A DNA stretch of 54,404 nucleotides from a virus. Its lineage: Duplodnaviria; Caudoviricetes. Below, one piece after another: positions 1 to 54,404 of this stretch (the first letter of the stretch is position 1; each line of letters opens with the position of its first letter). Position numbers and translations under genes: made by a program. The notes beneath the pieces are model-generated. The model was given only the letters and a program-made list of their open reading frames with translations. It had not been told where the DNA came from and made no database searches. The DNA lies in the IMG/VR virus record IMGVR_UViG_3300043446_000267, positions 1 through 54,404 of that record; one strand, 5' to 3'.

Positions 1-598
1 CGAAGGGATTTGAATTATTCCAACCCTGACAATTACGAACCATAATACACACTTGCCCTGTCTTAGCGATAGCTCGTTCAAATAACGCACGATGTCCTTT
101 ATGCCATGGTTGCCAGCGACCCAACATCTGTACAGTTTCTTTCTTACCATCAAATTGAGGGCGTCTACGATTATCTGCTATATGGTCACTAATAAACTCT
201 GCCCATTTATCTGCATTTTGTTCTGTTATTCTAAAATCATATAATTCAGGAGTTACGAACATCTTATTCGTATCTTCGTATCTTCCTTCATCTATTGTGT
301 CTACCCAGATAGTCCAATCTGCTCTAAAGTTATTACGCATTTCAACTAGAGGAGCAACAAAGTCTACGATACAATAATCAGTATTTGATGTATCTGCTAA
401 TTCACGCATACGATGGCTTTGACGAATACGACCCTCACGGCTAAAATCCCAATCATCATAGTGTCTACGGACTTCGTCAGCATTGAGCCAGCCTACAGTC
501 TTTCCGTGGTCTTGTAAATTTTTCTTTAGTCGTTCGGCTAAGTATGTTTTGCCTGCTCCGGGCAAGCCCATGATTAAAATACGCTGCGGTTGTTTCAT
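1..598 (-). CDS. cysC: Adenylylsulfate (APS) kinase-like P-loop kinase fused to a cytidylyltransferase-like (HxGH) domain; runs off the window edge
   Basis: Not in the ORF track; hand translation from ATG at 598: MKQPQRILIMGLPGAGKTYLA...WLNADEVR...WDFSREGRIRQ...DFVAP (CysC-type Walker A and DxxR motifs), then QMLGRWQPWHKGHRALF (HxGH nucleotidyltransferase motif). ATGA overlap with the upstream radical SAM stop. Confidence 0.8.
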   Translation of the reverse strand, partial: MKQPQRILIMGLPGAGKTYLAERLKKNLQDHGKTVGWLNADEVRRHYDDWDFSREGRIRQSHRMRELADTSNTDYCIVDFVAPLVEMRNNFRADWTIWVDTIDEGRYEDTNKMFVTPELYDFRITEQNADKWAEFISDHIADNRRRPQFDGKKETVQMLGRWQPWHKGHRALFERAIAKTGQVCIMVRNCQGWNNSNPF

Positions 599-1695
599 AC
601 CTTTTTATCCTCTAAGAACGTAATTAAACTGTCTCTTAAATCTTTTGATTGCTTATACATCTTGGTAGTAGGGTTTAATAAAGGAATATTATCGTCATAT
701 AGTCTAATAACCTTCTCAATCTCACTCTTTTCCATGTTGTGACAACTCATTGTTTCTGGGTAGTATAGATAGTTAAAGTTGACAGGTTCACTATGATTGA
801 ACTTAACATTCTCCATGATTATTTTATATAGCTCAAAAACATCCATGACATTAAATTTACTCACGGTCATTACTACTGAACAATTACTGTTATCATCAAA
901 CTCTCTGTTAACAATTTCTTCCTGACAGTACTTTAAGTTGGCTAATACTTCATCCCATTTAGCTCCCACTCTGAGTTCTTCAAACTTCTTCCCGTAACTA
1001 TCGATAGAGAAAGCTAACCAAACACCCCTGAACTTCTTCCATATATTGATTTCATCTCGTGTGGGTCTGAATGTTCCGTTAGTATTATACAATAACTGAG
1101 TTTGTTTAGTGTTTGTTAATTGGTCTAACCATTTAAAATGTGTTTTATTCATCAATGGTTCGCCACCAGCAATGTCTATTCTAAAATAATTATCGGGTGG
1201 AGTCATCTTTTCGTACTCTTTGATATCATAACTCCAAGCAATATCTTGCTGATAGATATCATACATCTTTCTAGATAGTTTGCCACTCTTTAGTTGCTCG
1301 GTAGCAATACTAGTAGAACAAGCTGGGGTACAGATTGTACATTGCAAATTACATAACCTGCCTGTCTTTAATTGTAGATATTCTAGTTGAACATTTCTAG
1401 GGTCTGACTTCATTAATCCTGATGTAAGCATCCACATATCTTGCTCTCGTTTACTAGCACGACCCTCTTCTTCTGCAAACTTACACTGATGGCAACCCCT
1501 TGGCCATTCACCTTTATCCATCTGCTCTCTATACTCATTAAACTCCCCATGAAGTACTTCACTGATATTCTGTACTTGTGTAATCTTGGTCTTTTTGTCT
1601 TCCATTTTAACGAAAAGACAGCAGGGAGTCAAGTATCCATCAGTGTCGATATGAACTGACTTCCACATTGATGGGCAATATATTTTATTTGTCAT
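595..1695 (-). CDS. Radical SAM protein with N-terminal Twitch/SPASM-like domain (#5 in transcription order)
   Basis: CNLQCTIC radical SAM motif, AGGEP motif, YNTNG; N-terminal C...PCC...CHQC auxiliary cysteines. Start moved from 1710 to 1695 (ATGA overlap with upstream stop). Confidence 0.9.
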   Translation of the reverse strand: MTNKIYCPSMWKSVHIDTDGYLTPCCLFVKMEDKKTKITQVQNISEVLHGEFNEYREQMDKGEWPRGCHQCKFAEEEGRASKREQDMWMLTSGLMKSDPRNVQLEYLQLKTGRLCNLQCTICTPACSTSIATEQLKSGKLSRKMYDIYQQDIAWSYDIKEYEKMTPPDNYFRIDIAGGEPLMNKTHFKWLDQLTNTKQTQLLYNTNGTFRPTRDEINIWKKFRGVWLAFSIDSYGKKFEELRVGAKWDEVLANLKYCQEEIVNREFDDNSNCSVVMTVSKFNVMDVFELYKIIMENVKFNHSEPVNFNYLYYPETMSCHNMEKSEIEKVIRLYDDNIPLLNPTTKMYKQSKDLRDSLITFLEDKKV

Positions 1696-2960
1696 AGATT
1701 TATATACCAATTATAGGCTTCAATATCAATTATTTTCAATAATTCTTTAAATTGTCTGTTAGTCTTTAAGAATTTGTCACGGTACTCAGTCTTTTTCTTT
1801 ATCTCTTTGAGCATGTGTTGATTCTCAAACAAAACTTTCATATTCTCTCGTTCAACTATATATGACTGTAGGACGCTGACTGTTCTTTCCTTGCCCCTTA
1901 GGTTACTTCCTTCAAAACGCTTGATTGCATGATTGACAACTCTTTCGCATATCTCTTTAGGGAATAATCTAATATCTAAGAAACTTTGGGCACCCTGTGG
2001 GTATGAGCGTTCATCACATAGATACTTGTGATTGTATATTATAGGATTGTAGGGTTCAAAGAACTCAAACCATCTATCAATATCAAATATAACAGGGGCG
2101 GATAATACAGTAGCAACACCCGATTGTTTGTTCTTATTCAACACAGTAAAGAAGTCATGCCAATTCTTACTAACTTCGTCCCATTTGCCACCGTCTCTGG
2201 TATACTCAAATGTCTCGTGTGTACCGTCAATACTAGCTTGAATACTGGGCTGATGGAACTCTAATAATTGAGGAATACTCTTGCCCTTCCACAAACTCTT
2301 GGTCATGTTTGTATTATAGTGAACTCTGATATTCTTTACATAATCAGTATATTCAGGATTATCTAATAATTCACACATTTTGTCCACAACTTTCCAGTGA
2401 ACGTGACTAGACATTGGCTCACCGCCAGCCCAATAGATATAATTACATTCTTTCTTTAAGATAGATTGAATAATATCCTCAGCTTCTTGGTCTTCATATT
2501 CATAATCGATTTGAAACCCATCTTCAACGTTCCACATTTCTTTTCTAAGTTTAATATGCGTACTTGAGTAATGATATCCGCAACTAATACACTGTAAATT
2601 ACAATGTATTGTTCTATGGTCGAAATAGTTCGGTCCCACTGTCATTGTACCGTCTGGTTGCATGTTACGGGTAATGATATCTAAATCATTCTCGTTACAA
2701 CTTGTTTCTCGCAACGATTCAATGTTTAGTTTCTCAAACTCATAGCAACGACGGCAATCACTTACGGGTTCACCCTTAAGCATTTTAAGTCTGGTTTCTT
2801 TTAGTTTGTCACTGTTCCAGTATTCGTCTAGTGTAGTCTTTTCTAGTTCAGGAATATCTTGTGCGACACAGCATAATTTACGCTCATATCGTGAGCCAAT
2901 ATAACTGTGCGTGAAAGGATAGGGGCAAATTGATTTGTTGTTTTTAGAATCTATACTCAT
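1692..2960 (-). CDS. Radical SAM protein with N-terminal Twitch domain (#4)
   Basis: CNLQCISC, AGGEP, YNTN; N-terminal CPYPF...LCC...CRRC. Likely start MSIDSK at 2960 (track gives 3002). Confidence 0.9.
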   Translation of the reverse strand: MSIDSKNNKSICPYPFTHSYIGSRYERKLCCVAQDIPELEKTTLDEYWNSDKLKETRLKMLKGEPVSDCRRCYEFEKLNIESLRETSCNENDLDIITRNMQPDGTMTVGPNYFDHRTIHCNLQCISCGYHYSSTHIKLRKEMWNVEDGFQIDYEYEDQEAEDIIQSILKKECNYIYWAGGEPMSSHVHWKVVDKMCELLDNPEYTDYVKNIRVHYNTNMTKSLWKGKSIPQLLEFHQPSIQASIDGTHETFEYTRDGGKWDEVSKNWHDFFTVLNKNKQSGVATVLSAPVIFDIDRWFEFFEPYNPIIYNHKYLCDERSYPQGAQSFLDIRLFPKEICERVVNHAIKRFEGSNLRGKERTVSVLQSYIVERENMKVLFENQHMLKEIKKKTEYRDKFLKTNRQFKELLKIIDIEAYNWYINL

Positions 2961-4116
2961 AATTGAAAATGTCTCTCCAGTTTCCCATCTTTCTTGTTTC
3001 ACTTACAGCGTCTAAGAACTGTAAGCCTTGATTCCATAGTGTATCGTCCGTAGTCTTTGTATCTAAGTAAGACTGCATTGTTGCGGTTAGTATTTGATCC
3101 TTGAATTTACTATCAAAATACAAGTCATATAACTGTTCTTTGAACTCGTTACTAGCACAGTTTAAAGATAGATAATGGGGAAACACAACAAAGTTTTGAT
3201 TAATCGTAGTATGTGGTTTAATCTTAGTAATTGGGGTAGCCCACTCATAAAATTCATCTAAAAATGGGGCGTTTAACCATTGAATACTATTAGTAATATT
3301 CATTGAGGTTACGTTAGGATCATGTGCTAGTTTTAATATATGGTCGTTAGTCTTTTCCCAGTTAGCAGGGTATCTGATAAACTTGTTTCTGTCACCCACG
3401 CTATCTACTGAGCATCCTACATTTACGTCTTTAAAGTGTTTCCAATACTCACTATATGATTCATCGTATGTTGTACAGTTTGTGTTATAGCTTATACTGA
3501 TATTCTTAGCAACACCCCAGTCAATTAGTTTCTCAAGCATCTTCCACTGTATGGGCATGATAAATGGCTCGCCACCATTGATATACAAATACTTTAATGT
3601 GTCTTTATGCTTTTCTAATTGGTCAACAATACCCTCGTCAAACCATTGAAATAATTCATAGCTACTGTCATTATTAGAGACAAAGGGTAATTTTTCTGCC
3701 CATTTCTTATAATCAGCCGCTAACAAGGAACTACTGTCGGGGTAGCACATCATACACTTTAAATTACAAAGGTTACTCAAGCGCAAGTCAATGAATTCTA
3801 ATTTAGGCTCTGTAAAGTGACCCCAGCGATTAACTTCCATGTTTCTACGGCTAGAACCCCCGTGTTGTTCTATCTTATAACAGCCCTCACACGCTTTGGG
3901 TTCTTTGTTCTCTAATAACTCGTTGCGTATTTTAATATAAGTCTTGGAATTGTAAATCTCGTCTATAGTATTACGTCTTAGATTCATCATCATTCCGTTA
4001 TTATCCCGTGCGAAGCCACTATCTGGTCCGTCCATTTTACTTACACAACAAATACCCACATTGCCGTTAGGGTGAATATTCATGTGATTAAAGGGTAGTG
4101 GGCAATATTTATCCAT
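2944..4116 (-). CDS. Radical SAM protein with N-terminal Twitch domain (#3)
   Basis: CNLKCMMC, NGGEP, YNTN; N-terminal CPLPF...ICC...CEGC. Likely start MDKYC at 4116 (track gives 4128). Confidence 0.9.
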   Translation of the reverse strand: MDKYCPLPFNHMNIHPNGNVGICCVSKMDGPDSGFARDNNGMMMNLRRNTIDEIYNSKTYIKIRNELLENKEPKACEGCYKIEQHGGSSRRNMEVNRWGHFTEPKLEFIDLRLSNLCNLKCMMCYPDSSSLLAADYKKWAEKLPFVSNNDSSYELFQWFDEGIVDQLEKHKDTLKYLYINGGEPFIMPIQWKMLEKLIDWGVAKNISISYNTNCTTYDESYSEYWKHFKDVNVGCSVDSVGDRNKFIRYPANWEKTNDHILKLAHDPNVTSMNITNSIQWLNAPFLDEFYEWATPITKIKPHTTINQNFVVFPHYLSLNCASNEFKEQLYDLYFDSKFKDQILTATMQSYLDTKTTDDTLWNQGLQFLDAVSETRKMGNWRDIFNYEYRF

Positions 4117-5530
4117 AATAACTGTCATCCATTAAGTATGTTAATTCAGGGAATGTATCTATAAAGTCTGTTTTGCGTCTAGTATCTAGTGCTTTAATAT
4201 AACTTCTAAAATCGTCATAAACCCGTTCATCCTCTTTCTTACTATTCATATAGTCAATCAACCGTTTCATCTGGTCAACTTCTTCTAAGTAAAATGTCTC
4301 TGACGGGTCTTTCTTGCTAGTTAGCATATTCTCATCCATGAACTGTTGCCATTCTCTACTGTACTTTTGTTTGTCTTCCTCACTCAATAGTGTAAGCTGG
4401 AAACACTCAGGCCAGCGCAAGTATGACAAATGTGTTCTAACTCTGAACTCGTGCTTACTGAACTTATATTTAAGTCTCAGGTCCTTGATTAATTGCAAAA
4501 AGTTAATTAATGTCGGGGCACTTGTTACATTAATAGTTGTCATAAAGTGCAAGTGCGTATTTTCCGGGGTATTATCTAATACCTTAAATACATTATTCAA
4601 GAATTCTTCATAATTCATTCCATATCTCGAATATTCACCCTGCTCACCCGTGTTTTCTAGTGATGTGTATACATCAACCATCTTTACATTATTAGAAATT
4701 AGATTGATTTCTTCAATCATCTTATCTACAAGTTTGTCCGGGGCGTTTAAGTTAGTGTTGATGGCGAACACTAGGTTATCGTTACTATGTTCTTTAATAT
4801 AATCAAACACTTTCCAGGTATGCTTGCTCAAAAGCGGTTCCCCGCCCGTGATTCTGAATGTGTGAAGTTTAGGATATAAGTCCGGCCACCACTTCCAAAA
4901 TGCTTCAATATAAGGATTATATTCTCTATTAGGAATAGGTAGTTGTCCGGTATCTTTTAGCCACTTAATATCATATAAGTTATAGTTACTCTGTGGGATA
5001 GGACCATGTTGTTCTACTTCTTCTTGCCATTTGCTAGAACTTGAAGGACTACAATAGATACACTTAAAGTTGCATGTTGAATCAAAAGCAACTTCCATGT
5101 ATGTAGGGTCAATATCTTTACCCTGACCCGATTTAACTACATCATTTAGATAGGGCAAAGACCATGAATATGTTGATTTATAGATACGGTCGCTGATATA
5201 ACTCTTATCTAAGTTCTCAATACGCCAGCAATAGTCACATTCTTTGGTTTGAATACCGTTTAATAACTCTTCCCTAGCGTGTATCTTAATTACTGTATTA
5301 TGGATACCCTTTGGGTTATCTTTGATATCGTCCAGTGTAATCTTGTGTCGTGAGGGATGGTGACATGAATGTGTTTCCCCGTTGTATAACAAGATAGTAG
5401 ACTGTAACCACTTAGCGAGGCACATTGTAGGGCTTACACTATTAATTTCTCGTGCTTTTTCATGCAGGAAATTAAAGTACGAATCTACTTTATGCACATC
5501 TAAGTTATTGTCTTTATGTTGTTCACTCAT
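4109..5530 (-). CDS. Radical SAM protein with N-terminal Twitch domain (#2, SCHH subtype)
   Basis: CNFKCIYC, TGGEP, INTN; N-terminal CLAKW...SCHHP...ECDYCW. Confidence 0.92.
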   Translation of the reverse strand: MSEQHKDNNLDVHKVDSYFNFLHEKAREINSVSPTMCLAKWLQSTILLYNGETHSCHHPSRHKITLDDIKDNPKGIHNTVIKIHAREELLNGIQTKECDYCWRIENLDKSYISDRIYKSTYSWSLPYLNDVVKSGQGKDIDPTYMEVAFDSTCNFKCIYCSPSSSSKWQEEVEQHGPIPQSNYNLYDIKWLKDTGQLPIPNREYNPYIEAFWKWWPDLYPKLHTFRITGGEPLLSKHTWKVFDYIKEHSNDNLVFAINTNLNAPDKLVDKMIEEINLISNNVKMVDVYTSLENTGEQGEYSRYGMNYEEFLNNVFKVLDNTPENTHLHFMTTINVTSAPTLINFLQLIKDLRLKYKFSKHEFRVRTHLSYLRWPECFQLTLLSEEDKQKYSREWQQFMDENMLTSKKDPSETFYLEEVDQMKRLIDYMNSKKEDERVYDDFRSYIKALDTRRKTDFIDTFPELTYLMDDSYYG

Positions 5531-6872
5531 TTAATTCTCTTAATTTTAATAAATTGAACCATTCAATAAACAGTTCGGGGAAATAATCTTCCAATACCAT
5601 ATCTCTACGGTCTGAATATTCGTTTAAGAATATAATTAAATCGTTGGCTTTACTGTGATAATCATCATTGTCCTCGTATGCTTTGTCTACTTTCTGTAGG
5701 TATGCTACTAAGCGCAACACTTGATTATATTCAGATTCGGTTAGTTCTGTTTTCTTATCTTCTGCAAACTCATTTAATTCTGTAGCCAGTTTGTTTTTAA
5801 TATCACTATCAATCATATTAACTGACTGGAAGCTTGGGAAGCGCAAGATATTCAAACTCATGCTGAATATGTCTCGTCTGTTATATTGTTTTCTAAGATT
5901 CAATATATCCAGCATAAAGTCTTTAACTGTCCAGACGCTTAGTGCCGAAATAGTCATCATCACATGAATATTACGGTATTTTGCTTCTGATGCGAATCTT
6001 GTTAGATTATGTTTCCATTTATCATAGTTTAATCCATGACGGACAAACTCTGCGTGTTTACCATAACTCTCACAGCTAGTATATAAGTCAAAGTTCCTAA
6101 ACTGACCTGCGACTTCGATTAGTTTATCTAGTCTGTCATCGGTCATGATTAAGTTACTGTTAGTAGCAAAGTCAAAGTTACTACCCTTACACTCGTCTAA
6201 TAATCTCCAGAAGTGCGGGCTACGTGAGGGTTCTCCCCCAGTAACTCGCAACTCTTGTAGATTATGTTTCAATGAACCGTTTAACCACTCAAAGAAAGCA
6301 GTAATATATGGATTCTCTACTTGTTTATCTGTATTCAGTGTAAACTCTGCTGAATGCTTATAAGTATGCCCGCCGGGTGTTTTCATTCCCGGGTAAATAC
6401 CGTTACTCTTAATATCAGTTGACCAAGTTGAACTAAACTCTGAATTACAGTATGTACAACTTAAATTACATAAGTTATCAAACGCAATTTCTAGTGTCTT
6501 TGGGTCTAAATCTTCTTTATAGTTTGACTTCATTAGACTAACAATATCCATAGTCCTATAGATGTGGCTTTTGTATATTCTGTCACTGAATATTGTATCG
6601 TCTTTATTATCTTCTACACGCCAGCAGTAACTACACTCTTCGGGTCTTTGACCCTCAAGCATTAGTTTTCTCTGTTCTTTCTTGTAGTCGGTGTTATGAA
6701 GCGCCGAACTATTAACTTTAATCGACTCCACAGGAATGTGATGGGCGACTGGGTGATGACAACTTGCTGTTCTACCATTACTTAACCATATTGTTGCGTT
6801 GTACCATTTAGCGGCACAGAATGTTGGACTTACCGTGTCGATAAGTTTCTTTGTTTCGTTCAATGAGCGCAT
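5523..6872 (-). CDS. Radical SAM protein with N-terminal Twitch domain (#1, SCHH subtype)
   Basis: CNLSCTYC, TGGEP, TNSN; N-terminal CAAKW...SCHHP...ECSYCW; clear paralog of 4109-5530 (shared SDRIYKS). Confidence 0.92.
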   Translation of the reverse strand: MRSLNETKKLIDTVSPTFCAAKWYNATIWLSNGRTASCHHPVAHHIPVESIKVNSSALHNTDYKKEQRKLMLEGQRPEECSYCWRVEDNKDDTIFSDRIYKSHIYRTMDIVSLMKSNYKEDLDPKTLEIAFDNLCNLSCTYCNSEFSSTWSTDIKSNGIYPGMKTPGGHTYKHSAEFTLNTDKQVENPYITAFFEWLNGSLKHNLQELRVTGGEPSRSPHFWRLLDECKGSNFDFATNSNLIMTDDRLDKLIEVAGQFRNFDLYTSCESYGKHAEFVRHGLNYDKWKHNLTRFASEAKYRNIHVMMTISALSVWTVKDFMLDILNLRKQYNRRDIFSMSLNILRFPSFQSVNMIDSDIKNKLATELNEFAEDKKTELTESEYNQVLRLVAYLQKVDKAYEDNDDYHSKANDLIIFLNEYSDRRDMVLEDYFPELFIEWFNLLKLRELNE

Positions 6873-7819
6873 TACCAGCCCTCGATTTTACGAATCACAT
6901 CCATTTCCTTTACTAGAGGACCTAGATTATGTTTGTCACTGTTATAATGACGCTTAAAGAACATTGATTGCTCGGGACTCAATGTACAGATAGGTAAGCC
7001 TAATTTATATTTTAAATGGTCACCAATTTCGTCAGCACCATCTTTGGGACTAACATTCTGCTCATGGAGCCAGAGTTTCTCGAAATTATCAAACCATTGA
7101 ACTTCTTTGGGATCCCACTCAGTAAGCATAGTCATATATGTACCTAGTCTAGCTCCATAGATAGCCCACATTCCGTTCTCAACATCTGTCCCTACGTTGT
7201 GCCAGATAGTTAAGTTGTTCATGTTTCTACCGGGTACATCTCCTTTGAAATCTTCTACTGAAGGTTTCTTTCCACCGTTCAAGCACATCTTAACACCTTC
7301 ACGGAATCCAGCACGCCATGCTTGGAAGGGAGTATAGTTGGGATAAGTTGTACTATAACAATCCCACATAGCCCAGTAAGTATTGTTCTGACTATCTAAG
7401 CAAAAGTCTACTGTAGTTGTATCATTGCCATCACTATGCTCATGGGTTTTCATGTTCATAACATAAGTCTTTGTCCATGAACTCATACCACCGTTGCCAT
7501 AACGCAAGCCATTGATACTATTGATAGCTTTCCATCTAAACTGTGCTTGTTGATAGATAGGGTCTTTGTCTCTAAAGTCAAACTGAAGATTAAAGAAATC
7601 TTCGTTCGGCATATTGTCTCCGTCGATTAGAATAAATCGTTCAGTAGAAGAGGCTTCCGCGGCTGCTTTATGAGCCGCATCACTGCCCTTAACACCGTCG
7701 ACACGGATCGCCCAGGGTACCATGTTCTTAATCTTGACCCAAAATTCTTCTTTCTGTGGTTCGTCATAACTCAAATAGATACAGTCTAAATCTGCTACAT
7801 CTACAATATCATAATTCAT
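6872..7819 (-). CDS. Putative GT-A fold glycosyltransferase
   Basis: N-terminal beta strand IYLSYDEP, GSDAAHKAAA helix, then FILIDGDN (DxD motif after a hydrophobic strand); TAATG coupling to the next gene. Confidence 0.6.
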   Translation of the reverse strand: MNYDIVDVADLDCIYLSYDEPQKEEFWVKIKNMVPWAIRVDGVKGSDAAHKAAAEASSTERFILIDGDNMPNEDFFNLQFDFRDKDPIYQQAQFRWKAINSINGLRYGNGGMSSWTKTYVMNMKTHEHSDGNDTTTVDFCLDSQNNTYWAMWDCYSTTYPNYTPFQAWRAGFREGVKMCLNGGKKPSVEDFKGDVPGRNMNNLTIWHNVGTDVENGMWAIYGARLGTYMTMLTEWDPKEVQWFDNFEKLWLHEQNVSPKDGADEIGDHLKYKLGLPICTLSPEQSMFFKRHYNSDKHNLGPLVKEMDVIRKIEGW

Positions 7820-8141
7820 AGTGTTTTAGTTCCCAATGTTTAGATGGTCCAGTGTAATCTTCATTTACAATAATAAACACATCTTCACTTGAAGTTCTAG
7901 TTCCTGTTGTTGATTCTTCTAACACAGATAAGACCAACCCTGTAATCTTTTCTTGTATCTTGCCGTTGATGACTTTCACATCCGGGCGACCCTGTGCAAA
8001 CACTTCGGGTGACACAACAATGAATTGCCCCTCAAGTTTGTCACAAGTATAACATATTACTGAGCCGTTGTCATCATAATATAGTCTAAATTCGGGTGGA
8101 ACAAACACTGGAATTTCAAAATCAAGTTCTATTTCATCCAT
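7809..8141 (-). CDS. Hypothetical protein within the glycosyltransferase operon
   Basis: 110-aa ORF overlapping both neighbours; no recognised motif. Confidence 0.7.
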   Translation of the reverse strand: MDEIELDFEIPVFVPPEFRLYYDDNGSVICYTCDKLEGQFIVVSPEVFAQGRPDVKVINGKIQEKITGLVLSVLEESTTGTRTSSEDVFIIVNEDYTGPSKHWELKHYEL

Positions 8142-8898
8142 AATGTTTCTCCAAAGTGTTACTAAACTGTTTCACATGGTAATGTAATGGGTACTTTTGC
8201 GGGAACCCGTTGATGCGTATTGTTTCGGGTAATATCTCAGTGATTAACTCTCTAGTCCAATCATCTTGTATCAACCCATTAATATGACGCTTCATATGTG
8301 TCATAGTCATTTCAGTAAATGTAGGTAGTGTAGTATTTTCTACACCCAGCAAGTGACACGCAATAGAATATACCCAGTCAGTAGTTGCTATCTCGTCAGG
8401 ATCACACTTTAAGATTTTCTTGTACTGTTCCCAGTTTTGAAAGATATTCCTAACTGTGTTAAAGAAATCTTCAGCAACTGGTGATTTTTTAAAATAAGTC
8501 ATAGCGTTATATACATTAGGTAATTTGTTATCGACTATGAACTTTCTGTAGAACATATTATTTGATACTTCACCCTTAAAGTTTCTAACATTTGAACTTA
8601 CAACAACATCACGTTCTTGCAAGATATCCCACCAGTATGAGATATCGCTAGTGATAACCATATCTGCTTCTAGTTTGATTGTATACTCGTAAGGGCTTGC
8701 TTCGTAAACTTGATAATCGTTAATCAACTTCCACTTACTGTCGGGGGCTAAATCGCCCTCAGGTAACATATCACTGGTTATGATAGTGACACTCTCATTG
8801 GGCATTAGTCTTTTAATACTTTGTTCAAGCTGTTTAGCACAGGATACGTAATCTGTATCTTCTGTGTTCTGAGCCATGATTACAAATCCTCTGTTCAT
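8134..8898 (-). CDS. Putative glycosyltransferase (GT8/nucleotide-diphospho-sugar transferase-like)
   Basis: RGFVIMA start, YEASPYEYTIKLEADM (ExD variant of DxD), late D-W and HYH motifs; paralog of 8895-9683. Confidence 0.65.
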   Translation of the reverse strand: MNRGFVIMAQNTEDTDYVSCAKQLEQSIKRLMPNESVTIITSDMLPEGDLAPDSKWKLINDYQVYEASPYEYTIKLEADMVITSDISYWWDILQERDVVVSSNVRNFKGEVSNNMFYRKFIVDNKLPNVYNAMTYFKKSPVAEDFFNTVRNIFQNWEQYKKILKCDPDEIATTDWVYSIACHLLGVENTTLPTFTEMTMTHMKRHINGLIQDDWTRELITEILPETIRINGFPQKYPLHYHVKQFSNTLEKHYG

Positions 8899-9683
8899 AT
8901 TAACTCCAAGAAGTTCTTTTTGTTTAACATATGGAAATCCATATCTTTCACAACTAGGTACTCTTTTCTCAATTTATTTCGTTGCCAGTTATCATACATA
9001 ACTGTATATTCTGTGTCTGATTCACGGTAAACTGTTGTATTGTTTCCAACATGAACTAGATTCCATGGCAGATAGTTTCTGTTATCTTCGGTGTGCCCGT
9101 TAACTATCCTAGTTGCTATCGTCAGTGAAAAGTCGTTTCTGTACATTAGACTATTCAACCTATAGCTATTCATGTAATGGTTATAGTTGTCTTGAACCAT
9201 TTTCATACATTCAAACACTTGCTTACTGTAAGTTGATTTTCTAAATCTAATCACAGTAGCCCATAGTGTTCTGATGCTGTAGTTGCTCATTAGTTCCTGT
9301 GATGCGTCCGGTACCATTAGTACACTTGTAGAACTATGACATACTAAGTCTGAATCAAAATCAAAAGTCTTTAACAGTGTTTGACTGTTAACCATATAAT
9401 CGGTATCAAGTACGATTGTTTCATCGTATGGACTAAACTCATACGCATTATATCTACCCTTATTGATCCACAATTCTTTATCTTTAAGATTACTAGTGTC
9501 TGCTTGATTCACTATTACTTTGTCAAATGTATAATCGTAACTATCAATGTCGGTAGACTCATCAGTGACAACGGTTACGGGCAAGTCTAGAAAACGATTG
9601 ATTCGTTTAGCAGTAGCAACTGCCATTTTAAAATAATCGAACTTTCTATTGTTGTACGCAAATAAGATTACGCCCTTGCTCAT
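8895..9683 (-). CDS. Putative glycosyltransferase (GT8-like)
   Basis: KGVILFA start, YEFSPYDETIVLDTDY (DxD), YRNDF, terminal HMLNK typical of GT-A enzymes. Confidence 0.7.
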   Translation of the reverse strand: MSKGVILFAYNNRKFDYFKMAVATAKRINRFLDLPVTVVTDESTDIDSYDYTFDKVIVNQADTSNLKDKELWINKGRYNAYEFSPYDETIVLDTDYMVNSQTLLKTFDFDSDLVCHSSTSVLMVPDASQELMSNYSIRTLWATVIRFRKSTYSKQVFECMKMVQDNYNHYMNSYRLNSLMYRNDFSLTIATRIVNGHTEDNRNYLPWNLVHVGNNTTVYRESDTEYTVMYDNWQRNKLRKEYLVVKDMDFHMLNKKNFLELI

Positions 9684-9985
9684 CTCTTGTTCTCAAGTTC
9701 TTTGTACTCGTTGTACCATTGTTCCATTACGTTGTTGTATGTGTCTCTTACTTTAACCAACAACTGTTGTCTGTTTACTTTGACTGGGTTTCCAAATGAG
9801 TCAACTAAAATCATTTCTTCTAACACTGTGCTGTCTAGAAAAACAATAAGTTCGGGTGTGACTTTCCACAAGCCACCTTGCTCTGCTACAGAGAGCTTTG
9901 ATTGATATTTGTCTGAGAGATATGCTTTGGCTGAATTATGACTGAATCTAGCTTTGGCTTCTTTAATAAGGTTTTCGGTATCCAT
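9680..9985 (-). CDS. Hypothetical protein, first gene of the GT/radical SAM operon
   Basis: ATG at 9985 preceded by AGGAG Shine-Dalgarno; ATGA overlap with the next gene (track start 9991 GTG). Confidence 0.75.
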   Translation of the reverse strand: MDTENLIKEAKARFSHNSAKAYLSDKYQSKLSVAEQGGLWKVTPELIVFLDSTVLEEMILVDSFGNPVKVNRQQLLVKVRDTYNNVMEQWYNEYKELENKR

Positions 9986-10019
9986 AAACACTCCTGAGAG
10001 TATTTAATGAGATACCGAA
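9974..10019 (-). promoter_or_regulatory. Late-type promoter (ATTAAATA) inside a hairpin that sequesters the SD and AUG
   Basis: Minus strand 5'-TTCGGTATC T CAT T AAATACTC TCAG GAGTGTTT ATG GATACCGAA-3': ~20 bp stem, 4-nt loop; TAAATA in the 5' arm, AGGAG at the loop/3' arm and ATG in the 3' arm. Confidence 0.7.
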
Positions 10020-10033
10020 TTGCCCAATTAAAA

Positions 10034-11014
10034 TTAAACGATACTAGATACTGATCCTGTTACTGTTGGGGTTCCCCAAGTATTAGATAGATATGTAGTT
10101 GATGGTGGACATACAGTTAATGTAACTTGTGTTCCAGCAGCCACAGTATCCACTGTAGTATGTAGACCTGTGTTTTGAGTACTAACTTCATCCAGGGTAA
10201 CAGTGAATGTTAGTATGTTTCCATTATCACCTTTAGATAATTGTGTACCGTTTGTACTTGCATCGATTTGGAAGAATGTGCCTAAATATTTAGTTACTGA
10301 TGATGCGGGGTCAGCTAGTTGCTTGAATATTGTTTGTGCAGTAGTAGTTAAACCATAGTAACCTAAGTTGGTACCAGTAGTTGCAGGTGTACCTGAACCT
10401 CCTACTTTAGTTACTCCATTATAACTTGTACCTGCAATAGTTACAGCGCCTGAGCTTGGTGCACTGATTGCAACTGTACCAATCGCTGTACATAATGCGT
10501 TCAATAATTGGTTAACACCTGCAGTAGTTGTAGCGTGACTAGCAGTAAATTTAATCTGTCCGCCTGCATTAAAAAAATAACGAGCTTGTTCAGCAGTACC
10601 AAAAGTAACAGTAAAGGTATAAGTAATCTTATCTAACCAAGTACCAGAAGTTGAAACAGATGTAGATGAAGTAGTACCTTGTGCTGCTGCATTATTTCTA
10701 GCATTGTAGATAGTGGTTAAGTTTGTAGGCAATGCTGAAAGATAGGCAATCTTTTGTCCTGTCTGAGGAGCATTCAATGCAGTTACGGCTACGCCTTGAT
10801 GACTTGCAATGTTAGTAACACCGTTAATTAATGAAGCCCAGTTTGATGCTGTAACTTTAGTCTGTGATGCAACGTTTGCAAGTGCGGTTTGACCATAACC
10901 AGCAGTGCTAGTTCCACTAGCCCATACTGTATTATATGTGTTTGCGTCTGTGCCTGTACCCAATAAACTGTTATAGTCACCGCTTACAATTTTTTGTCTT
11001 GATGCGTAAGTCAT
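10034..11014 (-). CDS. Thr/Gly-rich virion structural protein (tail fibre/baseplate appendage)
   Basis: Repeated N-terminal A/S-x-Q-K-I/V...(Y/W)-x-x-L units, beta-rich Thr/Gly composition, ARYFFNAGG motif; located in the tail module. Confidence 0.6.
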   Translation of the reverse strand: MTYASRQKIVSGDYNSLLGTGTDANTYNTVWASGTSTAGYGQTALANVASQTKVTASNWASLINGVTNIASHQGVAVTALNAPQTGQKIAYLSALPTNLTTIYNARNNAAAQGTTSSTSVSTSGTWLDKITYTFTVTFGTAEQARYFFNAGGQIKFTASHATTTAGVNQLLNALCTAIGTVAISAPSSGAVTIAGTSYNGVTKVGGSGTPATTGTNLGYYGLTTTAQTIFKQLADPASSVTKYLGTFFQIDASTNGTQLSKGDNGNILTFTVTLDEVSTQNTGLHTTVDTVAAGTQVTLTVCPPSTTYLSNTWGTPTVTGSVSSIV

Positions 11015-11023
11015 TTTATATCC

Positions 11024-12250
11024 TTACTTCGTAATTGCAACGATTGCTAAAACTGTTCCCAATTCTTCAGTTGTTTTATGTTCTAATGCACGACCGATAA
11101 CGTTAAACGCCGTAGCCTCGCCCTTCTTAGCTGCACGGGCTTTGCCCTTACCAGCAGAAACTAGACGCTGTCCTTTACGAACTGCACCTACGACTTTAAC
11201 TTGAACTCTACCTGAAACAGCGATTGCTGGATGAGTTTTATCTGAACCTGCTTTACCGTTCATAGTGAAAGCTGCCGTATTAGAAACGACACCAAAAACT
11301 TCTTCAGATAATTCGTCTACTACCGCAGTAACTTCTTTTTCGCCACCGATTTCTAGTACAGTACCTGCATCATAGTGGTCGTCTGCTTCAAAACGTTCTG
11401 CTAAGTCAGCATAAGTTGCTTCAATTCTAGCACCTGTGCCCAATGTCCAGATACCTGTAATTTCGCCACCGCCCGCGATAAAGTTAGTAGTTAACTTGTT
11501 AACTTGAAGATTAGCAGTTGATCCTCTTAAAGAGTAGTATGCTGATGGTAAGAAATCTGCTACGTTTGCGTTTGTGTATGTACCTGATGGATTGAACGCG
11601 GCACCGTTTGCGTACATATAGTTATCGCACTTGATACCGTTAACGCTTGATCCAGCAAATGCAATGTTACCACTAACAACAGAGAAAGCATTGCCACCGG
11701 TAGCGTTGTTACCAACTACACTCCAAGTACCAGTGATTGTACCTGCAGTAGTTGCAGAACCAGTAGTAATAGTTGTAGTTGTAATAGAAGGGATATCAGC
11801 TTGTGTGATGTTACCTGTAACTGCTGTAAGTGTTTCTGATACAGTAGCTAGACGCACAGTGATAGAATCACCTATGATTGCACCATCTACTGTTAAATCA
11901 CCACCGATGCCAACATCGCCTGTTGTAGTGATATTACCCAGTGTAGTGTCACCCGAAGCGTTGGTTGCCGCTAGTGTCACCCAAGTAGCTGGGTTAGTTA
12001 CACCGTCTGTAGGGCAAACGTTTAACGTGCCTGTACCAGTGTTATACCATAACTGACCTCGCAATGCGTTGATTGGTGGTGTTCCACTTGCATAATTCTC
12101 AAGTTGACGGACAAAGTTTGTGTTTAAAGTCTGACCGTAACCTGCATAGTTTCTACCGGGTAAGCCCAAGGAAGTGCTGGTTGTATTAATTGTACCATCT
12201 TGGATGGTTGTTAATGTAGTCCCATCGCTTCTTATAATTGTATATGCCAT
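11024..12250 (-). CDS. Tail fibre/spike protein with C-terminal intramolecular chaperone (peptidase G2/S74-like) domain
   Basis: N-terminal MAYTI...LPGRNYAGYG...LENYA...GQLWYN fibre head; C-terminal ATYADLAERFEAD...GVVS...GRVQVKVVG...KGQRLVS...IGRALE chaperone-like domain. Confidence 0.7.
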   Translation of the reverse strand: MAYTIIRSDGTTLTTIQDGTINTTSTSLGLPGRNYAGYGQTLNTNFVRQLENYASGTPPINALRGQLWYNTGTGTLNVCPTDGVTNPATWVTLAATNASGDTTLGNITTTGDVGIGGDLTVDGAIIGDSITVRLATVSETLTAVTGNITQADIPSITTTTITTGSATTAGTITGTWSVVGNNATGGNAFSVVSGNIAFAGSSVNGIKCDNYMYANGAAFNPSGTYTNANVADFLPSAYYSLRGSTANLQVNKLTTNFIAGGGEITGIWTLGTGARIEATYADLAERFEADDHYDAGTVLEIGGEKEVTAVVDELSEEVFGVVSNTAAFTMNGKAGSDKTHPAIAVSGRVQVKVVGAVRKGQRLVSAGKGKARAAKKGEATAFNVIGRALEHKTTEELGTVLAIVAITK

Positions 12251-12279
12251 TTAGATGCTCCGCAAATTTGTATTTCTAG

Positions 12280-12287
12280 TATTTATC
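12280..12287 (-). promoter_or_regulatory. Putative gp55-dependent late promoter GATAAATA
   Basis: Intergenic match to the T4 late -10 box TATAAATA, upstream of the 12250 start. Confidence 0.65.
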
Positions 12288-12914
12288 TTAAACCGTTACC
12301 AAGTTAGTTAGCGACTGGATTCGGATTGTGTAATCAATCTGAATCTGACGGTTCAAACTCTTTTGTACAGGGTGAAAAATAACGTGAGTAAGTAGTTTTG
12401 ACTGCTCAAAACCACGTGAATCTACCCCATAGTCTGCAAGTAATCCAATTTCGTCAAACATAAACTGAGAATCAGCCTGTGTACCGTTATCGAATGCAGA
12501 TTGACCGTCTGGTTCGCCGTAATCTAGTAAGCACTGAACAATGATGTCAGTATAGACTTTACCGGCTGTGTGACTAGGGACCATCTTATTACGTGATGGG
12601 TCGCCGTTTAAAACGTTTGTGTCGTCAACGATTTTTTGATATGTCTGATTATATAAACCAGCGTTTTGACCAGTAGTGTTAGGTGGCAAGTATGTGATAA
12701 TACCAGTATCGTCAATACTTGAGCCACCGTTTCCAAAAGCCATTTTAAAGATTGAGCCGAAGCCACGTGAACTTAATGTGTCTGCAATGGCTACTGAAAT
12801 GTTCTCATAGTGAATTGCGTTATGACCATCATAAAAAACCTCATAAGTTTCTGGATTTGGATCGTAGACCTTTAAAAAGCCCTCGATGGTAATTGGAATT
12901 GATGCATGTGCCAT
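12288..12914 (-). CDS. Baseplate/tail structural protein
   Basis: 208 aa; MAFGNGG...LYNQTY...FDEIGL...LLTHVIFHPVQKSLNRQIQIDYTIRI resembles myophage baseplate/fibre-attachment proteins; synteny. Confidence 0.6.
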   Translation of the reverse strand: MAHASIPITIEGFLKVYDPNPETYEVFYDGHNAIHYENISVAIADTLSSRGFGSIFKMAFGNGGSSIDDTGIITYLPPNTTGQNAGLYNQTYQKIVDDTNVLNGDPSRNKMVPSHTAGKVYTDIIVQCLLDYGEPDGQSAFDNGTQADSQFMFDEIGLLADYGVDSRGFEQSKLLTHVIFHPVQKSLNRQIQIDYTIRIQSLTNLVTV

Positions 12915-13060
12915 TAATTGTCGCCTCGTGTTTGTACTAAAATTTCTTTGGAGTTAGGATCGTGGATTTTAAGAAAGGAACTAAAGTAGAATCCCGACTG
13001 TTCATCGGGAATCGTATCCTCGGTTTCTTCTTTTTGCAAATCTTCGGATTTATCATTCAT
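12914..13060 (-). CDS. Small 48-aa protein (below ORF-track cutoff)
   Basis: MNDKSEDLQKEETEDTIPDEQSGFYFSSFLKIHDPNSKEILVQTRGDN*; fills the gap exactly, TAATG-coupled to 12914, GATAAATA 4 nt upstream of ATG. Confidence 0.75.
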   Translation of the reverse strand: MNDKSEDLQKEETEDTIPDEQSGFYFSSFLKIHDPNSKEILVQTRGDN

Positions 13061-13064
13061 ATGT

Positions 13065-13072
13065 TATTTATC
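13065..13072 (-). promoter_or_regulatory. Putative late promoter GATAAATA
   Basis: In the 14-bp gap between the 5148-aa gene stop and ATG 13060. Confidence 0.65.
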
Positions 13073-13074
13073 TC

Positions 13075-16000
13075 TTAATAAGACCCGGTTCTTAGGAATT
13101 TCGCCGCCGGGGTCGAGCTAATCTGCATAGGATCTCCCATTGGAGTAATATCTGTACTACTCATAATGTTGTTATAGAAGATAGCATCTAGTTTAGTTAC
13201 ATCATTGAAACCATGTACATAGGATTCTGTGTTATGAATCTTTCTGATACCGGTGCCCTTGATGCCCCTAGTTAGACCAGAAACTGTGTTTGAGACATAA
13301 TCGACTGTTCTAAAGTGAATCTGCTCACCATTGATTTCAACGATATGACCAATTTGAAGTGTGATGACCAAGTTATCGCCCTCAGAAACTCCTGAGTTAA
13401 AGATTACTGTAGGTCTACTATTGACGTTTTTAACAACATACTGGTCTTTGCCCAAAGTTGTCAATGTGTTGATGTTCTGGACAATCAAACCTGACAAATC
13501 TTCAATTCTGTAAGATAGCTGTGCAACAACACCTGAATCAGTAGTTACTGCCGACACATTTTCAACAACGTTATTAACTAGTTTTCTAGCATTATTAACG
13601 TGGATTGAATCTTCATATACATATAACGGTTGAGTCAACCAAACATTATCTTGTACTCTGTGAATTTCTCCGTTACCCTTCTTGTCAACACTGATGTGAT
13701 AAATCAGTTGACCTGGAGTAGCATCTGATACCATAGAAGTAATCATAACTTTGTCACCTACTGATATAGGAGCCATGATACTTAACTTATTATCTTCGTT
13801 GTAACGTAGATTTTCTGGATTTACACGTTCACCGTTTACAGTAACCCAAGTTCTTGATCCAGTTGTATAAGTGAAGTCGCTAGTAATTTGAACAGTATCT
13901 TCATCTTTCCATGCATATCCGCTTGGAATAAACTTACCTAAGCCACTGCCACTCGTTGGTGGGAAGAATACTAGGTCTTGACCTTGTAATGTCACTTGTT
14001 CGTATAATTCAAAAGATTTAGCAGTCTTAACTTTTACATAATGTGTAGTATTGTTTAACTCCAACATTCCTTTTAATCCGTCAATACGGATCAAGTCACC
14101 ATCAACGAACGAGTGGTTATCTTTCGTTGTAATTGTGATAGTTGGGTATCTTTCACCTGATACAACAATCGAGGAAGTATTGTCAACAAACGCAAAAGAA
14201 CTAGTTTCAAATGTGTCAAGTTCAGTAGTTACTAGTTGTTGACGCTTAGTGTCATGGTACGTTGTTACGCTAACAATATCACCCTCAGCTAAAGTATCAA
14301 TGATAGTAATTGTACTCAAGTTTGTGTCGAATGAATATTGTGTTGAGCTTAGACGATTTCCGTTTAATTCTACAATAGCATCATCGACAGTTGAGCCACC
14401 GATATAATTTACTAAAGTAAATGTGTTAGAATCTGCATAAACAAACACTTCTGTTTCAGGTAAACTGTAACCAAACTTAATATTGTTGTATTCCGGAACA
14501 AGTGTAGAACTTAAAATCACAAATGTGATATAATCTACTGCAGGATCATATAAGTTGTCGAACGTAACTCTAGTTCCCTCAGGGATGAAGGCTACTTCAA
14601 AATCGTTGCTTGACAACTTAACTCCGTTGCAGAAAACAACTGGGTCAAAGTTTACATCACTTGTGCTAAACAAACTAAAGTTTTGAACATACTTATAATT
14701 TGACAATGTAAATTGGCTTGTACCAGTATCTGCATTTACCCCTAAAGGTGTGCTGATAGAGTTGGTTCTAATTACTTCTCTACCGTTACCGAAATCATAA
14801 ACTTCAACAAACACTGATTCAGTTGTAGCTACTGCCATGTTCATGGTAATAGTCTTACTGACCCAGTTAACAGAATATGTATATGGATTCTGTGATGTTG
14901 GTGTGATATCTTGGTAGATTCTAGTAGACAATCCTGTAATCTTATCTTCAACGAAAACTGCAATTTGAACAGGGTTATCTAATATACCATCAAAACTAAA
15001 CTTGTTATTAAAGTCTGGAGTTACTCTCTTTGATTCCATTCCAAAACCAGTGTATCCATATACAATGTCGTTTTGAGTGTCAATCAATGTGTTAGTATCC
15101 CAGAAAGCACCAGGCTTAGTAATGACTTTCATGCTTAACGTATCATTAACAATACCGGCTACTAATTCTTCAGGACCATAACCCGAAACGAAGTCGTCAC
15201 CTTTAATTGTATAATTAGGTAGTTTGCTTGTAATGAAAGAAACATCTTGCCATGTCACGCCATCATCATTACTACGGATAATTACACCATAGTCGCCTGC
15301 GGCGATAAAGTATTCTCCGTCGAATGTAATTGACTTCAAGTTCTTGTTAGTTCCTGAAGTTTGTGTGTAGAATTCAATACCATCATCAGATGTTAGGACT
15401 GCTCCAGTATCGCCTACTAGAACGAACACACCATTTGCGTAGATGCTACCTCTAATAGTTGACGATGTAACTCCGTTAACGTTAGATTCAGTCCAACTTA
15501 CGCCGTTATTAGAACGATAAATTGTTGCGTTTGAACCGGCAGCAATAATTACTGCTTCAGATGATGTTACTGTGTGTAGTTGTTCATTAGTGAAGATAGG
15601 ATCGACTAAATTCCACTCACTGCCATCAACTGATAACAATACTCTACCAACTTGTTCGATTACAGGGGCAGCAGAATCAGCACCACTGATAACTTTCATG
15701 CCATAACCAACAGCAACTAAACCGGCATAGTTGAAACACTCTACGACAGTAATTGACTTCAATACGTTTGGTAATTTACTACCAATCATATAAACATCAT
15801 TCCAAATCAAACCGTTTGAACTCTTGATGACATAACCCTTGTCGCCCACTGCGTAGTAATCACCGTACAATGTAGCAATCGCACTCATTGGATATCTAGG
15901 TGCTTGAACTCCGGTACTATCAAAGCCCGATTCGCCGAATATGATAACATCATACGGTGTGTACGCTCCTAGTGTTTCCCAATTTTGAATATCAAAACTG

Positions 16001-19000
16001 ATTAACACAGGTGCCGATGAAATGTTAGCTGTGACAATGTAGCTAGGTGTATTTGTTGTGATTACACCTGTTAAACCTAATACTTTGTTAGATACTTTAT
16101 AAGTGTTCCATGTTTTTCCATCGGGACTTACTAAAACAACAGAATGGTCTGCGGCATCAGCAGTAGCGATATAATTAATACCGTCATATACAATTGATGT
16201 AATGTTAATATCTCTTGGGTAGAACGGCATGTCTTGTAATACCATATCTAACGGCAACATCTCGTCATTAGCAAACACGTTACCCTTATATACATTATAT
16301 GGATATGTTATTCCTTGTACAACTTGAAGGATATTTCCTGGCATGTCGCTTGTTGGATTATAATAACCCAACACTCTATCAATAGCGTTTAATGAGCGGT
16401 CGCTAGGATCAACTTCAGCCCACTTGGCATAATCAAAAATCAAATCGCTGTTACTTCTGATACAACGATAAACTTTACCTTGATAGGATACTGTAGCTTG
16501 AACTACATATTTGTATCCAGCGCTTGTTGAGAATGGCTCAGGTAAGAAGATATAGTCGCCTGCACCATATTCAAAACCTTCGTATAATACAGGGACTCTG
16601 AATGATGGATCATTGTAAACTTTAATCTGGTCAGAAGCGACTGGGTTAGCGTAGTACATTTTAAATTCACCAACAGCAATACCTTCGATATCATAGATAC
16701 TAATACCATTTTGAATAGTTACGAAACGTACTTTCAACACAAAGTCGTTGAGACCATCTTTACCACCTAACAATCCACCTCTAACTCTAATTTCTGAATT
16801 GTCAGAATAGATAGTACCTGAGTTTTCCATAACAATGTAGTAAGCATTAGTGATACCAGTTGGGTCAAAACGAGGTCTATAAATCTTAAACTTAGCACCG
16901 TTATTTGCAGTGTCATCGTACTGATAAGCAGGGAATGTCTTATAGAAATACATTCTCAAGCCTTTAATTTGACCCGGTTCTAGACCATTACTATGACTAT
17001 AATCGACTGTTGCAACGACTGTACCTTGGTCATTGTTAACGTTAACAATGTCTAACATCGCGCCTTGCCAACTAGCTGATGTAACGCTTGCTTGGTCATC
17101 ATACATTCTTGTAGTAGAACTAGCATCATTACCTAATGAGTTAAAGGGGCTAGGCCAGAACATTCCCGGTTCCCACTTTTCGATGTTTGAGCCGTAACTA
17201 GTTCTATCATATCTTAATATTGATTTGATTTGTCTAGCACGAGTGTTCTTAGTCACTGGACTTGCTTTAGCTGCAATTTCAAGTGCGTAAGTCATTACAT
17301 CTGCAAGAGGTACATTTCGTGTTACTACTAACTCTTGTTTAGTATACAATTCGATAGGATGGTCACCCTGAATAGTGTGAGCATATGAACTGTGTAAAGA
17401 AATCAATCTAGTATTTTCATCTATCTCTGCAAGTACTTTTACATAATAAAATGTGTTATCCACTAAACCAGTGACTTGTTCTTCAACTTCAGATGAATGG
17501 GCTAAGTGGACAAAACGAACCAAATCACCAGTTACAAATTTATTAGTGTTAATAACAATTGTATTCTGATTAAAGTCGATATTATAGTCATTAAACCCCA
17601 CTGACAATGAGGGACTGATATGAATTTCAGGGATCGTGACATAACCTTCACCTGGGTCATTTACAGTCACACCGATTAGTTTGTCACCAGACATAACCGG
17701 AGTCAACACTGCTTCTCTTGTCGGTGCAGGGAATCTAGTAGTGTCAACAACTGCTTTAACTGAGGGAGGATCAATATACCCTCTACCGGTATCTACCACG
17801 ACTACGCCAGGTAGATCCATGTAAATCTTCACTGAAGGGTAATGTTCTACAATATCAGTTCCCTCAGCTCCTCTACTCAATCCTTGTAATATACCCTTGA
17901 CACGGTCAACATGAGAATATCCAATTAATTCATCATCAATTCTAATTACGCCTGTCACCGGTAAACCATATGCGTTGTCAACATAAATTTCTGTATCGAT
18001 ATCAGTTATAAATTTTGCCACCAATGCAACTTCTGCATTGGGTGTACCCTTCATTTGTAGACCAATATTATTATACCAGTTTACATATTCTTGCGTAGAC
18101 CAGATTGGATCACCCACTGCAAACTCAGTTGCATTTGGTGGATTAAACACTAATTGCGGGGAAACGAACTTATATAGACTTGTATTATACAATGCTGGTA
18201 AATCAAAGTCAGTTACACCGCTGCTATATGTTTCTAAGCCGCTATATCTCATAAAGAAATCTTTGATTACTACGTGGTATGGTTTAGATTCTTGTAAATA
18301 ACCATACAACATTTCATCATCATCCTTTTGGAATTTAGGATATGTTTCTAAATTACGAACAGTGTTGCCTACATCAATGAACGATGTCTTGTTTAACCAT
18401 GTAAGATAATTATGTGCCGCTATGTTTTCACTTTGAATGAATTCAAACAATAGGATCAAGCCTTCATTTCGGTACTTGAACAATTCACCTACAAACAATT
18501 GTTCATTGATTGCACGAATGATATATCTAGTTTCCATTGAAGGATAATTGTCATATGCGTCAGTATCAAAGAAACTAGTTCCTAACCCAAACCCACTTGT
18601 ACTATAATTCCACAATGATGAACTGAACGCTATTGTACCGTTTTCTAATCCAACTCTTACCCATGCACCATTGTTGTAGACATATGTTTCTCTTCTACCG
18701 CTAGAGTTAGTATTAACACCAACTAGCATTCCTTCGAACGCTTCTATGGTTTGAAGTTCATAATATCTATCAACGTCTAGTAACGTTTTTGTACTATCAC
18801 TATATCCAGTAGCCCACCAATTGACATAATTCCAATACTGAGTAGTATCGTAAGTTGCACCAGATGTGTGTAACCAAGACGCTTCCTTAAACTCATATAC
18901 TGGGTACTGTACTAATATACTGTTTACGTATACGAGATAATTCTTCAATGCTGACAATCTATCAACAAACATACTTTGATTTGGTTTATTGCTTACCCCG

Positions 19001-22000
19001 ATACGCATTAATAACGGTATATTTGGATTAGGTACCATTGAACCCATAGTATCTAAGCCAGCAAAACTGTCAATTAACTTTAAGTACAAACCAGTAGGAT
19101 CACTGTAATTGTTCAACGCTGTAGGGAACCCTGGTAAGAAATCATCAGGTGAACCGTCACGAATCATTTGATAAGCAGCATGAGATGGGTTATCAACACC
19201 TGTATTGCTATAACCAACATACAAGTTTGTATTCTCAGTAATCATGTCATTTGCGTTATACAAACCAAAACTACTTGCTGAGTAGAATGCGATATATGGT
19301 ATTCCAGTAGATTGAGGATCTTTAATGTAAGTTTCAATGATTGCATCAGATAAAGTCTTACCACTATTAGTGAACACTTTATTTGTTCCTCGAACCCAGT
19401 AATAATATTTTGTGACGATTGAGCCGGTCGAATCAATCTCAGAAGATGTTGTGTAATGCTCGATATCGTATGGTGTACCAGTGCCTGCGTAGAACGCAGG
19501 AGTTACGTCACTTTCCACCCAAGTATAAACCGTCACTGTGCTACCAGGGAACACTTTACCCCAATACTTGCTGTTGTAAGAAATACTACTCTGGTGATAG
19601 TTAACAAAGCGTGTATCCGTAGGGTCAAACCATAAATGACCCACTTGACTCTTGCCCCATGCAATATTACCGTATCCGTTAGTATTATATCCTGCAGGGT
19701 CTGTGTATGAAACATAATCAATGTTATGTCTTACCACTCCTAACAGTTTACCTTGTATCGGATCAATATAGTCTAACGGAGCCACCATTGTATTAGATAC
19801 GTTGTCGAATACTTGTGCTTTTTGTATTTTAGAAATATCGATTACATCGTTACTTGTTCTACTAATATTCCAGTTTTGCAAGTTTAAAGCATTATTAAAC
19901 ACAACTACTCGTCCACCAACTTCTGCTGGTTTAAAATCAGGTGTTCCCACAATAACTTTATTGTGTCTATAGAACAAAGACTTACCATACATTGGTTTTT
20001 GTCCCAAGTCAGATACAGTGTCATCTAACGCTTGTGCATATACATAGTTACCTGAGTTGAACAACGATTCATTGTAACCAGGTAGATAATCATACATGTA
20101 AACAGCTCCAGCTCTGTCAGTAAAATCTACAAACTGCGTAAAGTTGTTATCAAACGCTGTATCATTATGATTGTTAGCATCGTCTGTAAAATCAAATTGT
20201 GTTCCCAAGAATCTTGTTCCTGTAGGAGCACTTACAACAAATGAGTTGTATTCATTGAATTTTACTGAATACCCAAACTGAGAGCCTTTCTCAACGTGTG
20301 GACTTGATATAACCTGAGTCTTTGTATATTCACTGATACCCAAATAATACAATACATTTCCGTCAAAAACAGTTAGAGTAAGTTTGTTGTTGATAGGACC
20401 TAAGTCTGGATTTCTTAATCTAACAATTAGTTTACCGTCGTCAGTATCATCAGTAGCTTCGGCAACTATGTTGTCTAACGCTACTAAGTTAATTGCATCC
20501 GCAACAGCCTTAGCATTCCCAGCAGGAACTGAAACTCTAAAGTGATTAATTAAAATATCTGCAGGTTCTGCTAGTGTTACTGGAAGAATACCAGTGATGA
20601 CACCATACTTCTTACCCTCGTTGATAAATCGATAGACGTGACCTTCAACACCGTTCTCGTCAATAAAATAAGGAGCTCCCACAACTAAATCTGCACCGCT
20701 AATGTTACAATCTAAACCCTGCGAGAACATAGCGTTGTTACTAACTTGACTAGAGTTATCATATGCGCTGATTACTTGTTTTTCAACCATGTTTACTGAA
20801 TCGACGGTGATTCTGTCGCCAGCAAACACATCAGGTCCGATTAAAATTACAGTTGCACCTGCAATAAACACATCAGGATATACCCAAACTGGGGCAGGTC
20901 TAGTACCAGCTAGGACAGTGTCGTATCTTACACCGTTGATAGAAACAACCGTTCCGCTAGAAGTTAACCAAGGGACAACGACAATTGTATTTGTCATTGC
21001 AGGGCTATCTGCTTGTACTTCAAATGTTTCAGACAATCTTTCAAATACATAACCCATACCAGTATCACGTTGAAGTTGACTGAAATCATATCCAGGTGCA
21101 CCAACAAATACCATGTCACCGTTATATGTAGTAGACATTGACAATGAGAAACCATCAGTTGGATCATTGCCAGCAGTAAACACACCTACAAAAGAATAGT
21201 TAATCGAAGATGTTAAAATCTGTGCTCCTGCTGGGATTTCCACAGTTAACGGATCATACAAATAGAATGTAGTAGTATTAGTACCACTAGAATATTTGGC
21301 AGTTACTATCATACTAGTAATCGATGAATCAATCGTAGAGAATGTTATTTCTTCTCCTGAAGGTAAATCAACTACTTTGTTACCAGTAACCACTAACGTA
21401 GTCGAGCCGAGTGGTGCAGTTTCTTTCAACAAGATACCAGTAGTATCGATGAAAGGTAAAACGTTCTTTTGGAATACAGTCGCTCCGCTGTATGAATCTG
21501 CACTAGCATATAGATAGTTAGTATCACCGGACATCGTCATGTGTTGTCCGATTCCGCCGCCTGATACCCAAATATACTGTTGATAAACAGCACGTTTTAC
21601 TTTTTGTGTGTTTACTAATTTGTAAATCCAAATAAAGCTGTTAGTTCCAAAATTATCTGGTTGAGAAATTACTAACATATCACCTTGTACTACTACACAC
21701 GCGCCATATGTTGCAGGTGTTGTTCTTCCGAATAAAGGCTGTAATATTTCCTGTGTTGAATAGATATCTAGCATCTCCTCGTATGCCATTCTATGTACTT
21801 TCTTCTCGCCCTTATCGGCAAAGAAGTAGCCTAAAATAGGGCTGTACGCAACGCTGTTACCAAAAGTACTAGTTGTGCCATATGTATCTACGATACTAGG
21901 GGCGTAGTTATTGGTCTTTTCGTATACAGACCAATTTCCATCAACACCATAATCAACCCATGCTTTGTTTCTGACAAATTCGTTATCAAGTAATGGTAGA

Positions 22001-25000
22001 TAACTGATGTCGCTAGGGGTTAGTAGGCGATGAGATTGCAATCTGATAGCCAATGCAAATCCTGAAATAGTTGTAACTGAACTATCCAATGACAAAGTAA
22101 CTACTACAGATGTTAAACTAGTGACAGAAACAATATCATAGAATCCATCAATTGTGTCATTAAAGTGAACAATAGCAATCAATGAATCTTCTGTGAGATT
22201 GTGATGATTGTCAAAAATAAAGGTTGCAGTACCGTTTAGATTATTGTTGACACTAGTTAGATGGACTGGATTGTTGTTGTTAGTAATTGATGTAGGAGAG
22301 AAAACGTCCCAATCATTGTTGTGATTTGCGATCCAAACATAATCATTTTTATATAGGTCATTGACACTCGTGCTGTTAAGCCCTGCAAAGTTAAATGCAG
22401 AGTATGTAATATCATCAAAGTTTACATAACCAGCAGAACGGAATATCTCTGTTTCTTTACTAAAGTCAGATAACTTAGAGAATACACTAGGAGTTAATAA
22501 ACTCTTATTGTAGTTTGTCAATGTGTTTAATGCTACATACTGGTGAACACCTTCAGTTTCTTCACCAGTAGTGATACCAATAATATGTGGATTACTACTC
22601 AAAGTGTTTTTATTGATAGTAAGTTCAATGAAGTTTTGATTTGAGATGCCGCCGTACTCACTACTCTTAATTGCCCAATTATCATAAACACTGTAGTTAA
22701 CTTTACCTTGAGGAAGTTCAGCATTATTCAACACGTTGATACTATTTTTAGTTCCCTTAGACTTAATAATATCTTTATATACATTAAACTGAGAAATATC
22801 AGATAAGTTAGCTTGTGCCAAATAATCTCTTGGGCGATAGCCAACTAGCGAGAAACCCAACATGTCTGCATCACTACCTAAGTTACTTCTTGCACCATCA
22901 TAGTACAATGTACTTTCGAAAGCACGTGTACTTGCATTAGGTAACATACCCTTTGATATTAATTCGTATTCAGTTTTTACCCAATCTTGTTTAGAGAAAT
23001 CAATATCAGGTTGGATCATTGAGTTAGCTACCCAATAGTTGTTCTTGTAATGAACAATCATTCCCTTTGGATACTTTTGATTCTCTTTCCACTCATTGAT
23101 ATTCTCTTGGTTTAAGATAAAACCTTGTGTGTCAAATGAACCATTCCAATCAGAAGTTTTCATACCTCTTACATAGAAACGTTGTTGGCGTAAACCGGTA
23201 GTAACATTAAAGATAGTATCATTGAAGATTGTAGTATTATCAAAAATAGCGATATGTTCTATATTACTCAAGTTTGCAGTAAAATATGCGATAGTTTGTT
23301 TTTCGTTAACCGCAGTAATTCTAAATTCTGTACCATTGCGATAGATTGCTAAGTCTTTAGTTTGGATAGGATTTAAGTCTTGATCCAATACATAGTTTTG
23401 TCCTTGCAAGGTTAATGACTGAACGATACTAAATGGTCTATTGACTGCCAAGTGTTTAGCCGCAGGGTTGATACTAATAATACTATTATTTTCCCAACCA
23501 GTGGTCATCCAATACATCAATTCATTTACCATTTGTCTCCAAGTTACTTGAACACTGTTTTCGACAGTATCAAAAATCATACCACATGATTCCAAGTATC
23601 TACCATAGTCAACTAAGAACTGGCAGATGCCTTGATAAGATTGGAATTCAGTTCCATAAGGAACCAATTGAACATTGTCAGTTGAATCTTTGTATAGTTT
23701 AATAGTTGCGTTATTAACTGTCACTGATTCAGTATTACCATTGACCTTTGGGGCAAATGTCTGGAAGTACGCTCTATCTTGACTGTTTCCAGTAATAGTA
23801 AATCCAGATTCAGTCTTTTGTACAATGACACTAGAATAGTAAATTCTGTCGAACGGTTGGTTTTCATGTAATCGTATAGTATAGCTCTCATCGGGTATTA
23901 ACAAGCTACTATTTTTACTATTAGGACTACCTTTTTCTACATAAAAGTTCATCATGTCCTTGTCAGTAAAACCACCGATACGGTATGTTAAGTTTACATC
24001 TAAGTTTTGAATAGTATCTACAATAGCTTGACTACCTGAATAACCAAACTGTTGTAAGTAATCAACCACCCACACGTTGATTGAGTGGTTAGCATAATTT
24101 TCTATTTCGGCTCTTGTTTTTCCTAAGCCACCACCATACACAACCATATCTGTTGGGGCACTACGGAATCTATCGTATACCAAGAATTGATTGAATTCTT
24201 CATTGTAACGATAATAATCTAAATCGGTACCTTGTGTAAAGAACACAGATGGCTTTGTTAGTGCAAATATTCGCATCAAATCAAAAGGCCATGAAGAACT
24301 CTTTAAGTAACTAAATTCTGCTGGTCCAACATCTCCAACTTTCCATGAACGGTTGTATGATGTTGCCTCAGTGAAGCCAATAGTAGTTTCGATAGGTGAC
24401 AACAACTTACCTAATGAGTTAACCGGTAATATCTCACTCAACCCTGGGCGGGCGAACTTTGAATTAATGTATGGATTACCGTCGTTATAGTCATAACCCT
24501 TTTCTAAATCGTCCCACAAGAATGTATTATCACTTGTGTATGGAGCTGCCCCATAGCGGTTAATCCACCATGTTGGCATTTCAGTATAACCCAGCATTTC
24601 CCATGGAGTCGTATCAGGGCTATGAGTATCGTATAACCAAATATACAAACCTCTCCAGCCACCTTGTTTTATTTCACTATTATCAATCTTATTACGTGAT
24701 TGATTATAGTTCCAAGTAAATTGATTATATGTGTCAAAAAATTGAGACTTGTAATCAATACGATTCTTTCCAACCCAGTTTAAGAACTGTGTTGAATATA
24801 TTTTTTGAACCTCATCATATGAGAATTCAGTTTTTCTAAAGAAGCCCGGGAAAATATCTTCTCTTTTTAAAGGTATTTTCGCTGTGGCTTTTAAGTTATT
24901 AAACACACGAAGTTCGTATTCAAATAAAACTTTATCTCTCAAGTCAGTTAATTTACCGTTTACAAATTCACCATATATCTTTGTATATGAACTGTCATGT

Positions 25001-28000
25001 CCAACAATGAATGTTGTAGGTGTAAGGTAAGCTGGTGAAGGATAAGTTTCAACTTCAGGTTCTGTCTTTGGATACAATCCCAACTTAGTCGGAGTACTAG
25101 GAACAAAGTTACCGAACGTTTGGTCATATTCCTTAACGTTGATAACGTCTCCTGGAATCAATTTATATTTGATAGTAACTTGTGGTTCAGATTCACTTAC
25201 AATATAATCTTCATCTCTTACTAATTGAATTTTAGTTTTTTCACCATCCACTGTTCTAGTCAAATATACCAAAACTGAATAGTAGTTAGCGACAGCAAAC
25301 GTATAAGTTCTACTCAACGGATAGTTAACTTCATTGATAGAGTTATTGATAGGGTATGTTCTATTAGAAGAAGGGCTCTTAGACGGCAACATGTCACTCC
25401 AATAGAATGGATTGCTTGTAGTTCTAATAGCCGCAATCTTACTCATAACGTCATCTAAAATTTCATCCACTTGCTGTGTTGAATTGTAGTCCCCAGTTTC
25501 TACTGTGTTGATTAACAATGCTTTAAACTTGATGTACTCAGTTGAGTTGTAGCTTAGTGCGTTAAACAAGTTAAACTCAGGTAAGCGTAGGTACATAGCA
25601 GGCATACCCATTGAACCTGAATTTTGAATAATTCTTGTACCATATGGTACTAAATTTCCTAAGTCACGATAGTTGTTAGCACCAAACGGGTCACCTTCAA
25701 TACTCAAACAGTTGTTACAAATGCTTTTAAAATGTCCTCTGATATCACCCATGTGAATAGTAGTGATTTGACCATTGAATGGATTACTATCGAAGTTTGA
25801 AGGTATTTGATAGTAACCAGTTTTACTTACTTGGTCACTATAAATCATAATTTGCAACGATGTGCTTGTTGCGTTTCTTAGTACTTGGAACGTTGAACTG
25901 TCGGTTGATGATGTAACTGTGTAATCAGTAGATTTTAATCTAGCATTATCTAAATAAACAACTACTGTAGGCCAAGGAGTAGTAGTCTGATCCTTTGGTA
26001 CAACATCACATACAAAAGTAAAGCCTGGTTCTTTAGTTAAGTCAAAATTAAAAATCTGATACTGGAAGCTAGGTCCTATAGCAGTTTGCCAACCAATTTG
26101 TCTAGCATAATCTGTTCGTGTATCATATTTGTAAACATATCCGTGCCCCACGGTGCCAGTTGTAGAGATACCATTAGTCAAATAACTAAATGTATCAGTG
26201 TTCAAAGTTGTAGTGAAAGCAATATCGCCGATATTATCGACTGAACTATATGCTAATGGAATGCCCAAAACAGGATCATCAGCGCCAGTGCCGGTAGCAT
26301 ATTCAAATAATGTGCAACCCTCAAAGTCAGATCCTGGGTATGACGATTGGTCACCGAAACTTACTCCACTTTGGTCGAACACATCGAACTTGGGTGGTTG
26401 ATTTATTAATCTTTTCTGTTGACTTTCATTCCACTGAACTCCGGTATAGTAGTAAGATTTTCCTGCATTGTTGCCGTTTACTATAATAATTTGCTGGTCT
26501 ACACCAATGTCACTATCACTAGCTAATGACAATGTAATAGTAGAGTCTAGCTTGGCTGTTGCAGGATCGTCTTTTACAATACTATTAGATATAATATAAA
26601 TTTTAGAACGAACTTCAGGATTGTTATCTGCGGCAAAAATAATACGTGAACCATCAGATATGTCAACTAGTTGACCGTCTAACATAAACTGATTCTTACC
26701 TGGCAATTCATTCAATGCATCAGTGGTTGTAAAGTCAATGTAATCAACCGGAGCTTTATATTCTGTTCCATGATTGAACAAACGAATACTTGGGTAAAAC
26801 TCGATAATAGGTCTGTTAGCTCTAGCAGTAGTTCCGTTTAACGCTGCTTGGGCAATAGGGCTATTTGGTGTGTGTTGAATTGTAGTTGTCAGTACGTCAT
26901 GGTGGAACCATCGATTACTACGACTCCATGCATTTCTATCTCTACTATTTCTATTAATAGTAATGAAATCTTTGGTTGATGGAACTGACAATGCAGTAGA
27001 GAATGCTTCAGCATCAAACGCTTTAACTTCAAACGGACTACTGAAAGATTCTGTAAACGGTTCTGGTACAACTAATTCATCTACCGGAATTAAGTTGATG
27101 CTCTCACCTACACCCTCAACATAATAAGTACCTTGCTTGTATGTTTCGGGGAAAATAAACCCCGTGAAGGTTACTTTTAATCCATTAGTAAACTTAATGT
27201 CATTAGGACTAGTATATGACTTTTTACCTATAATATCAGTTTCTACATAAATTGCGTTATCACTTGTTTGCTCTAATATTTTAATCTTACCAAACACACC
27301 ACTGTTGCTACCGTCTTGGTAGTAAAGAGTGTCTAGTTTTGCACTTAGATATGGAATCATAAACATTTGTCCATAGCTAGGTTTCACAAAATTACGAGTT
27401 GCAAATTCAGAACCATATAACACTGTTAACTTTTGGTTATTAGGAATAGCCTCATATTCTTCCAATTGAATGACTACATCATTGCCTGTACCTTGATATG
27501 AGATTCTGTATATAAAGTCAGCTACGTTAGTGTAAAGACCATCTTCAAATACGTCAGTTTGTGCAGTATTTGGATTATCAACACCAAACGGAGTACTTGC
27601 AAATAAGTCACCCAAGTATCCGCGTTCATCAGGTTTTGCACCATAGAATATTAGTGTTCTGCCTTCTAATGAATTTATACCGTCAATATCCTGTAATTCA
27701 CGAAGAGGGCGACCATGAATTTTATCAAATGACAATCTAGTTGCCAAATCAATCTCCGTATTACCCGGATAGTTAAAATTATCTTGCTCAGTTGATAGTG
27801 GAACTTTGAACGTGATAGTTCCAGTCGAAGCTCCGTTGTTTGTTACCCCTAAAATTTCACGTGTGTTGATGTTAGTTCTAACTGGATCCATGCCAGTGAC
27901 ACCAGGTACCCCTTGGATGAAAAAGGGATTATCTTGGTTAACTACAAATGTATACTCTCCACCTCTCATCAATGAAATAGTAGGGTTAGATGTTGTTAAC

Positions 28001-28521
28001 GGAACAGTATCCGCTAGAAAGTCATAGGCATTTGTACTCTTAGTAATAGTATAGACTGTGTTGAAATAAACGTTTGAGTTAGTAACTACGACTGTTTCAG
28101 GACCATTTGGCAACCAGTAGTATTGACCATAGTTTATTAACTTATCTAAGTCAGTGAAACTGTCCCATGAATAAAATTGTGACGAGAACAAACGATTGTT
28201 ATCTTCTACCAGTGCACCTTCAGTACTTAACGCATTTAGAATACCTCTGTATGTAATCAAATCCACTACTTCTGCTGTGTTTTTCTTTCTAAACACAACC
28301 GCAGGATCTAACTGATAATCGTTACGATATTTTTCTTTTTCTATGATGTATTTGTCATCAGCTTTTACGCCGTAACCAAACTTACTCCCGATGTACCCCT
28401 GAATCTTCTCAGTATTCGGTTGCTTAACAATTTGGTCAAGTGTTGCACTTAAAAATTGTTCGTTGGTTTTAGTTTTGAAAATTTCTGGAAGAAAATCAAT
28501 CGTTCTGATACGTGTTACCAT
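13075..28521 (-). CDS. Giant (5148 aa) baseplate wedge/receptor-binding structural protein (T4 gp7 position)
   Basis: Uninterrupted 15.4-kb ORF directly downstream of gp6; FG-GAP-like repeats (FVGAPG, VVGAPY, VVSAPT, IVGTPD), BNR/Asp-box repeats (S-x-D/N-G-x-x-W), ESKPYHVVIKDF motif, FCCH-like and CBM-like modules. Confidence 0.75.
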   Translation of the reverse strand: MVTRIRTIDFLPEIFKTKTNEQFLSATLDQIVKQPNTEKIQGYIGSKFGYGVKADDKYIIEKEKYRNDYQLDPAVVFRKKNTAEVVDLITYRGILNALSTEGALVEDNNRLFSSQFYSWDSFTDLDKLINYGQYYWLPNGPETVVVTNSNVYFNTVYTITKSTNAYDFLADTVPLTTSNPTISLMRGGEYTFVVNQDNPFFIQGVPGVTGMDPVRTNINTREILGVTNNGASTGTITFKVPLSTEQDNFNYPGNTEIDLATRLSFDKIHGRPLRELQDIDGINSLEGRTLIFYGAKPDERGYLGDLFASTPFGVDNPNTAQTDVFEDGLYTNVADFIYRISYQGTGNDVVIQLEEYEAIPNNQKLTVLYGSEFATRNFVKPSYGQMFMIPYLSAKLDTLYYQDGSNSGVFGKIKILEQTSDNAIYVETDIIGKKSYTSPNDIKFTNGLKVTFTGFIFPETYKQGTYYVEGVGESINLIPVDELVVPEPFTESFSSPFEVKAFDAEAFSTALSVPSTKDFITINRNSRDRNAWSRSNRWFHHDVLTTTIQHTPNSPIAQAALNGTTARANRPIIEFYPSIRLFNHGTEYKAPVDYIDFTTTDALNELPGKNQFMLDGQLVDISDGSRIIFAADNNPEVRSKIYIISNSIVKDDPATAKLDSTITLSLASDSDIGVDQQIIIVNGNNAGKSYYYTGVQWNESQQKRLINQPPKFDVFDQSGVSFGDQSSYPGSDFEGCTLFEYATGTGADDPVLGIPLAYSSVDNIGDIAFTTTLNTDTFSYLTNGISTTGTVGHGYVYKYDTRTDYARQIGWQTAIGPSFQYQIFNFDLTKEPGFTFVCDVVPKDQTTTPWPTVVVYLDNARLKSTDYTVTSSTDSSTFQVLRNATSTSLQIMIYSDQVSKTGYYQIPSNFDSNPFNGQITTIHMGDIRGHFKSICNNCLSIEGDPFGANNYRDLGNLVPYGTRIIQNSGSMGMPAMYLRLPEFNLFNALSYNSTEYIKFKALLINTVETGDYNSTQQVDEILDDVMSKIAAIRTTSNPFYWSDMLPSKSPSSNRTYPINNSINEVNYPLSRTYTFAVANYYSVLVYLTRTVDGEKTKIQLVRDEDYIVSESEPQVTIKYKLIPGDVINVKEYDQTFGNFVPSTPTKLGLYPKTEPEVETYPSPAYLTPTTFIVGHDSSYTKIYGEFVNGKLTDLRDKVLFEYELRVFNNLKATAKIPLKREDIFPGFFRKTEFSYDEVQKIYSTQFLNWVGKNRIDYKSQFFDTYNQFTWNYNQSRNKIDNSEIKQGGWRGLYIWLYDTHSPDTTPWEMLGYTEMPTWWINRYGAAPYTSDNTFLWDDLEKGYDYNDGNPYINSKFARPGLSEILPVNSLGKLLSPIETTIGFTEATSYNRSWKVGDVGPAEFSYLKSSSWPFDLMRIFALTKPSVFFTQGTDLDYYRYNEEFNQFLVYDRFRSAPTDMVVYGGGLGKTRAEIENYANHSINVWVVDYLQQFGYSGSQAIVDTIQNLDVNLTYRIGGFTDKDMMNFYVEKGSPNSKNSSLLIPDESYTIRLHENQPFDRIYYSSVIVQKTESGFTITGNSQDRAYFQTFAPKVNGNTESVTVNNATIKLYKDSTDNVQLVPYGTEFQSYQGICQFLVDYGRYLESCGMIFDTVENSVQVTWRQMVNELMYWMTTGWENNSIISINPAAKHLAVNRPFSIVQSLTLQGQNYVLDQDLNPIQTKDLAIYRNGTEFRITAVNEKQTIAYFTANLSNIEHIAIFDNTTIFNDTIFNVTTGLRQQRFYVRGMKTSDWNGSFDTQGFILNQENINEWKENQKYPKGMIVHYKNNYWVANSMIQPDIDFSKQDWVKTEYELISKGMLPNASTRAFESTLYYDGARSNLGSDADMLGFSLVGYRPRDYLAQANLSDISQFNVYKDIIKSKGTKNSINVLNNAELPQGKVNYSVYDNWAIKSSEYGGISNQNFIELTINKNTLSSNPHIIGITTGEETEGVHQYVALNTLTNYNKSLLTPSVFSKLSDFSKETEIFRSAGYVNFDDITYSAFNFAGLNSTSVNDLYKNDYVWIANHNNDWDVFSPTSITNNNNPVHLTSVNNNLNGTATFIFDNHHNLTEDSLIAIVHFNDTIDGFYDIVSVTSLTSVVVTLSLDSSVTTISGFALAIRLQSHRLLTPSDISYLPLLDNEFVRNKAWVDYGVDGNWSVYEKTNNYAPSIVDTYGTTSTFGNSVAYSPILGYFFADKGEKKVHRMAYEEMLDIYSTQEILQPLFGRTTPATYGACVVVQGDMLVISQPDNFGTNSFIWIYKLVNTQKVKRAVYQQYIWVSGGGIGQHMTMSGDTNYLYASADSYSGATVFQKNVLPFIDTTGILLKETAPLGSTTLVVTGNKVVDLPSGEEITFSTIDSSITSMIVTAKYSSGTNTTTFYLYDPLTVEIPAGAQILTSSINYSFVGVFTAGNDPTDGFSLSMSTTYNGDMVFVGAPGYDFSQLQRDTGMGYVFERLSETFEVQADSPAMTNTIVVVPWLTSSGTVVSINGVRYDTVLAGTRPAPVWVYPDVFIAGATVILIGPDVFAGDRITVDSVNMVEKQVISAYDNSSQVSNNAMFSQGLDCNISGADLVVGAPYFIDENGVEGHVYRFINEGKKYGVITGILPVTLAEPADILINHFRVSVPAGNAKAVADAINLVALDNIVAEATDDTDDGKLIVRLRNPDLGPINNKLTLTVFDGNVLYYLGISEYTKTQVISSPHVEKGSQFGYSVKFNEYNSFVVSAPTGTRFLGTQFDFTDDANNHNDTAFDNNFTQFVDFTDRAGAVYMYDYLPGYNESLFNSGNYVYAQALDDTVSDLGQKPMYGKSLFYRHNKVIVGTPDFKPAEVGGRVVVFNNALNLQNWNISRTSNDVIDISKIQKAQVFDNVSNTMVAPLDYIDPIQGKLLGVVRHNIDYVSYTDPAGYNTNGYGNIAWGKSQVGHLWFDPTDTRFVNYHQSSISYNSKYWGKVFPGSTVTVYTWVESDVTPAFYAGTGTPYDIEHYTTSSEIDSTGSIVTKYYYWVRGTNKVFTNSGKTLSDAIIETYIKDPQSTGIPYIAFYSASSFGLYNANDMITENTNLYVGYSNTGVDNPSHAAYQMIRDGSPDDFLPGFPTALNNYSDPTGLYLKLIDSFAGLDTMGSMVPNPNIPLLMRIGVSNKPNQSMFVDRLSALKNYLVYVNSILVQYPVYEFKEASWLHTSGATYDTTQYWNYVNWWATGYSDSTKTLLDVDRYYELQTIEAFEGMLVGVNTNSSGRRETYVYNNGAWVRVGLENGTIAFSSSLWNYSTSGFGLGTSFFDTDAYDNYPSMETRYIIRAINEQLFVGELFKYRNEGLILLFEFIQSENIAAHNYLTWLNKTSFIDVGNTVRNLETYPKFQKDDDEMLYGYLQESKPYHVVIKDFFMRYSGLETYSSGVTDFDLPALYNTSLYKFVSPQLVFNPPNATEFAVGDPIWSTQEYVNWYNNIGLQMKGTPNAEVALVAKFITDIDTEIYVDNAYGLPVTGVIRIDDELIGYSHVDRVKGILQGLSRGAEGTDIVEHYPSVKIYMDLPGVVVVDTGRGYIDPPSVKAVVDTTRFPAPTREAVLTPVMSGDKLIGVTVNDPGEGYVTIPEIHISPSLSVGFNDYNIDFNQNTIVINTNKFVTGDLVRFVHLAHSSEVEEQVTGLVDNTFYYVKVLAEIDENTRLISLHSSYAHTIQGDHPIELYTKQELVVTRNVPLADVMTYALEIAAKASPVTKNTRARQIKSILRYDRTSYGSNIEKWEPGMFWPSPFNSLGNDASSTTRMYDDQASVTSASWQGAMLDIVNVNNDQGTVVATVDYSHSNGLEPGQIKGLRMYFYKTFPAYQYDDTANNGAKFKIYRPRFDPTGITNAYYIVMENSGTIYSDNSEIRVRGGLLGGKDGLNDFVLKVRFVTIQNGISIYDIEGIAVGEFKMYYANPVASDQIKVYNDPSFRVPVLYEGFEYGAGDYIFLPEPFSTSAGYKYVVQATVSYQGKVYRCIRSNSDLIFDYAKWAEVDPSDRSLNAIDRVLGYYNPTSDMPGNILQVVQGITYPYNVYKGNVFANDEMLPLDMVLQDMPFYPRDINITSIVYDGINYIATADAADHSVVLVSPDGKTWNTYKVSNKVLGLTGVITTNTPSYIVTANISSAPVLISFDIQNWETLGAYTPYDVIIFGESGFDSTGVQAPRYPMSAIATLYGDYYAVGDKGYVIKSSNGLIWNDVYMIGSKLPNVLKSITVVECFNYAGLVAVGYGMKVISGADSAAPVIEQVGRVLLSVDGSEWNLVDPIFTNEQLHTVTSSEAVIIAAGSNATIYRSNNGVSWTESNVNGVTSSTIRGSIYANGVFVLVGDTGAVLTSDDGIEFYTQTSGTNKNLKSITFDGEYFIAAGDYGVIIRSNDDGVTWQDVSFITSKLPNYTIKGDDFVSGYGPEELVAGIVNDTLSMKVITKPGAFWDTNTLIDTQNDIVYGYTGFGMESKRVTPDFNNKFSFDGILDNPVQIAVFVEDKITGLSTRIYQDITPTSQNPYTYSVNWVSKTITMNMAVATTESVFVEVYDFGNGREVIRTNSISTPLGVNADTGTSQFTLSNYKYVQNFSLFSTSDVNFDPVVFCNGVKLSSNDFEVAFIPEGTRVTFDNLYDPAVDYITFVILSSTLVPEYNNIKFGYSLPETEVFVYADSNTFTLVNYIGGSTVDDAIVELNGNRLSSTQYSFDTNLSTITIIDTLAEGDIVSVTTYHDTKRQQLVTTELDTFETSSFAFVDNTSSIVVSGERYPTITITTKDNHSFVDGDLIRIDGLKGMLELNNTTHYVKVKTAKSFELYEQVTLQGQDLVFFPPTSGSGLGKFIPSGYAWKDEDTVQITSDFTYTTGSRTWVTVNGERVNPENLRYNEDNKLSIMAPISVGDKVMITSMVSDATPGQLIYHISVDKKGNGEIHRVQDNVWLTQPLYVYEDSIHVNNARKLVNNVVENVSAVTTDSGVVAQLSYRIEDLSGLIVQNINTLTTLGKDQYVVKNVNSRPTVIFNSGVSEGDNLVITLQIGHIVEINGEQIHFRTVDYVSNTVSGLTRGIKGTGIRKIHNTESYVHGFNDVTKLDAIFYNNIMSSTDITPMGDPMQISSTPAAKFLRTGSY

Positions 28522-28541
28522 TTATAATTACCTATCGTATA

Positions 28542-31500
28542 TTACTTACTTATCTGTAGTTCAGATGGGGTCAATGCAGAAATAACTGTAATGTCTGTTG
28601 CTTTGGCGGCATTAACAAAAATTTCATAAGGTGCTGAACGAATCTCGTACAACTCACCAAATTTTAAATTAGGGTCATTAGGAACTAATACGACAGAGTT
28701 CACTAAATCACCAATTGCACTATGAAGATACGCACTCAATTCTGAGAAATAGAAGGTATCTCCAAAGTTCCATTTGTCGATACTAAAATATTTGTTCATC
28801 TCGTTCAATACTGCCGAACGAATTTCACTATCACTTGCAGTAGTTGAAGATGACTTAATAACTTTAATTGTAGCTCTCAATGCAGGATCTGCCTTTGATC
28901 CAAACAAAGGTTTAAATCTTACACTGTTAATAATCACGCTATCAGTCAACATCTTGTAGTCATCTACTTTACCATATGACTGGCGAAGTTCGTTGATATC
29001 TGGAACTGAGGGTTCCATCACAACTCCAGTAGAATCTTGAATCCAATTCTGATACTGAGTGTAATAGCTTTGAGTTACAACATACAAATCAATGATATTA
29101 CTTGTAGCTGGATCGATACGTGTAGTATTGGGGCTAGTATGTTTGTATTGGAAATGAAGACCTTGACGTCCGTAACCTGCTCTATAGTTAGCAATTTCAT
29201 CTACTGTAACAATATTCTCAACTGTTGCACTTTCATTGATAATATAAAACTTATTGTCAGGGTATGTATAGAACACTTGACCAACACTAAACTCATACTT
29301 TACGTTTTCGATTGCTGACTTTGTTGTGTAGTTATAAACTACCTCATCTGACGGTACCATTAAGTAGCGAGTCAACATATTTGCATCTAATGCTTGTTTG
29401 AAGAAAACAAAAGTAGATGTGTTTGCACCACCGAAACTAAATCCAGTTATTCTGCTGAAGAAGTCAGGGTCAGTTAGTACAAACTTATTGTTGATGTCTC
29501 TAGAGGAAATTTCTACAGCGTAATCATCTACATAACCATCAGACTCAACATACATTCCGACAACGTTCAATGTTGTATCTCCAATCAATGAATTATTGCT
29601 GTTAGGTTGGCTGTTAGATTTAAGAATGTTAACATGGTCTTGTAACAGTTTACCAGACAATGGGTCGTAAACAATCTTATCTGAATCATATGTAAATCTA
29701 ATTTCTCTTACACTACCAAAATAGTATGCGATAGACTTGTATGTGACCAAATATCTGTCAGTACCAACACATTGGAAGTTGACGAAATATCCTGAATTAG
29801 GATATCCAGTAACACTCCAGCGAGTTTGTGTTGCTAACAAAGAATTTTCAAATGAAAGACTAAAACTTTGATTTGATACTGCTCTAGTTATACACTCTTG
29901 TATAACAGAGTTTGGAATAGTATTACTGAATGATGGTATTACAGAACTTGCAATAGCACCTTCAGGTACAGAAACATTCAATGATACTGGACCTTTGCCA
30001 TTAGACAAATTACCCAAACCGTTGTTATAACCGTCAGTAACTACACCCATCACAGTTGCCCATATATGAGTTTTTGTATTTGGAGTTACCAAACCACTAA
30101 CTAAACGATTCCTATCATCAAAGTATTTACCTGCAGGTGCAGTGAATTTAATCAATGCCCCAGGTGATATGTAACGTGATGTGCTAGAACTATATGATCC
30201 TAATGGAATAGGACCGTTAGTAGTTCTAAAATAGCCAGTCGCTTCTAATGCGGATAAACTAGTTTGATGCCATAATACTGGAGTATATGAACCCACGCCT
30301 AATGTCTCTTGTAAGTCATAGCGTGTATAGTTCTGAACATAGTACTGCAATACTCTATGTCCCTGCAAAACTTTTGCTAAATTTTGAGTAAAGAACGAGG
30401 CGATATCGTTCGTACTTGTAAATGTGAAGTTTAGATAACCATCATTTTCATCAACATATAAACCACCGTCATCCGCAAAATTATTAGTACTTGAATACTT
30501 TGCAGTTGGATCTAGTAAATCTAAGTTGCGAGACACACCTACACTCGAACGGTTCAACGCTTTTGATTTGATGATTGAACTATACAATGTGTATGGAAAG
30601 TTGTTATAATCTTCTCCGTTTACCATACGGTTTTGCGTATAATAACGAGTAGGTGCACGTTCTTTAATGCTTGCCAAACTTTCACGAGTTTGTGCATTGG
30701 TTACAGGTAACTGTAAATCTAATGTTAGTGTTAACGTTTCTGTACGGTTTGTTCTGCTAACATACGGAATGTCGATAGTAACGTTTTGTAATTCAGTTGG
30801 GTCAATAGAATATTCCATCGCATTACCATAACGAACAAAAGCTCTGAAACTACCAACAGGAATTTTACTGAAAACACCGTCGCCAAAACTATAGCTTACT
30901 TGGTCGTTGAATCCAGAGACAACTGAGAATAGTGTTCTAGTTCCACTGTTAGTTTGCAAGTAGTTATTTGCGTAAACGCTATCAACTTGGTCCCATTTAG
31001 TTAGAGAACCAGTTAAAGTGTCTACTTCATATAACCAAGTATCAGTATCATTAATATACTGAATAGGGATATCTACTACTTGATTACTAATACGTTGATT
31101 GACTGTGAAATCATATGTCTGTAATGTACCTTGTTTAAAGTAAACAAAGAAGCCTGTGTTTGGACTTCCATATCCTAAATTGTCATTGCGATATAGCATA
31201 TTGAAAATGCCATTAGGTGCAGGTGGTACTTCATATACATATTCTTCATTCAAACTGGTGGTACTTACTACCTCAAAATCAGTGTTTGTACCATTTATTT
31301 GTGCAGTGAACTTGAATGCCGGTAATGTATTAGTTGTCAAGTTAACTGTATATTCATCTGTCTTAATACCTAAAATAGTATTTGAATGCCCAGGGCGACC
31401 AACACGTTGAGTATTAATCATAGTAGAATTCAATACGGAGTTAAACTGTTCTTGCCAATTTGGGTTACTAGGATCATTCCAAAGAATAGTCAAATTATTA

Positions 31501-31910
31501 AGGAATAACCCGTTAATATCTTTAACTTGCTCAGTGGTTTTAACACTTGTTACTTTCAAGAAACCTTGACCAGCAATGTTTCGTTTTGGATTGTACCCGA
31601 CTAAATTTGCAAGTTTAATAACAGAATCTCTACGCTCTGCTGTATCGATAAAGTTCTCACGGGCATTTAAGTCATTGCGGAAAGCAAGTGCTTGACCCAT
31701 GAAAGCGATAACGTCAAGCAACGCTACAAACTCAGAACTCTCTGTGTAATCGTTGAAAGTTTCGGGGTAGTTAAGTCGCAAGTAATCAATGAAACTCTTA
31801 CGCAGGGTTTCATAATCATAGCTTTGTAGGTCGGCTTGACTGAACGTTTGGTAGATTGCCTTCCAATCGTTGACGCCGAATATTGATGTTTGTCGTGAAG
31901 ATGTAGCCAT
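28542..31910 (-). CDS. gp6: Baseplate wedge protein, T4 gp6-like
   Basis: YDYETLRKSFIDYLR...FNDY.ESSEF.ALLD.IA...ARENFIDTAERRDSVIKLA.LVGYNPKR, FGDGVF, ESLASIKERAP..Y.TQNRMVNGEDY: characteristic gp6/baseplate J motifs. Confidence 0.9.
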   Translation of the reverse strand: MATSSRQTSIFGVNDWKAIYQTFSQADLQSYDYETLRKSFIDYLRLNYPETFNDYTESSEFVALLDVIAFMGQALAFRNDLNARENFIDTAERRDSVIKLANLVGYNPKRNIAGQGFLKVTSVKTTEQVKDINGLFLNNLTILWNDPSNPNWQEQFNSVLNSTMINTQRVGRPGHSNTILGIKTDEYTVNLTTNTLPAFKFTAQINGTNTDFEVVSTTSLNEEYVYEVPPAPNGIFNMLYRNDNLGYGSPNTGFFVYFKQGTLQTYDFTVNQRISNQVVDIPIQYINDTDTWLYEVDTLTGSLTKWDQVDSVYANNYLQTNSGTRTLFSVVSGFNDQVSYSFGDGVFSKIPVGSFRAFVRYGNAMEYSIDPTELQNVTIDIPYVSRTNRTETLTLTLDLQLPVTNAQTRESLASIKERAPTRYYTQNRMVNGEDYNNFPYTLYSSIIKSKALNRSSVGVSRNLDLLDPTAKYSSTNNFADDGGLYVDENDGYLNFTFTSTNDIASFFTQNLAKVLQGHRVLQYYVQNYTRYDLQETLGVGSYTPVLWHQTSLSALEATGYFRTTNGPIPLGSYSSSTSRYISPGALIKFTAPAGKYFDDRNRLVSGLVTPNTKTHIWATVMGVVTDGYNNGLGNLSNGKGPVSLNVSVPEGAIASSVIPSFSNTIPNSVIQECITRAVSNQSFSLSFENSLLATQTRWSVTGYPNSGYFVNFQCVGTDRYLVTYKSIAYYFGSVREIRFTYDSDKIVYDPLSGKLLQDHVNILKSNSQPNSNNSLIGDTTLNVVGMYVESDGYVDDYAVEISSRDINNKFVLTDPDFFSRITGFSFGGANTSTFVFFKQALDANMLTRYLMVPSDEVVYNYTTKSAIENVKYEFSVGQVFYTYPDNKFYIINESATVENIVTVDEIANYRAGYGRQGLHFQYKHTSPNTTRIDPATSNIIDLYVVTQSYYTQYQNWIQDSTGVVMEPSVPDINELRQSYGKVDDYKMLTDSVIINSVRFKPLFGSKADPALRATIKVIKSSSTTASDSEIRSAVLNEMNKYFSIDKWNFGDTFYFSELSAYLHSAIGDLVNSVVLVPNDPNLKFGELYEIRSAPYEIFVNAAKATDITVISALTPSELQISK

Positions 31911-31927
31911 ATCTATTCTCTTTTATG

Positions 31928-31935
31928 TATTTATC
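31928..31935 (-). promoter_or_regulatory. Putative late promoter GATAAATA
   Basis: Intergenic, upstream of gp6. Confidence 0.65.
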
Positions 31936-31954
31936 ATACAAAAATATGGCGTTT

Positions 31955-32401
31955 TTAGACTCCGAATGCTTTGCTTGCTTGTTGGTCGAAATAAATTGAT
32001 AGAGATTTTGCTTCGTTAAATGGGGCGATTGCCATCTCTACTTCAAGTAAAATCCCATTATCTTGGGGGTATGCACTGACGTTCCCTAGTATGATCCTAG
32101 GGTCTAATTTAGCCATTCTACGAATTTCATTCTGAATCTGAATTTGGACGTCTTCTACGTTTGGTTCAAATATGAATCCCCAGAGTGTTGTACCGTAACT
32201 GGGTTGTCCGGGCTTTTGTCCCAGTGGAATGTTTAACGAGTTCAAGAAATCCTGAATAACTAATTGCTCATCAGTAAGACGAAACTTCTTACTGAAGCCT
32301 ATTAAATTAGTTTGTCCCATACCACCATCAATACCCGGTTGTATTGTGGGTTGCTGTATTTGACCTACGTGCTGAGTTGAGAATCCTGAAAAAGTTGGCA
32401 T
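31955..32401 (-). CDS. gp25: Baseplate wedge subunit, gp25/GPW-like
   Basis: D.QLV.QD.LN.LNIP.GQKPGQPSYGTTLWGFIFEP...DPRI, the gp25 family pattern. Confidence 0.88.
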   Translation of the reverse strand: MPTFSGFSTQHVGQIQQPTIQPGIDGGMGQTNLIGFSKKFRLTDEQLVIQDFLNSLNIPLGQKPGQPSYGTTLWGFIFEPNVEDVQIQIQNEIRRMAKLDPRIILGNVSAYPQDNGILLEVEMAIAPFNEAKSLSIYFDQQASKAFGV

Positions 32402-32417
32402 ATTAATTCCTATACAA

Positions 32418-32425
32418 TATTTATG
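32418..32425 (-). promoter_or_regulatory. Putative late promoter CATAAATA
   Basis: Intergenic, upstream of gp25. Confidence 0.6.
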
Positions 32426-32430
32426 TACCG

Positions 32431-35400
32431 TTAAACGTTTCGCATTTCGCTTCTAATAGTTTCCCACTTCTGTGCTGATTCTTTGAAAGATGCTTCTGCT
32501 GTTTTTGTTTCAGGTGCGTCTGGTCCAAACTTAGATTTGGCATCCCAGTATGCTTTTCTAGTCGCAAAGTAGTTATCTTCTTCTTTGTCCAAATCTGCTT
32601 TCAATTTATCGTATTTCTCGGCTTCTGCTTTAGTTGGTACTTTGATTTTAAATGAACCAAAACTCAATGCAGGAATCTTAGGGTCTCCTAGCAATGCTTT
32701 AGATTTTTCTTTGACTGAATCAAAACTACTTGTTGCTTCTGCTACTGTAGGTAGTTTAATATCTAAAGGTCCACCTGAAGTAATGGAACCAATAGAAGCA
32801 TTTAATTTAGACATGGCGCCTGCACCCATGCCAGCTTGAGCAAGGCTCATCAACCCTGATTTTGTCGATGACAATGTTGAGCCCACAGAATCTAGTGACG
32901 GTGCTGAATTTCCTGAAGTTAAACTTCCAAGTTTGTCACCGGTTGCTTTTGCCATATTATATAATGAGCCGGCAGCACCTACAGCAGTTGATACGCCTCC
33001 GTTTACTGCTGCCATTGTACTAGATGATGCTCCTGCAATCGCATTTGATGCAAATGTTTTAACACCATCTAACGTTTTTGGCAGACTATCAATCATACTC
33101 TTAGGGTTTAATCCCGATACAATGTTCTTTGTTGCATTTAGTCCACCTGGCAAGTTAGATAATCCTGAACTATCACTTGCTCCCGTCTTGGCTGCTTCTT
33201 TAATCTCATCCGCTGAAGCCCCTGCTTTAGCTGCGGCTTCTTCGGCTGCTTCAGCGTTTACTTTGTTTAAGTTAACAGGTACTTTAGATTTCAATGTTTT
33301 AAACATTCCAGTAACTTTTGCGAATGCGCCAGCGGCTGCACCCTTTAAGCTATCTAATGTATTGCTCCCCTCAGTTGCTAGTGATCCAAGTCCACTTGTG
33401 ACCTTATCCGCCAAACCAGCAGCAAATTTGCCAGCTGCCATTAGCTCCGACGGTGCCCCAGAATTTAAGTTGTTTAAACTAGGTAGACCTTCTGGCATTT
33501 TTAATCCCAAGCCACCTGCACCTGATGTTAGGCTCTTTGCATAATCTAAAGCAGGACCAGTGCCAACTGATGCCGCTGTCATAATCAAACCGGCAGTTTG
33601 TGTAGGACTTTCATTTCCAGTAATTGCACCTGCATCTTTCAACTCTTTTTCTGCATTACTCATTAAACCGCATTGAGCACTAATCTGTGCATCTAAGTTT
33701 TTAGTAAAATCTTTATAGTTGTTGATGCCATCTTTACCAGTAAACAAGTTAGTTGGCATAGCTTCTTCTAATGATTTGCCTGAAGCTAATGCCTTGTTAA
33801 CAATAGCATCTGCTCCTGGCTTTAAAGTACCGACACTCGCTAATTGAGTAGCATTTAAACCAAACTTACCTACAACTGCTTCAGGTGTACTAGACCCTGA
33901 ACCAAACAGATTAGATACTGAACCTAATGACAGTGACATTAAACCGTTTTGTCCATTTCCTGAACTAGTTTGTGCTTGACCTTTTACTCCTGAGCCTGAC
34001 TTAACTTGTTCTGCCGCAGGGCCTGTTGCAGCATTAACTGCTGCCTGTGATACCATTACACTAGTCGTATTCTTATCTAGTGTAGAACTTGCCGCCTGTG
34101 GACTACGCACAGTAGATGCAAGAGATGGATTAGTTGGATTTGCAGGTGCTGCCGGAACAGCATTGTTTGCTGCCTGAACAGATGCTGAGGGTGCTGCCGG
34201 AAAAGCTGCATCAGCACTTAGATTAACTTTAACATCAACACCCAAACCTAAATCTGCCCATGGCATATGAGCAGGTGCTCTGCTTACGATACTTTCTAAT
34301 TTACCTGGTGCGGCAGCATAACCTTTCTTACCATCGTATAATGTATCAGTATGCTTAATGACGGGTAACGTTTTAACTGCTCCAGGTGTTAGTGGAGATG
34401 AACCTGTATTGAGATTGACCTTTGATCCGTTAACATATGTTGTACCGCCGGCGGCAAAACCAGCTGATGCGCCGGCAGAAAATGCCATACCCCCGTCTAC
34501 TTTAACAGTATGGTCTCCTGTAGTGTGTTGGTTAAATTTAGCACCAACTTTCAACGTTGAATCTTTTTCACTTTCAGTATAGATGTTTTCTGCTTTGACT
34601 GTTAGATTCTTTGTGGCATGTATATTAATGTTATTATCTGCGTGTAAGTTCAAATCACCTTGTGTTCTTACGTTGAAACTGTTAGTTGAGTAGATATCAA
34701 CAGTACCTTCTTTGCCCAATTCAACCCAGCTTTGACCATTAGAGTGAATGATGAACAATGCTTCTGCTGTATCATTCATCATAATCTGATGTCCACTAGC
34801 AGTTCTTAATCTAAGTAACTGGTCTGCACCTGATTGGTCTCCGTCATCTAAAACAATAGAATGTCCACCTCTGCGACCGGCAATTTTTAATTTTTCTGCA
34901 CTTGCTGATTTAGCGGCGTCTTTAATAGACGAATCATCATATCCACCTTCATATATAGGTCTACCAGGACTACTCAAACCGATAACTCTACTTGGACTTT
35001 CACGCATTGCATTGCTACCGATAGTTCCCCTGTCGGCATCACGCAACAAACCTTGTTTGTTTAAAATGGCGGCTTGATAACTATGAATAGGTCTTGCTTC
35101 GCTAGTTGTTTCAGTGCTACCTGCAAGTTTACTATTACCTTTATTAACTTCCGAAACTGGTAGTCTCTTTGCACCACCGTATGAATCTGCTTCACTTTCA
35201 TTAGCTGTAATATTAGTTGAAGAACCAATAGCAGGCACCATGTGATTGTACCCTGATTCAGGAATACAACCAATGTAATATCCAAAGTTAGCGTCACCGT
35301 TTACAAAGATACAAACTACTTTTGTGCCAACGTCAGGTGGAGTAGCCCAGAATCCGTATGCGTGTGGGTTGTTAACATATGATCCGTGACCAGAACTATC

Positions 35401-35643
35401 GCCTGCTGCCGGTGATGTTGCACCGAAGAAAGGGCTCATATAACTAACAGTGACCCAGCTATTTCCATCATCTGAATCAGATTTTCCTGCGTCTTCTATA
35501 AAGACTTGAATTCTCCCGGCTTTTTGCGGGTCTATGTTATTTTTCACTATCCCAATAAGTGGATAGTTACGTGTGACTGCGCCGCCTTTGTCGTTCTTAA
35601 ACGCCTGCGTAGTACCTCTAACTTTTGTAATATTTTCACTCAT
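32431..35643 (-). CDS. gp5: Baseplate central spike, gp5/VgrG-like, with long C-terminal extension
   Basis: OB-fold GIVKNNIDPQKAGRIQVFI...PPDVGTKV, beta-helix GHSIVLDD...LRTASGHQIMMND...G.VDIYS, RAPAHMPW, then ~600 aa Ala/Ser/Gly-rich extension. Confidence 0.85.
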   Translation of the reverse strand: MSENITKVRGTTQAFKNDKGGAVTRNYPLIGIVKNNIDPQKAGRIQVFIEDAGKSDSDDGNSWVTVSYMSPFFGATSPAAGDSSGHGSYVNNPHAYGFWATPPDVGTKVVCIFVNGDANFGYYIGCIPESGYNHMVPAIGSSTNITANESEADSYGGAKRLPVSEVNKGNSKLAGSTETTSEARPIHSYQAAILNKQGLLRDADRGTIGSNAMRESPSRVIGLSSPGRPIYEGGYDDSSIKDAAKSASAEKLKIAGRRGGHSIVLDDGDQSGADQLLRLRTASGHQIMMNDTAEALFIIHSNGQSWVELGKEGTVDIYSTNSFNVRTQGDLNLHADNNINIHATKNLTVKAENIYTESEKDSTLKVGAKFNQHTTGDHTVKVDGGMAFSAGASAGFAAGGTTYVNGSKVNLNTGSSPLTPGAVKTLPVIKHTDTLYDGKKGYAAAPGKLESIVSRAPAHMPWADLGLGVDVKVNLSADAAFPAAPSASVQAANNAVPAAPANPTNPSLASTVRSPQAASSTLDKNTTSVMVSQAAVNAATGPAAEQVKSGSGVKGQAQTSSGNGQNGLMSLSLGSVSNLFGSGSSTPEAVVGKFGLNATQLASVGTLKPGADAIVNKALASGKSLEEAMPTNLFTGKDGINNYKDFTKNLDAQISAQCGLMSNAEKELKDAGAITGNESPTQTAGLIMTAASVGTGPALDYAKSLTSGAGGLGLKMPEGLPSLNNLNSGAPSELMAAGKFAAGLADKVTSGLGSLATEGSNTLDSLKGAAAGAFAKVTGMFKTLKSKVPVNLNKVNAEAAEEAAAKAGASADEIKEAAKTGASDSSGLSNLPGGLNATKNIVSGLNPKSMIDSLPKTLDGVKTFASNAIAGASSSTMAAVNGGVSTAVGAAGSLYNMAKATGDKLGSLTSGNSAPSLDSVGSTLSSTKSGLMSLAQAGMGAGAMSKLNASIGSITSGGPLDIKLPTVAEATSSFDSVKEKSKALLGDPKIPALSFGSFKIKVPTKAEAEKYDKLKADLDKEEDNYFATRKAYWDAKSKFGPDAPETKTAEASFKESAQKWETIRSEMRNV

Positions 35644-35654
35644 TGTTTCACCTT

Positions 35655-38306
35655 TTATCTGTTGTAGCTTCTAGTCTTGTTAGTTGTGTCATATTCTCTT
35701 GACGCACCACGACCTTGTGAAACTACTTTCTTTTTACCAGAACTGCTGTTGTCATCATCTGGTCTTTGTTTAGAAGCTGAACTCGATGATGAATTACTAG
35801 ATCCGTTATCATAATCTCCAGTATAGTTACCCATTGCGTCAAATCCACCAATATCAGATGTATACACATTATTTCTTTCTTTGCGTGATTTTGCTTCATT
35901 TATAGCGTTATCCACTCTACGAACATCTGCTTGTGTTGCTTTAGGCGGTTTCTTCTTAGGAGCTTTCTTAGTCTGTTCTCTGCCGCTATCTTTAGTTGTT
36001 TCATTTTTCTTTGCAAATGATGCTAAGTCAGTGGCATACATTTCTATTTCTTGAGTAAATTTACCTTTACTAAATGTGCTATTAACCCATTTTAATTCAA
36101 ATGTTATACCTTTAATAGAATCTTTCACACTAGCATCGTAGTTATAATAACGAATGTTGTCATTGATTGACAATGTTCCTGCTGGAACTTCAGGATCTGT
36201 TCCAGAATTATAATCTTCCGCCGTTTTGAAATCTAGTTCTACAAAAACTTGACCGCCGTTTGCGTTAACTGTGTATCCATCAGGCCCGTAAAATTTTTCA
36301 AACACTGAATTCATTGAAGAACCTAATGTTTGTGAAAGATAATCAGGGTCTCCCATGATAGTCATTTTTCCCATTACTGTACTACCAGGGTCATACAAGT
36401 CAACAGCCAATGCATTGACTGATTCGGCAGCTTTGTTTTGTGCTCCTGTTTGATTACCTGGTTGCGGTTTATCAACTTTAGGTATAGGTGGACTACTCTC
36501 GTTAGGAGAGTTAGATACACCAGTTAAAAAGTAAAGGTTGTTGTATGTTTGCTCGTAAGAAAGAACTTCAGTGTTTTTACCAGTGTACCAGTATTCGTAC
36601 TTTTTATGTGGTCCAGGATAAGTAGAAGTTTTACTAACCATTGCAGTTCTCACAAAAGGTACAATATATCGTTGAACATAGTATGTTATTTTATAGGCGT
36701 AATCGTTGAGTACACTATCATATCCCAATACCTCAATACCAGGAGTAACAGTAAACCATGCAACTTCTGCAGGGCTTCCATTAACAGCTGGGTTATCTTC
36801 TGACAATGCTGAATCAACTTTAGTCATCATATCCTTAATGTATGAACTTTGTTTGATTACCTGTTCAACTGCCGCAACCATGTGAGAACCGGACGTTATT
36901 GTAAGGTTTCTTATTCCTTTATTAGTTGACGCCTTTCCTTCATTTGCGGGATTAGAATCTTTCGTAGATGTAGCTGAATTCATAGCTACTACTGTTTTAT
37001 ATTTTGCAAAGTCTTTAGGATCAACCATCACTGCATCTTCAATACCAGAGTTAGGTTCAAATTCTATATGATATGAATTGGCTACAATCGTAGCTTTATT
37101 TTTGTTCTTTGCCTCTTTGCGTCTTTTTTCTGCTGATGCGGCTTCCTCTTTATTCATCTTAGTAAGTAATCCGTTCTTACCAGTCAACATTTCTTTTACA
37201 GTCGATCCACTAAGTGTTGCGTTAGATCCAATTTGACCACGCTTTGCACCAAAACTTTCAGTCATACTTAAAGCAGTAGCCTGAATGTTATAGACCGTCA
37301 TTTTGCCATCAAGTTTAAATTTAAAACTTGATATTTTTAATGAGTAAAATCTTTCGAACAATGCTTGGTTGTCTGTTTTAGTACTAGCATTGTCTGAGCC
37401 GTTATATTGGTCGGCAGTAACAATTTCACCGTTCTTATCATATCCGTAAAAACGAATACCTAGTACATAAAATTGACCTAACGCATTTGCTTCTCCGTCA
37501 AACCCCGGCAATGTAGAAGATTCTTGCATTGCTTTGGCAGCAGTTGTTAATCGTGAAGTAAACGATAAACCAAAAGGTTCGTAGATGTTGAATTCAAAAG
37601 AGGCAGATTGAGCAGAGGCTGACCCTTGATCCTTTAATGACGTTATTGTTTTAAATTTTAAATCATCAATATAAAAATCTAATTCGAAACCAGGGGCTCT
37701 CTTGTTGCCGCCGGGTTCGTTTGCTAAACTATTATTGATACCACCTGATTGCGCTAGTAGATAAAATCCGTTACTATCAGAAGTACCATTACCAACCTGA
37801 GTCATACCAGAAGAAATAAATTTGTTTGATGCTTCTGGCGTTACCATATACAAACTAAGCTGGTAGTTATAACTTGAGAAATCGCTTAATGGATTATATT
37901 GTCTACGATTTGGTAATCCAACACCTTGACCAGCAGTTACGGCTTCTTTCTTTGACGGTGTTTTTTCACCTTTGTCTCCATCAGCAGTCGATGATGTATT
38001 TTGTTGAGTAGGTTGTTGTTCAGTTCCATTATCTGCTTTTGGATTTGATGACGGCGTGACTGCTTCGGGACTACTGGTGCTTTTAGCCGCAGGTGTGCTT
38101 GTTGATGCGGTGGAGGTTTCTGTTCGGACATTACTATCGTTATTAGTAGCAGTACCGTTTTCTATATTTGCATATCCTTCGTTCAGGCGTGCGGCTTTTG
38201 CTTCTAATTCTTGCTTGGTAAATTGACCAGCGAATAGTTGTTCGCCTGTCTTAGTATCTAATAGATAGTAATAATCGGCTGCACCAACGACTTCAAAACG
38301 TGCCAT
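35655..38306 (-). CDS. Putative baseplate hub protein (gp27/Mu gp44-like)
   Basis: Between gp53 and gp5; NPLSDFSSYNYQLSLY, FNIYEPFG, KKYEYWYTGKNTEVL, MTIMGDPDYL, VNSTFSKGKFTQEI motifs; low-complexity termini. Confidence 0.6.
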   Translation of the reverse strand: MARFEVVGAADYYYLLDTKTGEQLFAGQFTKQELEAKAARLNEGYANIENGTATNNDSNVRTETSTASTSTPAAKSTSSPEAVTPSSNPKADNGTEQQPTQQNTSSTADGDKGEKTPSKKEAVTAGQGVGLPNRRQYNPLSDFSSYNYQLSLYMVTPEASNKFISSGMTQVGNGTSDSNGFYLLAQSGGINNSLANEPGGNKRAPGFELDFYIDDLKFKTITSLKDQGSASAQSASFEFNIYEPFGLSFTSRLTTAAKAMQESSTLPGFDGEANALGQFYVLGIRFYGYDKNGEIVTADQYNGSDNASTKTDNQALFERFYSLKISSFKFKLDGKMTVYNIQATALSMTESFGAKRGQIGSNATLSGSTVKEMLTGKNGLLTKMNKEEAASAEKRRKEAKNKNKATIVANSYHIEFEPNSGIEDAVMVDPKDFAKYKTVVAMNSATSTKDSNPANEGKASTNKGIRNLTITSGSHMVAAVEQVIKQSSYIKDMMTKVDSALSEDNPAVNGSPAEVAWFTVTPGIEVLGYDSVLNDYAYKITYYVQRYIVPFVRTAMVSKTSTYPGPHKKYEYWYTGKNTEVLSYEQTYNNLYFLTGVSNSPNESSPPIPKVDKPQPGNQTGAQNKAAESVNALAVDLYDPGSTVMGKMTIMGDPDYLSQTLGSSMNSVFEKFYGPDGYTVNANGGQVFVELDFKTAEDYNSGTDPEVPAGTLSINDNIRYYNYDASVKDSIKGITFELKWVNSTFSKGKFTQEIEMYATDLASFAKKNETTKDSGREQTKKAPKKKPPKATQADVRRVDNAINEAKSRKERNNVYTSDIGGFDAMGNYTGDYDNGSSNSSSSSASKQRPDDDNSSSGKKKVVSQGRGASREYDTTNKTRSYNR

Positions 38307-38309
38307 GTA

Positions 38310-38609
38310 TTATATTCCTAATGCTGTTTTTAAATTCGATAACTGAGGGATATAGATTCCAGTACCGGCAGTAAAATCAAAGAGAGGATCTTTAAGTCTG
38401 TTTGGGTTACGCTGAGAAAATACCCACCATAATCTGCTATCAGAATATAAGTCAAAGGCTAATAAATCAGGTCTCATGTGATATGTTTGTGTGATGATCC
38501 AATACGAATCTGTTTCATCTTTTGGAATTGGTCTATCAATCATTACATCTAAAAATTGACCGTTTACAAATGAACTTAAAAAATATGGACTTGCTTGTGG
38601 ATACGCCAT
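38310..38609 (-). CDS. gp53: Baseplate wedge protein, gp53/LysM-like (tail X)
   Basis: YHMRPDLLAFDLYSDSRLWWVFSQRNP...DP.FDF..G..IYIP; start 38609 by TAATG overlap (track 38615). Confidence 0.85.
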   Translation of the reverse strand: MAYPQASPYFLSSFVNGQFLDVMIDRPIPKDETDSYWIITQTYHMRPDLLAFDLYSDSRLWWVFSQRNPNRLKDPLFDFTAGTGIYIPQLSNLKTALGI

Positions 38610-40813
38610 TACCAAATACCTCCGCCGCCTTGTTGACGTTTTGAACCTCTCAGTAATTCACCTGAAGCATATTTCTCTAAACTAAAGTTATTACTAATGT
38701 CATTTCTAGTTACAATAGGTACTCCGCCTATTGTAAACTGAACTTTAGTAGGTACGTATGTGGCTTCTGAATTACCTAAACTAGTGAAAGTTGGTTCATC
38801 TTTAACACCACCCTTCTTTAATTTTGAACTAGTTAATCTTGCCTTGACTGAATCCCAAAATCCAGTAGCAGTTGTTTTTTCTTGTTGTGCACCTGGTGTT
38901 GAACTATAAGTGCTGTATGTGCCTGCACGTATATAATCAACATCATCGGGCAATGACATATTGAATGAGGTTATTGCCAATGGATGATTATCAAATTGAT
39001 GAGCACCGTAACCACTTAGATATACTAAAGGAGGTGGAGTACCTGCTTTTGGATTATCATCTTGACCATAAAACATTTTAGTCACTGACCTAAAGAAGTG
39101 TATGACAGCTAACAAATAATTTGCTTCGTTCACATCTTGTGCTGTAAAAACAGCAGTGATTTGTATGGCACCGACTTCACTGTTTTTATATTGGTACATT
39201 TTGTAATTACTATGCGTCAAGTCAGTACCGTCATAGTTAGCAGTATAGTTAACTTGAATCTGCGGTGTGTACGGAAAGATGACACCGTCAGTTAATGACA
39301 ATGGATATAAGAGATGTGTGGGGCTATTTGCTGCTTTATACAAATATGTTGCGTGTGGAGCTAAACTTAAACGAACTCTCCAATCAGGTTTTTGTTTAAA
39401 ATCGTTCTTTACTAATTTCTGTTTCTTTGGTACTGATATACCAGTATCTTTTGGTTTATCATCTGGTACTTGTTTAGAAACCATAAGGCTATACTTGCCT
39501 TTGCCACGCCCTTGTGCAATCCAAGTAAGAGTATCACCTTTAGCAACAGTATATGTTCCACCATTAGGCATTTTAAATACTTGTCCTGGATAAATCAAGT
39601 CAGGGTTCTTAATGATATCTTTATTCAACGCATAAATTGCTTGGTATCCACCATCAGTCACCCAAGGAGTATTATCCTCAGATGTTACAGTTTTTGTGCC
39701 GTCACCGCCACCCGGCTGCGGTTCGTTAGCTGCAATTACATCGGCTTCAGTTGGTCCGGGTGCGTCATAAGCCGCGGCTGAATCTTGTCTAGCTTTTTCA
39801 AACGGATCTTCTTCAGGTGAGATGGTTGATTGACCATTACTTACATATGGATCAGCACCATTATCAGCCTGAGATACAGTCGATTGACCATTACTTACAT
39901 ATGGATCAGACCCATTATCTACCGTAGTTTTTGAGTTCATGTTTCCAGTATTCTCAACTACAATTTTAGCATCGGCACCTGCAGGAGAACCAACAGGTAC
40001 GTAAGTTGTAGAAGTTCCATCACTAGATTTTTCTACGTCATACGTTTGCCCATCAATTTGTTCGGTAGTTCCTTTACCAGAAGAACTGTTAGACAACGTA
40101 GTTGAACTGCTATCTACAGTGTTTTCATATTTCACACTAATGGTGCTAGAATTTGCACTAGGTGTTATTTCAACTGAAGATGAACCCGGTGCCTTGGCTT
40201 GTGCTGCATCTGAGAATGAGTTTTCTGATTGAGAGAACAACGTAGTTGCTTTTTCTTTATTGGCAGCACGTTCTTCAGGTGTAGCATTTTTTAATTTATC
40301 ATATTCTTCCTGAGTAATTACGCCTTCTTGCAAGCTACGATTCAGTGTTGCTTGTCCTGTTTTACTGTTCGGATTAGCTGCATATGCTTGACCCAATTTA
40401 TATTGGTTCGTACCTGCGTTGTCTAATGCAGTACTTTCAGGTGTGTCTTTAGCTGGGGTGGAATATCTTGTTAGTGTTCCACCACCTGTAACAGTTTCAA
40501 TGGACGATGATGATTGTGTCGTAGTAGTTTTAGGTACGGCTCTAGATGAGGCGACAACACTCTCATAATAATTGCTATCTTTTTCTACTTCAGCATCAAG
40601 TTGTTGGGCTGCCGCTAAATCAGCTTTAGACGAATTACCAGTGTAGCCAGAGCCAACAACCATAGGTCTGGTTTTCCCGTCCATATCAACGTTAAAATCA
40701 GTGTCTTTGTATCCAGACTTAGCAATGTGTGACATTATCTGGGATTCCGTAGCTCCTTGTGATTCTAGACGGTTTATCTCGTCTGCTACTTGCTGGCGTG
40801 TTTGTGTTGGCAT
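38609..40813 (-). CDS. Tail tube initiator/baseplate cap (gp48/gp54-like) with low-complexity N-terminus and permuted LysM domain
   Basis: C-terminal DWRVRL...GVIFPYTPQI...HSNY...FRSVTKMFYG...GTPPPLVYLSGYG...LPDDVDYI tube-like domain; LysM halves at ~39490-39650; start MPTQ at 40813 after GAGGAA (track 40843). Confidence 0.7.
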   Translation of the reverse strand: MPTQTRQQVADEINRLESQGATESQIMSHIAKSGYKDTDFNVDMDGKTRPMVVGSGYTGNSSKADLAAAQQLDAEVEKDSNYYESVVASSRAVPKTTTTQSSSSIETVTGGGTLTRYSTPAKDTPESTALDNAGTNQYKLGQAYAANPNSKTGQATLNRSLQEGVITQEEYDKLKNATPEERAANKEKATTLFSQSENSFSDAAQAKAPGSSSVEITPSANSSTISVKYENTVDSSSTTLSNSSSGKGTTEQIDGQTYDVEKSSDGTSTTYVPVGSPAGADAKIVVENTGNMNSKTTVDNGSDPYVSNGQSTVSQADNGADPYVSNGQSTISPEEDPFEKARQDSAAAYDAPGPTEADVIAANEPQPGGGDGTKTVTSEDNTPWVTDGGYQAIYALNKDIIKNPDLIYPGQVFKMPNGGTYTVAKGDTLTWIAQGRGKGKYSLMVSKQVPDDKPKDTGISVPKKQKLVKNDFKQKPDWRVRLSLAPHATYLYKAANSPTHLLYPLSLTDGVIFPYTPQIQVNYTANYDGTDLTHSNYKMYQYKNSEVGAIQITAVFTAQDVNEANYLLAVIHFFRSVTKMFYGQDDNPKAGTPPPLVYLSGYGAHQFDNHPLAITSFNMSLPDDVDYIRAGTYSTYSSTPGAQQEKTTATGFWDSVKARLTSSKLKKGGVKDEPTFTSLGNSEATYVPTKVQFTIGGVPIVTRNDISNNFSLEKYASGELLRGSKRQQGGGGIW
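39828..39919. repeat. Near-perfect 38-bp direct repeat with 54-bp period (DNG[S/A]DPYVSNGQS x2)
   Basis: gattgaccattacttacatatggatcag(ca/ac)ccattatc at 39828-39865 and 39882-39919. Confidence 0.9.
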
Positions 40814-40833
40814 GTTCCTCAGTTCCTTACTTA

Positions 40834-40858
40834 TATTTAGCACTAAATAAAAGTGCTA
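40834..40858. promoter_or_regulatory. Back-to-back CTAAATA late-type boxes overlapping a TAGCACT/AGTGCTA inverted repeat at the divergence point
   Basis: tatttag-ca-ctaaata palindrome (40834-40849); 7-bp stem 40838-40844/40852-40858. Confidence 0.55.
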
Positions 40859-40873
40859 TTTTTACCGTTTCTC

Positions 40874-40902
40874 TTGCATTTTTGAAACGAAAGTATTACA
40901 AT
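40874..40902 (+). promoter_or_regulatory. Sigma70-type promoter for gp55
   Basis: TTGCAT-17 bp-TACAAT upstream of GGAG SD and ATG 40928. Confidence 0.65.
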
Positions 40903-40927
40903 ATTCTCATTATAACAACGGAGAAAT

Positions 40928-41821
40928 ATGAGCCTCATACCTATAAAAAAACCAGTAAACTATCTTAACAACAAAGATATTTTAAAAGAGATTCACACAA
41001 GCAAAAACGCATATTGTTCATTTAAGGATCCTGAAACGGATCACCGTTATGACTTTATCGTTGATATGCCAACAGAATCTATCAAAAATAGTCTAGAATT
41101 TGCATACAAACCTGAAGTGATACAGCAAGCAAAAGAAACTAGAGCCACAAGATTATCACAAGAAACAGGCACAAAAGTTGACCCAGAAACAATCAAAGAC
41201 ACGGATTTAGTTTTTAGAGTTATGACTTGGGAACACATTCCAGTCGCCCCGAAAGCACCCAGAAAAGTAGATAAGAAGAAAACTGCAAAAGATATTTTTG
41301 AGTTTGAGGACGATTCCGAAGAGTTTGCAGATTTGGAAGATAATACTACCAAAGGCGAAATTGATGACATGGTGCATGTCAAAGTTAATTTCCCACCATT
41401 CCAACATTTTAAGTTAACAAAAACAGGTACATTCAAGTGTGTGGGTAAGAGTCATTGGATCGGTGATTTAAAAACTGGCGAATTCAGCAAGGATCACGGA
41501 AACATCACTAACAAATTAGCACGTATGTACATTATGATGTGTGAGAAATATGCTATGAAATTTAACTGGCGTGGATACACATACAATGATGAGATGCGTA
41601 ACAGTGCCATTCTACAGTTAACTTATGTTGGTTTGCGTTTCAATGAAGCCAAAAGTGCTAACCCATTCGCTTACTACACCGCAGCTATTACTAATAGTTT
41701 CTGCCGTGTATTGAACTCAGAAAAGCGTAACCAAAACATTCGTGATGATATCTTAGAAATGAATGGTCTCAACCCATCATGGACTCGACAGGGCACATCG
41801 AGCACTACATACGAAGAATGA
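40928..41821 (+). CDS. gp55: Late-transcription sigma factor, T4 gp55-like
   Basis: NYLNNKDIL.EI, KFNWRGYTYNDEM, FNEAKSANPFAYYT.AI.NSF.R.LN.EKR.Q.IRD; immediately upstream of gp47/gp46 as in T4-like phages. Confidence 0.88.
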   Translation: MSLIPIKKPVNYLNNKDILKEIHTSKNAYCSFKDPETDHRYDFIVDMPTESIKNSLEFAYKPEVIQQAKETRATRLSQETGTKVDPETIKDTDLVFRVMTWEHIPVAPKAPRKVDKKKTAKDIFEFEDDSEEFADLEDNTTKGEIDDMVHVKVNFPPFQHFKLTKTGTFKCVGKSHWIGDLKTGEFSKDHGNITNKLARMYIMMCEKYAMKFNWRGYTYNDEMRNSAILQLTYVGLRFNEAKSANPFAYYTAAITNSFCRVLNSEKRNQNIRDDILEMNGLNPSWTRQGTSSTTYEE

Positions 41822-41834
41822 TTCACCAAATCAT

Positions 41835-41863
41835 TTGTATTTTAGCGTAAAGTTTTATATACT
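41835..41863 (+). promoter_or_regulatory. Sigma70-type promoter for gp47 (likely leaderless transcript)
   Basis: TTGTAT-17 bp-TATACT ending 6 nt before ATG 41870; no SD. Confidence 0.65.
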
Positions 41864-41869
41864 AACTAC

Positions 41870-42883
41870 ATGAGTAACCTTTTTAAGAAGGCTGCTGTCT
41901 TTACCGATATTCATTTCGGTATGAAGTCAAACAGCCTACAACACAACCAAGACTGTGCCAATTTTGTAGATTGGTTTATACAAGAAGCAAAGAAAGAAAA
42001 CTGTGAAACCTGTTTCTTTTTAGGTGATTGGAATCATCATCGTGCAACTATAAATATTCATACACTGCAATTTGGTTTGCAGGCATTGGAGAAACTTAGT
42101 GCCGCGTTTGATGTTGTATATTTTATTCCCGGTAATCACGACCTGTATTATCGTGACCGCCGTGACATACATTCTGTTGAATGGGCCAAGCATCTACCGA
42201 ACGTTAAAATTGTTAACGACTTCTTCAAACAAGGTGATGTAGTAATTGCCCCTTGGTTGGTGCAAGAAGATTACAAAAAAATCAAAACAATGTCCAGCAA
42301 ATATCTGTTTGGGCATTTTGAACTACCACACTTTCATATGAATGCAATGGTTGAGATGCCGGATCACGGTGAACTCAATTCAGAGCACGTTACTGGATTC
42401 GATAAAGTATTCAGTGGTCATTTTCACAAACGCCAAGCAAAGAAAAACATTTGGTACATTGGCAATGCGTTCCCCCACAACTTTGCCGATGCAGGCGATG
42501 ATGCTCGTGGTATGATGATACTAGAGTGGGGCGAAGAACCAGTCTTTAGAAGTTGGGACGCTCAACCGAAATTTAGAATTCATAAACTTAGTGATGTGTT
42601 AGAGAATCCATCCGGTTTGCTTGTGAAAGATAGTCACGTTCGTGTACACTTAGATATTGATATTAGTTATGAGGAAGCAACTTTCTTAAAAGAAACTTGG
42701 ATTCCAGAACATAAATTACGTGAAATGTCGTTGATACCCATGAAAGTAGAACAAGTTCAAACTCAAGGTCCTGATGGTTTGAAGTTTGAGTCAGTAGACC
42801 AAATCGTCATCGACCAAATTAACTCAATTGAATCTAATTCATTTGACAAAAAAATTCTATTAGAAATCTATAACAATCTATGA
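41870..42883 (+). CDS. gp47: Recombination endonuclease subunit, gp47/Mre11/SbcD-like
   Basis: Metallophosphoesterase motifs DIHFG, GDW.H, GNHD, GHF, SGHFH. Confidence 0.93.
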   Translation: MSNLFKKAAVFTDIHFGMKSNSLQHNQDCANFVDWFIQEAKKENCETCFFLGDWNHHRATINIHTLQFGLQALEKLSAAFDVVYFIPGNHDLYYRDRRDIHSVEWAKHLPNVKIVNDFFKQGDVVIAPWLVQEDYKKIKTMSSKYLFGHFELPHFHMNAMVEMPDHGELNSEHVTGFDKVFSGHFHKRQAKKNIWYIGNAFPHNFADAGDDARGMMILEWGEEPVFRSWDAQPKFRIHKLSDVLENPSGLLVKDSHVRVHLDIDISYEEATFLKETWIPEHKLREMSLIPMKVEQVQTQGPDGLKFESVDQIVIDQINSIESNSFDKKILLEIYNNL

Positions 42884-44952
42884 TCCAATTAAAGAACATT
42901 ACCCTTCGCAACTTTCTATCTATTGGTGCAGTAACACAAGCAGTATCATTTGACAAACAAGACTTAACACTAATTCTAGGTGAAAACTTAGATTTGGGTG
43001 GTGATGGTGCTCGTAACGGTACTGGCAAAACTACATTGATTCAAGGGTTATGTTATGCTTTGTTCGGTAATCCTATCAATGACATTCGTAAAGATAACTT
43101 AGTTAACCGCACGAATGCAAAAGGGATGCTAGTTACATTAGAGTTTAGTGTAAATGGTAAAGAATACAAGATTGAGCGTGGTCGTAAGCCTAACATTTTA
43201 AAGTTTTATGTAGATAATGAACTACAGAAACAAGAAGATACTGCACAAGGTGAGAACAAGGAAACACAAGCAGAAATTGAAAAAGTTATTCACATGTCAC
43301 GTGACATGTTTACTCATATTGTGGGTTTGAATACATACACTCAGCCTTTCCTTGCGTTGAAAAACAATGAACAACGTGAGATTATCGAACAACTATTGGG
43401 TATTACTTTGCTTTCAGAAAAAGCAGAAGGTATCAAAGACTTGATGAAGTCAGTAAAAGATGATATCTCACAAGAAGAATTCAAAGTCAAAGCCATCGAA
43501 GAAGCTAATAAACGGGTCAAAGAACAGATTGATAGCTTAAAGCGCCGTAGCGGACTATGGCAAAGTAAACATGACAGTGATTTAGCGTATCTTGCAGGTT
43601 TGTATGAAGACTTGGCTAAGATTGATATCGGTGGTGAATTAATTGCACACAAAGAACTTTCAATTTGGAATGAGCATAAGAAACAAAAAGATACCTATGA
43701 TGCATTAGTTGCTCGTCAGATTGCTTGGCAACAAAAGCAAGACTCTGATATCAAAAAATTAGAGAATGATGCAATTAAGTTGAGTAAGATTGATATTGTG
43801 GCTGAGATTCAAGCACATCACCAACTTGCAGAACACATCACCAGAAAAGCAAACTTAGAACAACGTGATAAGGAATTGGATCGTCTTACTAAAGACATTG
43901 ACAAAGAAGATAAACTAATCAAAAAACTAGAACTTGAAGTTGAGAAGTTGAAAGCTCACACTTGTTATGCTTGCGGTCAAGATTTCCATGATGATGCACA
44001 TAAGGAAGTGTTAGACAGCAAGCAAGATATGTTACTTGAAGCACGGGCTCATGCTACATCACTATTGAATCAGTGGAATGAGTTACGCAGTGTTGAAATC
44101 TTTGTTCCAGAAAAGCCAAAAACACATTACAAAACAGAAGCAGAAGCAATTCGACATGGTGGCGACTTAGAAAACATTCGCACAAAGATTTTAGAAAAAG
44201 AAAAAGAAGTCGATCCATACTGTGAACAACTTAAAGAAATGAAGGAAATTTCATTGGGTCCTCAACCTAAAACGCACTACGATACCGAAGCACAAGCAGT
44301 TGAACATCGTAGTAAAGTTGCTAATTTAGAAACACAGATGGAAGCAAAGCTCAATGAAACTAACCCTTACACTGAACAAATCAGTGAAATGGAAAGTCAG
44401 GCTTTGCAAGAGATTAACTTTGACAGGATTAACGTATTGACAAAGAAGATGGAACATCAAAAGTTCTTACTTGATTTGTTAACTAGTAAAGACAGTTTTG
44501 TTCGTAAGAAGATTATCGACCAAAACTTGAGTTATCTGAACGCACGACTAACTCATTACCTTGATAAAATAGGATTGCCGCACAATGTCATCTTTAAGAA
44601 CGACTTGAGTGTAGAGATTACAGAATTGGGTCGTGAACTCGACTTTGATAATCTGTCACGCGGTGAACGAAACAGATTGATTCTTGGTTTGAGTTTTGCT
44701 TTCCGTGATGTTTGGGAGAACTTGTATGTTCCTATCAATACGTTATTCATTGATGAATTGATTGATTCAGGATTAGACACAATCGGTGTTGAAAACTCTA
44801 TTGCCATCCTGAAAGACATGTCACGTACTAGAAACAAGAGCATTTGGCTTGTTTCACACAGAGAAGAACTAGCTGGTAGAGTTCCTAGCGTACTAAAAGT
44901 AGTCAAAGAGAATGGTTTTACTAACTATGCGACTTCAACGGATATAGAATAA
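42880..44952 (+). CDS. gp46: Recombination ATPase subunit, gp46/Rad50/SbcC-like
   Basis: NFLSIG, Walker A NGTGKTT, coiled coils with CYAC zinc hook, signature LSRGE, Walker B LFIDE, VSH switch. Confidence 0.93.
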   Translation: MIQLKNITLRNFLSIGAVTQAVSFDKQDLTLILGENLDLGGDGARNGTGKTTLIQGLCYALFGNPINDIRKDNLVNRTNAKGMLVTLEFSVNGKEYKIERGRKPNILKFYVDNELQKQEDTAQGENKETQAEIEKVIHMSRDMFTHIVGLNTYTQPFLALKNNEQREIIEQLLGITLLSEKAEGIKDLMKSVKDDISQEEFKVKAIEEANKRVKEQIDSLKRRSGLWQSKHDSDLAYLAGLYEDLAKIDIGGELIAHKELSIWNEHKKQKDTYDALVARQIAWQQKQDSDIKKLENDAIKLSKIDIVAEIQAHHQLAEHITRKANLEQRDKELDRLTKDIDKEDKLIKKLELEVEKLKAHTCYACGQDFHDDAHKEVLDSKQDMLLEARAHATSLLNQWNELRSVEIFVPEKPKTHYKTEAEAIRHGGDLENIRTKILEKEKEVDPYCEQLKEMKEISLGPQPKTHYDTEAQAVEHRSKVANLETQMEAKLNETNPYTEQISEMESQALQEINFDRINVLTKKMEHQKFLLDLLTSKDSFVRKKIIDQNLSYLNARLTHYLDKIGLPHNVIFKNDLSVEITELGRELDFDNLSRGERNRLILGLSFAFRDVWENLYVPINTLFIDELIDSGLDTIGVENSIAILKDMSRTRNKSIWLVSHREELAGRVPSVLKVVKENGFTNYATSTDIE

Positions 44953-44973
44953 TATTCAGGTACAGTTTTTAAG

Positions 44974-44981
44974 CATAAGTA
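44974..44981 (+). promoter_or_regulatory. Putative late promoter variant CATAAGTA
   Basis: 5 nt upstream of resolvase ATG, same spacing as the TAAATA boxes at 50028 and 51805. Confidence 0.5.
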
Positions 44982-44986
44982 TTATC

Positions 44987-45523
44987 ATGCCAAGTCCACA
45001 AAAAGCAAAAGGTTCAGGCTACGAACGTGACGTAGCTAAGTTTCTATCAGAATTATACGGAGAATCGTTCATTCGTGCTCCTGGTTCTGGTGCTTATGTG
45101 GGTGGCAAGAATCAAGCCAGAACTCAATTCTTGCACGAAGGACAGATTCGCTCTTTCAAGGGTGACATTGTTCCAGGAGAGAGTTTCAGCAAAATGAACG
45201 CAGAATGTAAATTCTACAAAGATTTCCCGTTTCACTTACTGCTTACAGGAAAATGCGCTCAACTTGATTCGTGGCTCGACCAACTCTTAGACGTTGAAGA
45301 TGACGGCGACTTAAACATTCTTTTTATGAAGTTTAATCGTATTGGTCAGTTTATCGCTGTACAGCCTAAACTAACATGGGTGATGGATAACTATACATTC
45401 TATGCTAGTAAAGATTACGGCGATTGGCTCATCACAGAGAAGGATGGCTTTTTCAAAAACAACAAAGAATTAGTAAAACAATATTCTAGCAAATTAGACA
45501 CCACGTCAATAAACCAAACTTAA
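44987..45523 (+). CDS. PD-(D/E)xK nuclease, Holliday junction resolvase (Hjc-like)
   Basis: KAKGSGYERDVA (KG..ER), SGA, GDIV, ECK catalytic motifs. Confidence 0.8.
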   Translation: MPSPQKAKGSGYERDVAKFLSELYGESFIRAPGSGAYVGGKNQARTQFLHEGQIRSFKGDIVPGESFSKMNAECKFYKDFPFHLLLTGKCAQLDSWLDQLLDVEDDGDLNILFMKFNRIGQFIAVQPKLTWVMDNYTFYASKDYGDWLITEKDGFFKNNKELVKQYSSKLDTTSINQT

Positions 45524-45543
45524 TACAGAACCCTAACACATAT

Positions 45544-45890
45544 TGTAGTCAGAGTTTGTCTGACCTCCTTGAGATTGTACAGATTGTGCTGTGCCGTCAG
45601 ATTCTGGAGTATCACACGCTGCGAAGCGTGGGAAAACCGAGTGGGCAATCTTTCTAGGGAACCCACAATGAGTCTATGCCGTACTCTATCTTGAAGGCAT
45701 AGAACATGCGTTGCCGAGCGAAGCATATCCGAGCGAGATATGATAAGTTCAACTACAGACCATAAACTTTAAAGGGCAACCGGTAGCGTTTAGTAGCATC
45801 AGGAGCTGATTAAACGGGTACAGATAGCAAAGGATGACGGGCATGGCAAATGACCTTAACCATTGGTAGTGCTGAATAGCACTACCATGG
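45544..45890 (+). ncRNA. Candidate large structured non-coding RNA of unknown family
   Basis: Non-coding, visibly GC-richer interval with ten or more mutually compatible helices found by eye, including a long-range helix 45587-45605/45831-45848 with G-U pairs, a GCGA (GNRA) tetraloop stem and a 10-bp terminal hairpin. Confidence 0.55.
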
Positions 45891-45965
45891 CTTCAAAGCG
45901 GCAATGATATTCTTTCTCCTAACATAACAATAAAATATAGTCCGATACAAAAAAGTTTAACACAG

Positions 45966-46030
45966 TAACCGAACTTAACTTCTGAGCGAAGCGAAGAATT
46001 AAGTGAAGGTTAGATGAACGAAGTTCATCT
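45966..46030 (+). other. Tandem GA-mismatch/GAA-triloop hairpins (ssDNA-type structure or terminator region)
   Basis: TAACC-GA-ACTTAA-C-TTCT-GA-GC(GAA)GC-GA-AGAA-TTAAGT-GAA-GGTTA, then AGATGAAC(GAA)GTTCATCT. Confidence 0.55.
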
Positions 46031-46102
46031 TTAATACTAGAATGTGTTTTAGAATAATGGATAGTAACGGATGTATGACCAAACAATAAAAAGAAAATAC
46101 CA

Positions 46103-46339
46103 TTAAAAGAATGGTAGATTCGATTTCTTTGTGGTCTCTATATTTTCATCGGCTAATTCATTTATGAGGTTTCTTTCTGATGCCGACATATTCATAACAT
46201 CAACGTATGTGGCTCCGCCCCTCATATGCCAACTGAGTCTTAGTGCGGATCGTTTGATATCATTGGCTTCTTTTTCCAATTGTTCCAATAGCTTAGGGAT
46301 CCCGCTATTGTCTAATTGTAGAAGCCTTATTCGAAAAAA
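46103..46339 (-). CDS. gp51-like baseplate/tail assembly protein, probably expressed as a -1 frameshift extension of the gp26-like gene
   Basis: Frame is open from the slippery site at 46339 (TGA immediately before it) to stop 46103; LSWHMRGGATY.D.MNMS..ER..I resembles gp51; no ATG/SD start (track used TTG 46288). Confidence 0.7.
   Translation of the reverse strand, partial: FFRIRLLQLDNSGIPKLLEQLEKEANDIKRSALRLSWHMRGGATYVDVMNMSASERNLINELADENIETTKKSNLPFF
46265..46339 (-). promoter_or_regulatory. Programmed -1 ribosomal frameshift signal
   Basis: Slippery heptamer T TTT TTC (46339-46333), 6-nt spacer GAATAA, stem-loop GGCTTCT/AGAAGCC + CAATT/AATTG + CAATAGC/GCTATTG (46326-46265). Confidence 0.7.
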
Positions 46340-47154
46340 TCAGATACATTCAATGTGAATGGCTGTTCATATTCATGTTGGCAGTGAACGCATGTAATTT
46401 TCAATGGTTTGATTTCACTAGTTTCACGCAAAGAAATAACATGGTTACGTAGTGTATCAAACACTTTCTTGTCACAATTCTTCAAGTAATCTAAAATGTG
46501 ATTGGAATCATCTACTGTAATTTCTGGTGTTTTAACTTCTCTGATTCCTTTAGCTACTACCCTAAAGCTCAATTCATTCACTTTTCCTAATACTCTGCTA
46601 GTAGCTTCATTTTGTTCATCTACATCTTCAATAGAACGAGCATTAATCATTTCTCTTTGGACTTCAAATTGAGCCATGTTACCTTCGTTAATCTCACTCA
46701 ATGATAGTGGGCGGAATGTAAAAGATAAGTCTCCGACAAACAACTCTTTATCGTAATCTCCGGGTTTGATGGATGCTAACAAACCCATTAAGTTCAACCC
46801 AAACTTGTTTGTTTCTTTACAGCTAACACAGTCTGATTCGATATCCATTTCACTACCAACACTTGCGGCTCTAATAGCAATCAACACTGCGTCTAAATCA
46901 ATACTGTTTAGTTTGTCGGGATTAATGATGTTTGGAACACAGCTACGAATGATTTCAACTACGGCTGATCCGTTGAACAATGCATCAGGTGTTTTTGCAG
47001 TTACTTCATCAATAGCTGTCATAGGATAGATGGGTAATTCACCATTATCTGGAATTCTTACGGTCATTTCATCATAGAACTGTCCTCCGCTTGGTAGCTT
47101 TAAGTACATTGCAGGTCTACGGAAATATTGCTTTAGTGGGTTTATATCGTTCAT
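46327..47154 (-). CDS. gp26: Baseplate hub assembly protein, T4 gp26-like
   Basis: NPLKQYFRRP..YLKLPSGG, PMTAIDE...KTPDAL.NG, D.DA.LIAIRAAS.G, two CxxC pairs (CVSC, CVHC), C-terminal DFF. Confidence 0.8.
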   Translation of the reverse strand: MNDINPLKQYFRRPAMYLKLPSGGQFYDEMTVRIPDNGELPIYPMTAIDEVTAKTPDALFNGSAVVEIIRSCVPNIINPDKLNSIDLDAVLIAIRAASVGSEMDIESDCVSCKETNKFGLNLMGLLASIKPGDYDKELFVGDLSFTFRPLSLSEINEGNMAQFEVQREMINARSIEDVDEQNEATSRVLGKVNELSFRVVAKGIREVKTPEITVDDSNHILDYLKNCDKKVFDTLRNHVISLRETSEIKPLKITCVHCQHEYEQPFTLNVSDFFE

Positions 47155-47182
47155 TTGTTCTCCAAAACGTATTTTTTTAGGT

Positions 47183-47203
47183 CATAAATACTACATATTT
47201 ATT
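47183..47203. promoter_or_regulatory. Overlapping divergent late promoters (CATAAATA on +, AATAAATA on -)
   Basis: In the 58-bp gap between gp26 and the tape measure gene. Confidence 0.6.
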
Positions 47204-47212
47204 TGGTGAAAT

Positions 47213-50026
47213 ATGGCTGATAATAATCTTAACTCTGAACAAATGGCTGAACTCTTTGAGAAGCTGAACCGCCTATTGGGCGATAGTACTGCACTCATGT
47301 CTGACGAGCAAAAAGCTAAAAAACAGTCAATAGAACAAGAGTACGACCGAATCAAGCAACTAGAAAAATCCGGTAAAGCCGAAGACATGAAGATGGCTGC
47401 GGAACTAAAGCACAAGATTCAAGTTGACTTGAATACAAAAGCCAAAGACGAAAACACCAAAAAAGTACGTCAAGCAACTATTCAAATAGATGAACAGTTA
47501 GCACTATTAAAAGCACGTAACAGTGAAGACCGTAGAGAACTTGCTGAGAAACAAAGTCAGTTAGATAAAGCCAGAGCAATCGAGGACTTCAAAAACAAGA
47601 TTGCTAAAATGGGCGCTGACAAGACAGGTACCATTTTAAACGGTATCACTGCAATGGGAAGTTTTGCTAACAAAACTTTCTTGGATAGTACAAAGGGTCA
47701 AAGTAAGTATGGTGAAGCATTAGATTCTGGTGCTAACAAATTAATGGGATTGAGTATCCTGTTTGGACCTTTCGGCAAAGCAGTTACTTTTGCCGGTGCT
47801 GGCTTGTTGAAGTTGGCAGCGATGGGTCTCAAGCACAACGAGGAGATGAACAAAGCCTATGAGAATCTAAGCGAGTTCGGACAAGTTGATTCTAGCGGAA
47901 TACCTCAGTTATTTAAAAACCTACAAAATGCCGGTTTCGTAATGAAAGACATGGACAAGTTCCAGGGAATTATGAAAGAGTCCAGCAAGGATCTTGCTTA
48001 TTTGGGTAACACTGCGGCTGAAGGTCAAAAAGCAATTACTGACTTGTATGGCAAGACATTAAATGATACTACACAAAGAACGTTAAAAAACTTAGGCTAC
48101 ACTAATGAGCAAGCACTAAAAACATACATCAACTACTCAACCAACTTGTCTAGATTGGGGTTGATGCAAGGGCGTACACAAGAACAAGTTCAAAAAGAAT
48201 CATTAAGATATGCCGGCACACTAGATGAGTTATCAAAACTTACAGGTGCACAGCGTGATGAATTACAAGAACGTCAACGCAGAGCAGAGCAAGATATCAA
48301 GTATAGAATTGCAATGGCACGAGCTACACCCGAAATGCAAGAACAAATTAGAATGATGTCTCAAAGCGTTGCAGGTGGTGGTGAAGAATTTGCCGCAGGC
48401 GTTCGTGAAATGATTGCTAACGGTGGTAATGCTGTTACTGAAACTGGTATCAAGTTACAACTAAACACAGCTGGAGCTGCATCTAGAATTATCAGACAAT
48501 TCAATAGAGGTGAGATTGATTATTTTACCGCAAGCAAACAACTAGCTGAAGCAATGGATAAACGTGACAAATCAATGCGTAATGCTACTGTAGTTAGTGG
48601 AGAAGTCGCGGCTCAGTATGGTCAAACTGCTGAGACTATGGATTGGACTAACTTGATGCTTAATAAGAGTGCTGATGCTAGAGCTAGAATTGAACAAGAT
48701 GCGGCACTACAAGCGTCAGGTCAAATGGACGCACAACGCTCGGCAGAAACTACTCGTCAAATCAATGAACGCAAAGCCGAACAAGCAAAAGATAAATTGG
48801 CTCAAATTGTTGGTAAAGGTATTTCTCCTGCAATGGAGAAATTAGAAATTGTAACTCACGAGTTGGCTAAGACATTTGCTAAAATTTTAAAGATGCTCCC
48901 ATTTGGTCCTGACTTAACTGAAGCGTTTCAATCACGTGAAGAAAAGCTATCAGAAAAAGAACAGAAGATGAAGGAAGTTCAAGAGAAGTTAGCAAGAGCC
49001 AAAGCATCTCATCATAACAAACAGACTGTTATGTATGAAGCACAATTAGAAAAACTAACAAAAGAAATTGAAGACCTTAAAGGTAATGGTCAGATGGGTG
49101 CACCTGCAGAACTAGGACCTACGTCTTCAATGGGTAACTATTTGCGTAAAGTGGCTCAAGTTGAGTCAGGTGGCAAAGCAGGCTCAAAAGCAGGAACATC
49201 ATCGGCTGCTGGGTTGTTTCAATTTACCGAAAGTACATGGAATCAAACAGTTAAAGAAATGGGTAAGAACTATTCATCATCTGATAGATTCGATCCAAAG
49301 AAAGCCGCAGAAGTTGCACAGTACTTTACACAAAAACAATCAGGACAACTAGAAAAGACTTTAGGTAGAAAACCATCAGATGGTGAGTTATATATGGCTC
49401 ACTTCTTAGGCGCGGGTGGTGCTATAAAGTTCTTGTCAGCAATGCAAAAGAATCCAAATGGTCCTTCTTCTGAGGGTGCAACAGCTGACCAAATGAATGC
49501 TAACAAGTCAATCTTCTATGAAGATGGTGGCAAGGGAAAAATGCGAACATTAAGCGAAGTATATGGCTTGATGAGCAAAAAGTTAGATAAAGCTGGTGAT
49601 ATTATCACTGCTGGTAAAGGTGGAAAAGACTTAGCTAGTATTCAGGCAATGAGAACAGGTGGATTAATTTCAGGTCCAACTAGTGGATATCCGGTAATGC
49701 TTCATGGTAATGAAGTTGTTATACCAATGGATGATTCGTCTAGCTTGCGAAATGTTCAGAAAACGTCACTAGATAAGCTAACATCGTCAGATAGTGGAAC
49801 AGCTTCTTCCCCGGATGCATCTAATGCAATGATTGCATTGACTTCAAAATTGGACTCTATGCTTGAGTATATGCGTAAATCTAGTCCTACAGTAACAGCT
49901 TCACAGCCAACCGGTGATATAAAAGTAATCGCTGACACATTGGCAAGTAAAATGGATTCAGTTATCGAATACCTACATAAATCGAGCAGTACACAAGAAC
50001 AACTATTACAACATGCTCGTAATTAA
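47213..50026 (+). CDS. Tape measure-like protein with lytic transglycosylase domain
   Basis: Long helical/coiled-coil region; VESGG...SSAAGLFQF...TW...LYMAHFLG SLT/lysozyme-like domain (~49130-49590); GGLISGPTSGYPVMLHGNEVV tail motif. Confidence 0.75.
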   Translation: MADNNLNSEQMAELFEKLNRLLGDSTALMSDEQKAKKQSIEQEYDRIKQLEKSGKAEDMKMAAELKHKIQVDLNTKAKDENTKKVRQATIQIDEQLALLKARNSEDRRELAEKQSQLDKARAIEDFKNKIAKMGADKTGTILNGITAMGSFANKTFLDSTKGQSKYGEALDSGANKLMGLSILFGPFGKAVTFAGAGLLKLAAMGLKHNEEMNKAYENLSEFGQVDSSGIPQLFKNLQNAGFVMKDMDKFQGIMKESSKDLAYLGNTAAEGQKAITDLYGKTLNDTTQRTLKNLGYTNEQALKTYINYSTNLSRLGLMQGRTQEQVQKESLRYAGTLDELSKLTGAQRDELQERQRRAEQDIKYRIAMARATPEMQEQIRMMSQSVAGGGEEFAAGVREMIANGGNAVTETGIKLQLNTAGAASRIIRQFNRGEIDYFTASKQLAEAMDKRDKSMRNATVVSGEVAAQYGQTAETMDWTNLMLNKSADARARIEQDAALQASGQMDAQRSAETTRQINERKAEQAKDKLAQIVGKGISPAMEKLEIVTHELAKTFAKILKMLPFGPDLTEAFQSREEKLSEKEQKMKEVQEKLARAKASHHNKQTVMYEAQLEKLTKEIEDLKGNGQMGAPAELGPTSSMGNYLRKVAQVESGGKAGSKAGTSSAAGLFQFTESTWNQTVKEMGKNYSSSDRFDPKKAAEVAQYFTQKQSGQLEKTLGRKPSDGELYMAHFLGAGGAIKFLSAMQKNPNGPSSEGATADQMNANKSIFYEDGGKGKMRTLSEVYGLMSKKLDKAGDIITAGKGGKDLASIQAMRTGGLISGPTSGYPVMLHGNEVVIPMDDSSSLRNVQKTSLDKLTSSDSGTASSPDASNAMIALTSKLDSMLEYMRKSSPTVTASQPTGDIKVIADTLASKMDSVIEYLHKSSSTQEQLLQHARN

Positions 50027-50027
50027 C

Positions 50028-50035
50028 GATAAATA
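50028..50035 (+). promoter_or_regulatory. Putative late promoter GATAAATA
   Basis: 5 nt upstream of portal ATG; no SD. Confidence 0.7.
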
Positions 50036-50040
50036 TCACT

Positions 50041-51804
50041 ATGTCTTATAAGAAACGTTTTTCCGCCCCAAATACTACGGGTGCTTTAAGCCCAATCTCA
50101 GGTGCTAACAGTAACCAAGGAGCTTGGAATAGTTCTCCTGCCACTGCTTCTTGGAGTAATGACAATTTTGGATACAAGAACTATCAAAGCCGCTTACCTG
50201 AGATTTATACAGGACACCCAAATCGTATTGAACGTTATAATCAATATGAAATGATGGATGTTGATGCGGAAATCAACGCATGTTTAGATATCATTGCAGA
50301 GTTCTCAACACAGAAAAACGAACAAAATAATACTCCGTTTGAAATTACTTTTCACGAAGATCCAACTCCGCATGAAGTTGAACTTATTAAAAAGCAACTT
50401 CAACAGTGGTGTAAACTAAACGAATTTGACACAAGAGTTTTTAAAATTTTTAGAAACGCACTAAAGTACGGCGACCAAGTGTTTGTTAGAGACCCAGAAA
50501 ACTTCAAGTTGTATTGGGTTGACATGACTAAGGTTACAAAAGTAATTGTTAACGAAAGTGAAGGTAAGAAGCCAGAACAGTATGTTATCAAAGACATTAA
50601 TCCAAACTTACAGAATTTAAGTGTAGCAGAAAAAGTTAGTACTGACTTCAATACTCCATCAGGTCCCGGTGGATTTACTGCACCATCCAATTATACAATG
50701 CCAAACACCCCCGGAACATCAGGTTCTAGATTTCAATTGGGCATCAACGAAGCAGCTATCGATGCTAAACATGTTGTTCATTTGAGTCTAACAGAGGGTT
50801 TAGATAGATACTGGCCGTTCGGTCAATCTGTTTTAGAGAACATCTTTAAAGTCTATAAACAAAAAGAACTATTAGAAGATGCGATTCTTATCTATCGTAT
50901 AAGTCGTGCTCCTGAGCGTAGAGTTTTCAAGATTGACGTTGGTAATATGCCAAGTCACATGGCTATGGCTTTCGTTGACCGTATTAAGAATGAGATTCAT
51001 CAACGTAGAATCCCATCAGTTCAAGGTGGGCAATCATCTTTTGATGCAACATATAATCCATTGAGCATCAACGAAGATTACTTTTTCCCTGTGACTGCTG
51101 ATGGTCGCGGTTCAGATGTAACTACACTTGCAGGTGGTAGTAATTTAGGTGAGATTGACGACTTGCGTTATTTCAACAACAGACTAGCAAGAGGCTTACG
51201 TGTGCCAGCTAGTTACTTGCCGCAAGGTCCTGAAGATAACCCGATTGCAATGAATGACGGTAGAGTTGGAACAGCAATGATTCAAGAGTTCCGTTTTAAT
51301 CAATACTGTGAACGTCTACAAAAGTACATTTGCCAACGTTTAAATGACGAATTTAAGTTGTTTATGCGTTACAGGGGCTTCAATATCGATTCAGGTTTGT
51401 TCGATATTAAGTTCAATGCACCTCAAAACTTTGCAAGCTATCGCCAATCAGAGTTAGACACCGCAAGAGTTACGGTGTTCCAGACTATGGAAGCGTTCCC
51501 ATACATGAGTAAACGTTTTGCTATGCAACGATTCTTAGGCTTAACTGAAGAAGAAATCGAAGAAAACAGCAAAATGTGGCTCGAAGAAAGAGAAAAACCA
51601 GAAGAATCTGAAACATCTGGTAGCGATTTGCGTAGTATTGGTATTAGTCCAGGCGACATTGATACTGATTTGGAAGACGCTGAAAACATGGGAAATGAAG
51701 AAGGTATGGATATGAACATGCCACCTGAAGGAGCCCCTGCTGTAGGCGGACCTGAAATGATGCCAGGTGGACCAGCCGGCGGTGGTATGCCACCAGCAAT
51801 GTAA
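50041..51804 (+). CDS. gp20: Portal protein, T4 gp20-like
   Basis: YEMMD.D.EI..CLDII, LLEDAILIYRISRAPERRVFKIDVGNMP, EDYFFP...GRGSDVTTLAGG.NLGEIDDLRYF..RL.RGLRVP.S.L. Confidence 0.95.
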   Translation: MSYKKRFSAPNTTGALSPISGANSNQGAWNSSPATASWSNDNFGYKNYQSRLPEIYTGHPNRIERYNQYEMMDVDAEINACLDIIAEFSTQKNEQNNTPFEITFHEDPTPHEVELIKKQLQQWCKLNEFDTRVFKIFRNALKYGDQVFVRDPENFKLYWVDMTKVTKVIVNESEGKKPEQYVIKDINPNLQNLSVAEKVSTDFNTPSGPGGFTAPSNYTMPNTPGTSGSRFQLGINEAAIDAKHVVHLSLTEGLDRYWPFGQSVLENIFKVYKQKELLEDAILIYRISRAPERRVFKIDVGNMPSHMAMAFVDRIKNEIHQRRIPSVQGGQSSFDATYNPLSINEDYFFPVTADGRGSDVTTLAGGSNLGEIDDLRYFNNRLARGLRVPASYLPQGPEDNPIAMNDGRVGTAMIQEFRFNQYCERLQKYICQRLNDEFKLFMRYRGFNIDSGLFDIKFNAPQNFASYRQSELDTARVTVFQTMEAFPYMSKRFAMQRFLGLTEEEIEENSKMWLEEREKPEESETSGSDLRSIGISPGDIDTDLEDAENMGNEEGMDMNMPPEGAPAVGGPEMMPGGPAGGGMPPAM

Positions 51805-51812
51805 GATAAATA
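51805..51812 (+). promoter_or_regulatory. Putative late promoter GATAAATA
   Basis: Immediately after the portal stop, 5 nt before ATG 51818. Confidence 0.65.
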
Positions 51813-51817
51813 ATATT

Positions 51818-52039
51818 ATGAAATTATTCGAAATGTTTGACCCAGCAGTTCCCGGTTATCAAGATACCGAGAATGATAACTCACGTGTAAAGTGGAAAGA
51901 AACACGTAAGACCAAGTTAACATTGCGTCAAATCCGTAAATTACGTAAAATGAATGACGTTCGTAACTATGAAAAAGCACAGACATTGAAGAAAATTCGT
52001 AAGCAATATGAAGTGGTTGCCGAGCAACCTCCTATGTAA
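51818..52039 (+). CDS. Small basic head-module protein
   Basis: MKLFEMFD...TRKTKLTLRQIRKLRKM; start moved from 51767 to 51818 to avoid portal overlap and fit the promoter. Confidence 0.7.
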   Translation: MKLFEMFDPAVPGYQDTENDNSRVKWKETRKTKLTLRQIRKLRKMNDVRNYEKAQTLKKIRKQYEVVAEQPPM

Positions 52040-52063
52040 AACACATATTCTATACGAAAACGT

Positions 52064-52095
52064 AAAAAAATAGCACTTATTGTGCTATTTTTTTT
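52064..52095. terminator. Bidirectional rho-independent terminator
   Basis: AAAAAAATAGCAC-TTATT-GTGCTATTTTTTTT. Confidence 0.75.
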
Positions 52096-52103
52096 GATAC
52101 CCA

Positions 52104-52110
52104 CTAAATA
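52104..52110 (+). promoter_or_regulatory. Putative late promoter CTAAATA
   Basis: Just after the terminator, upstream of AGGAG SD and ATG 52148. Confidence 0.6.
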
Positions 52111-52147
52111 AAATTACACAAGCCATTTCTAATCAGGAGAACAAATA

Positions 52148-52981
52148 ATGGATAACAAAAAATTTGAACAACTTATTGATTTGATTATCAATGAGAATGA
52201 AGAACAAGCTCGTGCATTATTCCATGATATCGTAGTTGAAAAAAGCCGCGAAATCTATGAGTCAATGATGGACGATGAAGAAACTGTTGAAGAATCACAA
52301 GAAGGTGATGAAGAAGCAGTTGAAGAAGGTCTAGAAGGCGCTGACCAAGTTGGCGGTTTGATGGACGAAATCGGTGCTGAAGAAGAAGGTCTAGGCGAAG
52401 ACGAAGATGAATTCGCTGACATCGAAGTTGACGGCGAAGAAGGTCTAGGCGATGAAGAAGGTCTAGGCGGTGAAGAAGAATTAGAAGACCGTGTTGTTGA
52501 TTTGGAAGACAAGCTAGATGAATTGATGGCTGAGTTCGAAGAATTGATGGCAGGTGAAGAAGGCGGCGAAGAAGAATTCGGCGGCGAAGAAGAAATCGGC
52601 GGCGAAGAAGACTTCGGCGGCGAAGAAGAAATGTCAGACGAAATGATGGAAGCTGTACAGTTGCAGAAAGTTTCTGTAACACACGGTGACAACGGACAAA
52701 ACACAAAGTCAATCGTTTCTGGTGGTCCTAAAGTTGGTGGTAACGGTGCTAAAGCTGTTCAAGCTGGTGGCGAATCAACTAAAGGTGGAACACAAGGCGG
52801 TTTGTTGAACCCAACAACTAAAGACTTGCCAGGCGCTGGTTCATTCAAGAATGCTCCAGGTAAAGGTAACTTCTCTGAAAAGGGTGAATCAGTTGCTAAG
52901 CCAAAAGCAGGTGACAACGGTCAAAACACAAAATCAATCACTAGTGAGTCACGCAAGACCACTAAGAAGATTGTTAAGTAA
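52148..52981 (+). CDS. Highly acidic prohead core protein (gp67/gp68 position)
   Basis: Glu/Asp-rich N-terminal two thirds, Gly/Lys-rich C-terminus; lies between portal and prohead protease. Confidence 0.65.
   Translation: MDNKKFEQLIDLIINENEEQARALFHDIVVEKSREIYESMMDDEETVEESQEGDEEAVEEGLEGADQVGGLMDEIGAEEEGLGEDEDEFADIEVDGEEGLGDEEGLGGEEELEDRVVDLEDKLDELMAEFEELMAGEEGGEEEFGGEEEIGGEEDFGGEEEMSDEMMEAVQLQKVSVTHGDNGQNTKSIVSGGPKVGGNGAKAVQAGGESTKGGTQGGLLNPTTKDLPGAGSFKNAPGKGNFSEKGESVAKPKAGDNGQNTKSITSESRKTTKKIVK
52562..52633 (+). repeat. 4 x 18-bp coding tandem repeat (GGEEEF/GGEEEI/GGEEDF/GGEEEM)
   Basis: ggcggcgaagaaga(a/c)(a/t)t(c/g) repeated four times. Confidence 0.9.
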
Positions 52982-52995
52982 GGATACCTGAGAAA

Positions 52996-53631
52996 ATGGC
53001 TTTGTATCTCAGAGAGAACCTAACATTCGACAATGCTAATATCATTGTTGAAAGTGAAGGTGACGGTAGTAAGAAGTCCCTTTATATGAAGGGAATCTTC
53101 ATCCAGGGCGGGGTAAAGAACGCTAATGAGCGTGTTTACCCTGTTTCCGAAATCGAATCTGCTGTCGATTCTCTTAATGAACAAATCAAAACAGGCTATT
53201 CAGTCTTAGGTGAAGTTGACCACCCAGATGATTTAAAAATTAACTTAGACCGCGTATCACATATGATTACTCAAATGTGGATGGATGGACCAAATGGTTT
53301 CGGTAAGTTAAAGATTTTGCCAACTCCAATGGGACAGTTAGTGTCTACAATGTTGGAGAGTGGTGTAAAGCTAGGCGTTTCAAGTCGTGGTAGCGGTAAC
53401 GTGAGTGACTTGGACGGTAGAGTTAGTGACTTTGAAATAGTCACGGTTGATATTGTCGCCCAACCTAGTGCTCCTAATGCTTATCCTAAAGCAATCTATG
53501 AAGGAATGATGAATATGCGTCATGGTCATAGAATGTTGGATATTGCAAAAGACGCACAACAAGACAAAAAAGTACAGAGATACCTACAAGAGGAAGTAAC
53601 TCGCCTCATCAAGGATCTCAAAATTAAATAA
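52996..53631 (+). CDS. gp21: Prohead core protease, T4 gp21-like
   Basis: LYMKGIFIQG.VKNAN.RVYP, LGEVDHP, INLDRVSH, ILPTPMG, LGVSSRG.G, TVDIVAQPSAP.AYP. Confidence 0.95.
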   Translation: MALYLRENLTFDNANIIVESEGDGSKKSLYMKGIFIQGGVKNANERVYPVSEIESAVDSLNEQIKTGYSVLGEVDHPDDLKINLDRVSHMITQMWMDGPNGFGKLKILPTPMGQLVSTMLESGVKLGVSSRGSGNVSDLDGRVSDFEIVTVDIVAQPSAPNAYPKAIYEGMMNMRHGHRMLDIAKDAQQDKKVQRYLQEEVTRLIKDLKIK

Positions 53632-53643
53632 GGGGATACCAGC

Positions 53644-54404
53644 ATGTTAGATGCTATCAAACCATTGCTTGAATCTGGTCTTATTAGTGAAGAAACTTCT
53701 AGTGCTTTAAATGAGGCATGGGAATCTAAGCTAAACGAAGCTAGAGAACAAGTTCGTGCGGAACTACGTGATGAGTTCGCACAACGTTACGAACATGATA
53801 AAAGTGTAATGGTAGAAGCCCTTGATAAGATGATGACAGACGGTCTTTCAGAAGAAATTTCCGAATTTCAAACTGAAAGAAAAGCAATGAACGAAGACCG
53901 TGTTCAAGCTAAAATGAAACTACGTGAAAGCGTAGCTAAGTTCAATGATTTTATGGTTAGTCACTTAGCCGAAGAAATCAAAGAACTACGCAATGAACGC
54001 AAACTACAACTAGAAAGCCAACAAAAGCTAGAACAATTCGTTGTTTCAGCACTTGCAGGTGAAATTAAAGAATTCGCCCAAGACAAGAAGGCTGTAGTTG
54101 AAGCTAAAGTTAAGTTAGTTGCTGAAGGTCGTAAACAATTGGAAACACTAAAGGCAAAGTTCGTTGCTGAAAGTGCTAAGAGAATTAACGAATCTGTTGC
54201 AAAACATCTTAAGGGTGAAATGGCTCAATTGAAAGAAGATATTAAGATTGCTCGTGAAAACGATTTCGGTCGCAAAATCTTCGAATCTTTCGCAAGCGAA
54301 TTCTCTGTTACTCATTTAAATGAGAAAGCAGAAACACGCAAGCTAATGTCAGCATTAGCGCAAAAAGATATTCAGTTGGCTGAATCTACTAAACAAATCG
54401 CTGA
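53644..54404 (+). CDS. gp22: Prohead scaffolding protein, T4 gp22-like (runs off the window edge)
   Basis: Not in the ORF track; open frame from ATG 53644 (AGGGGA SD): MLDAIKPLLESGLISEETSSALNEAWESKLNEAREQVRAELRDEFAQRYEHDK...ARENDFGRKIFESFASEF; coiled coil, directly after gp21. Confidence 0.85.
   Translation, partial: MLDAIKPLLESGLISEETSSALNEAWESKLNEAREQVRAELRDEFAQRYEHDKSVMVEALDKMMTDGLSEEISEFQTERKAMNEDRVQAKMKLRESVAKFNDFMVSHLAEEIKELRNERKLQLESQQKLEQFVVSALAGEIKEFAQDKKAVVEAKVKLVAEGRKQLETLKAKFVAESAKRINESVAKHLKGEMAQLKEDIKIARENDFGRKIFESFASEFSVTHLNEKAETRKLMSALAQKDIQLAESTKQIA

What the first reader, a model, noticed from the sequence alone, without database searches (positions are those of the whole stretch)
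44987..45890. Large multibranched ncRNA candidate directly downstream of a PD-(D/E)xK resolvase: possible nuclease-RNA module
The only long non-coding gap in 54 kb. Compatible helices found by eye: 45548-53/45559-64; long-range 45587-98/45836-48 (two G-U, one bulge) extended by 45601-05/45831-35; CACGCT-GCGA-AGCGTG (GNRA loop); ACCG 45636-39/CGGT 45781-84 closing a junction with GTGGG/CCCAC, TCTATGCC/GGCATAGA and GTTGCC/GGCAAC (enclosing CATATC/GATATG); CGTTTAGT/ATTAAACG; terminal TGGTAGTGCT/AGCACTACCA. Possible pseudoknots: TGTAGT 45544-49/ACTACA 45752-57 and CTCCT 45565-69/AGGAG 45801-05. G-U pairs work only on the + strand. It begins about 20 nt after the resolvase stop with no separate promoter visible, so it is likely co-transcribed late. 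I do not recognise it as tRNA, tmRNA, RNase P or an intron. Inference: an undescribed phage structured RNA, possibly an RNP partner of the nuclease, a packaging/assembly RNA or a ribozyme.
Basis: partly seen in the sequence, partly recalled or inferred. Interest (0 to 1): 0.85.

Follow-up and report, generated by a model that had tools for sequence, protein, structure and literature searches.

The report
Conserved structured RNA of jumbo phages
A stretch of about 370 bases at the end of a phage DNA-repair operon encodes a tightly folded, strongly conserved RNA that matches no catalogued RNA family and whose job is still unknown.

Summary
The non-coding gap is real and holds a genuine structured RNA on the + strand, at about window 45540-45905. 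Homologues lie in all 200 related virus loci fetched and occur once per genome in 5 of 5 large relatives. On 97 sequences below 95% identity, a curated fold of 81 pairs in 14 helices is 95.1% paired, against 32-43% when partners are slid. Fifty-nine of 81 pairs show compensatory changes, and G-U outnumbers A-C 367 to 49.

Its long-range helix and both of its pseudoknots do not. Two other pseudoknots covary strongly: 45686-91 with 45822-27, and 45759-61 with 45817-19.

No Rfam 15 family matches at E up to 10, in the window or in 16 homologues. It is not tRNA or tmRNA, and it has no conserved ORF.

The nuclease link rests on synteny alone (169 of 170 loci). Four cultured phages carry the nuclease without the RNA, and one locus keeps the RNA without the nuclease.

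Best reading: a new family of large phage non-coding RNA, made as the tail of the late-sigma/SbcD/SbcC/resolvase operon and acting as a folded particle. Its function is unknown and there are no expression data.

The parts
40928..44952 (+). Upstream genes of the same-strand operon: late sigma factor (gp55-like, 40928-41821), SbcD/Mre11-like (41870-42883) and SbcC/Rad50-like (42880-44952)
   Evidence: PHROGs phrog_12791 E 8e-70, phrog_100 E 3e-66, phrog_77 E 3e-110. Pfam Metallophos, AAA_23, SMC_N.
44987..45523 (+). PD-(D/E)xK endonuclease gene (178 aa), last protein gene of the operon
   Evidence: Pfam PDDEXK_15, E 1.1e-22, profile positions 2-156 of 164. PHROG 244 'RusA-like Holliday junction resolvase'. 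Directly upstream of the RNA in 169 of 170 loci with enough flank.
45540..45905 (+). The structured RNA: conserved core from the A-rich leader to the GGCAAU tail
   Evidence: nhmmer hit in 200 of 200 IMG/VR loci. Alignments A1 and A2. Fold statistics. Strand by G-U 367 against A-C 49.
45548..45564 (+). H1 hairpin (45548-53/45559-64)
   Evidence: 5 of 6 pairs have compensatory changes (helix 1).
45565..45609 (+). H2, CUCC/GGAG (45565-68/45606-09), enclosing hairpin H3 (45573-82/45589-98)
   Evidence: H2 is 100% paired, with CG changed to UA in 3 of 97 sequences. H3 has 5 of 6 counted pairs compensatory (helices 2 and 3).
45613..45631 (+). H4 hairpin with a GNRA-type tetraloop (GCGA at 45621-24). 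Some relatives carry insertions of up to about 60 nt.
   Evidence: 5 of 5 counted pairs are compensatory (helices 4 and 5). Loops GCAA, GUAA, GUGA and GCGA are visible in A1 and A2.
45635..45785 (+). Four-way junction: H5 (45635-39/45781-85) closes H6 (45641-45/45662-66 plus 45649-51/45658-60), H7 (45668-70/45705-07 plus 45673-80/45696-45703) and H8 (45710-15/45775-80). H8 holds the variable hairpin 45716-50 and the invariant ACUACAG at 45752-58.
   Evidence: helices 6-9 and 11: 96.7-100% paired, 24 of 30 pairs compensatory. ACTAC is invariant in 97 sequences.
45686..45691 (+). PK1, 5' side: the loop of H7 (CUAUCU), pairing with 45822-45827
   Evidence: 98.6% paired, 5 of 6 pairs compensatory, for example UA 56/CG 39 and AU 53/GC 42 (helix 10).
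45822..45827 (+). PK1, 3' side (AGAUAG)
   Evidence: As above. Covariation cannot tell whether the pairing is within one molecule or between two.
45759..45761 (+). PK2, 5' side (ACC here, UCCC in most relatives), in the internal loop of H8, pairing with 45817-45819
   Evidence: 97.0% paired, 4 of 4 pairs compensatory. The first pair reads UA 63, AU 12, CG 12, GC 5 (helix 12).
45817..45819 (+). PK2, 3' side (GGU here, GGGA in most relatives)
   Evidence: As above.
45787..45816 (+). H9 hairpin (45787-97/45805-16)
   Evidence: 9 of 11 pairs compensatory, 91.5% paired (helix 13).
45832..45863 (+). H11, tentative: an imperfect hairpin with the conserved apical AUGGCAA
   Evidence: It recurs in single-sequence folds of the distinct variants of this stretch. 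The alignment here is too gappy to count pairs. Not tested by covariation.
45864..45887 (+). H10 hairpin UGGUAGUGC-loop-GCACUACCA, nearly invariant in sequence
   Evidence: 100% paired, 7 of 9 pairs never vary, 1 compensatory (helix 14). Loci L085-L204 were found through this motif, so its invariance there is partly by selection. It is also conserved in the 60 protein-found sequences of A1.
46012..46030 (+). Conserved hairpin AGAUGAAC-GAA-GUUCAUCU followed by UUUAAUA: a candidate terminator or 3' end of the transcript
   Evidence: blastn blocks of 24-28 nt at 96-100% identity in loci whose RNA is 70-80% identical, shorter or weaker in some loci. The motif is present in 63 of 135 distinct downstream stretches, 48-93 nt after the RNA model's end. 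The terminator scan did not call it.
46103..47154 (-). Convergent neighbours: a small ORF (61 aa, 46103-46288) and the baseplate hub gene (275 aa, 46327-47154)
   Evidence: Pfam T4_baseplate E 2e-16. PHROG 150 baseplate hub. The same arrangement holds in 13 of 13 loci listed for the large ORF and 11 of 13 for the small one.

Best explanation
Window 45540-45905 (+) is the gene of a previously uncatalogued structured non-coding RNA of about 370 nt. It occurs once per genome in an uncultured clade of T4-like jumbo phages related to PA5oct and Atu_ph07.

Shown: the RNA folds into eleven or so helices. These comprise a 5' domain (H1-H4, with a GNRA tetraloop), a four-way junction (H5-H8), H9 and an almost invariant 3' hairpin (H10). 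Two pseudoknots tie the strand after H9 to the loop of H7 and to the internal loop of H8.

Inferred: it is transcribed as the 3' tail of the late-sigma/SbcD/SbcC/PD-(D/E)xK operon and ends near the conserved hairpin at 46012-46030. It then works as a compact folded particle and not by linear base-pairing. Its invariant exposed elements would be docking or active sites for a protein or another macromolecule, in trans. Those elements are H10, the ACUACAG and UUUACAG strands in the H8 loop, and the GGCAA loop.

I put about 0.97 on 'real, selected RNA structure on the + strand', about 0.85 on 'a family not in the catalogues I could search', and about 0.5 on 'trans-acting folded RNA or RNP' as opposed to a purely cis role.
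For: - Homologues in 80 of 80 loci found through the nuclease protein and in 120 of 120 found through the H10 motif.
- 126 distinct sequences among 178 full-length copies.
- No shared ORF: the longest open frames are 36-111 aa and lie in varying frames and strands.
- RNAalifold gives 74 pairs, 49 of them compensatory.
- The curated fold on 97 sequences is 95.1% paired, against 32-43% when slid. 59 of 81 pairs are compensatory. The covariation score is 0.432, against at most 0.086 when slid, and 0 of 500 shuffles reach it.
- G-U 367 against A-C 49.
- GC is raised by about 8-15 points over the flanks.
- One copy in 5 of 5 large relatives, 3 of them 100% complete by CheckV.
- No Rfam match and no tRNA or tmRNA.
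- The same strand as the operon, 16-25 nt after its last stop codon, and no sigma-70-like site on the + strand between 44882 and 46031.
- A conserved hairpin lies downstream.
- Invariant unpaired blocks argue for a specific three-dimensional function.
Against: - There are no expression data at all: no RNA run was listed and no cultured phage carries the RNA.
- The ends of the transcript are inferred.
- All relatives share the same gene order, so context says little about function.
- The near-perfect synteny with the nuclease (169 of 170 loci) could still reflect a functional link.
- The position between convergent operons fits a cis role as well.
- The alignments are MAFFT alignments. The shuffle control ignores phylogeny; the slid control does not. 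R-scape was not available.
- Pieces of the RNA may already be listed among the 8,495 short candidate RNAs (29-151 nt) predicted from IMG/VR (PMC10690425, section 2.1 read).
Confidence: 0.6

Rival explanations
1. Cis-acting 3' element. The fold protects the operon mRNA from 3' exonucleases, or ends or insulates transcription where the + strand operon meets the minus-strand baseplate operon. No separate RNA product matters.
For: The RNA starts 16-25 nt after the last stop codon with no promoter found. It sits between convergent operons in every locus examined. A conserved hairpin lies 48-93 nt further on in 63 of 135 distinct sequences. The A-rich leader ATAAAAAT is not a general promoter motif: it occurs in 1 of 345, 3 of 336 and 5 of 526 upstream windows.
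Against: A stabiliser or terminator needs a stable hairpin. It does not need two covarying pseudoknots, a four-way junction and invariant unpaired strands kept across 97 diverged sequences. The other convergent or terminator sites seen in the window are simple hairpins.
Confidence: 0.2
2. Catalytic or self-assembling RNA. Either it is a ribozyme, for instance one that cuts itself out of the operon transcript. Or PK1 is an intermolecular contact that builds an RNA-only multimer, as in ROOL and GOLLD.
For: Size, pseudoknots, a GNRA loop and invariant single strands are typical of large ribozyme-like RNAs (my knowledge). It must be released from a longer transcript if it has no promoter of its own. 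In ROOL and GOLLD, loop-junction contacts first found by covariation proved to be bridges between chains (PMC12286853, passages read). PK1 is such a loop-to-strand contact.
Against: There is no match to any ribozyme family in Rfam. No cleavage site or catalytic motif could be identified. Nothing tested here tells intra- from intermolecular pairing.
Confidence: 0.15
3. RNP partner or guide of the adjacent PD-(D/E)xK nuclease (the reader's module).
For: The nuclease gene is directly upstream, on the same strand, in 169 of 170 loci, with protein identity 54-88%.
Against: Homologous nucleases (40-47% identity) in PA5oct, SCTP-2 and Phosso are followed by coding genes. The core model R1 finds no RNA in those genomes or in Atu_ph07: best E 0.77, against the positive control at 1e-29. 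L144 keeps the RNA with radical-SAM-like and GIY-YIG-like ORFs (motifs read by eye in the translations, not scanned) in the nuclease's place. The variable parts of the RNA are paired stems, not a free guide. The whole clade shares its gene order, so synteny is weak evidence.
Confidence: 0.07
4. Replication-origin RNA. A structured primer or R-loop-forming transcript, in the manner of ColE1 RNA II, ending in the AT-rich stretch downstream.
For: The detrended cumulative GC-skew minimum lies 5-8 kb from the RNA in 3 of 3 complete relatives. 45900-46099 has 30.5% GC. The neighbours are recombination genes.
Against: The skew minimum coincides with the divergent gene junction (window about 40.85 kb), not with the RNA. 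It may simply reflect gene orientation. The three genomes share synteny, so this is in effect one observation. AT-rich intergenic DNA is ordinary in a genome of about 37% GC.
Confidence: 0.05
5. A very divergent member of a known family (tmRNA, RNase P RNA, group I intron, GOLLD or ROOL), or a mini-ORF or coding region.
For: The size (about 370 nt) and the pseudoknots recall tmRNA and RNase P RNA (my knowledge). In the window an SD-like AAGGA is followed by an 8-codon ORF that ends in H10.
Against: No Rfam hit at E up to 10, in the window or in 16 homologues. ARAGORN finds nothing in the window. It does find canonical tmRNAs elsewhere in 2 of 3 complete relatives. The mini-ORF is in frame in only 36 of 97 sequences, 41 use another frame or stop, and 20 lack the start. 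No exons flank the RNA.
Confidence: 0.03

Closest known systems
GOLLD and ROOL RNAs (large ornate phage or prophage RNAs of unknown function)
   Same: They are encoded by phages, are several hundred nucleotides long and have many helices. Covarying loop-to-strand contacts occur, and no function is known (PMC12286853, abstract and passages).
   Different: No sequence or structure match to their Rfam models. This RNA is smaller (about 370 nt). It is not near tRNA genes: in relative G002 the tRNAs lie at 0.3-4.6 kb and 351-359 kb, and the RNA at 98.5 kb. Its hosts are T4-like jumbo phages. Multimer formation is untested.
tmRNA
   Same: Similar length, with several pseudoknots. The related phages do invest in translation RNAs: 33-56 tRNAs.
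   Different: There is no tRNA-like domain and no conserved tag frame. Canonical tmRNAs sit elsewhere in 2 of 3 complete relatives.
Bacterial RNase P RNA and group I introns (large pseudoknotted catalytic RNAs)
   Same: Size class, a long-range helix closing a multi-helix junction, and a GNRA loop.
   Different: No hit to their covariance models at E up to 10. There are no flanking exons: the upstream gene is complete, and no + strand gene follows.
phi29 pRNA (packaging RNA)
   Same: A phage-encoded structured RNA whose covarying loop-loop contact is intermolecular (my knowledge). This RNA lies a few kb from the portal gene at 50041-51804.
   Different: There is no Rfam match. T4-type packaging motors are not known to use an RNA (my knowledge). 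This RNA is twice the size.
Guide or scaffold RNAs of RNA-guided nucleases (omega RNA of IscB/TnpB, tracrRNA)
   Same: A structured RNA abutting a nuclease gene.
   Different: The nuclease is a small PD-(D/E)xK resolvase-type protein that exists without the RNA in cultured phages. There is no variable unpaired guide segment.
Candidate structured RNAs predicted from IMG/VR (Fremin, Bhatt and Kyrpides 2023)
   Same: The same data source and the same kind of evidence (covariation in intergenic regions of uncultured phages).
   Different: Those candidates are 29-151 nt long (section 2.1). At most fragments of this RNA could be among them. I could not check, because the supplements are closed.

Membership tests
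Any Rfam 15 family | Match to the family covariance model at or above its gathering score | tested here: not met
   0 matches in the whole window at gathering. In 45400-46400 at E up to 10 the only match is RefA5 at 45976-46030 on the minus strand, 17 bits against a cut-off of 91. In 16 homologue loci, 4 matches at E 2-7, no family twice, none on the RNA's strand.
tmRNA | tRNA-like domain (acceptor stem, T arm, 3' CCA) | tested here: not met
   ARAGORN finds 0 genes in the window. The same program finds canonical tmRNAs elsewhere in relatives G002 and G003.
tmRNA | Conserved tag reading frame | tested here: not met
   The mini-ORF ends at the H10 UAG in 36 of 97 sequences. 41 use another frame or stop, and 20 have no start.
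Group I or group II intron | Core fold recognised by the family models, and interruption of a gene (flanking exons) | tested here: not met
   No model match. The upstream PDDEXK gene is full length, covering profile positions 2-156 of 164. No conserved + strand ORF lies downstream.
RNase P RNA | Match to the bacterial, archaeal or minimal RNase P models | tested here: not met
   No match at E up to 10. The conserved P4 nucleotides were not examined beyond the models.
GOLLD / ROOL | Match to the family model | tested here: not met
GOLLD / ROOL | RNA-only homo-oligomer | not testable with these tools
   PK1 could be intra- or intermolecular. This needs native gels or cryo-EM.
RNA-guided nuclease module (guide or scaffold RNA plus nuclease) | The RNA and the nuclease co-occur wherever the nuclease family occurs | tested here: not met
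   Three cultured jumbo phages carry the nuclease (40-47% identity) with no RNA downstream or elsewhere in the genome. The core model also finds nothing in Atu_ph07, where I did not look for the nuclease. L144 has the RNA without the nuclease upstream.
RNA-guided nuclease module (guide or scaffold RNA plus nuclease) | A variable, unpaired targeting segment | tested here: not met
   The variable stretches are stems with compensatory changes (H1, H4, the H8 insert, H9). The unpaired stretches are the conserved ones.
Large structured phage ncRNA of unknown function (the kind I file it under) | Phage-encoded, non-coding, over 300 nt, with a multi-helix fold supported by covariation | tested here: met

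The most novel reading that the evidence does not exclude
This is a new class of functional RNA specific to jumbo phages, in one of two forms. It could be a ribozyme. Or it could be an RNA that assembles into a higher-order particle, with PK1 (the H7 loop pairing with the strand after H9) as a bridge between chains and the invariant H10 hairpin as a docking site. In either form it would be made early with the late sigma factor and recombination proteins and used to reprogramme or organise the infected cell.
Probability: 0.2. Interest if true: 0.9.

Novelty: new member of a known kind. Interest (0 to 1): 0.72.

Why it matters
Large RNAs with intricate conserved folds are rare in bacteria and phages. 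Most that have been understood turned out to be catalysts or central machines (my knowledge), and the phage-borne ones (GOLLD, ROOL) are still unexplained (PMC12286853).

This RNA has a clean covariation-supported model with two pseudoknots. It occurs once per genome, has more than 120 distinct natural variants, and sits in a defined operon context. That makes it ready for in vitro transcription, probing, cryo-EM and activity screens.

It also shows that the gene map of an abundant clade of uncultured T4-like jumbo phages of 260-525 kb contains at least one RNA gene that current annotation misses. If it acts with the late-transcription or recombination machinery, it would add an RNA player to T4-type phage development.

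Tried and rejected
- **Public RNA runs** for window 44000-47200: no RNA holder was listed. This says nothing about expression, and read laying was therefore not used.
- **blastn of 45400-46400 against cultured phages:** no match.
- **H10 motif in one genome per prokaryote species:** 9 stretches matched. nhmmer showed only the hairpin itself in one of them (E 0.023) and nothing in the other eight, so these are chance inverted repeats and not host copies.
- **Mini-ORF or tmRNA-like tag** (AAGGA, then AUG, then 8 codons ending in H10): rejected. It is in frame in only 36 of 97 sequences.
- **Anti-Shine-Dalgarno mimic.** The invariant CCUCCUU resembles the 16S 3' end (recalled). However, CUCC is paired to GGAG inside the RNA, with CG changed to UA in 3 sequences. 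A free anti-SD is therefore unlikely.
- **Own promoter.** The A-rich leader ATAAAAAT before H1 in many relatives occurs twice in the window, against 7.1 expected. It is not enriched before genes in three complete relatives, whereas ATAAATA is enriched 10-13 fold. TATAAATA (the T4 late promoter, recalled) occurs once in the window.
- **Sigma-70-type scan of the operon's upstream region:** nothing convincing.
- **Alternative pairing of the three GGCAA copies with the H8 5' strand:** rejected by eye on A2, because only the H8 partner covaries.
- **Stretch 45890-46060:** it folds no better than shuffles, z -1.17.
- **H8 inner hairpin and H11:** these could not be counted by column because the MAFFT alignment is gappy there.
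- **Literature.** Four full-text searches found no description of this RNA. Fremin et al. 2023: I read the abstract, the outline and section 2.1. Kretsch et al. 2025: I read the abstract listing and 12 passages. Supplements of both were not seen.
Full report
**What is there.**
- The window is a 54.4-kb fragment of an uncultured virus record, 16% complete by CheckV.
- Genes at 40928-45523 lie on the + strand. They encode a late sigma factor (gp55-like), SbcD/Mre11-like and SbcC/Rad50-like proteins, and a 178-aa PD-(D/E)xK endonuclease (Pfam PDDEXK_15, E 1e-22; PHROG 'RusA-like Holliday junction resolvase').
- No conserved + strand gene follows. The next genes are a small ORF (46103-46288) and a baseplate hub gene (46327-47154), both on the minus strand.
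- The stretch 45524-46326 is the longest in the window without an ORF of 90 aa or more.
- Within it, 45500-45899 has 45.5-47% GC, against 30.5-39.5% on either side.
- The portal and prohead protease genes are T4-like. The closest cultured phages are PA5oct and Atu_ph07, with portal identity of 48-49%.

**Is it more than chance?** The single sequence says little. The minimum free energy is -114 kcal/mol on the + strand (z -2.54) and the minus strand gives z -2.50. The comparative evidence is decisive.
- A protein search with the nuclease gave 244 confirmed stretches in IMG/VR, of which 80 loci were kept.
- All 80 carry DNA homologous to window 45556-45913 just after the gene, at 67-80% identity.
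- The longest open frames there are 36-111 aa, in changing frames and strands.
All 120 contain the whole element by nhmmer.
- Of 178 full-length copies, 126 are distinct and 96 are below 95% identity to each other.

**The fold.**
- RNAalifold on 60 sequences predicted 74 pairs, 49 of them with compensatory changes.
- A mutual-information scan found two further long-range pairings.
- I counted a curated structure of 81 pairs in 14 helices on 97 sequences.
  - 95.1% of cells pair, against 32-43% when the 3' partners are slid by 1-3 columns.
  - 59 of 81 pairs show changes on both sides.
  - The covariation score is 0.432, against at most 0.086 when slid. No shuffle out of 500 reaches any observed measure.
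- G-U cells number 367 and A-C cells 49, so the + strand is the RNA strand.
- In window coordinates the helices are:
  - H1: 45548-53/45559-64
  - H2: CUCC/GGAG, 45565-68/45606-09
  - H3: 45573-82/45589-98
  - H4: 45613-20/45625-31, with a GNRA-type loop
  - H5: 45635-39/45781-85, closing a four-way junction with H6, H7 and H8
  - H6: 45641-45/45662-66 and 45649-51/45658-60
  - H7: 45668-80/45696-45707
  - H8: 45710-15/45775-80, which contains a variable hairpin and the invariant ACUACAG
  - H9: 45787-97/45805-16
  - H11: a tentative hairpin, 45832-63
  - H10: 45864-72/45879-87, nearly invariant
- PK1 pairs the H7 loop (45686-91) with 45822-27. PK2 pairs 45759-61 with 45817-19. Both are 97-99% paired with abundant compensatory changes.

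Nine local helices are right. The long-range helix 45587-98/45836-48 with its extension, and the pseudoknots TGTAGT/ACTACA and CTCCT/AGGAG, are not supported.
- Together they are 71.2% paired, equal to the shuffled mean of 71.0%, and show no excess covariation.
- Where the 5' strand of the proposed long helix changes, the local hairpin H3 is kept and the long pairing is lost.

**What it is not.**
- No Rfam 15 family matches at gathering score in the window.
- None matches at E up to 10 in 45400-46400, and none recurs among 16 homologue loci.
- ARAGORN finds no tRNA or tmRNA in the window. It does find 33-56 tRNAs in three complete relatives, and canonical tmRNAs elsewhere in two of them.
- A short ORF that looks attractive in the window is in frame in only 36 of 97 sequences.
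- The motif scan of one genome per prokaryote species gave 9 hairpin-only chance hits and no homologue.
- Cultured phages have no blastn match.
- A covariance model of the junction core (R1: 150 positions, 30 pairs) finds nothing in PA5oct, SCTP-2, Phosso or Atu_ph07. The best E is 0.77, while a positive control scores 1e-29.
- The element occurs once in each of 5 large relatives of 260-525 kb.

**The nuclease link.**
- The nuclease gene lies directly upstream in 169 of 170 loci with enough flank. The whole clade shares this gene order, however.
- Homologous nucleases in three cultured jumbo phages have no such RNA.
- In L144 the RNA stays in place. Between SbcC and the RNA there are radical-SAM-like and GIY-YIG-like ORFs instead of the nuclease. 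Those motifs were read by eye in the translations.
- The variable parts of the RNA are paired stems and the unpaired parts are conserved, which is the opposite of a guide RNA.
- I therefore give the 'module' a low probability.

**How it most likely works.**
- Shown: a selected, compact, pseudoknotted fold on the + strand.
- Inferred: it is transcribed with the operon, because no promoter-like site lies between 44882 and 46031 on the + strand. The A-rich leader seen in many relatives is not a general promoter motif.
- Inferred: the transcript ends near the conserved hairpin 46012-46030, which is present in 63 of 135 distinct downstream stretches.
- The invariant unpaired strands and the invariant H10 hairpin suggest specific recognition or chemistry. 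I therefore favour a trans-acting folded RNA or RNP over a mere 3' stabiliser, without direct evidence.
- Precedent from ROOL and GOLLD shows that a covarying loop-to-strand contact such as PK1 may be a bridge between molecules (PMC12286853).
- A replication-origin role is a weak alternative. The GC-skew minimum lies 5-8 kb away in 3 of 3 complete relatives, but it coincides with the divergent gene junction.

**Novelty and verdict.**
- The RNA is not in Rfam 15. Four full-text searches found no description of it.
- A 2023 survey of IMG/VR intergenic regions reported only candidates of 29-151 nt (PMC10690425, section 2.1). Fragments of this RNA might be among them, but its supplements were closed.
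- I file it as a new family within the known kind 'large structured phage RNAs of unknown function'.

Noticed in passing
window 46012-46030 (+): A hairpin, AGAUGAAC-GAA-GUUCAUCU, is conserved at 96-100% identity, loop included, in many loci whose flanks are only 70-80% identical. It is present in 63 of 135 distinct downstream stretches. It may be a terminator for one or both convergent operons, or a protein-binding site.
   Followed up: partly
window 40928-41821 (+): The first gene of the operon that ends in the RNA is a gp55-like late sigma factor (PHROG 12791, E 8e-70; no Pfam hit). The cluster late sigma, SbcD, SbcC recalls the T4 gene 55/47/46 neighbourhood (recalled).
   Followed up: partly
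G001, G002, G003 (complete relatives); window upstream of 47213, 50041, 32401, 31910, 12250: The 7-mer ATAAATA (often GATAAATAC) is the most enriched word 8-70 nt before start codons. It occurs in 36 of 345, 35 of 336 and 78 of 526 upstream windows, against 3.3-5.8 expected. It stands before several structural genes of the window. This is probably the late promoter of the clade. TTGACA-like words are enriched too.
   Followed up: partly
G002 146402-146878; G003 288480-288896; tRNA arrays at the contig ends of G002: The complete relatives carry 33-56 tRNA genes. Two of the three carry a canonical tmRNA with an ARAGORN-predicted tag ending in AA.
   Followed up: no
G002 about 104-107 kb, G001 about 47.7 kb, G003 about 339.4 kb; window about 40.85 kb: The detrended cumulative GC-skew minimum lies 5-8 kb from the RNA in all three complete relatives. 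In the window this corresponds, by shared gene order (my inference, not aligned), to the divergent junction 40844-40927. That junction holds a terminator-like hairpin at 40838-40858. It could be an origin region or merely a gene-orientation effect.
   Followed up: partly
L144 5786-7161: In one relative the nuclease gene is missing between SbcC and the RNA. In its place are a 213-aa ORF with a CxxxCxxC radical-SAM-like motif, an 85-aa ORF and a 147-aa ORF with a GIY-YIG-like motif. The motifs were read by eye in the translations and not scanned.
   Followed up: no
window 51805-52147: This is the second-longest stretch without a long ORF (343 nt), after the portal gene. It contains an A7-hairpin-T8 element at about 52064-52095 that looks like a two-way terminator. 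A published survey mentions candidate cis-regulatory RNAs near gp20 genes (PMC10690425, outline only).
   Followed up: no
window 13075-28521 (-): A single ORF of 5148 aa lies within the structural gene block. It was not examined.
   Followed up: no
window 45775-79, 45845-49, 45900-04: The pentamer GGCAA occurs three times in conserved positions of the RNA: the H8 3' strand, the H11 apical loop and the 3' tail. Only the first covaries with a partner (by eye). A repeated recognition motif is possible.
   Followed up: partly
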